A DNA stretch of 64,000 bases from Pseudobdellovibrionaceae bacterium (GTDB lineage Bacteria; Bdellovibrionota; Bdellovibrionia; Bdellovibrionales; JAMPXM01). A model generated the notes under the pieces. The model worked only from the letters and a program-made list of their open reading frames with translations, was not told the DNA's origin and did no database searches. Location: the NCBI GenBank assembly GCA_947462815.1, contig CANHQR010000001.1, positions 32,038 through 96,037 of the forward strand, in the 5' to 3' direction. Positions 1 to 64,000 of the stretch are shown piece by piece (within the stretch, counting starts at the first letter, position 1; each line of letters opens with the position of its first letter). Made by a program: the position numbers and the translations under genes.

Positions 1-292
1 TTAGGAATTGAGCATCGAATGCAGCGTTGTGGGCGACGATGACGTCTTCACCGCAAAAGTCAGCAAAAGCATCTAGCACATCCTCCACCCGAGGCTTGCC
101 AATGAGCATATCGTCGGTGATGCCGTTCACGCGCGTGGCGTCTGGCGGCATGGAGATCGTCGGCTGGATGAGAGTGGTGAAAATCGTTTCAGGATCGCCG
201 GACGCATCGAAGCGCACAGCGCCGATCTCCACGATTTGATCGACTCCGGCCAGGGTACCTGTTGTTTCGAGGTCAAAGGCTATGAAACGCAT
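1..292 (-). CDS. DnaQ-like DEDDh 3'-5' exonuclease (N-terminal part; gene runs off the left edge)
   Basis: My translation of the reverse strand from the ATG at 290-292 reads MRFIAFDLETTGTLAGVDQIVEIGAVRF...VIVAHNAAFDAQFL. It carries ExoI (FDLETTG) and ExoII (HNAAFDxxFL) motifs. It is absent from the ORF track because no stop lies in the window. Confidence 0.7.
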   Translation of the reverse strand, partial: MRFIAFDLETTGTLAGVDQIVEIGAVRFDASGDPETIFTTLIQPTISMPPDATRVNGITDDMLIGKPRVEDVLDAFADFCGEDVIVAHNAAFDAQFL

Positions 293-298
293 GCTAGA

Positions 299-742
299 AT
301 GTGTGACATGCGTGGCGCAAAACAGGCAAGTGGGCAGATTGATTTCTACATCAATTCTTTGGAGGCCTCGGGGGACAGTGCCCTAGAGGCCACGTTACCA
401 GAGGCCAGGTCAAAAGAGGCCAGTACTGCTGATGAGTTACCGCTCATCATAGAAGTTCAGCCGGGCATCGTGTCGCGAAGCCTTCTGGATATTGCCGTGG
501 AAAACTCAGTGGAAATCTCACATTCCTGTGGCGGTATGGGAAGCTGTGGGACCTGTCGAGTCTATTTGGAGTGGGAGCCTTCGCAGGGCGGACCGAACCC
601 ACCAACTGAGATCGAAGAGGAGATGCGACAGGACCGAGGCTTTATCGCGAGCGAGCGCTTGGCTTGCCAGATCGTTTGGGGCGAGGCTTTTGACCCGCTT
701 CAGGTTTCACCTCGTTGGCGGGTCCGCGTTCCAACAAAGTGA
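299..742 (+). CDS. 2Fe-2S ferredoxin (adrenodoxin/ISC-Fdx type) with an N-terminal extension of about 60 aa
   Basis: This lies in track ORF 236-742. The cysteine pattern SCGGMGSCGTCRV...ERLACQ fits C-x5-C-x2-C...C. I moved the start to the internal ATG at 299 (or 308) so it does not overlap the exonuclease start at 292. Confidence 0.7.
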   Translation: MCDMRGAKQASGQIDFYINSLEASGDSALEATLPEARSKEASTADELPLIIEVQPGIVSRSLLDIAVENSVEISHSCGGMGSCGTCRVYLEWEPSQGGPNPPTEIEEEMRQDRGFIASERLACQIVWGEAFDPLQVSPRWRVRVPTK

Positions 743-1961
743 TGGGATTTGTCCAAATCCACGGGAGCCAGCGACCTCCGTCGAAGAGGCTCGGCGACAA
801 AAATGCACGGACGACCACGCGGTAAACACCGGGTTCATTCACGCTGAACTGTGTGTCCACCGAGTTCGAAGTCATCACGACTTGTCCATCTCGCAGGATG
901 GCCGTTTCAAAAGGTGTATTGGGGCGCTTGGGAAGATGTACCGAGATTCGCCCTCCGGCCTTTCTCCAGGTCACGCGCGAGCCAATCGGATAGGTTCCAG
1001 AATCATCTTCAAACCAGGCCGCGAAGCCTTTGGGATTTCCGATTGCATCGAGGGCGAGATAGGTTTGACCTTGAGCGATTCCAAGTAGAATTTTTCGACG
1101 ATCACTTTCCGGATCCCCTGTGAGCTCACTTCGCAAGAGGAGATGGTTCGAGGCTAAACGAAACAAGACTTCGGCTGTTGGTAGTCGCAGAGGAATACCA
1201 AAGAGCTGGAGCGGGCGTCCCACATCTGAGCCTAGTGTTGCAAACACCGGACGATCCTTGGCGAGTCGATCGATTTCATCGAACTCGGGCGAGGAGTTGC
1301 CGATATCGGCAAAAAGGCGGAGTGCAGCAAGTTTCGAATTAAAAGGATAAATCATCGCGCTCCAGGCAAAGGAGGCGGGTGCATTATGGATCGCGCCATG
1401 GGCCACACTCTGAAGATTGATCGCCTCAAGCCCGGATACACCCTGGAGAATGCTCGTATCCCATTTGTTGGTTTCGCTTCTCGATTCGGGAGGTCGAGTG
1501 AGCAAAAGCCGATCTTGGGCTGAAATGCTCTGGCTAGTTTCCGGTCGCGACAAATAATCAGCGATCATCGTCTGGGCCTGGCCGAGGGACTCGGCCGCCT
1601 CAAGGGTCTCACTACCCAGGCTGATCACGCGTGATTCGACATACCCGAACTTTTTACCCTGTAGAACAAAGGTCTGACGGTTCCATCCCGAGGGGCCGCG
1701 GCGGCCGGTGAAGTCGTTGAGTTCGGTAAAGATAATGAAGTCGAGTTTGGCGTCTTGGGCCTTGCGAAGCAGCTCTGTAGCCGACTCAAAGCCGCTGGAA
1801 TTTGTGCTCTGGACGTTGATCACGCCGCGGTAGTCGTGAAAGCCCGGAAAGTTGGGCGGCTCCAACTCGTCACTGATGATCGAGGGGTTGTGCAGCGACA
1901 AAGTGACGATGTAGGCAAAAAGCGCCAGAGCCGACGCGATGAAGAAGAGAAGCTTTCTCAT
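642..1961 (-). CDS. Hypothetical N-terminally anchored/exported protein, possibly with a degenerate PHP-like fold
   Basis: The 439-aa ORF has a hydrophobic N-terminus (LLFFIASALALFAYIVTL) and a GAGG about 11 nt upstream of the ATG. The segment YRGVINVQSTNSSG...LDFIIFTELNDF resembles a PHP domain layout but lacks the His ligands, so this is tentative. It sits 13 nt downstream of the GT39 gene, so it is probably co-transcribed. Confidence 0.5.
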   Translation of the reverse strand: MRKLLFFIASALALFAYIVTLSLHNPSIISDELEPPNFPGFHDYRGVINVQSTNSSGFESATELLRKAQDAKLDFIIFTELNDFTGRRGPSGWNRQTFVLQGKKFGYVESRVISLGSETLEAAESLGQAQTMIADYLSRPETSQSISAQDRLLLTRPPESRSETNKWDTSILQGVSGLEAINLQSVAHGAIHNAPASFAWSAMIYPFNSKLAALRLFADIGNSSPEFDEIDRLAKDRPVFATLGSDVGRPLQLFGIPLRLPTAEVLFRLASNHLLLRSELTGDPESDRRKILLGIAQGQTYLALDAIGNPKGFAAWFEDDSGTYPIGSRVTWRKAGGRISVHLPKRPNTPFETAILRDGQVVMTSNSVDTQFSVNEPGVYRVVVRAFLSPSLFDGGRWLPWIWTNPITLLERGPANEVKPEAGQKPRPKRSGKPSARSR

Positions 1962-1974
1962 AGGCTCGTTTCCC

Positions 1975-3636
1975 TCATATGTGGCTCGCTTTTTTGAAAA
2001 TCACAACCTTGAATCGCCCAGTGAGTGGCTGTTCACCCTGACGCACAAATTGGTGCTCGGTGATCCAGCTTGGCCACGGTCCTTCTTCGTCGACTATGAC
2101 TTGAAACTCGTCGGTCGTTGAGAAGTTCTCAGTATGCTGACTGGCCGCTGCATGAAGAGGATGGCACTGCTCCAGGAAGTCGAAGAAGTCTCTGCGATTG
2201 TATCCTGAAAGTTTACAGAATAACCGCCCGCTTCGAAGTGTGAGGTCGGCCGCCATCTGATAAGACGAAGCGTAGGTTGGGCGCGAGCTCAGCTGTTGAG
2301 AATGGAGGGCGGGGAGGATGTCTTCAAAGCGGACAAACTCGAAGGTCTTGTGATTCTCGGCCGGAATTCCCAGCAACACTTGCCGCGGTGAAAAAGCCTG
2401 GTGAACGGCGAGACCCGAAAGACAAATCCAGACGACAAGCGTCCCGATCAGCGCGCGTCGGCCTCGAGCTGAATTTGAAATTTGAATCGCGGCCAAGGTC
2501 AGCAGTGGAAAGTGAGCGATGATGGGCCAGTTGGCTTCAACGTGTGAGCGAGTCGACGTCCAAAGGAAGAAGAGGAGAATGGGCCAAGAGGCGAGGTGCA
2601 AAAGCCCAAGTGAACGAGGATGTTCACGGCGCCAGGCCCAAAACCAGACGAGCGGTGAGAGCAGCAGCAGTTGTCCGCCGACATACTCGCCAACCTGTTG
2701 CAGGATTTGCTGAGCTTGGGGTGCTCGAACCTCAAGGCCATGCGCGAGCTGGAAACGAAAAGAAATCCAGTCATGTTCAAGATTCCAAAGCAGCACGGGC
2801 GCCGAAAACAGTATTCCAAAAATCAACGCGAGTAGACTCTGCTTGGCCTTTTGAAAATGAGGTGTGGCTCGAAAGGCAGGGGATAGGAAGAATACCACAA
2901 GAGCGATCGGTGCGAGGATCACGGCATGGTACTTCGCACAGAAGGCGAGTCCCATGGCGCTTCCGACGGCCACCGCAGTCCATGATGAGGGCCGCAGCGC
3001 GAACTTTTGTATGCCGAGGAGGGCGAGTGCCCATGTCGCCACCAGAGGTAGATCCGGAGTGACGATCAGCGATCCAAGACCGAACAGAGGCGATAGCAAC
3101 AAGACGATGAGGACGACGAGTCTTTGTTGAGGTGTCGTTGCAGGCCGCAGAATTTCATTCCAAATCAACCAGGTCATATGACCGAGGAGAACTGCGGGCC
3201 ACCGAGTGAGACCCGGCCAAGTCTCAGCACCCGGAAGTTGCAGGCCGATACCGAAGAGCCAGCCCACCATTGGCGGATGATCGTAATAGGACAGCTGCGG
3301 CAGCAGGCCCCAGACTCGGTAGTAGGCTTCATCATTTGAAAGAGGTAAAAGTCCGGCGAGGGTGAGCTTGCTCGCCAAACTGATCCACCAAACCCACCAC
3401 CAAGCTCGGGTCGATCGATCGCGAGAAGACCATGCTCCATCGCCTGTTATGAAGTCGCTCAACGAGCGAGTGGCAACGAAGCTTTCAGGGACGAAGCCTG
3501 GAGGATGGAAGTGCGGCGAGGAACTCACGATGACACCTTTTTGGCGCCGACCCTCTGGGTCAGGCGAGGATCGATTAAGGGTACTCAACTCGCAGCGGTC
3601 GACCCAAATCTCCAGGCACGCCGCGATCGACGCCAT
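1975..3636 (-). CDS. ArnT/PMT-like family 39 glycosyltransferase (polytopic membrane protein)
   Basis: The 553-aa ORF has many hydrophobic helices. The first-loop motif LPLSNDEAYYRVWGL...YYDHPPMVGW is typical of ArnT/PMT_2 enzymes. The annotated start overlaps rodZ; a GTG at 3528 is a plausible true start (1975-3528). Confidence 0.7.
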   Translation of the reverse strand: MASIAACLEIWVDRCELSTLNRSSPDPEGRRQKGVIVSSSPHFHPPGFVPESFVATRSLSDFITGDGAWSSRDRSTRAWWWVWWISLASKLTLAGLLPLSNDEAYYRVWGLLPQLSYYDHPPMVGWLFGIGLQLPGAETWPGLTRWPAVLLGHMTWLIWNEILRPATTPQQRLVVLIVLLLSPLFGLGSLIVTPDLPLVATWALALLGIQKFALRPSSWTAVAVGSAMGLAFCAKYHAVILAPIALVVFFLSPAFRATPHFQKAKQSLLALIFGILFSAPVLLWNLEHDWISFRFQLAHGLEVRAPQAQQILQQVGEYVGGQLLLLSPLVWFWAWRREHPRSLGLLHLASWPILLFFLWTSTRSHVEANWPIIAHFPLLTLAAIQISNSARGRRALIGTLVVWICLSGLAVHQAFSPRQVLLGIPAENHKTFEFVRFEDILPALHSQQLSSRPTYASSYQMAADLTLRSGRLFCKLSGYNRRDFFDFLEQCHPLHAAASQHTENFSTTDEFQVIVDEEGPWPSWITEHQFVRQGEQPLTGRFKVVIFKKASHI

Positions 3637-4804
3637 TCACGAGTACGTTCACAGCTCCGCCATCCGAGAAGCGAATAATGGCCTTGCGTTTCGCCTGAAT
3701 CGCCTGGATCTGATCGGCCCGAAGTCGAACACTGCGGGGCGGGTCGCTATCCACGGTGACTTCCAAGTCCACAGAGTCGAGAGCCTCAATGAGAATTTCC
3801 GTGGGTTTCGCCACTCGAGGAGTTGCGCTGGGTGAGGGCTTGGGCGAAGGGGCGGGTGTTGCTGTGGGTTGAGGCGCCGGGGTGGTGGTGGGACGCGGAG
3901 TTGGTGTAAGGGTTGATCGCGGTGAAGGCGTCGGGGCAGGCGTCGGAGATGGCGTCGCTGTAGCCCTCGGTGTCGATTTCGGCGTGGCGCTCGGTGAAGG
4001 TTGCGGAGTTGGTGACGCCGTGATTGGCGTGAGAGTTGGCCGCGGCGAGGGCGACGCGAGGGGTGACGCTGTGGGTGCGACCGTCGGCGAGCTTTCGGGC
4101 GAGGGCGCGAGGGTGCCATCCGTAGGAGTTGCACCGGGAACAGCGCTTGAGTCTTGAGGGTCTTGTGTGTTCCCGTTGCCTGTCGATTCGCCGTCATCAT
4201 CGTCTGCGGTATTCGCAGAGTCACCAGAAAGCGTCGACTCCTGGGGCGCACGCTCGCTTTCGTAAGAATCCATCTTTCCCTTAAAGAAAATGATCAGCCC
4301 GATCAGAATTACAACCAGGCCGCCGATCAAATATTTCGTCAGGCCGATTTGTCCACTGCGCGCCACCATCTCCACGGCTTGGTCAGGAGATCTCGGAACG
4401 GAAGCATTGTTCATCGGACTCATCGGCGTGGGATTTGTCGACTTGCTCGAGGTTTCGCGCTCCTGGCTCGGCTTATCCTCTTGGCCCACATTTTCTGTAG
4501 CTCGCGAGTTCTTTTCAGCAAGTTCGGCAGGAGGAATGGCTTTGGCTGATCCGGCGGGGTGAGCCAGTGTCGAGCCCATTTCCTCATGAAAGGTGCGCAA
4601 GATCTCTTCGACATCGAGCCCAAGATAAAGCGCGTAGCTTCGCACAAAGCCGCGCAGAAAAGTTTTTGGTGGCAAATTCTCCGCGATGCCTTCTTCCATC
4701 GCCGCGATGGTCTTTGTGGTGATCTTCGTGGCGAGCGAGACCTCCGCAATTGTCATTCGCTTGCGTTCGCGATTCTCCTTCAGAATTTGTCCCGTGATCT
4801 TCAT
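3575..4804 (-). CDS. rodZ: Cytoskeleton protein RodZ
   Basis: The N-terminal HTH (MTIAEVSLATKITTKTIAAMEEG...FLRGFVRSYALYLGLD) is followed by a single TM (LIGGLVVILIGLIIFF). A long P/T/S-rich linker leads to a C-terminal beta domain (ILIEALDSVDLEVTVD...VNVLVNG). Confidence 0.75.
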   Translation of the reverse strand: MKITGQILKENRERKRMTIAEVSLATKITTKTIAAMEEGIAENLPPKTFLRGFVRSYALYLGLDVEEILRTFHEEMGSTLAHPAGSAKAIPPAELAEKNSRATENVGQEDKPSQERETSSKSTNPTPMSPMNNASVPRSPDQAVEMVARSGQIGLTKYLIGGLVVILIGLIIFFKGKMDSYESERAPQESTLSGDSANTADDDDGESTGNGNTQDPQDSSAVPGATPTDGTLAPSPESSPTVAPTASPLASPSPRPTLTPITASPTPQPSPSATPKSTPRATATPSPTPAPTPSPRSTLTPTPRPTTTPAPQPTATPAPSPKPSPSATPRVAKPTEILIEALDSVDLEVTVDSDPPRSVRLRADQIQAIQAKRKAIIRFSDGGAVNVLVNGVDRGVPGDLGRPLRVEYP

Positions 4805-4844
4805 GCGTGTGACTTCCTCTCGACCTGCGGAGATGCGAACTCTA

Positions 4845-5768
4845 TCACTTTACGATTTCCAATAGACTCTTTGCGCGCTGAGCGTACTCCCCTTGGGGAT
4901 ACTTGCGGACTACATTTTCGAGGCGATCAACAGCTAGGGCGTTCTTCCCGAGTTTATAATGTACGAGCCCGGCAAAGTAGCTCGCCTCTTCATCTTGATT
5001 TTCTGCGCAGGCGGCCAACGCATTGTCGAGTGTCTGTGCCGCCGCCTGAAGGTCGTTCATTTCGAGCTGACACCGCCCGTGGAGCGTTTGTGCGTAGCAG
5101 TTTTGCCGATCGACTCGAAGAGCGGATTCGGTGGCGGTTCGGGCCTCACGAAAGTCACCCTTGCGAAAATGCGCTAAGGCAATGTTGTTCCAAGCTTTGA
5201 CGGGTGCCGGATAGGTCAAATCATCCAGAACACGCTTGGCATCCGCCACGGCCAAAGCATAGTCGCCCCGCTCGATGTGAATCCGCGCTCGATTGTTGAG
5301 AGCTTCCGAATACTGAGGTTGAATCTCAATGGCTCGATTGATGTGTTTCAGTGCGAGATCGAAGCGTTCCCGAACAAAATAGGTCAGAGCGAGATTGTTC
5401 TGAATCGTCGGATTGCGCGGATCGAGGCGTTGTGCTTCCAACAACTCACGCAGCGCAGCCGCATACTGCTGATTCTGGAAGAATCGTGTACCGGACTGTA
5501 AGCGCAAGACCGCGTCCTCTTGAGCCTTGCGTGAGTTCGAGGTCGACGAACACGAAGTTAAGAAACTCAAGAGAAGCAGGGCCGACCAGATTTTGAGATT
5601 CGAAGGTACGAAAAGACGTCCGCACGCGACTTCTTCAAGGAAGTCGACCGAATGCGCTCTCAGCCTTATCCATGTGCGGAAGATGGCAAGAAACATCGAC
5701 ATGCGAAAAATCGTAGCAGGACTTCTCTCAGCGAGCAAAATTTTGCTCGGCGAATTCACAGCTTGCAT
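4845..5768 (-). CDS. TPR-repeat lipoprotein, PilW/PilF-like
   Basis: Several TPR units are visible (AAALRELLEAQRLDPRN, YSEALNNRARIHIERGDYALAVADAKRVL and others). A lipobox-like LLLLSFLTSC is present, and the true start is probably internal, near residue 24 or later. The position between an RNA methyltransferase and rodZ matches the pilW context known in gammaproteobacteria. Confidence 0.6.
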   Translation of the reverse strand: MQAVNSPSKILLAERSPATIFRMSMFLAIFRTWIRLRAHSVDFLEEVACGRLFVPSNLKIWSALLLLSFLTSCSSTSNSRKAQEDAVLRLQSGTRFFQNQQYAAALRELLEAQRLDPRNPTIQNNLALTYFVRERFDLALKHINRAIEIQPQYSEALNNRARIHIERGDYALAVADAKRVLDDLTYPAPVKAWNNIALAHFRKGDFREARTATESALRVDRQNCYAQTLHGRCQLEMNDLQAAAQTLDNALAACAENQDEEASYFAGLVHYKLGKNALAVDRLENVVRKYPQGEYAQRAKSLLEIVK

Positions 5769-5798
5769 GTCGACCGGGGTAGCGGGTGCTGACCCCGA

Positions 5799-7034
5799 TC
5801 AGCTCTTGATTTCCCACACGGTGACGACCTCGACATGATCCGTGTGCGGAAACAAATCGAAGCTCTTTCCCGAGACCAAATCCAACTGTCGAATGCCGCG
5901 TAGGGACGTGAGGTCGCGAGCGAAAGTGTTGGGATCACAGCTCACAATGATGAGGTGGGTGAGGTCGCGACGACGAGCCAGGCGCTCGATGACTGTTTGG
6001 GACATACCCTGGCGTGGTGGATTGACTATGAAGATCCCGAGTTCGGAGTCTTCCCGATTTCGCTTGATCCAGGTTTCGACGTCATTGGAGTGAAAGGCCC
6101 AATCTCTCAGCCATTCCGATTGTTGTTTGTCCAACCAACGTCGAGCCTCGGCCTCACTGCTGCCGTGAGACTCGACAATTCTCAGCCTCCAAGGTGTTTG
6201 TAAGGTCTCGAAGATCTCGACCAAGGGCCTGGACCAGTTTCCGGATCCACCGTAGAGATCGTAAACTGTCCACGCACGACCTTTGTCGCGTTCTACGCGA
6301 TCGTGGATCGCTGCGCCGATGAATTTCTGAATGGCCAAATTCTGTTCGGCATTGACCTGGACAAATCCCGCTCCGGATTTCAATTCGGAGTTCTCAATTC
6401 GAACATCAATTTTGAGCTCGTGTTTGAGCTCTTGAGGCGGGTTCTTGGAACGCGCGAGCCTCGAACTCTGCGGCGCCACTGTCGCCTGACGCAAATTGGG
6501 CACCAAACTGCGTGCAAAGCCGATGGCTCCCTCTGGGCCGATCAGGCAGTCCTCGACGGGGACGAAATCGTGGGTGTTTCGAGTTCGAAAACCCACCTGA
6601 GCGGCCGCCGAACTCTTGCCAGGTCCCACATGCACACTCAGACGTTGACGATATCGCCAGATCTTTGGACTCGGGGCGCAGCTTTCGAGACGAAGAAGTT
6701 CGGCATCCGACAAGGACTTGGACTTCCTTAAAGTCGCATGAACAAGATCGGTTTTTTGTCGAAGCTGCTCGGCGTAGTCGATGTGTTGCCATGGGCATCC
6801 GCCACACAACTGGAAATGAGGGCAGGGAGGCACGACTCGCGCGGGAGAAGCCTCTACAATTTCGACCAGTTCACCGACGAAATGCCGTTTGTGGACTTCC
6901 GTCACGCGGACGCGAGCGAGTTCATTTGGAGCACCACCTTGAACAAAGATGACACGGCCATCTGGTGCACGACCAACAGCACCACCGTCACGACTCATGC
7001 GTTCAAACTTCACTTCAAACTCTTGGCCGATCAC
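5799..7034 (-). CDS. TRAM-domain RNA (uracil-5-)-methyltransferase, RumA/RlmD/TrmA family
   Basis: The N-terminal TRAM-like region (GRVIFVQGGAPNELARVRVTEVHKRHFVGELVEI) is followed by the Fe-S cysteine cluster CPHFQLCGGCPWQH. The C-terminal SAM-MTase core includes DLYGGSGNWS and IVNPPRQG. Confidence 0.75.
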   Translation of the reverse strand: MIGQEFEVKFERMSRDGGAVGRAPDGRVIFVQGGAPNELARVRVTEVHKRHFVGELVEIVEASPARVVPPCPHFQLCGGCPWQHIDYAEQLRQKTDLVHATLRKSKSLSDAELLRLESCAPSPKIWRYRQRLSVHVGPGKSSAAAQVGFRTRNTHDFVPVEDCLIGPEGAIGFARSLVPNLRQATVAPQSSRLARSKNPPQELKHELKIDVRIENSELKSGAGFVQVNAEQNLAIQKFIGAAIHDRVERDKGRAWTVYDLYGGSGNWSRPLVEIFETLQTPWRLRIVESHGSSEAEARRWLDKQQSEWLRDWAFHSNDVETWIKRNREDSELGIFIVNPPRQGMSQTVIERLARRRDLTHLIIVSCDPNTFARDLTSLRGIRQLDLVSGKSFDLFPHTDHVEVVTVWEIKS

Positions 7035-7070
7035 GCAACACCTTCGCAGACAGATGGGTTGGAAGCATCA

Positions 7071-7106
7071 CAAAGAAAAGCCGCTGAGTTTCGAATCTCA
7101 GCGGCT
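7071..7106 (-). terminator. Rho-independent terminator downstream of ndk
   Basis: On the minus strand the sequence reads GAGCCGCTGAG-ATTCGAAA-CTCAGCGGCT followed by TTTCTTTG. This is a 10-bp perfect stem about 30 nt after the ndk stop. Confidence 0.6.
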
Positions 7107-7138
7107 CGAAATTCAATTCGATTGGAGGATGAACGACT

Positions 7139-7564
7139 TTACTCGTTAACGAGTTCTTGCTTTTCGAAGAAGAGCGCGAGTTCGCGCTGTGCGCTCGCCG
7201 GGCTATCTGAGCCGTGAACCGCGTTTTCGCCGACGGAGTCGCCGAACTTCGAGCGAACTGTGCCAGCGGTGGCTTTTTTGGGATCCGTCGCGCCCATGAT
7301 CTCGCGATTCTTCATCACGGCGTTCTCGCCCGACAAAGCCATCAACATCACAGGGCCCGAGGTCATGAAATCGACAAGCTCGCCAAAGAACGGGCGCTCT
7401 TTGTGTTCAGCATAGAATTCTTCGCACTTCTTGCGCGACAAAACGGTCAATTTTGCCGCAGCGATTTTCAATCCGTTCGCTTCAAACTGCGAAATGATAT
7501 CGCCGATGGCGTTTTTCTTCACGGCGTTGGGTTTGATAATCGAGAAGGTCATTTCTTTCGCCAC
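7139..7564 (-). CDS. ndk: Nucleoside diphosphate kinase
   Basis: The 141-aa ORF ([24 protein letters not shown]...NAVHGSDS) contains the catalytic-His motif. Confidence 0.95.
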
Positions 7565-7725
7565 GTTCAGCTCCTTTTTGAGTTGCCACCTCTTACCCCA
7601 ATCCAGGGCCAGCTCTCAAGTTAGGACCCACTATCGCGCGGCGTTACCCGTGGCTTGCGAGGGGTCGCCTCCCCGCACAAGACTCACCTCAAGACTTTGC
7701 CCACTCATCGCCAAGGATCAGGAAC

Positions 7726-8760
7726 ATGAATCCGTCGTCCCTTCGCCGAATTTCGATCATCGGAGTCAGTGGGAGCGGCAAGAGCACCTTGGCTCGGCGC
7801 TTGTCGGAGATCAGCGGTCTTCCACGACTGGAGATGGATGCCGCTTATTGGCGTCCGCATTGGCAAACGGCGTCCGAGTCGGAGTTCACCGAGGAGGTCG
7901 CGAACTTTGCCGCTCGCGATGCTTGGATCATCGATGGAAACTATTCGCGGGCTTACCAATCTGTCTTAGATCGAGCCGACTTGGTGATTGCGACCGAGCT
8001 CCCATTCTGGACGAACTTTTGGCGTGTCACCAGGAGATCGCTCCATCGAGCCTGCACTCGCGAGGAGCTGTGGCACGGAAACCGCGAACCTTTTTGGCGT
8101 CTTTTCACCCGCGAATCGATCATTTATTGGATGTGGACGACGTGGGCTCCGCGGCGCGAACGTATCCGGATCTTGTTCGACAAACTTGCGCGAGAAGAGC
8201 TGCCGGGAACTCGGGCTTTGCCATTGCGCTTGGTGTCCGATCGAGAGCGAGAGATCTTTCTGAAGACGTGGAGGCGCCAACGTGGTCTGATCCGCAAGGC
8301 TCTCGGCTTTCCGATTGGACCTCGCGGAGTTCTTTGCGTCCGCCACCCCATCACGGGTCTCCTTGAGCCCGTTCGAGGAACCGTCGATCCGGGCGAGTCG
8401 TCACGACAAACCATCGTGCGCGAACAGGCCGAGGAGTCGGGTTTAGTTTTTACCGAAGAGGAACAGACTCGATTGCGTCGCTTCGCCATTCGACCGACGA
8501 TCATCGAGACCGACGAAGGTGAAGAGTTTCAATTGCACGAGGCTTTCGTGGTGACAATTCATCGCGATCTGCCCTCGCGCTGGGAGCATAGCGTGACGGG
8601 CGGCGGTGCCGATCAAAATCTTAATTTTGTGATTGAATGGGTGCGCCTCGAGGATTTGCAGGTTCGACTTTCGCCTGCGACTCGAGTTTGGGCGGAAGAT
8701 CTGCGCTTTGACCTGGCTCGGGATCGAGAGACGCCCGACGAACCGGCGGCGTCGAACTGA
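7726..8760 (+). CDS. Fusion protein with an N-terminal FlaR/adenylate-kinase-like P-loop NTPase and a C-terminal Nudix hydrolase domain
   Basis: The Walker A is IIGVSGSGKSTLARRL, with WIIDGNYS and LPFWTNFWRVTRR typical of 'topology modulation' P-loop kinases. The C-terminal part holds a Nudix box, GTVDPGESSRQTIVREQAEESGL, fitting G-x5-E-x7-REUxEExGU. Confidence 0.65.
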   Translation: MNPSSLRRISIIGVSGSGKSTLARRLSEISGLPRLEMDAAYWRPHWQTASESEFTEEVANFAARDAWIIDGNYSRAYQSVLDRADLVIATELPFWTNFWRVTRRSLHRACTREELWHGNREPFWRLFTRESIIYWMWTTWAPRRERIRILFDKLAREELPGTRALPLRLVSDREREIFLKTWRRQRGLIRKALGFPIGPRGVLCVRHPITGLLEPVRGTVDPGESSRQTIVREQAEESGLVFTEEEQTRLRRFAIRPTIIETDEGEEFQLHEAFVVTIHRDLPSRWEHSVTGGGADQNLNFVIEWVRLEDLQVRLSPATRVWAEDLRFDLARDRETPDEPAASN

Positions 8761-8964
8761 GGGAGGCCGATCTCTCTTGTATCGATTTACTCGATGTCAG
8801 AATCAATACTGTCAATTTCAATGATTCTTAGCGGGCCCTTAACCTATTGAGGTTCAACATGAAATCTGGGCGCGACCGCGGAACGAACGCGTGGGGGAAA
8901 GTGTTGATTGTGTATCGAAAGTGAATTGCACTTGGGCGCTGGCAACTTGCACAGCAGCTCGTAG

Positions 8965-11259
<2,295 letters not shown>

Positions 11260-11288
11260 CCTCGCGGTTGATCTGAATCTCAAAATAG

Positions 11289-11318
11289 AAAACGGGCGCC
11301 CTGGAGCGCCCGTTTTTT
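11289..11318. terminator. Bidirectional rho-independent terminator between convergent katG and sucD
   Basis: The sequence is AAAACGGGCGC-cctgga-GCGCCCGTTTT, an 11-bp perfect stem flanked by an A-run and a T-run. Confidence 0.75.
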
Positions 11319-11393
11319 CATTTGAAGACTCAGATCAAGAGCACGTGAGTTCTTACGTCTCGCCTCACTTCAGTTGGGCGTGCTCGCCTCAGC

Positions 11394-12266
11394 TTAATGC
11401 TTCAGGCTGGCCTTGAGTGTCGTTCCCAAGTCGGCCGGGCTACGCGCAATCGAGCAGCCGGCAGCGGCCAGAGCTTCGAACTTCGCTTCGGCCGTTTCTT
11501 TGCCACCTGTAATGATCGCGCCCGCGTGGCCCATACGCTTGCCTTTGGGAGCTGTGGCTCCGGCTATGAAAGCGGTCACCGGCTTTTTGAACTCACGCTT
11601 GATGTACTCGGCTGCATCGACCTCGGCTGTGCCGCCTATTTCGCCGATCATAATCACGGCATCCGTGTCCTTGTCGGCGTTGTACATTTCGAGCACGTCG
11701 ATGAAATTCGTACCGTTCACTGGATCGCCACCAATGCCCACACAGGTGGATTGACCCAGCCCCAGACGGGTGAGCTGGTGAACGGCTTCATAGGTCAAAG
11801 TACCTGATCGGGACAGAACTCCGATGCGGCCTGGCTTATGAATATGTCCCGGCATAATGCCGATCTTGCACTGACCAGGAGTGATCACGCCAGGGCAGTT
11901 GGGGCCCACAAGACGAGTCTTTTTGCCTTGCATGAACCGACGAACCTTGACCATGTCCATGACGGGAATGCCTTCGGTGATGCAGACAACGAGATCGAGT
12001 TCGGCATCGACAGCTTCCAAGATCGCATCCGCAGCAAAGGGCGGGGGAACATAGATGACCGAAGCGTTGCAGCTTGTCTTTTCGCGAGCTTCGCGAACTG
12101 TGTCGAAGACCGGCAGATTCAAGTGCTTGGTGCCGCCCTTGCCGGGAGTCACGCCGCCGACCATTTTGGTTCCGTAAGCCACCGCTTGCTCGGAATGGAA
12201 AGTTCCCTGAGCTCCTGTAAAGCCTTGGCAAATCACTTTGGTATTCGAATCAATCATAATAGCCAT
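11394..12266 (-). CDS. sucD: Succinyl-CoA ligase subunit alpha
   Basis: The 290-aa ORF ([14 protein letters not shown]...SRSGTLTYE...MGHAGAI) includes the phospho-His loop. Confidence 0.95.
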
Positions 12267-12269
12267 GGC

Positions 12270-13436
12270 TCACATTCCTTTCACGGCCGCGACGATCTTC
12301 TTCGCGCCATCTGTGATGTCGTCGGCAGGCATAATGTTGAGGCCGCTCTCGGCCAGCAGCTTTTTGCCCAATTCCACGTTGGTGCCTTCCAGTCTGACCA
12401 CGGCGGGAACTTTCAGTCCCAACTCTTTGGTCGCCGCGATGACGCCTTCGGCGATGATGTCGCATTTCATGATGCCACCGAAGATGTTGACGAAGATGCC
12501 CTTAACGTTTGGGTCACGCAGGATAATTTTGAAAGCGTTGGTCACTTTCTCTTTGTTGGCACCGCCGCCGACATCCAAAAAGTTAGCGGGGCTACCACCG
12601 TGGAGTTTAATGATGTCCATTGTGGCCATCGCGAGGCCTGCGCCGTTGACCAGGCAACCGATGTTGCCATCGAGTTTAATGAAAGCGAGGTCGTACTTCG
12701 AGGCTTCGATCTCCGTCGGATCTTCTTCGGTCAAGTCGCGAAGTTCCATAATCTTGGATTGGCGGAAGAGCGCGTTGGAGTCGAAGTTCATCTTCGCATC
12801 GAGTGCAATCACATCACCCTCGGCGGTTTCGACGAGAGGATTGATTTCTGCGATTGAGCAGTCGCACTCCTCGTACGACTTGTAGAGGCCCATGAAGAAC
12901 TTTGCGGCCTTTGCTGCGACCTTTTCCGACATACCCACGGCAAAAGCGAGTTGGCGAGCCTGGAAGGGCATCAGCCCGACGGCGGGATCGACCTGCACGC
13001 GGTGGATTTTCTCAGGGTGCTTTTCGGCGACCTCTTCAATCTCCACGCCGCCTTCGGCCGAAGCCATCACGACCACGCGACCTGTTTTGCGATCGAGCAA
13101 AACCGCGACGTAGTATTCCTTCTTAATGTTACAGCCTTGCTCGATGTAGACCTTTTGAACTTCTTTGCCTTCGGGACCTGTCTGATGAGTGATCAGATTC
13201 ATGCCGATCATCTTTTTACTGAGGTCACGGACCTCTTCGGGCGATTTGGCCAGCTTTACGCCGCCGCCTTTGCCGCGCCCGCCTGCATGAATCTGAGCCT
13301 TCACGACCCAAAGCGATCCCCCCAGCTCTTTGGCTGCTTGGTAGGCATGCTCGGGTGATTCGGCCATACGACCGTTCAGCGTCGTGACGCCGTACTTTCT
13401 CAAGATTTCTTTCGCCTGATACTCATGAATATTCAT
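12270..13436 (-). CDS. sucC: Succinyl-CoA ligase subunit beta
   Basis: The 388-aa ORF begins [17 protein letters not shown] and has an ATP-grasp layout. Its stop lies 3 nt before sucD. Confidence 0.95.
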
Positions 13437-13499
13437 GATGTCCCCTGGTGTCCCGAAGGTAAAAAGGCGCCGATTAGAATTCAGCGCCCAAAGCTATGA

Positions 13500-14441
13500 T
13501 TAGAATTCGAGTTTTTTGAGTGCTTCGACAAGTTCTTGAACGGCCTTGATCGAATGATCCAAGCCCTTGCGCTCTTCATCATTGAGTTTCAGCTCGATGA
13601 CCTTTTCCAGACCTTTGCCGCCCAATTTACACAGCACGCCGATGAACAGGTTGTTCACGCCGTACTCGCCAGTCAGCAGTGCGGCACAAGGCAAAATACG
13701 CTGCTGATCTTTCAAAATCGCTTCGGCCATTTGCACGGCCGATGCAGCCGGTGCGTAGTAAGCGGAGCCTGTTTTCAACAAGCCCACGATTTCGGCGCCG
13801 CCGTTGCGTGTGCGGGTGACGATCGCGTCGATCTTCTCTTTCGGTAACATCTCGAGAAGCGGTACGCCGCCCACCGAGCAATGGCGAGGCATCGGCACCA
13901 TGGTGTCACCGTGACCGCCCAGGACGAAGGCCTGAACGTCTTTGACCGAAACGTTGCACTCTTCAGCGATGAAGGAGCGCATGCGGGCTCCATCCAAAAC
14001 GCCAGCCATACCCAAAACGCGCTCTTTCGGGAAACCCAACACGTCTTTGGCCACATAGGCCATGGCATCGAGAGGGTTCGAAACAACGATGACAACGGAC
14101 TGAGGAGCGTGCTGTTTCACGCCCAAGCAAACTTCCTTCATGATCTTCGCGTTCGTCGCCAGCAAATCATCGCGGCTCATACCGGGTTTGCGGGGAAGAC
14201 CGGCCGTGATGATGACCACATCTGAACCCGCAATGTCCGCATAGTTGCTCGTGCCTGTGATCCGCGAGTCGAACATTTCAACCGGCGAAGCCTCGAACAG
14301 ATCGAGTGCTTTACCTTTGGCCGCGCCATCGTTCACATCGAGCAACACCACGTCGCCCAATTCCTTCGCGGCGGCCCAGTGAGCGCAAGTCGAACCGACA
14401 AAGCCAGCGCCGATGACGGCAAGTTTTTTACGCTTATGCAT
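13500..14441 (-). CDS. mdh: Malate dehydrogenase (LDH-like family)
   Basis: The 313-aa ORF has [29 protein letters not shown] and GGHGDTMVP. Confidence 0.95.
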
Positions 14442-14487
14442 GTAAATCTCCTTAAGTTGTTCAATTCCAAAAATTCAAAATCGAAAA

Positions 14488-15735
14488 TTACATCTTCGAG
14501 ATGATTTCACCGCCGAACTCCGAGCACTTGAGCAGAGTCGCGCCCGGCATTTGACGGTGGAAATCATAAGTCACGCGTTTGGCGGCAATCGCGCCGGCGA
14601 GACCTTTTTCAATCAGGTTCGCAGCTTCGGTCCATCCCATGTACTCCAGCATCATCACGCCGGAGAGAATCACTGAGCCCGGATTCACTTTGTCTTGGCC
14701 AGCATACTTCGGGGCGGTTCCATGAGTCGCTTCGAAAACCGCGAAACCATCACCGATGTTGCCACCCGGAGCGATCCCGAGGCCTCCGACCTGAGCTGCG
14801 AGCGCGTCGGAAATATAATCACCGTTGAGGTTAGGAGTCGCGATGACGGAGTATTCGTCGGGTCGCAACAGTACCTGTTGGAACATGTTATCGGCGATAC
14901 GGTCCTTCACCAAGATCTTGCCGGCGGGCATTTTGCCGCCATGCACGTCCCAAAGCTCCTGTTCACTCACGGTGACGTCGGGGAACTCGGCCTTCGCCAA
15001 TTCATAGCCCCAATCTTTGAAGGCACCTTCAGTGAACTTCATGATGTTGCCTTTGTGCACAAGGGTGACCGAGGGCTTCTTGTACTTGATGGCGTATTCG
15101 ATGGCCTTGCGTACGAGGCGCTTCGTGCAGAATGCCGACATCGGCTTGATGCCAATCGCCGAGTTCTCGCGAATGGTTTTGCCATGCTTCTTCGCGAGAG
15201 CGATGAAGTCATTGGCCTCCGCGGATCCCGCTGTGAATTCGACCCCTGCGTAGACGTCTTCGATGTTCTCGCGGAAGATGGTCATGTCAACCTTCTCCGG
15301 CTCGCGAACCGGAGCCGGAACTCCGGGATAGTACTTCACCGGACGAACGCACGCATACAAGTCCAACTCTTTACGAAGAGCGACGTTGAGTGAGCGGATC
15401 CCTTTGCCGACGGGCGTTTCCAGCGGACCCTTGATCGAGACGACGAACTCTTTGATCGCGCTGAGAGTTTCTTCGGGGAAGTAGTTGCCGTTATAGACCT
15501 GCGTCGCCTTCTGACCGGCGTATACCTCGCACCAATGGATTTTGCGCTTGCCGCCGTAGGCTTTCGCAACAGCCGCATCGAAGACTTTGACCGAAGCCGC
15601 CCAAATATCAGCACCGGTACCGTCGCCTTCGATGAAAGTGACGATCGGCTGATCTGGCACTTCGAGTTTGCCGTTAGCGGCAATGCGAATTTTTTGTCCT
15701 TGAGTGGGAACCTTCACGTGTTCGTAGTTGGCCAT
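14488..15735 (-). CDS. icd: NADP-dependent isocitrate dehydrogenase (homodimeric type)
   Basis: The 415-aa ORF has [30 protein letters not shown] and NLNGDYISD. Confidence 0.95.
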
Positions 15736-15830
15736 GAATTCTGTCTCCTATCAGATCCGTTCAATCGATACTCAATTTTTGACCACTGTTCGTCTTGTCG
15801 ATTCGTCTCCGGGCGTTGTCCTCGAGCTTT

Positions 15831-15911
15831 ATTTCCGAACTTCGTTTCCGAGCCTCTGTTCCGAGCCTCTGTTTCGAGCCTCTGTTCCGAGCCTCTGTTC
15901 CGAGCCTCGTT
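15831..15911. repeat. Tandem array with a 13-bp period (about 6 copies) in the icd / Mla-operon divergent intergenic region
   Basis: I read this directly: atttccgaacttc | gtttccgagcctct | gttccgagcctct | gtttcgagcctct | gttccgagcctct | gttccgagcctc. It starts about 96 bp upstream of the icd start codon. Confidence 0.9.
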
Positions 15912-16196
15912 ATCGGGGTTCGCATCGTCAGGGGTGGAACCGACTCTCGATCTCACCGTTTCGTCGATTTCGTCCACGCACCAAAGAAACTCGTCGGTCT
16001 TCGGCGAACAGAGCTTGAAGCGATTCGTATTTCCCCGGAGAATTTCACGAAGAGTCGGGTCCTGACGCGCACCTCTCCATAGGCGACGGCGCGCGTTAGG
16101 CGGGAATCGTTTCGCTCAGTCGCAGTGACTGTTTAGTTCAGCTAAAGCCACTGGGCAAAAGGTAATTCTCGGAATGACTCATCGGGGGACCGAGTC

Positions 16197-16955
16197 GTGC
16201 AGCGCGCTTTGATCGAACTTCACCAAGTGAGTCTCGAAATCGAAGGCCGGGTGCTGCTTCGAAGTTTGAACCTCCAACTTTTTGAGGGCGAATCTTTGGC
16301 GCTGATCGGCCCGAGTGGCTCGGGAAAATCTCTTCTGCTTAAACTCATGGCAGGTTTGCTCGAGCCCACAGGCGGCGAAATTTGGGATCAAGGCCGACCA
16401 CGGTCTTCGATGAGTCCCGAGGAGAAACTGAGGTGGAGCCGCCGCCAAAGCATGTTGTTTCAGCGCAACGCATTGTTCGACTCGATGAGTTCACTAGAAA
16501 ACGTTATTTTTCAACAGGTTGAGTCGAGAGGTGTGGACTACGAGTCTGCTTCGCGACGCGCAACAACAACACTCGAAACTGTGGGCCTCGGACATGCGGC
16601 GAACTTGTACCCCGATGAGATCTCCGGAGGGATGCAAAAGCGGTTGGGTATTGCTCGCGCGATCGCTTTGGAACCGGAGTTGATTTTTTACGACGACCCG
16701 ACAGCCGGTCTCGATCCCATCACAAGTCGTAAAATCATCATGTTGATTCGGGAACTTCAGGTGCGACCGGGTCGAGCCCGTTCGACAATCGTGGTGGTGA
16801 CTAACGAAATGGCGCGGGCCTATCAAGTCGCGGACCGAATCGCCTTTATGGATCGAGGCGAACTGTTGGTGACAGGGACCGTGTCGGAAACTCAGGCACA
16901 TCAGGATCCACGAGTGCGACTCTTCATTCGCGGCGAAGCGGAAGGTCCACAGTGA
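16197..16955 (+). CDS. MlaF-like ABC ATPase, paralog 1 (non-canonical Walker B and H-loop)
   Basis: Walker A is GPSGSGKS, the Q-loop is MLFQ and the signature is ISGGMQKR. Walker B reads LIFYDDPTAGLD, with Asp at the catalytic-Glu position. The switch region reads VVVTNEM, with Asn where His is expected. The start is GTG. Confidence 0.8.
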   Translation: MQRALIELHQVSLEIEGRVLLRSLNLQLFEGESLALIGPSGSGKSLLLKLMAGLLEPTGGEIWDQGRPRSSMSPEEKLRWSRRQSMLFQRNALFDSMSSLENVIFQQVESRGVDYESASRRATTTLETVGLGHAANLYPDEISGGMQKRLGIARAIALEPELIFYDDPTAGLDPITSRKIIMLIRELQVRPGRARSTIVVVTNEMARAYQVADRIAFMDRGELLVTGTVSETQAHQDPRVRLFIRGEAEGPQ

Positions 16956-17749
16956 GTGTCGCTTCTTGGGATATCGAGTTTGATGGTCTGATCAAGCGCT
17001 TCGGTGAGCGCACCATTCTCAATGGCATCAGCTTTCGTGTCGCGCGCGGTGAAATCATTTTCATTCTGGGAACTTCGGGAACAGGCAAATCCGTACTGCT
17101 GAAGACACTGACGGGCCTTCTTCGAGCCGATGCCGGACGTGTCCTCGTGCAGGGACAAGATCTCACGTACCTCCAAGAAGAAGCTTACCTCGACGTTCGC
17201 CGCAAGTGCGGTATGGTCTTTCAACATCCAGCTCTGTTCGATTCGTTGACGATCGAAGAGAACATCGCCTTTGGCTTGCAGAGGCATCTCGGATTGAGTC
17301 TTGAGGCCGCGCGTCCGCGCGTTCGAGAGTGCTTGGATCTCGTCCATTTGGATTATGATGAATTGGCCGAGCTCTTGCCGGCGCAAATCTCCTACGGCAT
17401 GCAGAAGCGCGTGAGCTTGGCCCGCACGTTAGCGGTGCAGCCACAAATTCTGCTCTTTGATGAGCCCACGACTGGATTGGATCCGGTGACGACCAAGCAG
17501 ATCAATCGGCTCATTCTCGAGCTGTCGCGCAAACTGCAAACCACATCGATGGTTGTCAGCCATGACATGGATTGTGCCCTGGAGATCGCGGATCGCATCA
17601 TTGTGTTGGATCAGGGCCGGATCATTGAACAGGGTCGAGTCGATGAGGTGAAGAAGAGCCCGGTTCCCCTTGTCCAAGACTTTTTGGCCGAGGCTCTCGC
17701 CGGTCACGCGGAAACCACCTCCTCGGACTCGGGCGGAGGCCGCCCATGA
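16952..17749 (+). CDS. MlaF-like ABC ATPase, paralog 2 (canonical catalytic motifs, non-canonical signature)
   Basis: Walker A is GTSGTGKS, Walker B is ILLFDEPTTGLD and the H-loop is VVSHDM. The signature reads ISYGMQKR, with Tyr replacing the first Gly of SGG. A 4-bp GTGA overlap links it to the upstream gene. Confidence 0.85.
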   Translation: MSVASWDIEFDGLIKRFGERTILNGISFRVARGEIIFILGTSGTGKSVLLKTLTGLLRADAGRVLVQGQDLTYLQEEAYLDVRRKCGMVFQHPALFDSLTIEENIAFGLQRHLGLSLEAARPRVRECLDLVHLDYDELAELLPAQISYGMQKRVSLARTLAVQPQILLFDEPTTGLDPVTTKQINRLILELSRKLQTTSMVVSHDMDCALEIADRIIVLDQGRIIEQGRVDEVKKSPVPLVQDFLAEALAGHAETTSSDSGGGRP

Positions 17750-18522
17750 TCATGGCGCTTCAAGAAGTCGGACGATGCTTGCGGTTTGTCGCGGAGGCGT
17801 TGGACGTAGGTCGCCGAAAAGGCGTGTCCGGTCGCGAGGTAATGACGCAAATCTGGAAAGTGACCGCGCAGAGCCTTGGAACAACAGCCCTCGCCGGATT
17901 TTTTGTCGGTGCCATCATGGCCGTTCAGTTTGCATTGCAAGTGAAAGCCTATGGAGCGCTCGGTTATCTCGGGGGACTCGCGACAAGTGGAACGGTCAGG
18001 CAGGTCGGACCTCTCTTGATCGCCTTCATGTTGAGCGGCAAGGTCGGCGCGTTCACATCGGCCGAGTTAGGTACCATGCGTGTCACGGAGCAAATCGATG
18101 CCATTCGATGTCTGGGCTCCAACCCATTTCGTGAAATTATCTTGCCGCGAATGATCGCGATCTTTGTGGCGAGCTTCGCTCTCCTCGCCGCCGGCCTCTT
18201 GGCTTCGATAGGTGGGGGAATCTTGTTGGCTTCGTTGTTTGCGGGGATCAATCCGGACGAATACGTGCGGCACATTCCGACTCTGGTGGCGCCCGCCTCG
18301 GTCGCCATCGGACTGTTCAAATGCGCCGTCTTCGCGTTGATTCTCGCCAGCATTTGCACGTTTAAGGGTTACACGACCACAGGTGGGGCGAAGGGTGTGG
18401 GTCGAAGCGTTGTGCAAACCGCTGTCGCGACGATGGTGAGTATCGTCATCGCGGATTGGCTGACGAGTGTGATCGCCGAAGCCGTCATCGAGGTCGCGAT
18501 GGCCGCGCGGGGTGAAGGATGA
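17746..18522 (+). CDS. MlaE-like ABC permease, paralog 1
   Basis: The 258-aa polytopic ORF has the family motif MRVTEQIDAIRCLG. It has an ATGA overlap with the upstream ATPase gene. Confidence 0.85.
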   Translation: MIMALQEVGRCLRFVAEALDVGRRKGVSGREVMTQIWKVTAQSLGTTALAGFFVGAIMAVQFALQVKAYGALGYLGGLATSGTVRQVGPLLIAFMLSGKVGAFTSAELGTMRVTEQIDAIRCLGSNPFREIILPRMIAIFVASFALLAAGLLASIGGGILLASLFAGINPDEYVRHIPTLVAPASVAIGLFKCAVFALILASICTFKGYTTTGGAKGVGRSVVQTAVATMVSIVIADWLTSVIAEAVIEVAMAARGEG

Positions 18523-19280
18523 TCTCGAGTTCGCTGTCGCAAGGATTTCGCGTCTCCCTGCAGTTTTCCGCACTCGCCGCTCGCGTCGTGCTGGGTCTCG
18601 CCCAGCCCATTCGCTGGCGAAGCGTCTTTCAGCAAATCCACTTCATCGCCAACGAAAGCCTCAGCATCATTTTGTTCTGTGTTTGTGCGGCCGCGATGGT
18701 GACGATCATCGAAGCCAGCTTTCACATGAAGCTCGTCATCCAGAACGATTCCATGGTGCCGGGTTTTGCGTCGATGTTGATTTTGCGGGAGTTGGGCGCC
18801 GTGGTGACAGCGTTGTTGGTGACCTCGCGCGCCGGTGCCGGTATGGCCGCCGAGATCGGTAGCATGAAAGTGACCGAGCAAATCGATGCGCTGAGAATGT
18901 TGGGTTTGAACCCGATTCAGTTCTTGGTCGTGCCGCGATTCATCGCCTGTGTGGCGGCGGGTGCGATGTTGACGGTCGTCGCCAACATGGTGTGTTTGAT
19001 CGCCGCGATGGGAGTTTCTGTTATCAAATTGGGCTATACGACGGGGACGTATATGGAGCTGACTCGCCCATTTATTGAGCCCATGGATCTCTTGTTTTCG
19101 ACGATCAAGGGTGCGGCCTTTGGTGCGGCCATTCCACTATTCTCGTGTTTCTCCGGTTTCAATTGTCGCGAAGGGGCCGAAGGCGTCGGTTTGGCGACCA
19201 CGCAAGCTGTGGTCTCGAGCTCTGTGGCGATCATCATCATCGATTTCTTTTTAACTTTTATCTTCTCCTATTATTACTGA
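18519..19280 (+). CDS. MlaE-like ABC permease, paralog 2
   Basis: The 253-aa polytopic ORF has the motif MKVTEQIDALRMLG. It has an ATGA overlap upstream and is clearly diverged from paralog 1. Confidence 0.85.
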   Translation: MISSSLSQGFRVSLQFSALAARVVLGLAQPIRWRSVFQQIHFIANESLSIILFCVCAAAMVTIIEASFHMKLVIQNDSMVPGFASMLILRELGAVVTALLVTSRAGAGMAAEIGSMKVTEQIDALRMLGLNPIQFLVVPRFIACVAAGAMLTVVANMVCLIAAMGVSVIKLGYTTGTYMELTRPFIEPMDLLFSTIKGAAFGAAIPLFSCFSGFNCREGAEGVGLATTQAVVSSSVAIIIIDFFLTFIFSYYY

Positions 19281-19302
19281 CACTATCGGCGGAGGCGTCC
19301 CT

Positions 19303-20100
19303 ATGAGCGCAAACAAAAACACCTGGAGCCCTGAAACCAAAGTTGGGCTTTTGTTCATGCTTTCCGTCGCCTTGGTCGCGGCCTTCGCTTGGTATATCGG
19401 CGCCGCGAACCCATTCACCTCTTCGTATGAATTACGAGTGGGTTACAACTTTGCCGGCGGGATCGAAGTGGGTTCGCCGGTTCGTGTGATGGGCATCAAA
19501 GTCGGCAAAGTGATCCGGATCGAGTTTTCTCCAGAGCAAACGTCGGCGAACGGGGAAGAGGTCAAACTCACACTGACCTTGCGCATCTCCAAGGAAGCTT
19601 GGACGGCTGTCCGCCGAGATTCGCGCTTCTTTATCAATTTGGCGGGAGTTATCGGGGAAAAGTATGTGGAGGTCTCGCCGGGCTCAGTCCATCAACCTCA
19701 TTTTGTCTCGGGAGACTTCGTGCGGGGCGAGGACCCACCGCGCATCGATCAACTGATCTCGCAGAGCTACGGCTTAGCCGGCAAGCTCATCGACATGATC
19801 GAGAAGAATGAAGGCTCGATCACGGATACGCTCGATAAAATGAACTCTTTGGTCACAAATCTGAATAAGACTCTGGTCTTGCTTGAGAAGACCTCGAAGA
19901 ACAAAGAGTTCTCTGAAATTGTGACCAATGTTGGCGCGATAACGGGAGATTTGACCATTCTGACCTCCAAATTACGCGGACCCGAGGCGCAAAAGACTCT
20001 CGAATTGCTGCACCGTTTGGTTTGGCGCCTCGATAAGATGGATGAAGAGGCCATTCGTAAGTTTCTGCAAAAAGAAGGTATTCGCGCGCGGCTCTTTTAA
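19303..20100 (+). CDS. MlaD-like MCE-domain protein
   Basis: An N-terminal TM (VGLLFMLSVALVAAFAWYI) precedes an MCE beta-barrel region (YNFAGGIEVGSPVRVMGIKVGKV) and a helical C-terminal extension. Confidence 0.8.
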   Translation: MSANKNTWSPETKVGLLFMLSVALVAAFAWYIGAANPFTSSYELRVGYNFAGGIEVGSPVRVMGIKVGKVIRIEFSPEQTSANGEEVKLTLTLRISKEAWTAVRRDSRFFINLAGVIGEKYVEVSPGSVHQPHFVSGDFVRGEDPPRIDQLISQSYGLAGKLIDMIEKNEGSITDTLDKMNSLVTNLNKTLVLLEKTSKNKEFSEIVTNVGAITGDLTILTSKLRGPEAQKTLELLHRLVWRLDKMDEEAIRKFLQKEGIRARLF

Positions 20101-20276
20101 GCCACTTTGCCGCCCGATCAGCCTGCGTTCGAGCTCGCGTCGAAAATTTGACGGCAGAAAGCACGAAAGCTGATCAAAATGAGTCAAAATTCAGTCGCTC
20201 GGCAGTTGCGAGGCTGCCGTGAGGACCTTTGGTTATGGGTCGCGCCGCTTCGTCATGTCTGCAACAAGTGTTTATA

Positions 20277-20307
20277 GCAAAAAAAAACCCTCGATTGCTC
20301 GAGGGTT
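20277..20307 (-). terminator. Rho-independent terminator of the small lysine-rich gene
   Basis: On the minus strand the sequence reads AACCCTCGA-gcaa-TCGAGGGTT followed by a run of about 9 T. It lies 27 nt after the stop codon. Confidence 0.7.
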
Positions 20308-20333
20308 CCGAGTTTTCACTCAAAAGAAGCTGC

Positions 20334-20423
20334 TTACTTCTTCTTTGCAGTCTTTTTCTTCTTAGCAGCTTTCTTTGTTGTTTTTTTCTTAGCGGCTTTT
20401 TTTGTCGCTTTCTTCTTTGCCAT
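20334..20423 (-). CDS. Small lysine-rich basic protein (29 aa; KKAA-type repeats like histone H1 or AlgP tails)
   Basis: My translation is ATG GCA AAG AAG AAA GCG ACA ... = MAKKKATKKAAKKKTTKKAAKKKKTAKKK*. AGGAGGAG sits 7 nt upstream of the ATG and a strong terminator lies downstream. It falls below the 60-aa cut-off of the ORF track. Confidence 0.6.
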   Translation of the reverse strand: MAKKKATKKAAKKKTTKKAAKKKKTAKKK

Positions 20424-20692
20424 GTCTCGCTCCTCCTAGGATGAGTGCTCTTCGTTGAACAAGAAGACTTCCCTTACACAAAGGATAGCCCTGCGACACT
20501 GATCGTCAATAGAAAAAATAAACTTGAGACGAACAAAGTGCGATTTCTCGCAAAAAAAGTCCGGAAAGGTTCGAAATCGAGTCGAAAACGGCTCGAAATG
20601 ATTGTCCGACACGCGATGAAGTCGAAACTCACATCACTTCATCCACGCAAAGTGCTTCGATCCGCGCTCGTGAGTGTGATGAAGCATCGAAA

Positions 20693-21547
20693 ATGCTCGA
20701 GGACCTTGTGGAGGTGCTCATGTCGGCGCTATTTGTGGTCGTAGTTGTGCTGTTGTCGGTACTCGGATGCGCATCCGTAATACGAATTCTTGAGCTGCAT
20801 CGTCGATTCAACCTCATTCGCAACGAAGAGATGACGAAAATTGGCACTTCGGCACTTTTCATAGCGGGAATTCTCACGCATCAACGGCATCCGTTGTCTC
20901 TGTTCGAGGCGATTTTGATCATCGCATGCCTTCCGCTGGTCGTTTGGTTCGGGGTTCGACTCATTTTGCGTCGTCGATGGGATCAGATTGAAGCCTCCTT
21001 GCCCGAGTTGTTCAGTCGAATCGCGTTGCGAATGAAGATGGGCGCCTCATTTCGGTCGGCCGTCGAACAAATTGCCCATGAGCGAGCCGATGGAACGCAG
21101 TTGGGATGGTTGGCACTGCTTCAAAATGTGTCTTTTTCACCACAAAACGCAAACATTGCCGATGAACTCGCAAATCGAGGCTCGCTTTCAAGCGTGAGTC
21201 CACCTTCGGATGAAGAACTTCGCGCTTGGCCCTCATTTTTTCGAGATCTCGTGATTGAATTTAGAATTCTCGATCAAAGCTCGCGCGATGTCCTCAAGCG
21301 CGTCGAATTCTTGCGAGCCCAGCGCATGAGACTGAGACACTTTCGACGTAGGTCGAGACAAGCTTCTATGCAGGCGCGCGTGCAAAGCCGCGTGATGAGT
21401 ATCATGTTTGTGGCGCTGTCGATCTTCATGGCGGTGTTTGTCGGTTGGAGTGAGCTTCGGCCGGTTCTCCCCATCGCCTTGTTTCTCCAGATTTTGGGTC
21501 AACTCGCCTTCTATCGTATCGAACGAGGACTGAAATGGACCGTATGA
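20693..21547 (+). CDS. TadB-like T2SSF-domain inner-membrane platform protein
   Basis: The 284-aa ORF has N-terminal TM helices. LPELFSRIALRMKMGASFRSAVEQIA ... DVLKRVEFLRAQRMRLRHFRRRSRQASMQARVQSRVMSIMFVALSIFMAVF resembles the TadB/TadC T2SSF pattern (LPxxLxxLxxxLxAGxSLxxAL ... LxxLAxxLRxRxxLRRKxxAxxA + TM). This is motif-level recognition only. Confidence 0.5.
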   Translation: MLEDLVEVLMSALFVVVVVLLSVLGCASVIRILELHRRFNLIRNEEMTKIGTSALFIAGILTHQRHPLSLFEAILIIACLPLVVWFGVRLILRRRWDQIEASLPELFSRIALRMKMGASFRSAVEQIAHERADGTQLGWLALLQNVSFSPQNANIADELANRGSLSSVSPPSDEELRAWPSFFRDLVIEFRILDQSSRDVLKRVEFLRAQRMRLRHFRRRSRQASMQARVQSRVMSIMFVALSIFMAVFVGWSELRPVLPIALFLQILGQLAFYRIERGLKWTV

Positions 21548-21990
21548 GTCGTCTCAGTCCCATCTTAAGTCTGCTGATGGATCTGGAAACTGCCGTCGAG
21601 CGCGGAGAGTCGGTCGCCTACGCATTGCGAGCGATTCGATCCCGTCGACAGGCTCTTCACCAAACTCAGGAGATGGGGCTCAACTTGTGGATTGATGACC
21701 TGTTGCTGAGCTGGGAGCGCGGTAGGCCGGCTCGCGCGGTCTCGGCGCCCGGCGACATCTCCCTTCAGCTGGCTGAGATATTGGATGAAGGCTGGCGAGG
21801 TGCGAGTGTTCTTCGTCAGCTCAGTGATTTGCGGGCCTATGCGGAGGAACAAGCCGAGTCGGATTTGGAGAACTTCGTACAGGCTCTACCCTTGCGGTCC
21901 CTCATTCCGCTGCTGCTCTTCCAATTGCCGTCGCTGATGTTGGTGTTGCTTTGGCCGATCTTACAAAAGCTCGTGCGGGACCTTGGGTAA
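21535..21990 (+). CDS. Short TadC-like T2SSF-domain protein
   Basis: The 151-aa ORF has LMDLETAVERGESVAYALRAI and ends in ALPLRSLIPLLLFQLPSLMLVLLWPIL, like the terminal helix of T2SSF proteins. It overlaps the stop of the upstream gene (ATGA at 21544-21547). A GAGGA RBS is present. Confidence 0.45.
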   Translation: MDRMSRLSPILSLLMDLETAVERGESVAYALRAIRSRRQALHQTQEMGLNLWIDDLLLSWERGRPARAVSAPGDISLQLAEILDEGWRGASVLRQLSDLRAYAEEQAESDLENFVQALPLRSLIPLLLFQLPSLMLVLLWPILQKLVRDLG

Positions 21991-22015
21991 ATCGCGTTTG
22001 CAGAAGGGATACTGG

Positions 22016-22255
22016 ATGCTGACATTGCCTCTCGCTTTATGCATATCGATTTTCTGCGGCCCGGCGGTCGGGATTGCTCAGATCCCGCAAGCTGCTGTCG
22101 TGATCAAGTACAGTCCGCCCTCTCCCGCGCTGAGGTTTGCTCAGCCGCAGACGAGAATTTGGGTGTGGAAGCCGCGAGTTTCAAAGCCTCAAGCCATAGG
22201 GCCTCAGGCCATAAAAACTAAGACCTCTGCAAAGCGAAGGCGGTGGTCGCGATGA
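22016..22255 (+). CDS. Small exported hypothetical protein
   Basis: Within track ORF 21983-22255 I prefer the ATG at 22016, preceded by AAGGGA. The signal-like N-terminus is MLTLPLALCISIFCGPAVGIAQ, and there is an internal duplication PQAIGPQAI. The stop overlaps the kinase ATG (ATGA). Confidence 0.35.
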   Translation: MLTLPLALCISIFCGPAVGIAQIPQAAVVIKYSPPSPALRFAQPQTRIWVWKPRVSKPQAIGPQAIKTKTSAKRRRWSR

Positions 22256-23043
22256 GGCTTCGCGGAGCATGGGGAGAGGTGGAGCTTCTTGATGAGGTCG
22301 CCGAAGGTTTTGAGGCTCGGGTTTACCGAGGTCGATGGGTCGACTTCAACCGCCAGGTCCGACGAGTCGCCATCAAACGACCATTGGATCTCAGTGTGAA
22401 TGGTCGAGTTCTTTGGGAAGCGCGTTGGACTCGGCAGCGCAAATTCCCCTCGCCGTATTTTGTGAAGCCCGTATTGAGAATGGAGTCCGACTGGGGCGAT
22501 TTATATGTCGAGCCGTGGATTCGAGGTGAGACCTTGTCGCAAATTCGTGCTCGTGACCCCAAATGGCTTGCGAGTGATGCCTTGGTCTTGCAGCTCGGTC
22601 GGCAAATGTTGCGGGCTTGGCGAAGCTTGCAGTCTGAGGGCCTCGTCCACGGCGATTTCTCGCCCCATAACGTCATGCTTGATGAGTCAGGCGGCTTGGC
22701 GATTCTGGATGTGCATGCGGGCGACGAGCCGGATCATCTCCGTTTGACGGCTGCCTTTGCGGCTCCGGAGCGATTGGCCGGAGAAATGGCTTCGTCGGCC
22801 AGTGATCTGTACTCTTTGGGCCGACTTCTCGCCTATTGCCAAGAGGGGCGTGAGTGCCAGGCCTTAGTTCATGAAGTTTGGCCGGGTTTGATGAGTGAGC
22901 AGCCGGCGAATCGGCATGCTCGCCCTCAGCGCCGACGTGTGCCACGACTGCACTGGATGCAAGCTCACGAGGAGTTTGTGAGCTTTGGCCTCGACAATTG
23001 TGCGTCGCGAGAGTCGAGTGAAAGAAATCTCGTGGACAGCTGA
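22243..23043 (+). CDS. Hanks-type Ser/Thr protein kinase-like protein (kinase domain only)
   Basis: The motifs are VAIKR (subdomain II Lys), LVHGDFSPHNVML (catalytic loop with HGD in place of HRD, Asn retained), ILDVH (DFG position), AAPERLAG (APE) and SDLYSLGRLL (subdomain IX). The likely ATG is at 22252. Confidence 0.65.
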   Translation: MVAMRLRGAWGEVELLDEVAEGFEARVYRGRWVDFNRQVRRVAIKRPLDLSVNGRVLWEARWTRQRKFPSPYFVKPVLRMESDWGDLYVEPWIRGETLSQIRARDPKWLASDALVLQLGRQMLRAWRSLQSEGLVHGDFSPHNVMLDESGGLAILDVHAGDEPDHLRLTAAFAAPERLAGEMASSASDLYSLGRLLAYCQEGRECQALVHEVWPGLMSEQPANRHARPQRRRVPRLHWMQAHEEFVSFGLDNCASRESSERNLVDS

Positions 23044-23062
23044 AAATGACTCCGCTTAGCTC

Positions 23063-23380
23063 TTGGACATGAGTTCGAATCGACGTCCGAAATCACCAAC
23101 GCCACCGCCATTTTCTGAGCTCAGTTTGCTGGTGCAAACGCTGTTGTCCGAGCCAAAATCGCGCCGCCTGAGGTCGGTCAATCGACAGTCGGAACCTCGT
23201 TCCTCGCAGCGCAATGACTCGCGTTCGCAGCGTGAAAGAGTGGCGCAACTCTTTGAAAAGTGGGGCTACGGGTCGGTGAAGGATGAGGCGGAGCAACTGC
23301 GGCTTGCTCTGATGCTCTTGGAGTGCCATGACGAAGCGGTTTCGTCGCGTCCGGATGACCTGACCAGCCAGCGCGATTAA
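23063..23380 (+). CDS. Hypothetical protein (Ser/Arg-rich, no motif recognised)
   Basis: This 105-aa ORF begins 20 nt after the kinase stop. Only position and ORF length support it. Confidence 0.3.
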   Translation: MDMSSNRRPKSPTPPPFSELSLLVQTLLSEPKSRRLRSVNRQSEPRSSQRNDSRSQRERVAQLFEKWGYGSVKDEAEQLRLALMLLECHDEAVSSRPDDLTSQRD

Positions 23381-23617
23381 AGACAAACCTCGTATTCTCG
23401 TGATCCCAAATTGAGAATGTCGGTCCAAGTCTTTGAGAGCCGTGGTGGTTCGCCCAGCCGGAAGATCCCGAGGCCAAGGGAGCCATGGGCCAACAACCCG
23501 ACGAGGCGCATACTCAATTATTAACGATTTGATTTATTTTATTGGAGCGCATCAGCGTGTGAGGCTTGATGCGATGAACGAACTGAATTGTCGGAAATGC
23601 GACGACCGTGGGGGTGA

Positions 23618-24619
23618 GTGATGGACAATGCGCGATTTGGAGTTTGTGACAACGTCTTGGCCGCGATTGGCCAGACCCCGATGGTTCGACTGCATCGAAT
23701 TGGCGATGGTACCCACCAATTCTTCGGAAAAGTCGAATTTTTCAACCCGGGAGGATCGGTCAAAGATCGCATCGCTCTCGCGATCATTGAGGACTTTGAG
23801 AAGAAAGGTCAGCTCAAGCCTGGGGGTACAATCGTCGAGGCGACGTCAGGTAACACGGGCGTAGGTTTGGGATTGGTCGCGCTGTTGAAGGGATACAAGT
23901 GCGTCTTTGTCATGCCGGAGAAAATCTCCGAGGAAAAGCGCGCGGTGCTGCGAGCCTATGGCGCTCGAGTGGTGATGACGCCGACGGGCTTGGAGCCGGA
24001 TGACCCGAATTCTCACTACTCTGTGGCGGCGCGGATCGTCAAAGAGACGCCGGGAGCTGTACTTGCGAACCAATATCACAATCCGGCCAATCCGCTCGTG
24101 CACTACCGTTCGACAGGTCCCGAGATTTGGAAGCAGATGCAGGGCGAGATCGACGTCTTTGTCGGCGGCATGGGTACCGGCGGAACATTGTCGGGTGTCG
24201 GTCGCTATTTAAAGGAGCAGGCTAAAGCGGCAGGTCGCGAAGTGAAGAATGTCTGCGCGGACCCCTATGGTTCGATTCTCTTCGATTTGTTTTATCACAA
24301 GGAAGTTCGAGACCCAGCACACTCCTATCTTGTGGAGGGAATCGGCGAAGATATGCTGCCTGAGAACGTGCACTTTGATGTGTTGGATGACTTTGTCCGC
24401 GTCGATGACAAGGAAAGTTTTGCGGCGACTCGCGAGTTGGCTCAAAAAGAAGGCCTTCTCTGTGGACCCTCTTGCGGTGCAGCTCTTGCGGCAGCCGTGA
24501 AGTACTCAAAGACGTTGAAAAAGCCCTCGAAGATCGTGGTCATGTTGCCCGATGGCGGCCGCTCTTACTTGAGCAAGGCCTTTAATGATGAATGGCTCAA
24601 GGCCAACAAACTGATTTGA
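23618..24619 (+). CDS. PLP-dependent cysteine synthase / cystathionine beta-synthase family enzyme (no CBS pair)
   Basis: The motifs are KVEFFNPGGSVKDRIAL (PLP lysine) and EATSGNTGVGLG. The downstream cystathionine gamma-lyase-type gene suggests an MccA/MccB-like reverse transsulfuration pair. Confidence 0.85.
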   Translation: MMDNARFGVCDNVLAAIGQTPMVRLHRIGDGTHQFFGKVEFFNPGGSVKDRIALAIIEDFEKKGQLKPGGTIVEATSGNTGVGLGLVALLKGYKCVFVMPEKISEEKRAVLRAYGARVVMTPTGLEPDDPNSHYSVAARIVKETPGAVLANQYHNPANPLVHYRSTGPEIWKQMQGEIDVFVGGMGTGGTLSGVGRYLKEQAKAAGREVKNVCADPYGSILFDLFYHKEVRDPAHSYLVEGIGEDMLPENVHFDVLDDFVRVDDKESFAATRELAQKEGLLCGPSCGAALAAAVKYSKTLKKPSKIVVMLPDGGRSYLSKAFNDEWLKANKLI

Positions 24620-24627
24620 GGTCAAAG

Positions 24628-25791
24628 ATGGAAAAAAATTGGTCTTCGAAAGAGTTCAGCTTTGAAACGCGAGCCATTCATGCAGGTCAAGAGCCAGACC
24701 CGACCACCGGCGCTATCATGACACCCGTGTATTTGACCTCCACCTATGTGCAGGAATCGCCGGGTGTACATCGCGGCTATGAGTATAGCCGTACGCACAA
24801 TCCAACTCGAAAGGCCTATGAAGCTTGTTTGGCCAACCTTGAAGGTGGTCGTCATGGGTTCGCATTTGCCTCGGGTTGCGCCGCCTCGACGACGGCCTTG
24901 CACCTCTTGAAGGCGGGCGATCATGTGATCGCCGGCGACGATATGTATGGCGGCACCTTTCGCCTGATGGATAAGGTGATACGGCATAATGGCGTGCAGT
25001 TTAGCTATGTGGATTTGACTCGGGCAGAGAACTTCACAGCGGCGCTTCGACCGGAGACGAAGATGGTATGGCTGGAGACACCGACCAATCCGACGTTGAA
25101 GCTGGTCGATATTGCGGCGATTTCGAAATTGGCTCGTGCGAAGGGCATCATCACCGTCGTCGACAACACCTTTATGAGTCCCTACTTTCAGCGGCCGATC
25201 GAGCTCGGTGCGGACATCGTTCTGCATTCGGCAACGAAGTATATCGGAGGCCATTCCGACATGGTCGGTGGAGCTCTGATTACATCGAGTGATGAGCTCG
25301 CGCAAAAGCTGGCATTTTTGTCGAATTCGATGGGCGGGATCGCATCGCCATTCGACTCTTTTTTGGCGATGCGCTCGTTGAAAACTTTGGGTGTGCGAAT
25401 GCGGGCTCATGACAGCAACGCTCGCGAGGTCGCAGCTTTCCTCGAAAAGCATCCTCGTGTGGACCGAGTGGTTTACCCAGGTTTGGCGTCACATCCCCAG
25501 CATGCTTTGGCTAGGGAGCAGATGTCGGGATTTGGTGGCATGATCACCATGTTTATTAAAGGTGGTATGGCCGAGGCCCGACAAATGCTTGAAAATGTGC
25601 GGGTCTTTGCCCTTGCGGAGAGCTTGGGTGGCGTGGAGTCCTTGATCGAGCACCCGGCCATTATGACTCATGCCAGCGTGCCGGCGGAAACTCGTGCGGC
25701 CTTGGGTATCGATGATCGGCTCATTCGGCTGTCAGTGGGTATTGAGGACGTGCGGGATTTGATCCGCGATCTTGAGAATGCACTGAAGTGA
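24628..25791 (+). CDS. Cystathionine gamma-lyase/gamma-synthase family (Cys/Met metabolism PLP enzyme)
   Basis: The motifs are ETRAIHAGQ, YSRTHNPT and HSATKYIGGHSD (PLP lysine). The start is moved to the ATG at 24628, which follows a GAGG; the track ORF begins at 24592. Confidence 0.85.
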   Translation: MEKNWSSKEFSFETRAIHAGQEPDPTTGAIMTPVYLTSTYVQESPGVHRGYEYSRTHNPTRKAYEACLANLEGGRHGFAFASGCAASTTALHLLKAGDHVIAGDDMYGGTFRLMDKVIRHNGVQFSYVDLTRAENFTAALRPETKMVWLETPTNPTLKLVDIAAISKLARAKGIITVVDNTFMSPYFQRPIELGADIVLHSATKYIGGHSDMVGGALITSSDELAQKLAFLSNSMGGIASPFDSFLAMRSLKTLGVRMRAHDSNAREVAAFLEKHPRVDRVVYPGLASHPQHALAREQMSGFGGMITMFIKGGMAEARQMLENVRVFALAESLGGVESLIEHPAIMTHASVPAETRAALGIDDRLIRLSVGIEDVRDLIRDLENALK

Positions 25792-25851
25792 GGCCCGGGG
25801 TTTGACTTTGAGGGTCGGCCTGCGCTACCCCTGAGTCCCTCATTCCGACGT

Positions 25852-25927
25852 GGTCAGGTAGCTCAGTCGGTAGAGCAATGGACTGAAAATCCATGTGTCG
25901 GCGGTTCAATTCCGTCCCTGACCACCA
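25852..25927 (+). tRNA. tRNA-Phe (anticodon GAA), CCA encoded
   Basis: I folded the cloverleaf by hand. The acceptor is GGTCAGG/CCTGACC, the D stem GCTC/GAGC and the anticodon stem ATGGA/TCCAT with loop CTGAAAA. The T stem is GGCGG/CCGTC with loop TTCAATT, and the 3' end is A-CCA. Confidence 0.95.
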
Positions 25928-26273
25928 CTTTTTTCTAAATAATTCGACTTGTTTTTCGATATTTGGAGCTCATGGAGCCGCTCGGGTCAGGGAGTCGGTT
26001 CTCAGGGCCTCGAGCCCACCCCGTTGCTCGAGTCCCTTGGTCAGCTCTCACATACTCTGCGCCAAGACCTGCCGCGGGCGGCTTTTGATCGCGGGAACAA
26101 CCCGACCAGCATTTCCTACCCAAAATCATTCATTCTCGGACGCTGAGAGGTCATGGCGGCGCTCGGGTCAAATCGGATGTGGGGAGCTCCTTCAGGGGGA
26201 CAGTTTGTTCTGTCCTCTCCTTAACATTTCGTATACTTAGGACTCCGCAATATCCTTCCTTCCTCGGTGGTCT

Positions 26274-27293
26274 ATGCCCGTCGATTTACGCAGTGAACTC
26301 GAGAAGAACCCATTCGTGTTGGCGCCTATGGCGGGGATCACGGATTGTGCTTTTCGAAACATGATGCGCCGACTGGGTTGCGGTGTGGTGGTGACGGAGT
26401 TGGTGTCCGCCACCGGGATTGAATATGCGAGTCGCAAGACGCATCAGTTGATGGAATTTACTGAAGACCAGCGGCCCGTTGGAATTCAGCTCTTTGGCGA
26501 GGATCCGCAAATTGTGGGTCGAGCGGCAAAAGTCGTCGAAGAGCGCGGGGCCGACTTTGTTGACCTCAATTTTGGTTGTCCAGTGCCGAAGGTGGTGAAG
26601 AAGGGTGCCGGTTCCGCGATTTTGCGCGATCTGCAAGCTGTTGCTGAGATGTTTCAAGGTGTACGGGCTGCGACCTCTTTACCGGTGACGGTGAAGATTC
26701 GAACAGGATGGGATGAGAGCTCGCGAAATGCTGTCGAGGTGGCGCGAATTGCCTACGAAGAAGGACTAACCTGGGTCGCGATTCATGGCCGCACGCGAGC
26801 GGCAGGCTATTCGGGATTGGCTGACTGGGATTTCATTGCGGACGTCAAAGCGAAATCGAAAATTCCGATCTTGGGGAACGGCGATCTTGTCACGGCGGAG
26901 ATGGCCGTACGCCGCTTGCGTGAATCCGGTGTGGATGGAGTGCTTATTGGTCGCGGTTGCCTCAAGAACCCTTGGATTTTTAAGCAGGCTATGGGGATTT
27001 TGCGCGAAGGTCGGGCACCTGAGGTGGAAAAGGATTTTGGGGGGCTCTTTGCGCAATTGAAGTCCGAGCTCCATCGCGTCGCTGACGATCGGATCGTTAT
27101 GCTTCAAATCAAAAAATTTGCGGCATGGTACTCCAGCGGGTATCCTGGCGCCTCGAATTTTCGACGGACGATCTTTCAAGTGGAGTCACTTGAAGACACA
27201 ATGCGAGCGGTGGCCGACTATTTTGATGGAATCCGCGAAATTATTCAGGCGGACACGAGCAGTGAAGCATTTTTGATGGGTGGCCACGGTTAA
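26274..27293 (+). CDS. dusB: tRNA-dihydrouridine synthase (DusB/NifR3-like)
   Basis: The motifs are LAPMAGITDCAFR, DLNFGCPVPKV (catalytic Cys) and VAIHGRTR. Assignment to the B subtype is tentative. Confidence 0.85.
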   Translation: MPVDLRSELEKNPFVLAPMAGITDCAFRNMMRRLGCGVVVTELVSATGIEYASRKTHQLMEFTEDQRPVGIQLFGEDPQIVGRAAKVVEERGADFVDLNFGCPVPKVVKKGAGSAILRDLQAVAEMFQGVRAATSLPVTVKIRTGWDESSRNAVEVARIAYEEGLTWVAIHGRTRAAGYSGLADWDFIADVKAKSKIPILGNGDLVTAEMAVRRLRESGVDGVLIGRGCLKNPWIFKQAMGILREGRAPEVEKDFGGLFAQLKSELHRVADDRIVMLQIKKFAAWYSSGYPGASNFRRTIFQVESLEDTMRAVADYFDGIREIIQADTSSEAFLMGGHG

Positions 27294-27457
27294 ACTTAAC
27301 GGACATCTAAATTGAGAGAGGACACGAGCGCCAGTAGAGCGAAAGCTTGGCGCTTTAGACCGAGTGATGGCGCAGGCCTCTCGATGTTGAGCCAGACTGA
27401 TTTGAGAACATGAGTTTTTGACGAGTTTGTAAAAGCCCGATCGATAAGGACGTGTGA

Positions 27458-29284
<1,827 letters not shown>

Positions 29285-29350
29285 TTTGTTGAGAAGAGAA
29301 CTCAGTCATCGGACAAGCTTATATTGGGGGCCTGCCCAACCCGATGTAGG

Positions 29351-29373
29351 GAGGACATCTCCACGATGTCCTC
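29351..29373. terminator. Hairpin between convergent typA and mtgA (possible terminator)
   Basis: The sequence GAGGACATC-tccac-GATGTCCTC is a 9-bp perfect stem. Only a weak, displaced T-run (tgttttc) follows on the plus strand. Confidence 0.4.
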
Positions 29374-29385
29374 TCGCGTCTGTTT

Positions 29386-30258
29386 TCAGTTCGAAGACTC
29401 TTCAATCGTCTTAGGAGCCCGATCTTGCGTGGGCCCTTCGTTATTGAATTCCTCAGAGGACTCAAGAGCTTCAGCCTCCCCCATCGATTCGTCGGCTAAA
29501 TCAAGAGGGGCGTGGCCTCCAAAAATCGTATCGAGTTCCATCCAAGCTTGAATCTTTTCGGGCTCGGAGATCTTTTTGAAACGATGCAAACGATCGACGA
29601 TCTCGCGCGTTTGCCTTCGCGCAAAGGCCGAGAGTTGTTTCTTTCGAAAGCTCGCAGCATAGCGTTTAGGGCTCGGGAGAAGAAACGCGAGAAAAGCGCT
29701 TTCGGCCACACTCAAGTCGGCCGGGGACTTGCGAAAATAGAATTGAGACGCGGGTTTGATACCATAGAGGCCTTCCCCGAACTCGACCACATTCAGATAC
29801 TTTTCGAGGATAAAGGGCTTTTCGTAGAGCCTTTCGATTCTGAGGGCGATGATCGCCTCGCGGGCCTTTCTCCATAGGGATTTTTCGGCAGATAGGTAAA
29901 CGTTTTTGGCAAGTTGCTGGGTGATGGTGGACCCGCCTCGAGCGAAGCGACCCTTTTCGATGTTGGTTTCGAAACTCTTTTTGAGTTCGTCCCAGTCGAT
30001 GCCTTGGTGATCCCAGAACGCCGCATCCTCGGAGTACACGATCGCGTGCTTGGCGTGGGCTGAGATTTGGCCCAACTTTACGTAGTCAGCCGACTTTGGA
30101 CAGAGGCGGACTTTGTAAAGCTCTGTGGTCAGGCAAGTCTCCAAATCAGTGCCTTGCGGAGTGAGTAAGAGAAGGAGGGCGAGTGTGCCGCCTGCGATGA
30201 TGACGAGTGAAACAGCGAGCAGGCTCAGCCAACCGAGCCCCTTGAGAAATTTCCACAT
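29386..30258 (-). CDS. mtgA: Monofunctional peptidoglycan glycosyltransferase (GT51) with an acidic C-terminal tail
   Basis: An N-terminal TM is followed by SEDAAFWDHQGID, RGGSTITQQLAKN and RKAREAIIALRIE. Confidence 0.85.
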   Translation of the reverse strand: MWKFLKGLGWLSLLAVSLVIIAGGTLALLLLLTPQGTDLETCLTTELYKVRLCPKSADYVKLGQISAHAKHAIVYSEDAAFWDHQGIDWDELKKSFETNIEKGRFARGGSTITQQLAKNVYLSAEKSLWRKAREAIIALRIERLYEKPFILEKYLNVVEFGEGLYGIKPASQFYFRKSPADLSVAESAFLAFLLPSPKRYAASFRKKQLSAFARRQTREIVDRLHRFKKISEPEKIQAWMELDTIFGGHAPLDLADESMGEAEALESSEEFNNEGPTQDRAPKTIEESSN

Positions 30259-30397
30259 AGTGAAAGGCTAAACTAGGCCATGTCGAGCTGTCGCCAAAAA
30301 CTCTAAGTGCAAAATGAAGGGTGTTCCGTAAAGTCACGCGAGGCCCGAGTTGCCAGTTGCCGGGCTTCGTTCTAAGCCTTTTGGACCGGGGGTAAGC

Positions 30398-31483
30398 ATG
30401 CGAATGACCAAGTCTTTATCGCGAACTGGCGTCAGGTCTTTTTGGGGTGTGGTGTTCTTGATTGTAGGTCTTTCGATAGGCTGCACCAAGAAGTCGTCGA
30501 CCGATGCTCAAGGTGGCCAAGATCAGGATGAGTCGGGGAGCAAACTCCAAATTGGTCTCGTTTTGGATAAGGGCGGAAAGGACGATAAGTCATTCAACAC
30601 GGCTGCATGGGAAGGAACCCAGAGAGCTGTTCGCGAACTTGGCGTAAAGGTGAAAGACGTTGAGGCTCCTGACGATGCGGCGTTTGAGCCGGCCATTCGA
30701 ACTTTTGCGGAGCGTGGTTTACCTCTCGTTATTAGTGTGGGATTTGCGCAGGCGGACGCGTTGAAGAAGGTAGCCCCGCAATTTCCGAACACCAAGTTTG
30801 CGATCATCGATGCACAAGTTGATGCTCCGAATGTTGCGAGCTTGATGTTTGCCGAGCATGAGGGCTCTTATCTCGTCGGCTACTTGGCTGGATTGGCCTC
30901 AAGCACAAAAACCGTGGGCTTTGTCGGAGGCATGGAGACCGCGTTGATTCGCCGGTTTCTGGTCGCGTACGAGGCTGGGGCCCGTGCAGCGAACCCTCAG
31001 GTCAAGGTGTTGCACAACTTTGTCGGGATCAATATGACCGCGTGGGCGAATCCGACTCGTGGTAAGGAGTTGGCTTTGACGCAAATTGGTCAAGGCGCCG
31101 ATATCATCTTCCAGGCTGCGGGAGCATCGGGCCTCGGCGTGTTTGATGCAATCGCTGATACGAAGAACAAGAAGGTGTACGGAATCGGCGTCGATTCAAA
31201 TCAAAACTGGATCAAACCTGGAAAGATCATGACCAGCATGTTGAAGCGAGTCGACGTTGCGGTCTTTGATGTGATTCGCGAAGTGGCATCACAGAAGTTT
31301 GTACCCGGCGTTCGGTCCTTCGGATTGAAAGATAAAGGCGTCGATTATGCTGTCGACGAACACAACCGGAAGCTCATTGAGCCGCACCAGGCGAAACTCG
31401 AAAAGCTACGTGAAGATATTGTCGCCGGCAAAATCCAAGTTCCCGACTATTACCTGCAAATGAAGGAACAACCCAAAAAGTGA
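30398..31483 (+). CDS. BMP-family (Med/PnrA-like) ABC substrate-binding lipoprotein
   Basis: The lipobox is FLIVGLSIGC. The motifs are GLVLDKGGKDDKSFN, AIIDAQV and GIGVDSNQ. The track ORF starts at 30350; I prefer the ATG at 30398. Confidence 0.85.
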   Translation: MRMTKSLSRTGVRSFWGVVFLIVGLSIGCTKKSSTDAQGGQDQDESGSKLQIGLVLDKGGKDDKSFNTAAWEGTQRAVRELGVKVKDVEAPDDAAFEPAIRTFAERGLPLVISVGFAQADALKKVAPQFPNTKFAIIDAQVDAPNVASLMFAEHEGSYLVGYLAGLASSTKTVGFVGGMETALIRRFLVAYEAGARAANPQVKVLHNFVGINMTAWANPTRGKELALTQIGQGADIIFQAAGASGLGVFDAIADTKNKKVYGIGVDSNQNWIKPGKIMTSMLKRVDVAVFDVIREVASQKFVPGVRSFGLKDKGVDYAVDEHNRKLIEPHQAKLEKLREDIVAGKIQVPDYYLQMKEQPKK

Positions 31484-33036
31484 ATCCGCCGATTGTTGCC
31501 TTCCAGAATGTGTCGAAGCGCTATGGGAATTGTGTGTCTCTCTCCCAAGTTTCGGCGACTTTCGCCCCTGGGCAACTGCACGCGATCTTAGGTGAGAATG
31601 GAGCGGGAAAATCGACACTGATGAAGGTGCTCTTCGGGTTGGTTCGCCCGGATGAGGGTTCAATTTCCATTCAGGGAAGTACGAGATCATGGAGATCTCC
31701 AGCGGACGCCATTGCGGCGGGATTGGGAATGGTTCAACAGCACTTCACACTCGTGCCGTCACTCAGCGTGATTGACAACATTATGCTAGGTCGTGAGGGT
31801 GGGTGGCGATTGAACCGTGCGGCCGCTATTGCGGAACTTGAGGCAAAGTTGCCCGACGCGAGTTTGCGAATGAATTGGGATCGACGAGTTGAAGAGCTCA
31901 GTGTGGGTGAGCAGCAACGTGTGGAGATTCTCAAGTTGATCGCTCGTGACTCAAAAATCATGGTGCTCGATGAGCCCACTGCGGTGCTCGTCCCTCAGGA
32001 AATCGAGGCGCTGTTTACCTTGCTAAAGAAGCTACGCGATCAAGGTCGCAGCATTTTTGTGATCACGCACAAGTTATCCGAAGTGTTCCGTCATTGCGAT
32101 ACTTGGACTGTGCTTCGTTTGGGCCAGCTGGTGCAGCAGGGTGAAATTCGGGACACGTCGTTAGACGTCGTGGTGCGAGCGATGATGGGAGGCGAGCCGC
32201 CGCCGCCCATTCGACTCAATCCTCCTCGGGCAGAGATGAAGCTGTCTGAATTGCTGGAAGTTCGGTCGCTGACTTCTGGAAAAATTGGAAGAGGGGCCTT
32301 GCTCGATGTCAGTCTCAAAGTTCACGGTGGAGAAATCGTGGGCATTGCCGGAGTTGATGGCGCAGGTCAGTCCCTGCTTGTCGACTCGCTTCTTGGGCTT
32401 CATGAGTTTCACGGCGAAATTCTTTGGATGCAGCAAGCTCTGCGCGCTGGCCGGCGAGCGGACTGGGCTTTGATGAGTGAAGATCGACACCGGCAAGCTT
32501 TATGGATTGAAGAGTCCGTGCAGATGAATGCGGGTCTGGGCGTTGAAGTTCAGTTCTGTAGCTTTTCGAATTCGAAGACTCGAAAGACGTCGTTTCGAAC
32601 GGATCTATTGAGCCATTTTGAGGTACTTGATTTTGAACGATGGGGTCAGGACGTTGCCCGGTGGCTCAAGGAGTTTGACGTTCGTTTTCCCCATTTAGGT
32701 GAGCGAGTTTCACGGCTCTCGGGGGGCAACCAGCAAAAGTTGATTTTCGCACGAGAGCTAATGGGTCGCGATGTTCGTTTTGTGGTTGCCCATCAGCCTA
32801 CGCGCGGCGTGGATTTGGGTGCCATTCATCAGATTCATCAACGACTGGTCGAACTGAGAGACCGAGGTGTTGGTGTGTTGTTAATTTCAAGCGAACTCGA
32901 CGAGTTGATGGCCTTGTCGGATCGAATCATTGTCTTGGAGTCGGGTAAAGTAACCGCTCAATTCGATCGATGGTCAGAGAGCTCGCGACAGTTTGATCGA
33001 GCACAGATTGGCCGCGCCATGATCGGAGCGACGTGA
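31480..33036 (+). CDS. ABC transporter ATPase with two fused NBDs (CUT2/nucleoside type)
   Basis: The first NBD has GENGAGKSTL, LSVGEQQRVEI and VLDEPTA. The second has GVDGAGQS, LSGGNQQK and a degenerate Walker B. Confidence 0.9.
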   Translation: MNPPIVAFQNVSKRYGNCVSLSQVSATFAPGQLHAILGENGAGKSTLMKVLFGLVRPDEGSISIQGSTRSWRSPADAIAAGLGMVQQHFTLVPSLSVIDNIMLGREGGWRLNRAAAIAELEAKLPDASLRMNWDRRVEELSVGEQQRVEILKLIARDSKIMVLDEPTAVLVPQEIEALFTLLKKLRDQGRSIFVITHKLSEVFRHCDTWTVLRLGQLVQQGEIRDTSLDVVVRAMMGGEPPPPIRLNPPRAEMKLSELLEVRSLTSGKIGRGALLDVSLKVHGGEIVGIAGVDGAGQSLLVDSLLGLHEFHGEILWMQQALRAGRRADWALMSEDRHRQALWIEESVQMNAGLGVEVQFCSFSNSKTRKTSFRTDLLSHFEVLDFERWGQDVARWLKEFDVRFPHLGERVSRLSGGNQQKLIFARELMGRDVRFVVAHQPTRGVDLGAIHQIHQRLVELRDRGVGVLLISSELDELMALSDRIIVLESGKVTAQFDRWSESSRQFDRAQIGRAMIGAT

Positions 33037-34172
33037 TGAAGTTCCGTTCGGTTGTTCAATCCATCCGTGCTGGGGACGTGATCAAGGGTCTATCGCTAGG
33101 AAGCGGGATGCTTCTTGCGCTGTTCGCGGTGCTGGGGTTGGCTCTCCTTCTTGGAGAGAATGCGTTTGAAGTCGCGCGGATCATTTGGTTGGGAGCTTGG
33201 GGATCGTCGACAGCCATGGGCTATTCACTCTACTATGCCACGCCATTGATTTTGACGGGCCTTTCCGTCGCATGGGCTATGCGCGTGGGCCTATTCAACA
33301 TCGGCGCAGAGGGCCAGATGACAATGGGTGGAATCGCCATGGTTGCACTTGGCATTTTGTGGAAGGATCTTCATCCCGTTCTCGCATGGCCCCTCGCCCT
33401 TCTCGTCGGTGCCGTTGTGGGAGCGATCTGGGCGGCCGTTCCGGCCTGGTTCAAAGTTCGCCGAGGAACTCACGAGGTCCTCGTCTGCATTCTGATGAAC
33501 TTTGTGGCCTACGGAGTCGGTGGCTATTTGATCTTGCATGTGCTTCGAAATCCGGAGTCCCAGAATCCCGAGACGCTCGAGATCGGTTCGGGATTCCATT
33601 GGCCGCCACTTTCATGGGTTGGGGGACAAAGTCCGCTCAATGCCACGCTCTTGCTGGCGATTGTTGTCATCGTGGTTTTTGCGTGGTTGGGTGCACGCAC
33701 GCGTTTTGGCTTGCATCAACGCTGGGTCGGCGGTGCATCTGAGTTTGCTGCACGAAGCGGTATTTCCCCGCAACTTCATCAAGTGACGGCGATGCTGATC
33801 TCAGGAGCTCTGGCGGGGATCGCCGGGAGCTCGATTCTCTTGGGTTATCTTCATAAAGCCCGTGAAGGTTTTGCGGGAGGTGCCGGTTTCATAGGGATTG
33901 CTGTGGCGCTGCTGGGTGGATTGCGACCGTGGGGAGTCTTGGCCGCTGCCATTTTGTTTGGCGGTTTACAAAAAGGCGCGATCGATCTCGATTTGGATAC
34001 AGAGAAAATCTCCCGTGATCTCGCCACTGTCATGCAGGCCATGGTCGTTGCCGCGGTTGCGGCTTTGCCGATACTCAATGAATTTTGGTCGAAGCGTTTG
34101 GACCCGAGCACAACATGGGGTCGAAGGCTACATCGTTACCTGGATCGCATTCGACAAGTCGGTGCGCCATGA
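33033..34172 (+). CDS. ABC transporter permease (BMP/nucleoside system)
   Basis: The 379-aa polytopic ORF includes FNIGAEGQM. It has a 4-bp overlap with the ATPase gene. Confidence 0.85.
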   Translation: MMKFRSVVQSIRAGDVIKGLSLGSGMLLALFAVLGLALLLGENAFEVARIIWLGAWGSSTAMGYSLYYATPLILTGLSVAWAMRVGLFNIGAEGQMTMGGIAMVALGILWKDLHPVLAWPLALLVGAVVGAIWAAVPAWFKVRRGTHEVLVCILMNFVAYGVGGYLILHVLRNPESQNPETLEIGSGFHWPPLSWVGGQSPLNATLLLAIVVIVVFAWLGARTRFGLHQRWVGGASEFAARSGISPQLHQVTAMLISGALAGIAGSSILLGYLHKAREGFAGGAGFIGIAVALLGGLRPWGVLAAAILFGGLQKGAIDLDLDTEKISRDLATVMQAMVVAAVAALPILNEFWSKRLDPSTTWGRRLHRYLDRIRQVGAP

Positions 34173-35044
34173 TGGATTGGTTCATTGCTTATGTTGAAAG
34201 TGTGATGCGTCTGGCGGCGCCCCTCATGTTTGCCGCAATGGGTGGCTTGATTTCAGAGCGTGCGGGATTGGCGAATATTGCCCTTGAGGGGAAGCTGTTG
34301 GTTTCTGCCTTTTTTGCCGCAGCGGTTGCGGCTTGGACGGGATCTGCCGAGTTGGGCCTGTTTGCGGGAATTCTGTCTGGTGCGTTGTCGGGATGGATTT
34401 TTGGTGCATCGACGGTGTGGCTTAAAGCGGATCACATCGTCATGGGAACCGCGTTTAATCTCTTGGTTGTCGGAGTGATTCCGACTCTGGGAAAGGCTTG
34501 GTTCGGATCCAGTGGAAGTACTCCGGCGTTGGGGTCTGAGGCGCGAATTCAAGCCGGAATCGGTTTTTTTGTTGCCGGTGTGTTTCTTGTTTTTGTTTTG
34601 AGCGAAGCTTTGCGACGGACCCGATGGGGCTTACGGGTGCATTCGGCGGGAGAGTCGCCGGACGCTCTACTTGTGCAAGGGGTGAACCCGCGTCGAGTGC
34701 GAATTGGTGCGGCCTGTGTGGCGGGAGCCTTGGCCGGCGCCGGCGGGGTGGTGCTGAGCCTTGTGCAGGGCTCCGGGTATGTTCGCGACATGGCGGGGGG
34801 GCGCGGTTATTTAGCCTTGGCGGCGATTATTTTTGGCGCGTGGAAACCCTTTCCGACTCTCATCGCTTGTTTGATCTTTGCGGCTGCGGATTCCGCGCAG
34901 ATGTTGCTGCAGGGTAAAAGCATCTTCGATGTCAGTGTGCCAGCGAGTTTGATTCAGACTTTGCCGTTTTTAGCGACCTTGGCGATTTTGGCTCTTCGGC
35001 GTGCGCGTGTTTCCGCTCCTCGGGCGATCAATCAGGCTTTGTGA
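34169..35044 (+). CDS. ABC transporter permease (BMP/nucleoside system), second subunit
   Basis: The polytopic ORF includes ANIALEGKLL. The start is set at the ATG at 34169, which overlaps the upstream stop (ATGA); the track ORF begins at 34085. Confidence 0.85.
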   Translation: MMDWFIAYVESVMRLAAPLMFAAMGGLISERAGLANIALEGKLLVSAFFAAAVAAWTGSAELGLFAGILSGALSGWIFGASTVWLKADHIVMGTAFNLLVVGVIPTLGKAWFGSSGSTPALGSEARIQAGIGFFVAGVFLVFVLSEALRRTRWGLRVHSAGESPDALLVQGVNPRRVRIGAACVAGALAGAGGVVLSLVQGSGYVRDMAGGRGYLALAAIIFGAWKPFPTLIACLIFAAADSAQMLLQGKSIFDVSVPASLIQTLPFLATLAILALRRARVSAPRAINQAL

Positions 35045-36023
35045 GCAAGCCGTTGTTTCGGCTCCAGCGAATGCTGGCTTCGATGGCTTCTATCGCTGGC
35101 CGTGGTTTGAATCCAAAAGCCTTCGTCGCTTTTTCGTGCTCGAACCAGTGGTAGAGTGTCGAGGTCCATGCGGTCTCCGAGTTGACGGGGCCCTTGAGAC
35201 CAAACTTTTCGAGCACATCGCCTATCGCTCCGAGTGCGAAAATCGCCGATCGAGGAAGTCCCAGCTTCGGTGGCTCGACTTGAGCGATTTTCGCGATCAT
35301 CTTAAATAAGTCCTGGAGTGTGAGATTTTCGGAGGCTGCAATATATCGCTCTCCGTTCGGAGCTCTTTTGTACACGTCCATGATCAGTTGCACGACATCG
35401 TCAACGTGAACCACGTTCACGCCGCCTGGGGGGTAAAAGGGGAGTTGACCACGCGCGACCTTGAGTTGGGCCCCGCGACTTCCTTTTTTCGCATCCCCTG
35501 GTCCATAGATGGTAGCGGGGTTGACCATCACGGCCTCGATCTGCCGCGCTTGTGCGGCAGATCTAACAATTTGCTCAGCTTTATGCTTGGTCTCGAAGTA
35601 GCCCAGATTGAGATGTCCGACATTGTATTCTGAGTTTTCATTAAGCGGCCGGCCATCAAAGCTGGCGCCCACAGCGACGACGGAACTCAGATGCAAAAAT
35701 CTTGGTACGTTGGCTTGGATCGCCGCTTCGAGAATATTCTGTGTGCCGATCACATTAGCTTTTTCCATCGCTGGACGATCGCTTCGCTTGTAGGCGATCA
35801 GACCTGCAAGATGAAAGACACCGCTGCAGCCCTCGCACCCACTCAGCAGAGCTTTGTTTGAATCGAGGTCGCCCTCGATGATCTCAATCGGAAGTCCAGG
35901 AAACTCCTCATTGACTTTGCGACGAGATCTCGCGAGGGCTCGGACTTGCAGACCTTCGTCGAGAAGGCGACGTACCAACCAATGTCCCAAGAAGCCTGTG
36001 GCGCCTGTAACGAAGACTTTCAT
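35028..36023 (-). CDS. NAD-dependent epimerase/dehydratase (extended SDR; HpnA or dihydroflavonol-reductase-like)
   Basis: The ORF begins MKVFVTGATGFLGHWLVRRL and has a Y-x3-K site (YFETKHKAE). The start is set at the ATG at 36023, preceded by GGAG; the track ORF extends to 36161. Confidence 0.8.
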   Translation of the reverse strand: MKVFVTGATGFLGHWLVRRLLDEGLQVRALARSRRKVNEEFPGLPIEIIEGDLDSNKALLSGCEGCSGVFHLAGLIAYKRSDRPAMEKANVIGTQNILEAAIQANVPRFLHLSSVVAVGASFDGRPLNENSEYNVGHLNLGYFETKHKAEQIVRSAAQARQIEAVMVNPATIYGPGDAKKGSRGAQLKVARGQLPFYPPGGVNVVHVDDVVQLIMDVYKRAPNGERYIAASENLTLQDLFKMIAKIAQVEPPKLGLPRSAIFALGAIGDVLEKFGLKGPVNSETAWTSTLYHWFEHEKATKAFGFKPRPAIEAIEASIRWSRNNGLLTKPD

Positions 36024-36086
36024 CTCATCTCCTTGAAGCTGAGGTCGGAGTTTTCTATTCTGGAGGCACGAACGAGGAGTCGCAAC

Positions 36087-36548
36087 ATGGGAACGAGCTT
36101 GCTGCAGAACATCTATCTCTTTAAAGAGTTCACTCCTCAGGAGCTTGAAGCCCTTGCTCAAGCTGTAAAGAGCGAGACCTACACGGCTGGTAGTGAGGTC
36201 TTCAGTGAAAAGGACACGGCCGACGCGATGTACGTCATCAAGTTTGGCTCAGTGAAAATTGCCAGAATGGGTAAGGCTGACGAAATCAATGTCGCCACGC
36301 TCGGAACGGGCGGGCATTTTGGCGAAATGGCATTTCTTGATGGTGAGCCGCGATCTGCGACTGTCACCGTTGTCGAGAATTCCGAGATTTTACGTATCGG
36401 CTATGACTCTCTTGGGCAGATCTTCGCCAAGCAGCCGACAATGGCTGTAAAGTTCTATAAAGCTTTGGCGACTTTCCTGTGCGGAAGACTCCGAGTTACG
36501 ACAATGGATTTGTCGTTTGCTCGGGAGAAGAATATCCGCCACTTTTAA
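36087..36548 (+). CDS. Stand-alone cyclic-nucleotide-binding domain protein (about 153 aa)
   Basis: The motifs are LFKEFTPQELEALA, GGHFGEMAFLDGEPRSATV and the hinge helix. The start is the ATG at 36087, preceded by GAGGAG. Confidence 0.8.
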   Translation: MGTSLLQNIYLFKEFTPQELEALAQAVKSETYTAGSEVFSEKDTADAMYVIKFGSVKIARMGKADEINVATLGTGGHFGEMAFLDGEPRSATVTVVENSEILRIGYDSLGQIFAKQPTMAVKFYKALATFLCGRLRVTTMDLSFAREKNIRHF

Positions 36549-37170
36549 GCCGCCGCCTCAGCAGCTTGCCAAGACCACTCGCGACCAACCAACCGATGAA
36601 GCCGCCGGCGATCACGTCGGTTGGCCAATGAACTCCGACATAAATGCGTGAGAGCCCAACGCTTGTCGCTAGAGCATAGATCGCCCACGCAGCGGGGTGA
36701 GTGCGCCCAGCGACGCTCGCCATTTGCGTTAAAATTTGTGTGCTCCGGGCGAGGGCAAATGTGTTGGCGGCATGATTCGAGGGAAAGGACCACCCACTGT
36801 GAGAGTGCGTGCGGAGATTCACCGGGTACATGGGATCTTGCGCGCGTTGATAGGCCTCTGGACGGTCGCGTTTGATCCAAATTTTGACTCCGCGGTAGGC
36901 GACGGCGTCGGCAAGGCCGGCAGAAACGCCGACGAACAAAAATTGAAGCGCGAACAACTTCCAGAAGGTTTTGCTCCGGAGTTGAGCCCATCGGCTTCCT
37001 AAAAATCCGACGAGCAACAGGAGGATCAAATAGGGAAACCAAGTTTGTTGATGCAAATCGGTCAGAATCGGCGCGATGTCATTCAGAAAGCTGGAGTCCA
37101 AATCTGTATTGATGAGCTGAAAGAGCCACAGATCGAAGTGATTATTTTGGGCACTTGAGGTGACGCTCAT
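36496..37170 (-). CDS. PAP2-family phosphatase (membrane)
   Basis: The three PAP2 motifs are KIWIKRDRP, SFPSNHA and SRIYVGVHWPTDV. I prefer the ATG at 37170; TTG/GTG alternatives extend to 37182. Confidence 0.8.
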   Translation of the reverse strand: MSVTSSAQNNHFDLWLFQLINTDLDSSFLNDIAPILTDLHQQTWFPYLILLLLVGFLGSRWAQLRSKTFWKLFALQFLFVGVSAGLADAVAYRGVKIWIKRDRPEAYQRAQDPMYPVNLRTHSHSGWSFPSNHAANTFALARSTQILTQMASVAGRTHPAAWAIYALATSVGLSRIYVGVHWPTDVIAGGFIGWLVASGLGKLLRRRLKSGGYSSPEQTTNPLS

Positions 37171-37212
37171 GCTGTCCACCAAACTAACTGAGGGTGGGTC
37201 GGCGGGTCACAT

Positions 37213-37241
37213 AAAAAAAGGGTCGGCAAAAGCCAACCCTC
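37213..37241 (-). terminator. Rho-independent terminator downstream of the 224-aa gene
   Basis: On the minus strand the sequence reads GGGTTGGC-tttt-GCCGACCC followed by TTTTTTT. Seven of the eight stem positions pair. Confidence 0.55.
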
Positions 37242-37285
37242 TTCCTTTGTGGATGCCACTCGGCACCCCAACTCTTGTTTTGATC

Positions 37286-37960
37286 TTATCGGCAGTACTT
37301 ATTGATATCTTCAATACGAAGCGACACGCCTTTTTCACGTGCGAGGTCGCGATTCGCTTCGATGAGGGCTTCACCCCGGCTACGTCCTTGAGCGACGAGT
37401 TCGTTGGAGCGAGCCAACAAGAACGAAAGATTTGAGCGGAGGTCGGTGGACCATGTTGCCGCCTTGTTTCCGCCCGAAGTTGCCAGAGTCAAATAGGCTT
37501 GTTCAGCTTGACGAACAGGATCCATGGCCGCCAGGGCTTCCGCCGTCACGTCTGTGCGAACTTCGCGCATGTTGGCGAGGGCCTCGACGCGAGCTGCATT
37601 GAGCTCGGTCAGATCGCGGTTGTTCTGTTGGCCGATGATTTGTTCGATGGCTTGACGGACTTCCGCGTTGTTCGCCATTGCGGTTTGAAGTTCTCGTGAC
37701 TTTGCAGGAGACAGTCGTCCGACGTTCAGGTTGCGAACGAGTTCAGCAACACGGCCAGCACCCTCGGCACCACGACCTGTTCGAGCCGCTTCAACGCGTG
37801 CGGCTTCGGTTTCACGGCCACGAACGGCTTCAGGGCGTGTTTCTCGTCCACCGCGATTCGCGAGAGCCTCTTGGCTCATAACGCTGCAAACGGCCAGTGA
37901 CATCATCATGAGCTTGGTGGCCACGATCGATGCTTGTGTTTTGGTTACTTTCGCCTTCAT
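37286..37960 (-). CDS. Hypothetical exported alpha-helical protein
   Basis: The 224-aa ORF has GGAGG 6 nt upstream of the ATG and a signal-like LMMMSLAVCSVMSQEALA. It is Arg/Glu/Ala-rich and probably helical. I recognise no motif. Confidence 0.55.
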   Translation of the reverse strand: MKAKVTKTQASIVATKLMMMSLAVCSVMSQEALANRGGRETRPEAVRGRETEAARVEAARTGRGAEGAGRVAELVRNLNVGRLSPAKSRELQTAMANNAEVRQAIEQIIGQQNNRDLTELNAARVEALANMREVRTDVTAEALAAMDPVRQAEQAYLTLATSGGNKAATWSTDLRSNLSFLLARSNELVAQGRSRGEALIEANRDLAREKGVSLRIEDINKYCR

Positions 37961-38400
37961 AAAGCCTCCTCGAGTCGGTGCTCGAAACTTTCGCTCACGC
38001 CGTGAGCTTGTGAATCCAAATTCTGAAACTCAAAACTCTCGTGATCCTTCTCAAACGTCTCTGTTCTGTTCTCAAAGTGCTAATCTCAAATCCCATTATC
38101 AAATCCCAAGCCTGGAGGTCGGATGAGCGCTGAGGTGCCCAATCTGGTCACCTCCGCAGCTTAATTCGGCCTTGGGGCAGAGGCTCCATTCCTCGAGTAA
38201 ATTCCAAAATCTCTCGAGGACTTAGTGGCATCGCCTATAAACACTTCCCAACTCATCCGTTGGCGAGAAAGCATTCCTCGCCCAGCTGTGACCAAATCGG
38301 TCTTCTGCGTCTCTCCGAGGCGGCCTGAGGTCCAATTAAACGCCTCGTGGCCGATCAGTTCTTAGTCCGAGCTGCAGCTCTGCGTCCTTGCCCTGAACCA

Positions 38401-38465
38401 TTGCAAGATTTGGGTGCAAGATTTGGGTGCAAGAATTGGGTGCAAGATTTGGTCGCGAGAATCGA
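38401..38465. repeat. Tandem array with a 13-bp period (4 good copies plus 1 degenerate)
   Basis: I read this directly: ttgcaagatttgg | gtgcaagatttgg | gtgcaagaattgg | gtgcaagatttgg | tcgcgagaatcga. It lies about 50 bp downstream of the stop of the large ORF and about 440 bp upstream of the 224-aa gene. Confidence 0.9.
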
Positions 38466-38512
38466 GACCCAGTTTCGATCCCCGGCCCAGCCATGTATTT
38501 CGGTCCCCGAAC

Positions 38513-41500
38513 TCAAAGACCGGGAACCTGAATACTGCGAACAATCCCGAAGTAGGAATCCATCTCGTCGGTGCAGCTCTTAAGATTCCTCAAGACCTGC
38601 GTCTGAACCGCCGCTTGAGGTGCGTCGCTTGCGACCCGAGCGCCCACAAAGGCCGTCAGCGCATCTTGTGCCTGTTGAACCCGCCCCTTCAATTCGTCGT
38701 AACGTTGCCGCGCCTCAATTTGTTTCGCATCGATGATCGATGTGTCGCCGACAAATCTTCCAAGCGCCCGCAGTTGCTGAAGGTAGGCCTCTGCGAGTCG
38801 ACCGTATTCTTGTCGAGTCTCTCCAGACTGCGAAACGTTCGCCGTTTTGGCGAGAACGACTGTGTAGAAGCGGGCTTCGTCTTCCAGCGAGGGCAAAGCA
38901 CCGAGAGCGAACTCGCGACCATTGTACTGACGGCGCTCCGTATTGGTCAGGGCGGGCAGATACTTCTCGCGGAGCACGCGGTGAAACTGCTGCCGGAAAG
39001 TGTTGAGCATGGATTGAACGTGGACGTCGACATGACGCTCCCACCATGTGTCGAAGGCGCTTGTCCAGTTGGGGTCAGCTTGCGCGGGTCGTGGTGTTGT
39101 GCCGACGATCTCGGATCGCATTCGATCGCGAACGAGCTCGAGGAAGCCATGATAGGTTTTTCCTTCCACAACGAACTGTGAGTTGTGAATGTCGAAGGTC
39201 GGTAAGTCGCGGTTATGGCCTCTTGGGAAAGTGTTGCAGATGTCGTAGTTGATCGGCTGAACCACTTGCGGAGGTCGGAACTGAGCGGCGAATCCAAAGG
39301 GACCCGTGATGAGGTTGTGTGGACCACGTCCTGGTAGCTGTCCATCTTGAGTCGGCCGCATCGTGGATTCAAAATGGCGATCCACTTCGATCATAGCTTC
39401 GCGATTGTTGGGATCAATGGACGGCGGTGTGCTGAGACCGAATCTGTGCAGAACAGAGTCCATCGTTGTACGCCGACTCGATTGAAAGAGACGAATTCGT
39501 TCTTCGGCGTTGGGATCGGCAGTTGGTCCGCAAACCATCGAAATCAGCAAGTAGTCGACCATAGACTGAGCGCGTGCTCGGCCAATACCCGAAGGGTGAT
39601 CTCGCTTGGTCTCTTGGGCAATGACGGCGGGATCGTCGTTGAAGGCCCGCAAGTAGGCCAGGCCTTCACGCAAAGGCTCGGGATCTCCCATGAGCAGTCT
39701 TAGCTTCATGTAGGGATTGTGCTCGGCGAGGCTCTCGTAGAGAGGCGACGGGTAGGGGATATGTCGATCTGACAAGGCTCGATCATTCTGAAGAGTCGTA
39801 CGGATTTGTGTGAGAGCTTGGCGGATCGCCTCTTCGCGAAGCCGCAGGCCGAGCTCATTACGCTGGGCCTCGGGAAGTGCCATGTACGAGGCCGCACTTT
39901 GGGGCGGAGGTAGGAATTGAGTCGCGGGAACCGCCGGATCCACCGCATCGAGATTTCGGAGAATTGAAGTGAGGGGCACACGCAGCGAACGCTCGCGCGC
40001 GCTTGTCCCTAAGCGCTGAAGGTAGTCGCGCAACCAACTTCGCGCGCGATTGAGGGCGTCTCGTGCGCCTTGCGAATCCGTACGTTGTTGGGGGTCAACA
40101 AACAACCCGTGAAGTGGACTTGCGACGTACAAGGGGCTGCGGTCTTGCGGTCGAATATTCGGCGTCGTCCGCTGCCAATGGATGTTATCAGCCATGTCTC
40201 GATAGAAGCTATAGGCATTCGCGTACATCGTGGAGAAGTCCGCGACTTTCTTCTGCCAGTTCGTATGAGCCGAATAGGCATCTTGGAGAGCGAAGTTTCG
40301 CCACTTCTTGGTTTTCTCAGCGTGCTTTTCCAGAAGCTTTTGCGGAGACATGCTCCGATAGCACTGAGCCGGCAAAGGAATGCCTCCCGCCATGAACATA
40401 TCGAGATGAGCATCGGCTTGGAGAGAATTGGGCTGCGTGCAATCCGGATCAATTTCGGCCGCAGGACGCCAACGCCAAGCTTGGGCCTCAGCTCGGCCGA
40501 TTTCATCCATGATCACGTTAAGGGAATCGGTGATGTCTTGTCCTTGCCGCCGACGTTCCCAAGGATTCTTAAGGTAGGGAAGAATCATGTGATTGATTTC
40601 CATGAAGACGAACACATTGGCGACGGTGATCGCGAAGCGCGCCCAAGGTCCACCCATGAAAGAGCCCAACCGCCAAGTGATGTTTAGGCCTCGAAAGACC
40701 ACAGGCAGGTAGCGCTCAGCTCCGCTACTGACGACACGACCAACGAGACCTGCAGCCCGCATCGTGGGATAGTTGACGAGATAAGCTTGAATGAAGGAGG
40801 TCGCGACCATCGAGAACAGATCGGGCGCGTAATCCATGAGCTTCTTCGAAATCGCCCAGTTCTCATACGCCTTTTCACAAGCGGTTTCGGCATCTTCAGG
40901 CTTCACGCTCCGAGAAACGAGAGACTTCGAGCACGTCTGCAAATCCGGATCATTGGCCATCTCGGTGATGACACTTGAAACCGTCATACCGGCGACTAGA
41001 CCCATCGGTCCCACAAGTGGTGCAAAGCCCCTCTGCAGACGTGTCGGACCAGCAGGTACGGCTTGCACTTGAGCGGCCCATGGCGCAGCTTGCGGAATGG
41101 CGAGTCCGGGCGCGACCATCTGCATGCGCTGGGGAACGTTGATCCGGTAGTCCCCAATCGGAGCTCGCAACGGATCGTAAGCTAAGCCTGCGGATTGAAG
41201 AAAGCTAGTGGAAGCGCGGCTGGCGGCCAAGAATCCGATGAAACTCACATGAGCGACCGGATCAAGTATGCTTCGGTCGATGAAGTTCTTCAGCGCGATG
41301 GGATCATTCTCCATGTGATTGCGAGCATTCAGCGCCAAAGCTAAGTTAAACGCGACCAGTTCGGCGGGGATGTCGGTTGCAAAATGCCGAGCTCGATTGG
41401 CGAAGCGATCGCGTTCTTGGCGTTGCGCATTTTGCTGTTGTCTAAACTGCTCATCAACCCGGCGTCTCAGGTTACGAGGCGACCACTGCCGCAGCTCCTG

Positions 41501-41854
41501 ACTGGGAAGCGTGGGGATATACACGCGAATGAGCTCTTGAGTTTCAGGATGGCGAAATTCAAATGCAAAGCGTTCGTTATTGGCCGGCTGTTGTCTCTGT
41601 AGATTTTGTTCCTGCGGACCTGACGTTGCGGCTGCACCCTGAGCCTGAGCTGAAGTTGTCCACGCCAGGAGCCCGAGTGTCCCCATCGCGATCAGTCTCT
41701 TCGTGACGAAGTTTGGAAGAGTCTTGAGAAATTTTCCGATGGAAGCACGAAAGGTCGAATGAGGTTCCGCAGGAAGAGATGCGATGGCGGCGGTCTCGAG
41801 TACCGCAACGACGTGATTCTCACTGAGATTCCGATCGGACGTCGACAATGACAT
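38513..41854 (-). CDS. Large hypothetical membrane/exported protein (about 1,113 aa) with no recognised domain
   Basis: This is a long uninterrupted ORF; the track gives 38513-41890. I prefer the ATG at 41854, preceded by GGAGGA. A hydrophobic anchor or signal (LIAMGTLGLLAWTTSAQAQG) lies near residue 55, with several further hydrophobic segments in the first ~450 aa. A large soluble C-terminal region follows. Confidence 0.7.
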   Translation of the reverse strand: MSLSTSDRNLSENHVVAVLETAAIASLPAEPHSTFRASIGKFLKTLPNFVTKRLIAMGTLGLLAWTTSAQAQGAAATSGPQEQNLQRQQPANNERFAFEFRHPETQELIRVYIPTLPSQELRQWSPRNLRRRVDEQFRQQQNAQRQERDRFANRARHFATDIPAELVAFNLALALNARNHMENDPIALKNFIDRSILDPVAHVSFIGFLAASRASTSFLQSAGLAYDPLRAPIGDYRINVPQRMQMVAPGLAIPQAAPWAAQVQAVPAGPTRLQRGFAPLVGPMGLVAGMTVSSVITEMANDPDLQTCSKSLVSRSVKPEDAETACEKAYENWAISKKLMDYAPDLFSMVATSFIQAYLVNYPTMRAAGLVGRVVSSGAERYLPVVFRGLNITWRLGSFMGGPWARFAITVANVFVFMEINHMILPYLKNPWERRRQGQDITDSLNVIMDEIGRAEAQAWRWRPAAEIDPDCTQPNSLQADAHLDMFMAGGIPLPAQCYRSMSPQKLLEKHAEKTKKWRNFALQDAYSAHTNWQKKVADFSTMYANAYSFYRDMADNIHWQRTTPNIRPQDRSPLYVASPLHGLFVDPQQRTDSQGARDALNRARSWLRDYLQRLGTSARERSLRVPLTSILRNLDAVDPAVPATQFLPPPQSAASYMALPEAQRNELGLRLREEAIRQALTQIRTTLQNDRALSDRHIPYPSPLYESLAEHNPYMKLRLLMGDPEPLREGLAYLRAFNDDPAVIAQETKRDHPSGIGRARAQSMVDYLLISMVCGPTADPNAEERIRLFQSSRRTTMDSVLHRFGLSTPPSIDPNNREAMIEVDRHFESTMRPTQDGQLPGRGPHNLITGPFGFAAQFRPPQVVQPINYDICNTFPRGHNRDLPTFDIHNSQFVVEGKTYHGFLELVRDRMRSEIVGTTPRPAQADPNWTSAFDTWWERHVDVHVQSMLNTFRQQFHRVLREKYLPALTNTERRQYNGREFALGALPSLEDEARFYTVVLAKTANVSQSGETRQEYGRLAEAYLQQLRALGRFVGDTSIIDAKQIEARQRYDELKGRVQQAQDALTAFVGARVASDAPQAAVQTQVLRNLKSCTDEMDSYFGIVRSIQVPGL

Positions 41855-42241
41855 CTCATCCTCCGCCTTCGGGGCGCCTTCGGTGCGCATTAGGGGTGAG
41901 GCGGCGTTCGTGCCGCTTCAACTCAGATCCAATGGTCGCAGGGTGCAAGCCAAGTGCTAGGAATCATGACGTGGTTGAGATTTTCCCGATGTTCGGATTC
42001 TGGGCGAACCTGATCCAAAGCTATTGAAAATGCGGGGATTTTTGAGGTGTCAAAAGACTCAACAGAGCCGACCGGGGAGCTTGTGGGTGACGATTTTTGT
42101 CGATGGCCGCTTTGTGCGGTCTGCTGTTGAAAAGTTGAACGTGTCGAGCTTCAAAAAAGACGCACCAAAAAACCAACTAGAGAGCCGACCGCAATGATGG
42201 GCCTACCCTCTCAGATTTTCCCGAAGCATCGACGATGAGGC

Positions 42242-43399
42242 CTAGCGCTGATTGCGTCGACCACTGCCCCGTCGGCCTTGTCCCTGTTGAGGACGATCGG
42301 CGTTCGGCTGTTGAGCAGGCTGTGCGGTGGGAGGCTCCATGGGTAGAGCGCGAACAGGTTCAACGACGTTCACAGCCATCGGTGTCGCCTCTGAGGGAGC
42401 GCTGGACTCCGAGCCATTGGCTTTGGGCTGATAAGTTTCCATACCGAAAATGATCACTCGTTTGAGTGGCCGATCTGTGGGACTCGTCGGGACGAGGGCA
42501 ATCTTTTTGATGGTTTCCCAGCCCTCGATGACTTCACCGATGATGGTGAATCGGTCGTCAAATTCTGGCAGCGGTGCCAGAGAAATGAAGAATTGGCTAC
42601 CGTTTGAATCCTTACGATTGGATGCAGCCGCGCCCTCTTCGATCTGCTGAGGGGCCATCGCGACGACGCCGGGACGATTGAAGCGTGCGCCCGGTGAAAA
42701 CTCATCCGGCACCGTGAAGCCCGGTCCACCTCGTCCTGTGCCGAAGGGGCAACCACACTGAATCAAGGTTCCTCGGATGACTCGATGACAAGATAGTCCC
42801 GTGTAGAAGGGGCGTGTCACCTTTCGGCCCGAGCGAATATCGACAAACTCTTTGCGCCCGAGCGCTAACTCAAGAAACGAATAAACATTCTGTGGCGCGA
42901 TCAAAGGGTTGAGTTGAATGACAAAGTCACCCTCGGAGGTGCTGACGACGATTCTAGGTTTAGTGATCGAGGACTGACTCGCCGAGAACAACTCGCTCTT
43001 TGGCTCTGGAGAATTCACGATCTGCGAAGGAGGAGGATTGAAGGCCGGAGAATTCGATGAGGGCCCAGCCTGAGGCGGAGGTGTTGGCAGCGCCACTTGT
43101 TGTGCATTACCGGGGAAGTTTCCGCCAGCGCCACCACCCAGCGCTTGAGGCACAGGCGTTTGTGCCGGGCCTTGCGTCGGCGGCAGAACACCTCCAGGTA
43201 AGCCAGGCGTTGTTGGTGGAGGCAGATTCGGTGAAAACTGTGGCGGGACCTGTGCGGAACTTTGTGCAGCTAAGAAAAACTGCATGCCGGCCATGAGCGC
43301 AACAAGTTGAGACCTCAAAACGCGAATGGGAAACACAGAGCGATGAGCAAGCAAGCCGACTCGCGCAGAATTTTTTTGGGGCTTCGACTCTATCTTCAA
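42242..43399 (-). CDS. Cyclophilin-type peptidyl-prolyl isomerase with a Pro-rich N-terminal extension and a C-terminal tail
   Basis: The core motifs are FHRVI-like CHRVIRGTLIQCG, GTGRGGPGFTVPDEF and SNGSQFFISL. The N-terminal region of about 120 aa is rich in P, Q and G. Confidence 0.85.
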   Translation of the reverse strand: MKIESKPQKNSARVGLLAHRSVFPIRVLRSQLVALMAGMQFFLAAQSSAQVPPQFSPNLPPPTTPGLPGGVLPPTQGPAQTPVPQALGGGAGGNFPGNAQQVALPTPPPQAGPSSNSPAFNPPPSQIVNSPEPKSELFSASQSSITKPRIVVSTSEGDFVIQLNPLIAPQNVYSFLELALGRKEFVDIRSGRKVTRPFYTGLSCHRVIRGTLIQCGCPFGTGRGGPGFTVPDEFSPGARFNRPGVVAMAPQQIEEGAAASNRKDSNGSQFFISLAPLPEFDDRFTIIGEVIEGWETIKKIALVPTSPTDRPLKRVIIFGMETYQPKANGSESSAPSEATPMAVNVVEPVRALPMEPPTAQPAQQPNADRPQQGQGRRGSGRRNQR

Positions 43400-43422
43400 G
43401 TCTGATCTCCGTTCAGCTCCGC

Positions 43423-46110
43423 CTATTTTCTTTCCGCTTCGATGGCCGCCAATCGGGACTCGGATTCTCGTAGGCCATCAATTAGGAAACTCTTCAGCCT
43501 CGTCCTCATATTCAAACTCGAGCGATCGTCTCGAACACCTGCCGTGCTTCGATGATCTTCCTCGCGCAGCCCCAGTCTTCGTGCAACTCGGTCGGTTTCC
43601 TGGGCTCGGAAGTTGATCTTCGAATTGCTCACATCTCCCGTCAGACGATGCCACTGTTCCACAAGCCGCGTTCTGCGGTAGATGTCGAGAAGTCGAGCGG
43701 AATGTGTCGACCAAACGCTCGAAGTCCTCTCTAGAAAGTGAATCATGCTCTGTGTCGAGGGCTCAAGCTCGAACTGCTCGGAGGCTTCGTGAAGCCGAAG
43801 GCAATCGATTTGCGCGGCAAACTCGACAGATGCGAGACCTCCACGCACTAGCTTAAGGTCGAGGTCAAAAGCGTTTGCGTCGATTGGCTTGAAGAGTTGC
43901 CGACTGATCGAGAGAACTTGCTCGTGATCCGCAATGGTCCATGGCCGAGAGCGACAAATCTTCGATGGGGAGAAGTCGAGTTTCACTCGAAGTTGTTCTT
44001 CGGCAAGCAAGCGAGCCCGAAGCCAACTCTGTCGTTCCCAGGCCTCGGCCTGCGTGAGCAAGTGTTGATGTAACTGATCATGCTCGACCAAAATTGGTCC
44101 GGCATGACCGCTGGGTCGCAAGCGAAGATCAATGGAGTAAAGTTGGCCTCCTCGGCGCGATTCGGTGAGGCGGTGAATGAAGCGTCGGGCGAGCTTCTGC
44201 TGTGCTGCTTGAGGACTGCCTCGAACAAGGAAGACGAAATCCAAATCGGACTTAGCGCCGAACTCTCTCCCCCCCCACTTTCCGAGCGCGATCAGACCAA
44301 GTGGTTCAATACCCATCTCGTTGGCGCAGGTGAGCATAGCGTCGGTGGCGATTTGGTCGGCAAGAGAGGTGAGCTTCTGCAGATAATTTTCGAGGTTGTT
44401 GTTAGCAGCAAAGTCCAAAAGCGCGAGAAGTTCTCCGACGAGTCGTCGTTCTGCAAGGGCTTCAAAAGCCTGGTCGGCGAGCGCAGGATCTCGGGGGATC
44501 TCGGCATCCGCGCGAAGAATAATGGAGTCCAAGAGTTCGGGTCGCCCCGCGAGTGTGTGTCCAGCCCAGGGTGAGACGCTGAGTAAAACAGCGAGACTCT
44601 TAATGAGACTTGGTTCGGAATTTAGAAGAGAAAAGAAGCTCGCCTTAACGCGGGTCGAGCGCACGAAGTCCGTCAGCAGAGCGAGGCCCAAATCCAGGTC
44701 GCCACCAGCGTTTTGCAAAGCCTTCAGAAATGACGACAGAAAGGTTCGTCGGGCCCGCTCATCGCGTTCGGCGCGACGACTCTTGGCGTGAAGCTGTTCG
44801 AGTTTTTCAAGGCACTCGCTTGCCACGCGCTCACTGAAACCTAACTCGACAAGCTTATTGACGTCGGGAATCTCGAGATTCTCATCGCGCCTAGCCGGAA
44901 AGGCCCGTTCCGCGAGCTGAACGACTTTGGCGGCTCGGGCACGCAGATCATGAGCTGAATAGGCGCCCGTTGCACCACTTCGAACTATATATTCGGAAGA
45001 GTCTTCCCGAACTTGAAGTCGGTTCTCGATGCCTCGATAATGCCAATAGGTTTCATGCAGTAACTTTGATTCTTCGTCATCGAGAAGTTTTGCATCCCGC
45101 AGTTTGCGAATCGCTTGTGAGGTCGATTTAGCATCATGACTGGCCAAAGCCCTTGTTCGGCCGCCGTGCGTGATCTGCAGAGCATGAATGAAGAGTTCGA
45201 TATCGCGAATTCCACCTGGATGTAACTTTAAGTGAAAGCGTCCGTCGGCATGTGGGGGGTACTCGGCCCGTATTCGACTGAGCAAGAGGCGAGTTTCGTC
45301 AAAGACCGTATAGTCCAAATGCCGAGGAAAGCAGAAGTTCGTCAGGAGAGACTTCAGTTGCAACTCGAGTTTCTGCGGATCGATGACGAAACGATGTCTC
45401 ACCCAAGCGAGGCGCTCCCAGAGCTCACCATGATAGCCGAGATGGTTTTCAAGAGAGGACAGTTGCAAGACAGCTGGTGCGGAGCCGCCGCCCGGTCGAA
45501 GTCCCAGATCGACGCGATGGCAGAAGCCGAAATTTGTGTTTTCACTCAGAAGTTTCACAAAATCCTGGGCGGCCTTCTGGTCGGCTCGAATGTCATCTTC
45601 CGATGATCGGTCCGGAGACACGAGGACGAGATCGATATCGCTTGAGATATTGAGTTCGCGAGATCCGAGCTTACCCATCGCAATGACGGCCACATCCTTG
45701 AAGCCGGAGAGGTGATGAGCTTCGCGGATATGGCAATCTGCCGCTTGACTCCAATCCGCGCAGATTTTGTCATCCCCATTTCGCAACTGCTCTGGCTCTA
45801 AGGGCGGCTCAGCCGTCTGAGCTTTTGTTCCATTCTGCTCGTCGAGTTTCATCAGTTCAAAGGCCGCTGAGATCCAAGCGACATGGCGCTGCACGCGAAG
45901 TCGTTCGGAATCCGTGACGGCTTGTTGTTCTCGACAAATTCTGACGAGCCGACTCGCGGCCGGCGAAAAAGCGGCAAGCGAATGAACCTCAGCGTCGGTG
46001 AGGCGCCAAGGTAGCTTGGATTGGAGGTCCTCCACATCACTCAAAGGCCGGCGACCAGTGGGGTTTTGAGTAATCGTTTTGGTCGTAGCTGATTCGTCGT
46101 TCGACTTCAC
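43423..46110 (-). CDS. glnE: Glutamine synthetase adenylyltransferase/adenylyl-removing enzyme
   Basis: The 895-aa ORF has two nucleotidyltransferase modules (MGKLGSRELNISSDIDLVLV and LGKWGGREFGAKSDLDFVFL). The annotated start overlaps the tolB 3' end by 74 nt, so the true start may lie further downstream. Confidence 0.85.
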   Translation of the reverse strand: MKSNDESATTKTITQNPTGRRPLSDVEDLQSKLPWRLTDAEVHSLAAFSPAASRLVRICREQQAVTDSERLRVQRHVAWISAAFELMKLDEQNGTKAQTAEPPLEPEQLRNGDDKICADWSQAADCHIREAHHLSGFKDVAVIAMGKLGSRELNISSDIDLVLVSPDRSSEDDIRADQKAAQDFVKLLSENTNFGFCHRVDLGLRPGGGSAPAVLQLSSLENHLGYHGELWERLAWVRHRFVIDPQKLELQLKSLLTNFCFPRHLDYTVFDETRLLLSRIRAEYPPHADGRFHLKLHPGGIRDIELFIHALQITHGGRTRALASHDAKSTSQAIRKLRDAKLLDDEESKLLHETYWHYRGIENRLQVREDSSEYIVRSGATGAYSAHDLRARAAKVVQLAERAFPARRDENLEIPDVNKLVELGFSERVASECLEKLEQLHAKSRRAERDERARRTFLSSFLKALQNAGGDLDLGLALLTDFVRSTRVKASFFSLLNSEPSLIKSLAVLLSVSPWAGHTLAGRPELLDSIILRADAEIPRDPALADQAFEALAERRLVGELLALLDFAANNNLENYLQKLTSLADQIATDAMLTCANEMGIEPLGLIALGKWGGREFGAKSDLDFVFLVRGSPQAAQQKLARRFIHRLTESRRGGQLYSIDLRLRPSGHAGPILVEHDQLHQHLLTQAEAWERQSWLRARLLAEEQLRVKLDFSPSKICRSRPWTIADHEQVLSISRQLFKPIDANAFDLDLKLVRGGLASVEFAAQIDCLRLHEASEQFELEPSTQSMIHFLERTSSVWSTHSARLLDIYRRTRLVEQWHRLTGDVSNSKINFRAQETDRVARRLGLREEDHRSTAGVRDDRSSLNMRTRLKSFLIDGLRESESRLAAIEAERK

Positions 46111-47479
46111 CGTCGACGCTCACAGTATAGAGTTGCTTTCGTCCTGTACGGTTGCTGACAAAAAGAATGTGACGCCCGTCGGGAGAGTAAGAGGGGTCTT
46201 CGTTGTCCGCCATTTTACCGTTGGGTTTTCGGGCTGAAGTCAGCCGAAGCATGTCGGACCCGTCGGCTGCAACAGTGAAGAGATCGAAATGGCCCTTATC
46301 ATAGCCTGCAAAGACGAGGCGTTGACCATCCGGAGACCAGCGAGGTGCTGAATTGTAAGTGCCTGCGATCGTGATCCGACGAATATTCGAGCCATCGGCG
46401 TTCATGATGAAGATGTGAGGTCTTTCATTGCGGTCGCTTGAAAACGCGATCTGCGATCCATCGGGACTCGCGGCGGGCTCGACGTTCATCGCTCCGCGTG
46501 GGCCATTCGTGAGTCGTTCGAGCCTCCGTCCATCGATCGACATGCGATAGATATCTGGATTTCCCGCATTCGAAATCGTCAGGAGAAGATTGCGGCCATC
46601 TGGAAAAAAGCTCGCGCCGGAGTTGAGGCCGGGCCTGTAGGAGACGAGTTGGCGCTGACCTGTCGATGGATTGTAAGTGAACATATCGAGGTTTCGCGTT
46701 TTCCGAGCAGGGTGGTAGGCATAGGCGCTATAGGCGAGAGTCTTACCATCAAAAGACCAGGCCGGAGAAACTGTGATCGACTTGTGGGTCGTCACTTGAC
46801 GGGCGTTCGCTCCATCCCAATCCATGATGAAGATTTCCTTTTTGTCTTTTCCTGCGGTTCGGCTCACGGCGATTCGCGACAAAAACATACCGCGAAGTCC
46901 GGTGAGCTCTTTGACGACATCATTGGCAAAGGTGTGGGCCACGCTGCGCACATCGGCCATGTTGCCGCGATAAGTCCGGCCGAGGACGAGCTTGGCCTGA
47001 GGTACATGGTAAAGGTAAGCGTCCATCACCACTTCACTACCGGTCATGCGATAGCCTACGCGAACTAGAAACTCAGTGCCGATTTGTTTCCAAGCCGGGA
47101 AGGTGAAGCCGCCCGCTTCTTGAGGTGAAGGTTTCAGACCGACCTTTGCGGGGTCTTCAAGAAAGGCGTCGGGCTTGATGAAGTCAAAGAATCCGCTGAC
47201 CTCCATATCTTGCCGGAAGACATCGTAGAGCTCTTTACCGACCTTGAGATGCTGTGGAGAGGCGGCGGCCACGCCCGTGAGTTGAAAGGCGGGTAATGCC
47301 ATTAAGCTCTTTTTGAACTTGGCGTCGGTGATTCGTATGTAGGCGCCTGAACCCGCGCCCTCTTGGGCCTTCGCCGCCGATCCAAGAAGAGAAAGTCCAC
47401 AACACAAGATCAAGTGGGCTGTCATCAGTTGGAATTTGCGCATGTTCATTCTCCTCGGGTTCGACGCGACTCGAAGCAT
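46037..47479 (-). CDS. tolB: Tol-Pal system beta-propeller protein TolB
   Basis: A signal peptide and a TolB N-domain are followed by repeated propeller blades (SPAWSFDGKTLAY, SPDGSQIAFSSDR, WSPDGQRLVF, YSPDGRHILFVSNR). Confidence 0.9.
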   Translation of the reverse strand: MLRVASNPRRMNMRKFQLMTAHLILCCGLSLLGSAAKAQEGAGSGAYIRITDAKFKKSLMALPAFQLTGVAAASPQHLKVGKELYDVFRQDMEVSGFFDFIKPDAFLEDPAKVGLKPSPQEAGGFTFPAWKQIGTEFLVRVGYRMTGSEVVMDAYLYHVPQAKLVLGRTYRGNMADVRSVAHTFANDVVKELTGLRGMFLSRIAVSRTAGKDKKEIFIMDWDGANARQVTTHKSITVSPAWSFDGKTLAYSAYAYHPARKTRNLDMFTYNPSTGQRQLVSYRPGLNSGASFFPDGRNLLLTISNAGNPDIYRMSIDGRRLERLTNGPRGAMNVEPAASPDGSQIAFSSDRNERPHIFIMNADGSNIRRITIAGTYNSAPRWSPDGQRLVFAGYDKGHFDLFTVAADGSDMLRLTSARKPNGKMADNEDPSYSPDGRHILFVSNRTGRKQLYTVSVDGEVERRISYDQNDYSKPHWSPAFE

Positions 47480-47493
47480 AACTTCCTATTACC

Positions 47494-48291
47494 TCATCGG
47501 GTTGTGGAGGGCTCAAGATCTAAGAGCAAACCGCTCGTGGAAAGTAGACCTGCTAGACTGGATGGAGGTTGGGGAAAGGGCACAATTGAATCGATGGCCT
47601 GAAGAGCCGACTCGTCGAATACAGAATTGCCACTGGATTGTAAGATTGCCTTTTTGATTACAGCGCCTTGCGCATCGATGTGCACGAGGACTTTCACCTT
47701 CAGACCATTCTTCGCCAAGTACTTGGGCGGTCGCCATGCGGTCCGAATTTTTTGTTCCAGCGAGGACAGATAGGTGTCGTGATCAAGTCGAGTCAAACCT
47801 GAGAGCGAGCCACCTCGGGATACTTGATTTCCTTGTACGGGTCGAGCTTGGGCCATCGCGGCCGCGGCCTTGGCCGCGGCATCAGCTCGGGCCTGTCGCT
47901 CGAGCTTGGCAATCGCTTCCAATTTTTTGAGTGCAGCAGTTTGATCCTGGCGGAGCTCTCTCGCCGAGCGTTCTCTGGGAGTTGGTCCCGGCGTCGGCTT
48001 GAGGACAACCACGGCCGGCGGCGGAGGAGGAGGGGGAGCCTGCTCGCGCGGCGGGAGTTGAGCTGGCGGTGGTGGGGGCGGGGGTTCGGCCTGCGGGGGA
48101 GGAGGAGCGGGTGGAAGTTCCGGCGATTTGTCGGGCAAACCCACGATGTCCACGCGAATCGCGGATTCGATTCGCAGGGGTTCGTTGGGAAAGAAGAAGG
48201 CCTTCAGGGTGAGCGCTGCCACGACGACCACGTGAGCGCCTAAGGAAATACTCAATGAGTTTCCTAAACCCTGCGCGAATGGATCTTTCAA
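47494..48291 (-). CDS. tolA: TolA/TonB-family energy transducer (TolA by context)
   Basis: An N-terminal TM and a poly-Pro tract (PPAPPPPQAEPPPPPPP) precede an Ala/Lys helical segment. The C-terminal TonB_C-like domain reads KVKVLVHIDAQGAVIKKAILQSSGNSVFDESAL. Confidence 0.7.
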   Translation of the reverse strand: MKDPFAQGLGNSLSISLGAHVVVVAALTLKAFFFPNEPLRIESAIRVDIVGLPDKSPELPPAPPPPQAEPPPPPPPAQLPPREQAPPPPPPPAVVVLKPTPGPTPRERSARELRQDQTAALKKLEAIAKLERQARADAAAKAAAAMAQARPVQGNQVSRGGSLSGLTRLDHDTYLSSLEQKIRTAWRPPKYLAKNGLKVKVLVHIDAQGAVIKKAILQSSGNSVFDESALQAIDSIVPFPQPPSSLAGLLSTSGLLLDLEPSTTR

Positions 48292-48719
48292 GGCCCACCC
48301 TTTGGCAAAGTCACAAGACCAATATTCTGAATTCCCGCCGCGCGAATTTCGGCCATCGCCTCGGCAACGAACCCATAGTCAACGGCCTTGTCGGCCTGAA
48401 GATAGATTTGTTTGTTTGATCGCGTCGCGAAGATCGCCTGAAGGCGCTTGCGGAGATCAGCGATGGGGATCGGCTTATCAGCGACGGTGATTCGCTTAGA
48501 CTTGCTGATTTGGATCACAAACGGCTCGTCATTCGTGCTGAGGCCGGTGGCGGCGGTCTCGGGTAAATCGACCTCGAGCCCTTGTTGCATCATGGGTGCG
48601 GTGATCATGAAGATGATCAGCAGCACCAGCATCACGTCCACGAGTGGTGTGACATTGATCTCACTCATCACCATGCGGCTCTTGCCGCCGTTGGAACTTC
48701 CTCCGCCGCTCATACCCAT
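48288..48719 (-). CDS. tolR: TolR (ExbD/TolR family)
   Basis: The 143-aa ORF has SEINVTPLVDVMLVLLIIFM. It has a 4-bp overlap with tolA. Confidence 0.85.
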   Translation of the reverse strand: MGMSGGGSSNGGKSRMVMSEINVTPLVDVMLVLLIIFMITAPMMQQGLEVDLPETAATGLSTNDEPFVIQISKSKRITVADKPIPIADLRKRLQAIFATRSNKQIYLQADKAVDYGFVAEAMAEIRAAGIQNIGLVTLPKGGP

Positions 48720-48720
48720 T

Positions 48721-49443
48721 TCACTGGTCCTTGAAGAAGTTGCGCTTTGCTACGTTCAAAAAGTCAGAACTGAAGCTGGTGAGATCCATTTCAATCCGCC
48801 GAACTTGGCCAACGAAATAGTTGTAAGCCGCTGTCGCCGGCAGGGCGGCGAACAACCCCACGGCTGTCGCAAAGAGCGCCTCTGAAATACCTGGTGCGAC
48901 GACCGCAAGGCTGGCCGAGCCGGCCGAAGCAATTTGCTGGAACGAAGTCATAATCCCAAGGACCGTCCCCAAGAGACCAATAAAAGGCGCGGTACTTCCT
49001 GTTGTCGCCAAGAAGTTCAATCGGGATTCAGCTGAAGCGATTTCGTTGTCGATCGATTTGCGAAGCGATCTCTCCAAGTTGTCGATACCAGTGAGTCGAT
49101 GACTCCCGCCGATCTCGGCCTCTTTGCCTCCGAATGCACTCTCGGCGATTCTCTGCATTTCCGCGAAGGCGACAGCGAAGACTCGAGCCACATTGGAATC
49201 TTCGTGTTCCCGCACCTTCGCGAACATATCTTCCAAAGAGGGAGCCCGCCAAAAGGCTTCAATGAACTTCGCGTTGGCGGCACGCACTTTATTGAATTGG
49301 CGACTCTTTGTCAGAATGATCGCCCAAGAGATCACCGAGAGAAGAATCATCACCAGCAGAAGGGCTTGGACCAACGGACCGGCGTTGAGAACTCCGTCCA
49401 AGACTCCGGCTTTCACTGCAACTTTGGCCTGCATTCCACCCAT
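48721..49443 (-). CDS. tolQ: TolQ (MotA/TolQ/ExbB family)
   Basis: The 240-aa ORF has three TM helices, with LATTGSTAPFIGLLGTVLGIM and ALFATAVGL. Confidence 0.9.
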   Translation of the reverse strand: MGGMQAKVAVKAGVLDGVLNAGPLVQALLLVMILLSVISWAIILTKSRQFNKVRAANAKFIEAFWRAPSLEDMFAKVREHEDSNVARVFAVAFAEMQRIAESAFGGKEAEIGGSHRLTGIDNLERSLRKSIDNEIASAESRLNFLATTGSTAPFIGLLGTVLGIMTSFQQIASAGSASLAVVAPGISEALFATAVGLFAALPATAAYNYFVGQVRRIEMDLTSFSSDFLNVAKRNFFKDQ

Positions 49444-49524
49444 TTATGCCCCCTCGGTGCTCGCGATGTTGCAGCCTGAGGATCGCTGCAAGTCGCTTGT
49501 GGGGAATAGGCTATGGCGGGATGA

Positions 49525-50508
49525 TCATTCGGTCAAAAGCGATGGCAGAATCTCGGTCGAATTCAGAAGAACACCATCGACCTGCTGCTCGAGGAGGCGT
49601 CGCGCTGTGGCGACATCCGACGCTGGACCCCAATAAACCTTCAGGCGTCGTCGTCGGGCTTCTTCGATGAGTGAGCTGCGAATGCGAGGCCGACCTGAGT
49701 TGAGAGGCTCCTCGATCGCGGAGACCACGGCATCGGCTTTGAGCTGCGAAAGTGCGGCGAGGCCAAATTGAGAGAGCATCTCCAGTTGCAGAAGTGTGGC
49801 TTGGCTTGTGCCGAAAATTCCGGCGGCGCGAGCCTCCCGGAGCGACTTCAGGATGCCATCGCTTTCCGAATGAAACACCACGTGTGATTGCGACAGCTGG
49901 GAGGCGCTTGTCGTCGGGGAGTCGACAACAATTTCGAGGACTCGAGCCTCGAGACCTGGCCGTCGAGAAATCAAGTTTAACAGAAGAGGCGGGGGATTTT
50001 GTGTGCCGGCGAGTTCTCGGGAGTAGAGCTCGGCGAACTCGGGCAAAGTCATGAGACCCGTTTTTCGGCACTCATCGGTGAGTGCGATCTCAACGGGCTT
50101 CGGCGGGCGGCCTTCGACGGTCGGGCGGCTCAGGAGTTCCTGACGAGAGAGGATCGCCTCGCGCTCGCCATTAAAACGCACATCGAGCCAATAACCAAAG
50201 CTCCATGGTGTTTGCGCCGCGGACTGAGTTTTCTGGAGCTCACGCACGCGGGAGAGGCTGGACGAGAAGTCCGCTGCCGTGTCGGGTGTGCGCAATCTCA
50301 ACCAGAGAATGCGGCGTTGGTCGGCGTGGATTTCGCGAAAAAGGGGGTGATCAAAGGGGGGGCGCAAGGGTTCCGATTCGGCTTTGTACTTGAGGAAAAT
50401 CCAGCCTGCAGAGCACAGAAATAAGACGATGCTGAGGACCTGGATGAGGGAACGAAGCGCGCTAGGTCTGTTTGATAAATTATCGATATCATTCATTAAT
50501 TTTAACAC
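49525..50508 (-). CDS. Hypothetical membrane-anchored protein, possibly with a degenerate glycerophosphodiester-phosphodiesterase-like fold
   Basis: The 327-aa ORF has an N-terminal TM (LIQVLSIVLFLCSAGWIFL). The layout WLDVRF...TLPEFAELY...LLLNLISR...LKVYWGP...QVDGVLLN is reminiscent of GDPD TIM barrels, but the catalytic His residues are absent. This is very tentative. Confidence 0.35.
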   Translation of the reverse strand: MLKLMNDIDNLSNRPSALRSLIQVLSIVLFLCSAGWIFLKYKAESEPLRPPFDHPLFREIHADQRRILWLRLRTPDTAADFSSSLSRVRELQKTQSAAQTPWSFGYWLDVRFNGEREAILSRQELLSRPTVEGRPPKPVEIALTDECRKTGLMTLPEFAELYSRELAGTQNPPPLLLNLISRRPGLEARVLEIVVDSPTTSASQLSQSHVVFHSESDGILKSLREARAAGIFGTSQATLLQLEMLSQFGLAALSQLKADAVVSAIEEPLNSGRPRIRSSLIEEARRRRLKVYWGPASDVATARRLLEQQVDGVLLNSTEILPSLLTE

Positions 50509-50647
50509 TCGGCGTAAGGATTCGCTTCTTGTAAACCCGGATCTTTTTGGTCCGCAATAGATTGCACTTCGTGCTATTATCGTTTAGCTTTCATCGCCAC
50601 AATACCTCGTGATTTGTTCGGGGCGCCGAACGCTAAGGACGCCGTTT

Positions 50648-51097
50648 ATGAACCGGATTCACCGAAAAGTCGAGTACGCATTGATGTCGCTCAAGCACAT
50701 GCGGGCCAAAGCTCCGGGCGAGCGAAGCACAGTCAAAGAAATTGCGACGACCTACAAAATGCCACCCGATATGACCGCACGCGTACTGCAAACGCTTTCG
50801 CAGCACGGACTGCTCGATGCTGAACAGGGCGTTCGCGGTGGATACTATATCGCCAAAGATTTACAGCATGTGAGCCTTCACGACCTTATGGAAATGTTGA
50901 TGGGTCCATTTGCGGTGGCTCGGTGCTTGGGCGCGAGCGACGAAGGGCAGTGCGAGATGGTGAACTCTTGCAATATCGTGTCACCCATTCAGTCCCTCAA
51001 TCGCAAGATCGGCGAATTCTATAAATCCTTGAGTTTGGCCGAGCTCATCGAGAGCAAGCCTCAACGTGTTTCTGAGCGTCGGGCGGAGGCCACATGA
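50648..51097 (+). CDS. Rrf2-family transcriptional regulator (IscR/SufR-like)
   Basis: The N-terminal wHTH is [14 protein letters not shown]...[39 protein letters not shown], and Cys residues (ARCLG...GQCEMVNSC) fit Fe-S ligation. The start is the ATG at 50648; the track ORF begins at 50609. It has a 4-bp overlap with sufB. Confidence 0.85.
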
Positions 51098-52524
51098 GCG
51101 GACTACCGATTGATACGGGGTACAAGTACGGCTTTGTTTCTGACATCGAGACGGAGAGCGTTGGCAAAGGCTTAAACGAAGATGTGATCCGATTGATTTC
51201 ATCGAAGAAGAACGAGCCCACATGGATGCTCGATTACCGGCTCAAGGCCTTCCGCCATTGGCAGAGCATGAGCTCTCCGGAGTGGGCCGATCTCAAGTAT
51301 CCCCCGATCGACTTTCAAGACATTTGCTACTATTCGGCGCCCAAGAAAAAGGGCGACGGCCCTCAGAGTCTTGATGAATTGGATCCTGAGCTTCTCAAGA
51401 CTTTTGAGAGACTCGGCATTCCCCTCTCCGAACAAAAGCGAATCTCGGGTGTCGCCGTCGATGCGGTCTTTGATAGCGTTTCCGTGGGCACAACTCATCA
51501 AGAAGAATTGAAAAAACACGGGGTCGTATTCTGCTCGATTTCTGAGGCTCTCCACACCCATGGCGATCTGGTCAGAAAGTACCTGGGCAGCGTGGTGCCA
51601 CACACAGACAATTATTTTGCGGCGCTCAACGCCGCCGTGTTCACGGACGGCTCATTTGTCTACGTACCAAAAGGTGTTCGCTGTCCGATCGACCTTTCGA
51701 CCTACTTTCGAATCAACGCGAGTGAGACCGGTCAGTTTGAGCGAACTTTGATTGTCGCAGATGAAGATTCCTTCGTGAACTACCTCGAAGGCTGCACGGC
51801 TCCACAGCGGGATGAAAACCAGCTTCACGCCGCGGTGGTCGAGCTGGTGGCACTCGAGCGTGCCGAAATCAAATACTCAACCGTTCAGAACTGGTACATG
51901 GGAGACAAAGAGGGCCGCGGCGGAATCTACAATTTCGTGACGAAGCGAGGTATTTGCAAAGGCCGCGCTTCAAAAATCTCATGGACGCAAATTGAAACAG
52001 GTTCAGCCATTACATGGAAGTACCCGAGCTGCGTACTTTTGGGTGACGAGTCGCAAGGTGCATTCTACTCAGTGGCGCTCACCCACGACTACATGCAGGC
52101 CGACACCGGCACAAAGATGATCCACATCGGCAAGAATACCAAGTCGACGATCCTATCGAAAGGCATCTCGGCGGGACATTCGACAAACTCCTACCGCGGG
52201 CAAGTGAAGATCATGCCGTCGGCTCAGAACGCGCGAAACTACTCGCAGTGTGATTCCATGTTGGTGGGCCAAGACTGCTCGGCGAACACGTATCCCTACC
52301 TGGAGATCAAGAATCCGACGGCGACACTCGAGCATGAAGCCACGACATCGCGAATCAGTGAGGATCAACTCTTCTATTTGCAGTCTCGAGGTCTCGACAA
52401 AGAGGCCGCGATCTCCATGTTGGTGAACGGGTTCTGCAAAGACGTCTTCAAGCAACTGCCGCTGGAGTTTTCTGTTGAGGCGGTGAAATTGATCGAAATG
52501 AAACTTGAAAATTCAGTGGGATGA
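51094..52524 (+). CDS. sufB: Fe-S cluster assembly scaffold SufB
   Basis: The 476-aa ORF has the typical SufB C-terminal beta-helix ([14 protein letters not shown]..., LFYLQSRGL). Confidence 0.95.
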
Positions 52525-53315
52525 GGAGTTCTACCGTGAGTGCGACATCCATGGAAAAGCCGGCGTTACTTGAAGTCGTGGACTTGCACGTCAATGTGCA
52601 AGGAAAGCCTGTGTTAAAGGGGCTCAATTTAACGATTCGTCCTGGTGAAGTGCATGCGATCATGGGACCGAACGGTTCGGGCAAATCGACACTCTCAAAG
52701 GTGATTGCCGGCCATCCTGATTATGAGGTCGTATCGGGACAGGTTCGCTATGAAGTGAATTTTCAAATGCGCGATCTCTTGGAGCTTGAGCCGGACGAGC
52801 GCGCCAAAGAAGGCGTATTTCTGGCATTCCAATACCCTGTCGAGGTTCCCGGCGTCAGCAATCGCAATTTCTTGCGCACTTCCTACAACGCGATTTGCAA
52901 ACATCAGGGAACTGAAGCCTTGAGTGATGCGGCCTTCGACCAATACCTCAAAAGTAAAATGGCTTTGGTTGAGATGGATGAAAAGTTCTTAGATCGGGGT
53001 GTGAACGTCGGCTTTTCGGGCGGCGAGAAGAAGCGCAATGAGATCTTGCAGATGGCCGTGCTCTCACCGCGTCTGGCGCTGTTGGATGAAACTGACTCTG
53101 GCCTAGACATTGATGCGCTGAGAATCGTGTCGAACGGGGTGAATCGACTGAAATCGCGTCACAACGCCATTGTCATGGTCACACATTATCAGCGCTTGCT
53201 GGATCACATTACGCCAGACTTCGTGCACGTTCTTGCCGGTGGAAAGATCGTAGAGACCGGAGATAAATCACTCGCATTGAAACTCGAGGAAAAAGGTTAT
53301 GACTGGCTCCTCTGA
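52521..53315 (+). CDS. sufC: Fe-S cluster assembly ATPase SufC
   Basis: The motifs are [33 protein letters not shown] and VTHY. It has an ATGA overlap with sufB. Confidence 0.95.
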
Positions 53316-54567
53316 GTATCAGCCCCCACAAAATCGTTCTCCGCAGGGCCAGCGTCTCCAAGATGCTTGGAATCATGCGACGACTCCAGTTGGTCTTCCG
53401 GAACTCGCGTGGCGTCCCGCGCTGGCGGCTCAGCTCTCGAAAAGTTGGCCGAGTGCTCGAGAAGAAGAATGGAAGTACTCGCCGATCTCACAAATCCAAG
53501 CATATCAATGGTCGCCGGTCGCGGATGAAGTGCGCTTTGAATTACCCGAAGGCGTTGAGGCTTGTCGGATGTCGGCCGTTTCGGGAAGCGTTTTAGATCG
53601 TGTCAAAAGCTTGATGAACATTCCGCCCGCTCATCGCTTCAATGCGATGGCGTGGATCATGGATCAAGATGTTTGGGTCATTCGAGTCCCTCGCGGCCTT
53701 TCGCCGAGCGCACCACTCAGGGTCTTCGCGCCTCGAGGAAGCGAAGGATCGTGGTCTTGTGCGGCTTGGATTCTCTTGGTCGAGGCCGAAGCTCATTTGA
53801 GTGTGGTTGAGTACTATGGCCCTCAGGCGAGTGCGACCAGCTGGGGAGCAAGGTTCTTCTTGGAATCCGGAAGCGCCGTGGAGCATCTCCGAGTGCAAAG
53901 CGCCGCATCCGACTCTTGGGGTTTTGCCGAATCCATTGCGCTGGTGGGTGAAAACGCCAGGTATGTCCAAACGCAGATCTCGTCGGGCGGCAAAATGTGT
54001 CGTGAAGACGCCGTGGTGCGACTGCAAGGTCGTGGCGCGGAAGCCCACCTCGACGCCGTGTTTATGGCGCGGCAAGAGCAGGTTCTCGATCATCGCACGA
54101 ACATCGATCATGAAGTCGGCGACACTCAATCTCACCAGCTCTACAAGGGCCTATTGGCGGACAGCGCCCGCGGCATATTCAATGGACGTATTTTGATTCG
54201 TCGAGGTGCAGTCGGCGCGAATGCCGCTCAATTGAGCCAAAACCTTTTGCTCTCACCCCAAGCTGAAATCAATACGAAGCCGGAGCTGCAAATCGATGCG
54301 GATGACGTCAAGGCTGCTCACGGAGCGGCCGTTGGACAATTGGACGCTGAGCATTTGTTTTATTTGCAATCGCGGGGAATATCCGAAGAAAAGGCAAAAG
54401 AAGTTCTTCTGCTCGGTTTCGCTCTCGAGGCGCTGCGCGGACTTCGAGATCCTGAGTTGTTGAAAATCGGCAACTCGCAGATCGAGGCTGAAGCGAACCT
54501 CATGCTGAGGACCCGGAAGAGCGAAGCGCTGGCGAGCGAATCATCGCGATCGGGGAAGCTCCCATGA
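53299..54567 (+). CDS. sufD: Fe-S cluster assembly protein SufD
   Basis: The 422-aa ORF has SufBD-type beta-helix repeats and [18 protein letters not shown]. Confidence 0.85.
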
Positions 54568-55823
54568 CTTCGAGCTTGAGTTGGTCGCAAAGCTCAAACG
54601 TGTTTGATGTCATACGTGCCCGCCACGATGTGCCTCAGGCTTCCATGCAGATTCGCAATCGCGACTTGGTTTATCTCGACAGTGCGGCGACCAGCATGAA
54701 GCCGATTCAGGTGATGAATCGAATTCGAGACTTCTATTCAAGCGAGAACGCGAATGTGCATCGCGGAGCTCATGAGTTGGCCCAACGAGGCACCTCAGCA
54801 TATGAGGGTGCTCGAAAGAGTGTTGCCGAGTTCATCGGTGCAGCCTCAGCGTCGGAGATTGTCTTTACCCGTGGAACGACCGAGTCGTTGAATTTGGTCG
54901 CCCGTGCCTTGGGCGGACATGAGCTGAGGCCGGGCGACGAGATCGTTTTGTCGCAGCTCGAACATCACTCGAACATTGTGCCTTGGCAGATGATCGCCCA
55001 GGAGCGTGGTGCGCAGATTCGCTTTGCAAGCGTTGATGCTTCAGATGGCATAGATCTCGATTCGCTCGCGTCGCTTTTGGGGCCGCGAACCCGTTTGGTT
55101 TCCCTCAGTTGGGTTTCGAATGTTACCGGCGCGCGATTGAATGTTGCCCAAGTGCGACGTCTACTCGATCAGCGCGCTCCGGAAGCCGTTTTCGTTCTCG
55201 ACGCGGCTCAAGCCGTTACGGCATTTCCCCTCCAGGTGAGTCAATCAGGAGCCGACTTCGTCGCGTTTTCGGGCCACAAGGTACATGGTCCCTTCGGCAT
55301 CGGCGTGTTGTGGGGACGAATGTCACGACTTGAAAATCTGGCCCCCTATCAGGGTGGCGGGAGTATGATCCATGAGGTTCGCCTCGAGGCTTCCACATGG
55401 GCGGATGTTCCACAAAAATTTGAGGCTGGCACGCCGAATATCGAAGGTGCATTAGGACTCGAAGCGGCGTTGCGGTGGTTCGTTTCGATCAATCCGACAG
55501 GTGCAACGGCTCATGCCAAAGCTTTGGCCCAACTCACGCGGCAAAAGCTCCGGGAGATTCCTGGAGTCGTTTTATATGGTGGCTCTCATGAGAGTTCGAT
55601 TGTTTCGTTCAATCTTGAGGGGGCTCATGCGAGCGACTTGGGGAGCCTGCTCGACCAACAGGGCATTGCAATCCGAACGGGTCACCATTGCTGCCAGCCC
55701 TTGATGGCCCATTGGAATGTCCCGTCGACCGCCCGCGCAAGCTTTTCATTTCTAAATCTTGAGTCGGACGTGCATCGAATGATCGAGGCCGTACGTAAAT
55801 CTAAGCAAATGTTGCTCGACTAG
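54564..55823 (+). CDS. sufS: Cysteine desulfurase SufS (class V aminotransferase, group II)
   Basis: The motifs are HHSNIVPW, FSGHKVHGPFGIGVL (PLP lysine) and RTGHHCCQPL (catalytic Cys loop). Confidence 0.9.
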   Translation: MTSSLSWSQSSNVFDVIRARHDVPQASMQIRNRDLVYLDSAATSMKPIQVMNRIRDFYSSENANVHRGAHELAQRGTSAYEGARKSVAEFIGAASASEIVFTRGTTESLNLVARALGGHELRPGDEIVLSQLEHHSNIVPWQMIAQERGAQIRFASVDASDGIDLDSLASLLGPRTRLVSLSWVSNVTGARLNVAQVRRLLDQRAPEAVFVLDAAQAVTAFPLQVSQSGADFVAFSGHKVHGPFGIGVLWGRMSRLENLAPYQGGGSMIHEVRLEASTWADVPQKFEAGTPNIEGALGLEAALRWFVSINPTGATAHAKALAQLTRQKLREIPGVVLYGGSHESSIVSFNLEGAHASDLGSLLDQQGIAIRTGHHCCQPLMAHWNVPSTARASFSFLNLESDVHRMIEAVRKSKQMLLD

Positions 55824-55833
55824 AGGTATCGCG

Positions 55834-56397
55834 ATGTCCACGCACAACGTTCAAGTTCGCATTCAGCCGACGCCCAATCCGAACGCCTTGAAGTTCGTCA
55901 CCAACGTGGCTGTGAAGAATACGGGTAAGGCGACTTTTGCAAAGCCCTCGGAGGCGACCGGCATTCTCCTCGCCGAGGATTTGTTCATGATTGAAGGCGT
56001 ACGGCAGCTCCACTTTTTTGAGAATGTCACGACGGTGACTTTTGCGGAAGATGCAGACGTTGCGACTCTCGAGTTGGAAGTTCAGGCCGTCCTTCAGCGT
56101 CGTTTGCCGATTCATGATCCGAACTTTCTTATGCCTGATGAACGACAGAAGGCCTCTCGCGAGACTCTCCCAGAACCCATGCGAAGAATTGAGCAGATTC
56201 TTGATGAGACTGTTCGCATGCACTTGCAAGGTGATGGTGGTGATATCGAAGTTTTGAAGTACGAAAACCATCAGCTGGAAGTTCGCTATCAAGGCGCGTG
56301 CGGCACTTGCCCATCATCTGTCGGTGGCACCTTGGAGGCGATCCAAGGTATTCTGCGCGATCAGTTTGATCCTGAACTCATTGTTGTGCCTGTTTGA
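55834..56397 (+). CDS. Nfu-type Fe-S carrier (Nfu N-terminal domain plus NifU C-terminal domain)
   Basis: The N-terminal segment QPTPNPNALKFV marks the Nfu_N domain. The C-terminal segment is LQGDGGDIEV...GACGTCPSS, with the CxxC motif. Confidence 0.85.
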   Translation: MSTHNVQVRIQPTPNPNALKFVTNVAVKNTGKATFAKPSEATGILLAEDLFMIEGVRQLHFFENVTTVTFAEDADVATLELEVQAVLQRRLPIHDPNFLMPDERQKASRETLPEPMRRIEQILDETVRMHLQGDGGDIEVLKYENHQLEVRYQGACGTCPSSVGGTLEAIQGILRDQFDPELIVVPV

Positions 56398-56410
56398 TGT
56401 GATGAGAGGC

Positions 56411-57097
56411 TTAGCGCGATAAACCATCGCGTCGCGAGTCTTGGGGCCTTCTCGTATCGGTTCTATCTGCTCCTGCGGGATCTCGCTCTGACGATGAGAT
56501 CGGCAAATCGAACTGCGAAAGCTGACCGACGGCTTGACCATTGATTTCTCGGTAAACGTGAAGCACGACCGGTAACTCCATCGCCCGCATATCCTTCCCG
56601 TTCGAATCCAGATCCCACTCCACTTCGATGCGCAGGGGCCAGCTCTGCCCAGCTTGGAGCGGCGGGATGCGACCTTCGATTTGAGCTTCTCCCGGTGTCA
56701 ACGATGTGTTCGCCAGGCGGACTCCTTGAGGTAGAATCCATGTGAAGCGTTGTTCACCAATCGCCCGCCGGGGAACAACTAATGTCGCGGCGACAAATCG
56801 AGCGACCGAGGCGGCCCTAGAGGTTGTACCTCGTGAGGTATCACTCACTTCGCCTTGTGCTTCGGCAGGTTCGTCTTGAATCTGCAAGAGGCTCAACTGC
56901 GGAGAATGCTTTTCGGTTCTGTGCGGAGGTTCGGAGGGAGGGGCTCTTCGTCCTCGATGGTCGCGAGGATGTGATGTTGATGGGTCTTGAGAGCTCACTG
57001 AGATCCACCAAGCGATGGCATAACTCACCAAACACATGGCCGCGAGAATGATGAGCGAGCGATGAGATCGAAGTGCGGTTCTTACTTTCTCGGACAT
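56411..57097 (-). CDS. Hypothetical membrane-anchored protein, coupled to the upstream metalloprotease-like gene
   Basis: The 228-aa ORF has an N-terminal TM (LIILAAMCLVSYAIAWWI), a disordered basic/Pro segment and a probable beta-rich C-terminal part. Its start overlaps the stop of the 680-aa gene by 16 nt. Confidence 0.45.
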   Translation of the reverse strand: MSEKVRTALRSHRSLIILAAMCLVSYAIAWWISVSSQDPSTSHPRDHRGRRAPPSEPPHRTEKHSPQLSLLQIQDEPAEAQGEVSDTSRGTTSRAASVARFVAATLVVPRRAIGEQRFTWILPQGVRLANTSLTPGEAQIEGRIPPLQAGQSWPLRIEVEWDLDSNGKDMRAMELPVVLHVYREINGQAVGQLSQFDLPISSSERDPAGADRTDTRRPQDSRRDGLSR

Positions 57098-59124
57098 CTT
57101 TGCTCACCATTGAGTTTGAGTTGATAGAGCACAGAGGCCTGCGGGTCCGCTTTGGTGCGGACGGGTAGTCGCCGAGCGTCGATCCTCAGCTGCAAAAGAT
57201 AAACGCCGGCAGGCAGCGCAACGCTTAAACCGCGAATCCTGCGCTCGAAACCGGGGGCATCTGTTGAGGAAATGAGACAGTTCGGTTCCTGGCAGTCTTG
57301 AGAGTTCACGGTCGACTTCGCCAGAAGAAATCGATCGATGCCGATTCGATGACCAGGTGCCCAAAGATAGAGTTGGGTATCCACCAGCGATTCCTGTGCG
57401 AAGTGAAGTTCGGCATTGAGAGTGCCACCGGGATGATGGACTTCAAGAAAATCATTGTTCATGTTCCAATCGAGACTCGACCAATCACCCCAGTCCCAGG
57501 GCATGCGGCGGGCGAACATCTTCGTCGGCGAGCAAGTCGTATCGGCAAGGAGAGGCGTCGCGTATTCGCCTTCCCCATGAAGCATGACTTCCCGTTGCAA
57601 ATGCGAGGTCCAATCCGAGGCGTTGGGCCTTAAGCTATGGCGTTTGTGAAAGCTCGCGAATGTGGGAAAGCCCTCTCTCTCTTGATGGCTGAGATGGCGG
57701 GATTGAAAGGCCAACCAGATTTCTACGAAACCAGATTGTTTGAGAGCCGAGTGCAAAAGACGGCTCACGGCGAATTCGCGAAAAATTCCCTCGCCCCTGG
57801 CGTCTGGATCTGGGAGGTCGCGCTCGGGATGCTCGAACGACTCATGAATGAGGGCGCCCGCGCAGAGAGAGGGACATTCCGGAGTCCCGTACGAGTCCCG
57901 GTAGTAGTCTCGGCCCGTGATGGCGGCTTGCAAAAAGTTGGCAAAGCCCTCGCTCCATGCGAGGCGTGGATCAATGAGAGAATCGCCGTCATGCGCGCCG
58001 CCTGGCGATGCGGTATGACCGAAGAAATCCTCGAGGAAGTGAGCGTACTCGTGAAGTACGACGGCGTCGTCAAAGTGATCCATGTCGCTGGAGACCGTGT
58101 TGCCCCGAAGTCCGCCTGAAATGTAGATCGAGGCGGAACCGCGAATGTAGTAACTGGCTGAGCTCGTTGATTGAGGTGACTCGTTGGGGCTTCGACCAGG
58201 TCGCCAGTAGATTTGTGCTCGAGGTGCGCGTTCAAATGGCTTACAGGCGGGCCAGTTTGGATCGCAACCTTGAGTTTGGGAGCGAAGATAGTCTTGCGCA
58301 CGCAATGTGAGTTCCAGCATATGGAAGGCGCCGCCGAGAAGATCGCCGCGAACCTTGGCTCGAAGTCGAAGTGGAGTTTCATGATCAGAGGCGTCGGCGA
58401 TCAACGCGTAAGTTCGATTGCTGTCCGGCGAATCGAGAATAGAAGTTGAATTTCGATGATGGTGGGCGCGCGCTCGGACTTCGAGGCGCCAGGATTGTGC
58501 CGAAGCTGGAATGGACACGGAGAAGTGGCCCAAGTCGTCGGTGGTACCGCACTGAAGAGTTTGACCGTTGGGATCGAGTACGGCCACTTCTGCCAACCGA
58601 ATTGGATGAGGGTGAGGATTTCGTGTGGGCATTGGGAGGCCTTGATGGCGAGTGACTTCCCATTCTTGGCCGATCGGAGGAGCCGTGAAAAGATGGGCGC
58701 CGGCTCGATAGACATCCCAGTCATTGGGAAATTGCGAAGCGAGTGCGGCCAGCACGTCTTGAGATTTGGACCATCCGCTCACAGGAGGCGCCGCACGAAA
58801 TTGGAGAACTTGCCCCGAGGATGAACGTACTTCGATGTCGACTCCGATTTGCGCGTCCCATGGAGTCGGTGTGGACCATCGAAAAGCCGCATCCGTGGGG
58901 AGACCATTACCGTCGCTCCGAAACTCGTAATGAGCTGTGCCCTCCACGTTCCGAGATGGGCCGAGAATTGCCTGAGATTGTGCACAGTAAGGAGCCTCAG
59001 CTTTCGAGGCGAACTGTGACTCGTCTTCAAAGGTTCGTGACGAGTCGCACGCCACCTGAAAAATGGCGCTAAAGCCGACGAGCATTAGACTGTGAATTCG
59101 GCCGTTTCGAAAGATCCATGGCAT
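57082..59124 (-). CDS. Gluzincin-like (clan MA) zinc metalloprotease lipoprotein, putative
   Basis: The lipobox-like sequence is FSAIFQVAC. A CarboxypepD_reg-like segment (VAVLDPNGQTLQCGTTDDLGHFSVSIP) is present. HEYAH (HExxH) is followed 29 residues later by WSEGFANF, like the M1-type NEGFA third-ligand Glu. The C-terminal segment resembles a pre-peptidase C-terminal domain (GVYLLQLRID...YQLKL). Confidence 0.6.
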   Translation of the reverse strand: MPWIFRNGRIHSLMLVGFSAIFQVACDSSRTFEDESQFASKAEAPYCAQSQAILGPSRNVEGTAHYEFRSDGNGLPTDAAFRWSTPTPWDAQIGVDIEVRSSSGQVLQFRAAPPVSGWSKSQDVLAALASQFPNDWDVYRAGAHLFTAPPIGQEWEVTRHQGLPMPTRNPHPHPIRLAEVAVLDPNGQTLQCGTTDDLGHFSVSIPASAQSWRLEVRARAHHHRNSTSILDSPDSNRTYALIADASDHETPLRLRAKVRGDLLGGAFHMLELTLRAQDYLRSQTQGCDPNWPACKPFERAPRAQIYWRPGRSPNESPQSTSSASYYIRGSASIYISGGLRGNTVSSDMDHFDDAVVLHEYAHFLEDFFGHTASPGGAHDGDSLIDPRLAWSEGFANFLQAAITGRDYYRDSYGTPECPSLCAGALIHESFEHPERDLPDPDARGEGIFREFAVSRLLHSALKQSGFVEIWLAFQSRHLSHQEREGFPTFASFHKRHSLRPNASDWTSHLQREVMLHGEGEYATPLLADTTCSPTKMFARRMPWDWGDWSSLDWNMNNDFLEVHHPGGTLNAELHFAQESLVDTQLYLWAPGHRIGIDRFLLAKSTVNSQDCQEPNCLISSTDAPGFERRIRGLSVALPAGVYLLQLRIDARRLPVRTKADPQASVLYQLKLNGEQRCPRK

Positions 59125-59205
59125 GCACCTGCTTATCGGTTGGCTACACCCGAAGATTGACCGAAGCGTCGCTTTGTCGTCTGCTCAACCTGTAGGGAGG
59201 GCTTT

Positions 59206-59490
59206 GTGCTGAAGGGCTTCAACACGGATCTTCGAATTCAAGGTGCCCACTACCATGTCCAGACCGAAGACTGGGGATTTCAGAATCCTTGGCTTGTGAG
59301 TCGAGTCTTTCGCAACGGAGCCGTCGTGGACTCGCAAAGAACCCCTTATTCTGAAGTTCTCAGATCGAAGAATGCCTTTTTGCTCATGCGCGATCGTGCG
59401 GCCTTGGCGGAAGTCCTGCGACAAGCCATGCAGGACCAGCACCAAAGTATCGTCGATAAGCTCAATCAACTCAGTGCTTCGCCGAATTGA
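59206..59490 (+). CDS. Hypothetical small protein upstream of ftsE
   Basis: The 94-aa ORF has a GTG start preceded by GGGAGGG. I recognise no motif (sequence ...GAHYHVQTEDWGF...). Confidence 0.4.
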   Translation: MLKGFNTDLRIQGAHYHVQTEDWGFQNPWLVSRVFRNGAVVDSQRTPYSEVLRSKNAFLLMRDRAALAEVLRQAMQDQHQSIVDKLNQLSASPN

Positions 59491-59712
59491 TCGTAAGTCA
59501 CACCGCTTGATTCCATCGTGGTTCAGGCCAGCGCTTTGACAGAGAACTAGACCTGTGACTCGGACCCATTTTTTACTCCATCGTCTATGCTGAAAGGCAT
59601 GCGGAGTCTGACTCCGAGGCCAAAGCAAGTTCGCCGGGCTCGATCATAAAAATGATCCTGCGAAGTGCGAAACTTGGGTTAGGTGCCGTTTCCAGGAAGG
59701 GATTGGCGTTCG

Positions 59713-60417
59713 ATGATTTCATTCGCTCACGTTTACAAGACTTATTCCGGATCACGAGGGCAGGAGATTCACGCTCTTCGCGATTTGAATGTCGAAATCG
59801 CTCGAGGTGAATTCGTGTTTTTGACCGGACCAAGTGGTGCGGGTAAGACCACTTTTTTCCGACTTCTCTCGGCTTATGATCGAGCGACGTCAGGTTATGC
59901 GACTGTCGCGGGTGTTCGGCTGAATGAGTTGGCGGGCAATGACTTGGCTTTCTACCGCCGAAAGCTGGGTGTGGTGTTTCAAGATTTTAGATTATTGAAA
60001 CACAAAACGGTTCTGGAAAACGTGATTTTGCCACTTGTCATTCGAGGTGAATCGCTCGCCTCGCAGCGAGAGCGAGCCATGCAGGTTTTGGAAGACGTGG
60101 GTCTTCATCACAAGGCTCAGGAATGGCCGGAGCAGCTCTCTGGCGGTGAACAACAACGGGTTGCCATCGCGCGCGCCCTGATTCATCGGCCTGGCTTGAT
60201 CATCGCGGACGAGCCGACGGGCAATCTCGATCCTGAGCTCTCTGAAGAGATCATGGATCTCTTCGAACGAGCGAATGCCCAGGGCACCACTGTGGTCGTC
60301 GCGACGCACGATCACGAGATGGTTCGACGTCGAAGCAAGCGAACCTTACGGCTCCTTGCTGGACAAGTCTCCGAAGCCGAGCTCGCGAAGGGAGGCGCCG
60401 TATGGGACCATCGATGA
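59713..60417 (+). CDS. ftsE: Cell division ABC ATPase FtsE
   Basis: The motifs are GPSGAGKTT, LSGGEQQRVAIARAL, IADEPTGNLD and ATHD. The start is the ATG at 59713; the track ORF begins at 59683. Confidence 0.9.
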   Translation: MISFAHVYKTYSGSRGQEIHALRDLNVEIARGEFVFLTGPSGAGKTTFFRLLSAYDRATSGYATVAGVRLNELAGNDLAFYRRKLGVVFQDFRLLKHKTVLENVILPLVIRGESLASQRERAMQVLEDVGLHHKAQEWPEQLSGGEQQRVAIARALIHRPGLIIADEPTGNLDPELSEEIMDLFERANAQGTTVVVATHDHEMVRRRSKRTLRLLAGQVSEAELAKGGAVWDHR

Positions 60418-61370
60418 TCTCTCGCCTTCAAGCGATGTTGGGTGGTGACCTCGCGCATGCGTGGAACTCAGCCCGTCGTCAATGGGGTACGCAGCTGGCG
60501 ACCTTCACGGTGTTGTCTGCCACGTTTGCGATCGTCGTTTTCGCTTCGGTTTGGGCGCTGAATTTACAGAGACTGGTCGCGCATTGGGGCGAGAGCGTTC
60601 AAGTTGCGGTTTACTTGCATGACGAGCTCGGAGATCTCGAAACGGCGAAGCTTCGCGATGAGTTGCTAAAAGATCCACGTATTCAGAGCGTTGAAGTCGT
60701 GACGAAAAAAATGGCGGTCGAGAGTTTCAAAGGTCAAATGGCCTCTTATGCCCCGGATCTTCTGGACGATGAGCAATTTGCGACGCCCTTTCCCGCCTCT
60801 CTCAAGTTGCGGCTCAGCGATCAAATTACGGCCCAAGAGCGAGTGAAGACTGTCGAGGGACTTGCCGTGGAGCTGAAGAAGCTACGCGGAGTCGAGGATG
60901 TCTCTTACGGTCAGAGTTGGATCAAATCCTATGCCTCTTCCGTGGATCTCCTGGTCGGCATCGGCGTGTTCTTGGGTATGGTCTTGTTGGCGGGAAGCTT
61001 GTTGGTCATCGGAAACGCGATACGTGCGGGTCTCGCGGCACGCCGGGAAGAGATCGAGATCATGGAGTTGATCGGCGCAACCCTCGATAATCTCCGTCGG
61101 CCCTATCTTGTGGAAGGTGCCGCCATCTCATTCGCATCGATTCTGGCCGCACTCCTCCTCAATGCATTTGTCTTCGACGCTCTCTTGCAGAAGATGAAGG
61201 GCCAGCTGGCTTTCTCTCATATCGCCATGGAGCTGCGCTTCCTGACGACGGTGGAGGTTCTCACCGCGGTGGGTTTAGCAGTCGCTGTCGGCTGTGTTGG
61301 ATCTTGGCTAGCGATCCGACAGATGAATGATGGTTGGGCCGCGGCTCGTCGGTCTGGAGGCCGTGCGTGA
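60402..61370 (+). CDS. ftsX: Cell division ABC permease-like protein FtsX
   Basis: The 322-aa ORF has the typical FtsX topology: TM1, a periplasmic domain, then three TM helices with the FtsX motif EIEIMELIGAT. Confidence 0.85.
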   Translation: MGPSMISRLQAMLGGDLAHAWNSARRQWGTQLATFTVLSATFAIVVFASVWALNLQRLVAHWGESVQVAVYLHDELGDLETAKLRDELLKDPRIQSVEVVTKKMAVESFKGQMASYAPDLLDDEQFATPFPASLKLRLSDQITAQERVKTVEGLAVELKKLRGVEDVSYGQSWIKSYASSVDLLVGIGVFLGMVLLAGSLLVIGNAIRAGLAARREEIEIMELIGATLDNLRRPYLVEGAAISFASILAALLLNAFVFDALLQKMKGQLAFSHIAMELRFLTTVEVLTAVGLAVAVGCVGSWLAIRQMNDGWAAARRSGGRA

Positions 61371-61420
61371 ACCCAATCGGTAAGACCGGCCGCATCACCG
61401 GCCTGCAAAAGCATCGGCCG

Positions 61421-62731
61421 ATGCGTCGCGCTTTTGTCGGACTTGGCGTGGCGATCACTGCTTCGACTTTGATTCTCAGTTTGGCTTCGGCGACCGAGGG
61501 CCCGGCGCCTCAAGGGGCATCAGTTGATGAGAAAAGCGGTGAGCTCATTGAAAACCTTCAGGTTCTGAAAAAGACCCGAGCTGAGCTTTCGATTCAAGAG
61601 CAGGAAAAACGAAGAATTCTCGGCGCGCTTTATGCGATCAACCAGCGTATGAAGAAGATCAGCGGTGAAAAGGGCGTTCTCACGAACGAGCTCATTGAAG
61701 CGCAAGATGCGGTAAAGTCCGTAGCTCAAGCCATAGCCCAGATCGAAGCGAGTTTGGAAAAGCAGCGCACTTACCTTCGACGCCGACTTCGCGCCATGTA
61801 TATGTTGAGCCAGGAGGGGGCGCAGGGAGTGTTGTTGGCACAACGCCAAGCCTTTGAATTTGATGCCGTGCTGAGAAATCTGCGGATCGTAGCAGATGCG
61901 GACCATCGAGCGATTCAGAGCTATCAACGAAGTTTGCAACAGTTAGCCAAAAGCCGGACTCGTCTTAAATCTCAAGTGGCCAGATTGTTAAAAATTGAAA
62001 AACGAATCGAGGCTCAGGAGAAGCTTCTGGCCGCTGAGCATTTGGCAAAGTCAAAGCTCGCCGAGGACCTCGACCGTGCGGCGGCTGAGCGAAGGCAGCA
62101 AGTCGTCAATCTTCGGAAGCGTGGCGAGAAGATGCAGGCCGCAGCGCTTGAGAGTGCCGAAGTCGATTTGTCCGAACTCCTGCGCAAGTCCTTGTTCGAG
62201 CGCAAAGGGCAGCTCAGTGCGCCTGTTCAACATGGTCGATTATTGCGCGGCTTTGGATTGTGGGTGGATCCACAGTTCAAATTCAAAATCAGTCACAAAG
62301 GCTGGCTGATCGAGTCCGATCGATCGCAAGAGGTGCGAAGTGTTGAGTCGGGATTGGTCGCATTCCAAGGATTTGTTGGAGGCGTGGGGCCCACTGTGAT
62401 CATCGATCATGGTGACAACTATTATTCTGTTTATTCGGGTCTCCAACAGATTCAAGTCAAAGGCCAAGATCGAGTGGCCGAGGGAAGTGTTTTGGGTCGG
62501 GTGGGTGTCGCTTCAGAGGTCTATTTTGAAATACGGCACTTCTCTGAACCCGAGAATCCCATGGCCTGGATTAATCAAAGACACCCTCTCTTAGCGAATT
62601 TCACTGGCCCAAAGTCAGATTCGAGTCTTTCCGTAGACCGGCGGCAGCAAACTGGGGACATTAAAAGAGGACCGGCGGGCGCAACTGCTGATCTGGTTCA
62701 CGCACAGAAACAAGGGACTGCAACATGGTAA
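61421..62731 (+). CDS. envC: EnvC-like murein hydrolase activator (coiled coil plus M23/LytM domain)
   Basis: A signal or anchor sequence precedes about 250 aa of heptad-rich coiled coil and a C-terminal LytM domain (GWLIES..., VIIDHGDNYYSVYSGL, FEIRH). The start is the ATG at 61421; the track ORF begins at 61334. Confidence 0.8.
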   Translation: MRRAFVGLGVAITASTLILSLASATEGPAPQGASVDEKSGELIENLQVLKKTRAELSIQEQEKRRILGALYAINQRMKKISGEKGVLTNELIEAQDAVKSVAQAIAQIEASLEKQRTYLRRRLRAMYMLSQEGAQGVLLAQRQAFEFDAVLRNLRIVADADHRAIQSYQRSLQQLAKSRTRLKSQVARLLKIEKRIEAQEKLLAAEHLAKSKLAEDLDRAAAERRQQVVNLRKRGEKMQAAALESAEVDLSELLRKSLFERKGQLSAPVQHGRLLRGFGLWVDPQFKFKISHKGWLIESDRSQEVRSVESGLVAFQGFVGGVGPTVIIDHGDNYYSVYSGLQQIQVKGQDRVAEGSVLGRVGVASEVYFEIRHFSEPENPMAWINQRHPLLANFTGPKSDSSLSVDRRQQTGDIKRGPAGATADLVHAQKQGTATW

Positions 62732-64000
62732 AGAAGTCAGAATTGAAACCCGTACTATCCGTCATGTTTGTTATGAGTGTGGGGCTTTCGGGCTTCTTGC
62801 TAGGCGCGATGTCTTCAAACGTCGTCTTGGCCCAAACCAAAGAAAGATATGCGGATCTTCAGCTGTTTACGAAGGTGTTGAACCTCGTGCAGCAGTATTA
62901 CGTCGAAGAGGTTGATGTCAAAAAACTGGTTTACGGCGGGGTTAAGGGGCTTTTGCAAGAGCTCGATCCGCACACCAACTTCTTACCGCCCGAGGTCTAC
63001 CGCGAGTTTGAAAATGAAACGAGCGGCGAGTTTGGTGGCCTCGGTGTTGAGATCACGATTCAGAATGATGTTCTGACCATCATTTCTCCGATTGAAGATA
63101 CGCCAGCGTGGAACGCGGGTATCAAGGCTGGGGACAAACTTGTGGAGATCAATGGCGAGTCGACAAAGGGGTTGAGTCTCGCCGAGGCTGCACAGCGCAT
63201 GCGAGGCAAGCGCGGAACGAAGGTTCGTATGGGCATCTTCCGTGAGGGATTTGATAAGCCACGTGAGTTCGTTATTGAACGAGGGACGGTTAAGCTCAAA
63301 TCGGTGAAGGTGACAGACCTCGATGATGGCTATGCCTATGTTCGTCTGACGTCCTTTATTGAAAACTCGGCCACAGACTTTGAGAAAATCATCAAGAGCC
63401 TAGAATCCAAATACTCCGGTGACCTGAAAGGTCTGATTCTCGATTTGCGTCGGAATCCAGGCGGCCTGCTCGATCAAGCCGTGAGGATCAGCGATCTATT
63501 CCTTCAGGAAGGTGTGATCGTCAGCACCATTGGAAGAAATAAGAAGGATAAAGAGGTGGTTTACGCCAAGAAGGCAGGAACCATGAAGGACTTCCCGGTC
63601 GTCGTTCTCGTGAACGAGTTCTCAGCATCAGCCAGCGAGATTCTTGCGGGCGCACTTCAAGATCACAAGCGCGCGCTCATCATGGGGCAGCCGACCTTCG
63701 GGAAAGGCAGCGTGCAAAGCGTTGTAAAGCTCGGCGATGGCAGCGGCTTGAAATTGACTGTCGCACGTTATTTTACACCTTCGGGTCGGGCGATTCAGGC
63801 TGAGGGTATTCGACCGGATGTGATTGTTGAAGAGGTGGATCCTGAAGCCTTTCAGAAGGCTGTGATTCGACGACAGGTCAAGAAAGAGCAAGATCTGGGC
63901 GGACATCTTTTGGGCGAGCGCGAACAAGCGGAGAAAAAGTCAGGCGCGGCAACCAGCGGACAAAGTTTCTGGTTCACACAAGAGGTGAGCAAAGAGAAGA
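62725..64000 (+). CDS. ctpA: C-terminal processing peptidase (S41, CtpA/Prc-like); runs off the right edge
   Basis: My translation from the ATG at 62725 reads MVKKSELKPVLSVMFVMSVGLSGFLLG...YADLQLFTKVLNLVQQYYVEEVD...FGGLGVEITIQNDVLTIISPIEDTPAWNAGIKAGDKLVEINGEST. This covers a PDZ domain and the S41 core. It is absent from the ORF track because no stop lies in the window. It overlaps the envC stop by 7 nt. Confidence 0.9.
   Translation, partial: MVKKSELKPVLSVMFVMSVGLSGFLLGAMSSNVVLAQTKERYADLQLFTKVLNLVQQYYVEEVDVKKLVYGGVKGLLQELDPHTNFLPPEVYREFENETSGEFGGLGVEITIQNDVLTIISPIEDTPAWNAGIKAGDKLVEINGESTKGLSLAEAAQRMRGKRGTKVRMGIFREGFDKPREFVIERGTVKLKSVKVTDLDDGYAYVRLTSFIENSATDFEKIIKSLESKYSGDLKGLILDLRRNPGGLLDQAVRISDLFLQEGVIVSTIGRNKKDKEVVYAKKAGTMKDFPVVVLVNEFSASASEILAGALQDHKRALIMGQPTFGKGSVQSVVKLGDGSGLKLTVARYFTPSGRAIQAEGIRPDVIVEEVDPEAFQKAVIRRQVKKEQDLGGHLLGEREQAEKKSGAATSGQSFWFTQEVSKEK

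Follow-up and report, generated by a model that had tools for sequence, protein, structure and literature searches.

A five-gene operon in a 64-kb stretch of DNA (the window, meaning the whole stretch that was analyzed) most likely encodes a single asymmetric ABC transporter of the MCE/Mla type, with a predicted role in lipid transport. Two different ATPases (F1 and F2) and two different permeases (E1 and E2) would each pair as heterodimers and join a ring of one MCE protein (D), with one composite ATP site being catalytic and the other binding ATP without hydrolyzing it. We put the probability of this reading at roughly 80%.

Table 1. Genes, ATPase motifs, and domains of the operon at positions 16197-20100 of the window; all motif coordinates were verified by translation.
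Feature	Position	Strand	Description	Basis
F1	16197..16955	+	MlaF-like ABC ATPase with degenerate catalytic motifs, 252 aa, GTG start	ORF + Pfam
F1 Walker A GPSGSGKS	16308..16331	+	intact
F1 signature ISGGMQ	16620..16637	+	canonical; S-G-G-M-Q in 120/120 homologues listed
F1 Walker B LIFYDDP	16680..16700	+	Asp167 (16695-16697) in place of the catalytic Glu; DDP in 120/120 homologues listed
F1 H-loop VVVTNEM	16791..16811	+	Asn203 (16803-16805) in place of the switch His
F2	16952..17749	+	ABC ATPase, catalytic motifs canonical, signature deviant, 265 aa, GTG start	ORF + Pfam
F2 signature ISYGMQ	17387..17404	+	Tyr148 (17393-17395) in place of the first Gly of LSGGQ
F2 Walker B ILLFDEP	17447..17467	+	catalytic Glu171 (17462-17464)
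F2 H-loop MVVSHDM	17549..17569	+	His204 (17561-17563)
E1	17746..18522	+	MlaE-family permease, 258 aa	ORF + Pfam
E2	18519..19280	+	second MlaE-family permease, divergent, 253 aa	ORF + Pfam
D	19303..20100	+	protein with single MCE domain, 265 aa	ORF + Pfam
D N-terminal TM helix	19330-19404	+	residues 10-34 in model
D MCE domain	19423-19725	+	beta-barrel in model
D C-terminal helical region	19744-20073	+	about 110 residues

Gene content is as an earlier note on this DNA had proposed. The five ORFs comprise two ABC ATPases (Pfam ABC_tran, 3e-30 for F1 and 4e-34 for F2), two MlaE permeases (PF02405, 1.3e-57 for E1 and 3.3e-60 for E2, each across the full profile), and one MCE/MlaD protein (PF02470, 7.8e-17). 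An MlaE permease, a membrane-anchored MCE protein, and a cognate ABC ATPase, the three marks of an MCE-type transporter, are thus all present, the last as two ABC_tran genes directly upstream of the permeases and overlapping their neighbors. Overlaps of 4 bp join F1 to F2 (GTGA at 16952), F2 to E1 (ATGA at 17746), and E1 to E2 (ATGA at 18519), and 22 bp separate E2 from D. The translational coupling claimed from these overlaps holds for this operon but is not universal, because many Bdellovibrio genomes have F1 and F2 set apart by 0.4-6.7 kb of unrelated genes; the motifs persist there.

Scores fall well short of the equivalog cut-offs of NCBIfam. For MlaF, the best NCBIfam match of F1, they are 168.9 (F1) and 168.5 bits against a cut-off of 441; for MlaE, 118 and 148 against 315 (E1 and E2); and for MlaD, 60.6 against 135 (D). 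No STAS/MlaB or MlaC-like gene is among the five genes of the operon, in agreement with the earlier note; this holds for the operon rather than the genome, since elsewhere in the 64 kb the search covered solely paralogues of the five proteins, and it turned up none of MlaE or MCE. Downstream of the operon, the ORFs either resemble kinases or give no hit in Pfam. The canonical Mla pathway (MlaFEDB with MlaC and MlaA) was considered as an identity for the operon and rejected because of the missed cut-offs, the absence of MlaB and MlaC from the operon and its immediate neighborhood, and the lack of a homodimeric F₂E₂ core.

The two ATPases deviate from the consensus at different, complementary motifs. 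F1 was aligned residue by residue to the MlaF proteins of A. baumannii and E. coli, its best PDB matches. Its LIFYDDP aligns on (L/I)(I/M)(M/F)(Y/F)DEP of MlaF, which places Asp167 at the catalytic Glu, and its VVVTNEM aligns with (I/V)VSHDV, which places Asn203 at the switch His; ISGGMQ aligns with LSGGM. The F1 H-loop has Asn in every tabulated family variant, and the Walker A Lys, Mg-binding Asp, and Q-loop Gln are kept among the homologues listed. Since GK[ST] is found in 120 of the 120 listed, F1 has probably retained nucleotide binding. In alignments to PDB proteins, ISYGMQ of F2 matches LSGGE/FSGGQ, making Tyr148 the counterpart of the first Gly, and LLFDEP and VVSHDM are canonical. All 120 F2 homologues listed have S-Y-G-M-Q together with DEP and SHD. 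These alignments confirm the motif assignments first made from the sequence alone. In place of D/N/Y, the characterized MlaF proteins aligned here, those of E. coli and A. baumannii, have DEP, SHD, and SGG. F1 and F2 are 37% identical, and a neighbor-joining tree places the two types of protein in deep clades of their own, in line with an old divergence.

Two distinct nucleotide-binding domains (NBDs) are therefore encoded together, with Glu and His lost in F1 alone and a deviant signature in F2. From the head-to-tail topology of ABC dimers and the motif alignments, we infer that Asp167 and Asn203 of F1 share one composite site with Tyr148 of F2, leaving the other site canonical, which is the arrangement that the earlier note had proposed. 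The consensus site would consist of Walker A, Glu171, and His204 of F2 plus ISGGMQ of F1, and is predicted to hydrolyze ATP and drive the cycle. The degenerate site would consist of Walker A, Q-loop, Asp167, and Asn203 of F1 plus the F2 signature with Tyr148; judging from its residues, it probably keeps ATP binding and hydrolyzes poorly or not at all. By analogy to heterodimeric exporters, it would hold the two ATPases together and tune the cycle allosterically.

TAP1/2 and LmrCD, as well as CFTR, are known as degenerate-site ABC proteins. Like TM287/288, BmrCD, LmrCD, and TAP1/2, the operon combines Walker B Glu to Asp and loss of the switch His in one NBD with a deviant signature in the partner. 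However, the membrane fold and direction logic of these type IV exporters are unrelated to the MlaE fold and their NBDs are fused to the transmembrane domains, and the resemblance is one of mechanism, not family membership. In PMC7544095, loss of the catalytic Glu is named as the hallmark of a degenerate site.

Because Asp is still a carboxylate, residual hydrolysis at the degenerate site is possible. Taken further, this would mean that the substitutions are tolerated and both sites hydrolyze ATP, so that two different ATPases power a functionally symmetric transporter, and the H-loop His kept in some distant F1-type proteins is consistent with such a transporter. We nevertheless consider it unlikely. 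The deviations all fall in one composite site, whereas the other is canonical and nearly invariant, and the equivalent site of TM287/288, which also combines a Walker B Asp with a deviant signature, makes no measurable contribution to ATPase activity (PMC5216877). The same positions also vary in distant clades (N/S/T/G in the H-loop; Y/F/D in the signature), which is what a loss of catalytic constraint would lead one to expect. More distant F1-type proteins have Ser, Thr, Gly, or His at the H-loop position. The distant operons L082 and L083 have H-loop His to Ser and signature Gly to Phe, L085 keeps the His and has Gly to Phe, and L086 keeps the His and has FGDGM; across these four, F2-type signatures are LSFGMQ, LSFGVQ, or FGDGM, with Phe or Asp at the position of Tyr148. 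Degrading the same composite site with other residues would be the behavior expected of a true degenerate site, and the His kept in L085 and L086 indicates that degeneracy is graded.

The paired substitutions are widespread. A scan of GTDB species genomes found F1 in at least 547, complete isolate genomes among them, and the 80 best loci were examined in detail. All 80 are from genomes labeled Bdellovibrionota or Oligoflexia, save two MAGs labeled Proteobacteria and Bacillota. The source organism of the window is a Bdellovibrio-like bacterium, and a protein 100% identical to F2 (P0121) is present on a public contig of 611,658 bp. Both ATPase genes are present in 78 of the 80 related loci, and in 73 the full paired state (DDP, N, and SGG in F1; SYG, DEP, and H in F2) was read in both. 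Orthologous operons carrying canonical E/H/G, which would have pointed to strain-specific changes, were looked for, and the D/N/Y triad was found instead in these 73 loci. On this comparison, the substitutions in F1 and F2 are not strain noise. The order F1-F2-E1-E2-D is kept at every examined locus with enough DNA, including those of complete Bdellovibrio bacteriovorus genomes.

This conservation also bears on whether the genes encode two transporters, F1₂E1₂ and F2₂E2₂, or other assemblies with the MCE protein in common. In favor, F1 is transcriptionally separable from the other genes in many Bdellovibrio genomes, and an orphan F1-like gene (L081) has no MlaE nearby. But neither homodimer would have a canonical site: two copies of F1 would leave each site short of the catalytic Glu and the His, and two copies of F2 would put a Tyr into each signature. 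Pairing F1 with F2 is the sole combination that gives one. The MCE gene is single, the five genes form one conserved block, and the F1 and F2 substitutions co-occur. Separate transporters are thus quite improbable, and the single complex posited in the earlier note is favored. That F1 is a decaying, nonfunctional duplicate or that its motifs are sequencing or assembly errors is hardly credible: F1 does evolve fastest of the five (mean identity of 51.7% versus 63.4% for F2, 64.1% for E1, 61.0% for E2, and 59.5% for D; 61 loci), which may be a sign of relaxed constraint, but the conservation data already contradict decay or error, as the ORF is intact, Walker A, Q-loop, signature, and D-loop are invariant in the 120 homologues listed, F1 is as widespread as described, and assemblies made independently show these changes again.

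The asymmetric heterodimeric transporter is therefore the reading that the data best support, and one of its closest known counterparts is MlaFEDB of E. coli, A. baumannii, and P. aeruginosa (6XBD, 6ZY2, 7D06, and 7CH8), with which it shares an MlaE-fold permease, MlaF-like ATPase, and TM-anchored single-MCE protein. Among solved structures, F1, E1 (to P. aeruginosa MlaE), and E2 find their best sequence matches in MlaFEDB, and D finds its best fold matches there. The two differ in that MlaFEDB is an F₂E₂ complex whose paired subunits are identical and whose ATP sites are both canonical, whereas here two F genes and two E genes are divergent (E1 and E2 are only 26% identical). MlaFEDB further includes MlaB, a STAS protein, and its MlaF carries a C-terminal "handshake" extension (PMC7367683). 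The operon has no MlaB, F1 and F2 have no such extension (F1 stops at the point that corresponds to residue 251 of E. coli MlaF), and D has about 110 additional helical residues. This raises the speculative possibility that a permanently occupied site replaces these devices as the stabilizer of the ATPase dimer.

Mycobacterial Mce1 (8FEE/8FEF) combines heterodimeric YrbE1A/YrbE1B permeases with an MceG homodimer and six different MCE proteins, Mce1A-F (PMC10792529). It resembles the operon in its heterodimeric MlaE-type permease and in the long, helical C-terminal regions of its MCE proteins, and the D model matches the Mce1A-F chains. In contrast to its one ATPase in two copies and six MCE proteins, the operon has two ATPases and one MCE gene, which rules out a mycobacterial-type Mce system. 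In PDB matches, E1 and E2 are each closer to proteobacterial MlaE than to YrbE1A or B, so the permease duplication looks independent of the mycobacterial one. The TEQID motif is kept in E1 (18085-18099); that of E2 is at 18873-18887.

MCE/Mla transporters are central to inter-membrane lipid traffic in Gram-negative bacteria, mycobacteria, and chloroplasts, and there is still debate over how much ATP they use per cycle and in which direction they transport. In all the MCE/Mla structures matched here, one kind of ATPase (MlaF or MceG) is present twice. To our knowledge, the degenerate-site design has so far been described mainly for exporter-type ABC proteins; if the asymmetric reading is true, the design extends to the MlaE-type fold and arose there independently and convergently. 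Natural asymmetry would provide a built-in means to ask how many ATP molecules are needed per transport cycle, and bears on whether permease halves do different jobs and on how the ATPase dimer is stabilized where MlaB is absent. The earlier note suggested that asymmetry of the ATP sites is undescribed for MCE transporters. Full-text searches found no prior report of it in the literature covered (an absence of evidence). Heterodimeric permeases are already known in MCE systems, as YrbE1A/B with an MceG homodimer (PMC10792529). The new element is the asymmetry of the ATPases, not the heterodimeric permeases.

The Veillonella parvula MlaEFD "bridge" model offers a further comparison. Both are minimal E-F-D cores without MlaB or MlaC and have a C-terminally extended MCE protein. 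For V. parvula, however, one E, one F, and an MlaD with a fused barrel are described (PMC10665443), whereas here the ATPases and permeases are duplicated. In many relatives of the operon, D is immediately followed by a separate gene that resembles outer-membrane beta-barrels; this gene is absent from the 64-kb window. Tentatively, and with doubts outweighing confidence, the operon could represent a previously unrecognized MCE class, used by Bdellovibrionota and by some uncultured lineages related to them, in which motor and membrane parts are both asymmetric and a permanently ATP-occupied site replaces MlaB and the handshake alongside one hydrolyzing site. The helical tail of D and a dedicated small outer-membrane barrel, adjacent in most relatives, might then form a trans-envelope lipid bridge, perhaps tied to envelope remodeling in predators. 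By homology only, the ring of D is presumably a hexamer. Its AlphaFold model has a mean pLDDT of 66.8, with 70-87 in the TM helix and MCE barrel and only 50-60 in the C-terminal helices, and Foldseek matches it to MlaD as well as the Mce1 proteins. Conservation of D extends along the whole protein, at about 70% identity.

The window operon encodes two ABC ATPases (F1 and F2), two MlaE permeases (E1 and E2), and a single MCE/MlaD protein (D), and its ORFs, junctions, and Pfam families agree with the five-gene MCE operon described in the earlier note, including 4-bp start/stop overlaps at F1/F2 (GTGA), F2/E1 (ATGA), and E1/E2 (ATGA). Public annotation goes no further than "ABC transporter ATP-binding protein" and "MlaD family protein". 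MlaF is the top NCBIfam match of F1, and the equivalog cut-offs for MlaF, MlaE, and MlaD are all missed by a wide margin. Judged from sequence, the five products are MCE-system proteins and not orthologs of E. coli Mla proteins. A promoter and terminator scan of 15700-20800 gave no signal exceeding shuffled expectation.

Coordinates of operon genes and of features in related loci (L-numbers)
Feature	Locus	Coordinates	Strand	Description
F1	window	16197-16955	+	ORF, 252 aa; Pfam ABC_tran
F2	window	16952-17749	+	ORF, 265 aa; Pfam ABC_tran
E1	window	17746-18522	+	ORF, 258 aa; Pfam MlaE
E2	window	18519-19280	+	ORF, 253 aa; Pfam MlaE
D	window	19303-20100	+	ORF, 265 aa; Pfam MlaD/MCE
icd	window	14488-15735	minus	upstream of F1, divergent
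Gene after D	L006	11837-12514		~210 aa
Gene after D	L013	11819-12472		~210 aa
Gene after D	L015	11828-12463		~210 aa
Gene in slot after D	L082	10642-11175		PF13505 OMP_b-brl outer-membrane barrel
Variant architecture	L086	95-838 (minus) + 3072-6093		F1-type ATPase, two MlaE, 223-aa barrel-like protein; divergent F2-type ATPase
F1-F2 inserts	L009	8787-12668		PolX/PHP-like 576-aa and PLD-like 322-aa proteins
F1-F2 insert	L051	8773-12140	opposite	936-aa Ala/Thr-rich secreted protein
F1-F2 inserts	L012, L014, L016, L029, L052, L067, L078

Motif states in the two ATPases, claimed earlier as Asp and Asn in F1 and Tyr in F2, are borne out by alignment to solved MlaF chains and other ABC proteins, and their nucleotide coordinates were verified. 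In HMMER alignments to the MlaF chains, F1 LIFYDDP aligns to the Walker B DEP, which puts Asp167 at the position of the catalytic Glu; VVVTNEM aligns to the SHD switch, which puts Asn203 at the position of the His; and the F1 signature ISGGMQ aligns to LSGGM. F2 has a canonical Walker B (LLFDEP) and H-loop (VVSHDM), and carries the signature ISYGMQ in place of the LSGGQ or FSGGQ of other ABC proteins. Walker A and the Q-loop Gln are intact in both ATPases. Nucleotide-binding domains are established to dimerize head-to-tail, so that the signature of each subunit faces the Walker A, Walker B, and H-loop motifs of its partner. The three deviations therefore share one degenerate site, composed of the catalytic face of F1 and the signature of F2, and the consensus site, composed of the catalytic face of F2 and the signature of F1, is fully canonical. 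A canonical site arises only when F1 and F2 pair because an F1 homodimer would lack the Glu and His in both sites and an F2 homodimer would have Tyr in both signatures. The window has no further MlaE or MCE genes, D being its single MCE gene, and its other ABC ATPases (31480-33036, 52521-53315, and 59683-60417) are unrelated. The pairing argument and the single MCE gene favor assembly of the five products into one complex.

Across related genomes, the five-gene architecture and the deviant residues are both conserved. DDP is present in all 120 of the best F1 homologs (down to ∼51% identity), S-G-G-M-Q and TAGLD are invariant among these 120, and all tabulated H-loop variants carry Asn. Likewise, 120 of the 120 best F2 homologs have S-Y-G-M-Q together with DEP and SHD. 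When one genome per GTDB species was scanned, at least 547 relatives were recovered; the 80 best of these include complete B. bacteriovorus chromosomes and are labeled as Bdellovibrionota or Oligoflexia, except for two MAGs labeled as Proteobacteria and Bacillota. Every locus with sufficient sequence has the gene order F1-F2-E1-E2-D. DDP, N, and SGG in F1 combined with SYG, DEP, and H in F2 were read in 73 loci, and the few loci where this combination was not read are fragments, regular-expression misses, and distant variants. The possibility that orthologous operons carry canonical residues was thus not borne out, and conservation of motifs across homologs and related loci rules out an assembly or strain artifact. 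These comparisons indicate that the predicted asymmetric MCE transporter is real and deeply conserved.

F1 is the least conserved subunit, with a mean identity of 51.7% versus 59.5-64.1% for the other four (61 loci). F1 and F2 are 37% identical, E1 and E2 are 26% identical with a TEQID segment kept in both, and F1-type and F2-type proteins form separate deep clades in a rough neighbor-joining tree constructed without support values. The low identities and the separate clades suggest that the F1/F2 and E1/E2 duplications are old and that the asymmetry reaches the membrane part. Translational coupling by overlap holds in the window but is not universal, as many Bdellovibrio genomes have 0.4-6.7 kb of unrelated genes between F1 and F2. 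The inserted genes uncouple F1 from the remaining operon, yet the motifs of F1 are retained.

F1-type matches at 40-47% identity came from an exhaustive search across 1.84 billion representative proteins, and these distant proteins have DDP with Ser, Thr, Gly, Asn, or His in the H-loop. Loci L082 and L083 have five-gene operons in which F1 has DDP and a His to Ser change and F2 carries LSFGMQ or LSFGVQ as its signature; in the five-gene operon of L085, F1 has DDP and keeps the His, and F2 has signature LSFGMQ. In L086, an F1-type gene (DDP, His kept) is followed by two MlaE genes and a gene for a barrel-like protein, there is no MCE gene in this variant architecture, and the F2-type gene, with signature FGDGM, is divergent and 2 kb upstream. 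Across these distant operons, the Walker B Glu to Asp change and loss of the signature Gly of the partner always occur together but the replacement residues vary, as expected where a site has lost catalytic constraint.

The same searches found ATPases outside of this context. L081:8001-8780 is an orphan F1-type gene with DDP and a retained His, and neither MlaE nor MCE genes occur in the 8 kb upstream or the 5 kb downstream of it. Six proteins among the representatives (P0241-P0244, P0262, and P0313; 546-581 aa) are fused tandem MlaF-like ATPases in which Walker B and the H-loop are canonical in both halves and the second-half signature has lost its first Gly (ISSGQ, ISNGE, or VSAGE). In the one contig examined, no MlaE or MCE gene is near the fused gene.

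Proteobacterial MlaFEDB shares its folds with the products of the window operon but is F₂E₂ with MlaB, whereas the operon has two F and two E genes. Mycobacterial Mce1 shares a heterodimeric permease (YrbE1A/B) but differs in pairing it with an MceG homodimer and a set of six Mce proteins (PMC10792529). Heterodimeric type IV exporters have a like degenerate-site logic but an unrelated membrane fold. A phylogenomic survey of Mla systems mentions only duplications of MlaDE (PMC10665443), and in the full-text literature (searched for MlaF/MlaE/MCE, paralogs, and Bdellovibrio) we found no account of an MCE system with two ATPases or with a degenerate site, consistent with the earlier suggestion that the asymmetry is undescribed. 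In B. bacteriovorus 109J, a Tn-seq table lists EP01_RS00890-00900 as a distinct "organic solvent" cluster whose three genes encode a substrate-binding protein, an ATPase, and a permease (D-F-E; PMC6561027); by its annotation in that table, a conventional MlaDFE-like system with a single ATPase exists in Bdellovibrio alongside the five-gene system.

We propose that the site of F2 would hydrolyze ATP and that of F1 would hold ATP stably, working as a hinge or allosteric site as in the heterodimeric exporter TM287/288. In TM287/288, the site with the Walker B Asp has no measurable ATPase activity and the deviant signature fails to close on nucleotide (PMC5216877). In E. coli, a "handshake" extension of MlaF and MlaB both stabilize MlaF on the complex (PMC7367683). 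The C-terminus of F1 coincides with the start of this extension and the tail of F2 is not conserved. Because F1 ends before the handshake, F2 lacks a conserved tail, and the operon has no MlaB gene, the degenerate site may take over the stabilizing role. The noted absence of MlaB and MlaC from the operon, and likewise that of MlaA, is a local result: no MlaB, MlaC, or outer-membrane partner was found next to the operon in the window.

Conservation of D spans the full protein (∼70% identity). Its model has a transmembrane helix and an MCE barrel, then one helix of 51 residues and three shorter ones, with acceptable confidence for the barrel and low confidence for the helical tail (pLDDT 50-60), and matches MlaD and Mce1A-F. 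Residues 14-171 are also matched (E = 1.7e-4) by chain I, a 312-aa "Mce/MlaD domain-containing protein", of the recently solved eight-chain structure PDB 13hr; the matches of E1 and E2 include no MlaE chain from this entry. In 35 related loci, D is directly followed by a gene of ∼210 aa whose product has a signal peptide, a C-terminus of YYF, and no Pfam match. With the predicted barrel in the same slot of L082, this gene hints at a trans-envelope arrangement in relatives. The window and its close relative L003 instead have a ∼590-bp gap (window 20101-20692) with no convincing ORF, and tblastn found no match to the barrel-like gene in the window, even at E = 10.

Upstream of the operon, the TCA-cycle genes sucC, mdh, and icd are divergent (window 12270-15735, minus strand). 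In the distant locus L085, mdh-sucC-sucD are directly upstream of the F1 gene (2904-5984), suggesting that the neighborhood is old. Between icd and F1 is a 13-bp tandem repeat, TTCCGAGCCTCTG, of ∼5 copies (96% match; 15823-15908), with 4 matches versus 0.2 expected and none elsewhere in the window; it may be a regulatory array. Downstream is a pair of overlapping membrane-protein genes (20693-21547 and 21535-21990), syntenic with the operon and without Pfam matches. In 48 loci, a relative of the first lies downstream of D, and a gene of ∼145 aa, with no detected sequence match to the window ORF, is conserved in the position of the second in 26 loci. The pair is followed by an ORF for a 266-aa protein-kinase-like protein (22243-23043; Pkinase, 2e-10).

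Follow-up and report, generated by a model that had tools for sequence, protein, structure and literature searches.

The locus raises the question of what is encoded by the longest gene of the window (the whole stretch of DNA that was analysed, 64 000 nucleotides from a contig of a Pseudobdellovibrionaceae bacterium), an open reading frame on the minus strand that a preliminary description had presented as a large membrane-anchored or exported orphan. Members of the Bdellovibrionota are predators that attract interest as living antibiotics, and hypothetical proteins account for much of the machinery of their envelope and of predation. In phyla that have been little studied, large families of uncharacterised proteins are frequent.

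The frame spans 38513..41890 (minus strand, 1125 aa) if it is read from an in-frame ATG at 41890, a start that is not conserved, and 38513..41854 (minus strand, 1113 aa) if it is read from the conserved ATG at 41854, where MSLSTS... aligns with MSKSTST... and a GGAGG site in the orthologue at locus L006. A Shine–Dalgarno sequence, GGAGGA (41859..41864, minus strand), lies 4 nt 5' of this ATG (41854-41852), in agreement with the strong ribosome-binding site described earlier, and its counterpart in L006 is GCGGAGGGCGAG-ATG. The earlier length (about 1113–1125 aa) and the rank as longest gene in the window were also confirmed, the second longest being GlnE (895 aa). The frame was unbroken at 12 of 12 orthologous loci, all from independent assemblies, and dN/dS against the 87%-identical L006 gene was 0.03 (with dS saturated), so that the coding signal greatly exceeds chance and the ORF is shown to be a real gene under strong purifying selection. 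The idea that the ORF is spurious, a pseudogene or a product of misassembly is already refuted by the 12 intact frames and the dN/dS value, and it also conflicts with a GC content that is even across the region and with the confident structural model described below; its probability is negligible. No points in favour of such an origin were found.

The family was under-sampled by word-indexed homologue searches (4, 3 and 6 matches), and its true size was shown by an exhaustive HMMER profile search, in which 468 representatives (clusters at 50% identity) were obtained at E ≤ 1e-3, 299 at E ≤ 1e-10 and 74 at E ≤ 1e-30. The term orphan was therefore wrong. All eight matches in named genomes were to Bdellovibrionota MAGs, and the 20 representatives checked were metagenomic or MAG-derived throughout, with products given as 'hypothetical protein' or without a name; a metagenome locus scan recovered a single short locus. 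The family is thus large and uncharacterised, and all of its taxonomically placeable members are Bdellovibrionota. Its hallmarks are a length of about 900–1300 aa, a signal peptide, three covarying Cys pairs, a W-R...W patch, M-x-C-G-P and F-x-P-P motifs and W-W near residue 938. Every one of these is found in the window protein, which reaches 985 bits with the A4 profile.

Database scans of the large protein gave a best E of 0.22 in Pfam (11 bits, cut-off 25) and no family at E ≤ 1 in NCBIfam, and none of 38 diverse relatives matched Pfam at E ≤ 1e-3. PDB searches by phmmer and with an 80-sequence profile returned short coiled-coil-like matches only, at E ≥ 0.0066. With no frame disrupted among the 12 loci and no characterised family clearly matched in Pfam, NCBIfam or PDB, the core of the preliminary description, an uncharacterised large exported protein, survives.

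The N-terminus is formed by a poorly conserved 71-aa leader (41642..41854, minus strand) with pLDDT below 50 and only 39% identity to L006, with indels, against at least 84% in every later block of 100 columns. A long n-region is followed by a basic stretch (KTLPNFVTKR), an h-region (LIAMGTLGLLAW) and a c-region (TTSAQA); the signal/anchor helix reported before, LIAMGTLGLLAWTTSAQA|QG, is present, and an SPase I site, AQA|QG, is predicted from the sequence alone. The features expected for Sec and SPase I (basic n-region, h-region of 10–15 residues, AXA) can thus be read in the large protein, and all 12 orthologues begin with a basic n-region and an h-region followed by small residues at -3/-1. 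A crude signal-peptide heuristic was passed by 59 of 80 family members. A lipobox (L-x-x-C) is absent, since neither the large protein nor its 224-aa partner has a Cys in its leader, and so is a Tat motif (S/T-R-R-x-F-L-K); the n-region has K-R instead of R-R, and L006 has separated single Arg residues. We infer export by Sec from these signal-peptide-like N-termini, which all orthologues possess, and in this respect the earlier description holds up. The predicted mature protein (38516..41641, minus strand) would comprise about 1042 aa (about 118 kDa, pI about 9).

The leader could serve in this orthologue as an uncleaved N-terminal signal anchor, being unusually long (71 aa; 48 aa in L006). 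Such a protein would be held in the inner membrane with a large periplasmic domain, or might be multi-pass through internal segments. The two long leaders favour anchoring, but most orthologues have ordinary leaders of 25–40 aa and a canonical AXA-type site directly follows the h-region in every one. Both hydrophobic segments noted earlier are present, a Gly-rich helix 1 (APLVGPMGLVAGMTVSSVI; 40967..41023, minus strand; residues 278–296 of the 1113-aa form) and a helix 2 (FAITVANVFVFMEINHMIL; 40580..40636, minus strand; residues 407–425), and in this sequence taken by itself their hydropathy peaks at 1.56 and 1.65, which speaks for membrane insertion. Multi-pass topology was taken to call for several uncharged helices of about 20 residues with KD19 ≥ 1.6, conserved and of consistent sidedness. 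Across the family the mean KD is 1.07 for helix 1 and 1.18 for helix 2 (1.6 being reached by 1 and 10% of members, respectively), helix 2 carries about 1.8 charged residues per segment and Cys pairs flank both sides, so that the segments fall short of this description. Helix 1 sits within model helix 272–301 (pLDDT about 90) and helix 2 is part of a 55-residue model helix (403–457), both being long high-confidence helices of one compact model. Anchoring through these segments is therefore unsupported, and an inner-membrane-anchored protein of either form is improbable.

The Cys pairs were compared across 80 family members. C308/C326 (40877..40933, minus strand), located between the two hydrophobic helices, has both residues in 76 members, one in none and neither in four. 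For C472/C498 (40361..40441, minus strand) the corresponding numbers are 66, two and 12, and for C775/C873 (39236..39532, minus strand), of which C775 belongs to the M-x-C-G-P motif, they are 73, one and six. As the residues of each pair are gained and lost together, three disulfide bonds and an extracytoplasmic location are implied. Because a Cys pair lies between the two hydrophobic helices, these are interpreted as buried core helices that do not span the membrane, and the mature protein is predicted to be soluble.

An AF2 model of the large protein (pLDDT 84.5, pTM 0.80) showed a single compact all-α fold with four small β elements. Internal repeats were absent by hhalign self-comparison. 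Foldseek with the whole 1113-residue model gave a best E of 0.05 (whole-chain TM ≤ 0.09) against PDB and of 9e-3 (TM 0.06) against BFVD, a whole-chain comparison which domain-level likeness could have escaped. The earlier statement that no domain is recognisable accordingly stands: neither this protein nor the 38 relatives matched Pfam, NCBIfam or PDB, and the model had no fold match in PDB or BFVD. As to composition, Arg (9.7%) and Gln (6.9%) are abundant in the C-terminal 650 aa as described, but Trp (1.1%) is not.

The most conserved polar/aromatic patch, W518-R519...W533 (40256..40303, minus strand; consensus KWRxFxLxxAxxAHxNWQ), has W518 in 90%, R519 in 99% and W533 in 100% of 80 members, and the M-x-C-G-P motif is nearly invariant, with C775, G776 and P777 each conserved in at least 91%. 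Phe, Trp, Pro, Gly and Cys make up most of the near-invariant positions of the family, for which reason the protein is probably non-enzymatic. In the Tol-linked subfamily (24 members) seven polar residues do not vary (D227, Q274, S293, D302, K338, R519 and N713), and these could make up an active or ligand site that has escaped recognition. They speak, together with the family-wide conservation of R519 and with a PAP2 lipid phosphatase and a cyclophilin among the neighbours, for an unrecognised periplasmic enzyme (lyase, hydrolase or transferase) with a lipid or a polymer of the envelope as its substrate. This we consider unlikely: the family-wide invariant positions are mostly structural residues, neither an enzyme family in Pfam or NCBIfam nor a fold in PDB was matched, and several of the conserved Asp residues stand in D-P motifs and, on a motif reading only, may be helix caps.

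The gene is bounded by spacers of the sizes given before, 387 nt upstream from the ATG at 41854 (351 nt from 41890; about 350 bp had been stated) and 552 nt downstream (about 550 bp). The downstream spacer contains the 13-bp tandem array that had been reported (TGCAAGATTTGGG, 3.9 copies; 38402..38452, no strand assigned), 61–111 nt past the stop codon and not conserved in L006. It also holds a non-coding block (38132..38300, minus strand) which is 77% identical to L006 over 169 nt between unalignable flanks. This block has a fold z-score of -3.6 and no Rfam match, and is a candidate leader, regulatory element or RNA; the idea of a small ORF was discarded, as all six frames contain stops and 3-nt codon periodicity is lacking. 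An Rfam BSnc120-like match at 37207-37282 was treated as noise (28 bits, gathering score 114). Around the large gene neither a sigma-70 promoter nor an intrinsic terminator is conspicuous.

Beyond the spacer lies a 224-aa gene (37286..37960, minus strand), which had been called exported, helical and unannotatable. This description was borne out: a predicted signal peptide precedes a charged linker rich in Arg, Glu and Ala and then a helical domain, the C-terminal Cys is conserved, and no Pfam or NCBIfam family was matched. The preliminary description had proposed mapping the pairing of the two genes across relatives. Homologues of the small gene lie directly or nearly directly downstream of the large one at L002–L004, L006–L011, L013, L016, L018 and L020 and probably at L017, so that all 14 informative loci of the clade keep the pair, even where the large proteins are only about 28% identical. 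As upstream spacers of 300–550 nt precede both genes, co-transcription is not evident; a physical complex of the two proteins is speculative. An intermolecular disulfide between the C-terminal Cys of the partner and the seventh Cys of the large protein, C1094, is unlikely because C1094 is unconserved even in close relatives.

In a distant subfamily (L019) the gene right after the family member encodes a full partner module (residues 1–222) fused to a TelA-like domain (residues 324–611; 26 bits, below the Pfam cut-off of 30), and at L015 a TelA gene lies next to the family member. The L015 TelA protein was rejected as a partner homologue (no match to the partner profile; hhalign probability 1.5%). 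PF05816 was found only in these L015 and L019 neighbours and in neither the large protein nor its 224-aa partner.

The claim that the gene stands alone did not hold, as a conserved syntenic block surrounds it and a conserved partner follows it. The recurring order is tolQ-tolR-tolA-tolB-(glnE)-(cyclophilin)-BIG-small-(PAP2), where BIG is the large gene and small its partner; at L018 the pair comes directly after tolB, and at L002, L003 and L004 tol is not adjacent to the orthologue. Since glnE intervenes, the synteny with tol may be mere inherited gene order. No NRRxE OmpA-C motif gene was found near tolB in the window by a crude regular expression, and literature searches on TelA or Tol-Pal in Bdellovibrio yielded nothing relevant.

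This context also bears on whether the product might be a secreted membrane-active α-helical effector (pore-forming or lipid-binding) directed against prey, in which the soluble form would hide the hydrophobic helices and these would later insert into the target membrane, with the small protein as second component or chaperone. The lineage, the long-helix architecture in which two helices (one Gly-rich) are conserved and moderately hydrophobic, and a two-gene arrangement reminiscent of bipartite α-helical pore-forming toxins suit such a role, and YaxA and XaxA were the only thematically suggestive Foldseek matches (probability 0.15–0.20). These matches (6ek7 and 6gy8; 174–199 columns, rmsd > 26 Å, E 0.9–2.3, TM ≤ 0.15) are nevertheless insignificant and do not establish a ClyA/YaxA/XaxA fold. 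The helices are charged family-wide, a single copy of the gene sits in a syntenic block of housekeeping type that is kept to about 28% identity, and the dN/dS is typical of core genes and unlike that of arms-race effectors. An effector of this kind is unlikely.

The reading that we prefer, to which about an even chance is given, is that of a soluble all-α periplasmic or envelope protein of about 118 kDa. It would be exported by Sec to the periplasm or cell envelope, would fold into a structure locked by three disulfides and would act with the small helical protein encoded downstream as a likely non-enzymatic structural or binding module. A role as an envelope scaffold, possibly tied to the neighbouring Tol system, is speculative. 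A bolder version, in which the two proteins form a lineage-specific periplasmic complex with an unseen all-α, disulfide-locked fold that works with Tol where Pal and CpoB normally sit, is a long shot; such a complex might act on the outer membrane, for example by tethering or remodelling it when cells divide or invade prey, and the TelA-plus-AAA+-linked paralogues might then be a second, energised version of the envelope module.

What looked like an orphan thus belongs to a family now defined by at least 468 clusters, with a confident model unmatched in PDB and BFVD, a predicted extracytoplasmic location, diagnostic motifs and predicted disulfides, and a conserved partner gene. It is specific enough for curation, such as a new Pfam entry, and for experimental tests.

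Among known systems, Pal and CpoB/YbgF follow tolB in the classical Tol-Pal operon, and the window pair shares with them the position downstream of tolQRAB and the predicted periplasmic export; it differs in having no OmpA-C or TPR domain in Pfam scans and no lipobox, and glnE and the cyclophilin gene usually lie between. The TelA family (PF05816, toxic anion resistance protein) consists of helical proteins of unknown mechanism, and the likeness is confined to the L019 fusion and the L015 neighbour, as the window proteins themselves lack PF05816. With the ClyA-superfamily proteins YaxA/YaxB and XaxA/XaxB the pair has in common long helices, hydrophobic segments in a soluble exported protein and two genes, whereas the large protein is three times bigger, is predicted to be disulfide-bonded and is encoded in a housekeeping context under strong purifying selection. 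Vinculin and talin rod domains, the best whole-chain and local Foldseek matches, share packed long helices with the model, but these matches are insignificant (vinculin, E 0.05, TM 0.07; talin R13, E 3.9 over 136 columns) and concern eukaryotic cytoplasmic proteins, so that the resemblance is one of generic helix-bundle geometry. As nothing known resembles the large protein, it is regarded by exclusion as representing a new protein family and fold, the newness lying at this level rather than in a new kind of biological system.

The gene for the large protein lies on the minus strand (38513..41890) and is the longest in the window, as the preliminary description had it. Read from the first ATG, the frame encodes 1125 aa; the ATG at 41854 gives 1113 aa and lies 4 nt after the strong ribosome-binding site claimed for it, a Shine-Dalgarno GGAGGA (41864-41859, minus strand). 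The 87%-identical orthologue from Bdellovibrionaceae bacterium UBA2339 (locus L006) begins at the equivalent Met (MSKSTST; MSLSTS in the window), also preceded by GGAGG, and nothing in L006 corresponds to the upstream ATG; by this sequence comparison the translation start is therefore the ATG at 41854, and residues are numbered here in the 1113-aa form. An imperfect 11-bp tandem (CGCCTTCGGGG x3, 41864-41896) overlaps the non-conserved in-frame ATG at 41890 and reaches into the Shine-Dalgarno site, which explains the 12 extra codons that the frame seemed to have ahead of the conserved start. The gene is flanked by spacers of 387 nt upstream and 552 nt downstream; the intergenic distances, the 13-bp tandem array and the hydrophobic segments quoted in the preliminary description were all confirmed.

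The window belongs to a 611 kb metagenomic scaffold. A disrupted frame in relatives, which had been considered as a sign of a pseudogene or misassembly, was not seen: the frames are intact in 12 of 12 orthologous loci from independent assemblies. Compared with L006, dN was 0.07 and dS 2.4 (saturated), giving an overall dN/dS of 0.03 (0.015-0.039 in the four 200-codon blocks with estimable dS), and the GC content is even throughout the region. Pseudogene, misassembly and chance ORF are ruled out by these frames, this ratio and the uniform GC content; the ORF is a real gene.

The protein had been called an orphan with no recognisable domain. The absence of a domain stands: Pfam and NCBIfam scans returned nothing beyond noise at E<=1, a PDB sequence search gave only noise with the single sequence as well as with an 80-sequence profile, and Pfam domains were absent from 38 diverse family members, including the longest. 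Orphan status does not stand. A word-indexed search found only four homologues (35-37% identity); when 1.84 billion cluster representatives were searched exhaustively with HMMER, 468 proteins, mostly of 900-1300 aa, reached E<=1e-3, with 299 of them at E<=1e-10 and 74 at E<=1e-30. All 20 representatives checked were metagenomic or MAG-derived and were named 'hypothetical protein' or not at all. The matches in species-representative genomes were all Bdellovibrionota MAGs (8/8), and the most distant members have no taxonomic placement. No paralogue was found within any of the loci compared. Of the three residues described as abundant in the C-terminal part, Arg and Gln are and Trp is not.

Export had been proposed; the N-terminus of each orthologue carries a basic n-region and a hydrophobic h-region, with small residues at -3/-1. 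The window leader ends in KR-LIAMGTLGLLAW-TTSAQA, with cleavage predicted before QG; it contains neither a lipobox nor a twin-arginine motif. It is the sole fast-evolving part of the protein (39% identity plus indels relative to L006; each later 100-column block at least 84%). Six cysteines are conserved family-wide and covary strictly in pairs among 80 members: both residues of C308/C326 are present in 76, one in none and neither in four; the corresponding counts are 66, two and 12 for C472/C498 and 73, one and six for C775/C873. This covariation points to three disulfide bonds and hence to an oxidising extracytoplasmic compartment. We infer that Sec exports the large protein, that it folds oxidatively with three disulfides, and that it is soluble in the periplasm or envelope.

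A rival reading is a signal-anchored inner-membrane protein. The window leader is unusually long (71 aa), and in this orthologue it may be an uncleaved signal anchor. Anchoring through the internal hydrophobic segments, as previously suggested, was not supported: the first cysteine pair lies between the two segments and the second and third pairs follow them, so that neither can cross the inner membrane. Their family-wide mean hydropathies are low (1.07 and 1.18), the second carries about 1.8 charged residues family-wide, and both form parts of long, high-confidence model helices. We read them as buried core helices.

AlphaFold gave a pLDDT of 45 with five sequences and of 84.5 (pTM 0.80) with 80 sequences. 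The latter model is a confident single body of nearly all long alpha-helices with four small beta elements; only the leader (residues 1-89) and two loops are of low confidence, and internal repeats are absent. Neither the PDB (best E 0.05, TM <=0.09) nor BFVD (best E 9e-3, TM 0.06) yielded a significant match in whole-chain Foldseek searches. The top matches were generic long-helix proteins (vinculin, MukB, YaxA/XaxA, talin and tape-measure proteins). The large protein might alternatively be a secreted membrane-active predation effector; it lacks the defining feature of ClyA-type toxins.

The downstream partner gene (37286-37960, minus strand) encodes 224 aa comprising a signal peptide, a charged linker and a helical domain; a Cys at the C-terminus is conserved. 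Downstream of the large gene, homologues were located in L002 (one gene intervening), L003, L004, L006-L011, L013 and L016, as well as in L018 and L020, whose large proteins are only about 28% identical; a profile alignment suggests that L017 probably holds one too (hhalign probability 84%, E = 8e-6). L005 and L012 end too early to be informative; all 14 informative loci of the clade, the window included, carry the partner. In L002 (13358-22955) the inserted gene encodes an unrelated 192-aa exported protein; after the pair come genes for a 1013-aa double bpMoxR/AAA_5 ATPase and a 1288-aa transglutaminase-core protein. In L019, which is far more distant, the family member is immediately followed by a gene for an exported protein of 641 aa. 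Residues 1-222 of that protein match the partner profile over its full length (E = 1.7e-13) and residues 324-611 are TelA-like, so that the partner module is fused N-terminally to the TelA-like domain; a gene for a large AAA+ protein comes next. TelA and AAA+ genes also adjoin the family member in L015, where the partner module was not detectable. Across this distant subfamily (L019 7001-15508; L015 1285-10838) the TelA-like proteins have 619-641 aa and the AAA+ ATPases 973-1055 aa.

The spacer between large gene and partner contains a conserved 169-nt block (38132-38300, minus strand; L006 13410-13578) with 77% identity to L006, whereas flanking non-coding DNA fails to align and coding dS is at saturation. 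The block is interrupted by stops in each of the six frames and lacks 3-nt periodicity; it folds as RNA with z = -3.6 and two compensatory pairs, and has no Rfam match. Candidate roles for it are a 5' leader or regulatory RNA of the partner gene, a regulatory element, or an sRNA. The 13-bp array (TGCAAGATTTGGG x3.9, 38402-38452), 61-111 nt past the large-gene stop codon, is not conserved in L006 and is therefore probably a local repeat of neutral character. A weak Rfam match to the Brucella sRNA BSnc120 (37207-37282, minus strand; E 0.002, 28 bits where the gathering score is 114) falls in the 103-nt spacer between partner and PAP2 genes and probably reflects chance or a hairpin of terminator type.

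The usual order in the window's clade is tolQ-tolR-tolA-tolB-glnE-cyclophilin-large gene-partner-PAP2; in L018 the large gene directly follows tolB. Some orthologues are located away from tol, so this linkage is frequent, not obligatory. After tolQ-tolR-tolA-tolB (window 42242-49443; L017, L018 and L020) come glnE and an exported cyclophilin, which has a long Pro/Gln-rich linker, in place of pal and cpoB; none of these loci has a Pal or CpoB gene after tolB, and no related locus an OmpA-C (Pal-like) gene there. In the more distant loci (L017 11777-13544; L018 11286-13194; L020 11207-12953), though not in the window's clade, an opposite-strand motB-motA-flbD cassette separates the partner and PAP2 genes. 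Three further minus-strand ORFs in the window have no Pfam match at E<=1e-3: 680 aa (57082-59124), 228 aa (56411-57097) and 327 aa (49525-50508), the last immediately upstream of tolQ.

The family is under purifying selection, its confident model has no PDB or BFVD counterpart and its partner gene is conserved. An unrecognised enzyme could be built around the invariant D227, Q274, S293, D302, K338, R519 and N713; the great majority of positions invariant across the whole family hold Phe, Trp, Pro, Gly or Cys. Because of this family-wide make-up and the envelope-related neighbours (Tol, periplasmic cyclophilin, PAP2 lipid phosphatase), we prefer, speculatively, a non-enzymatic scaffold or binding module that would act with the partner in envelope biology.

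No clear match to a characterised family was found. The protein was compared with Pfam and NCBIfam families, PDB folds, ClyA-type toxins, TelA, Pal, CpoB, lipoproteins, Tat substrates and multi-pass membrane proteins; it lacks the defining features of TelA, Pal and CpoB, and those of the other classes. By exclusion it is new at the level of family and fold, which does not show that the system is of a new kind; little-studied phyla often contain large uncharacterised families. What the large protein does share with the known classes tested is the generic set of Sec signal features.
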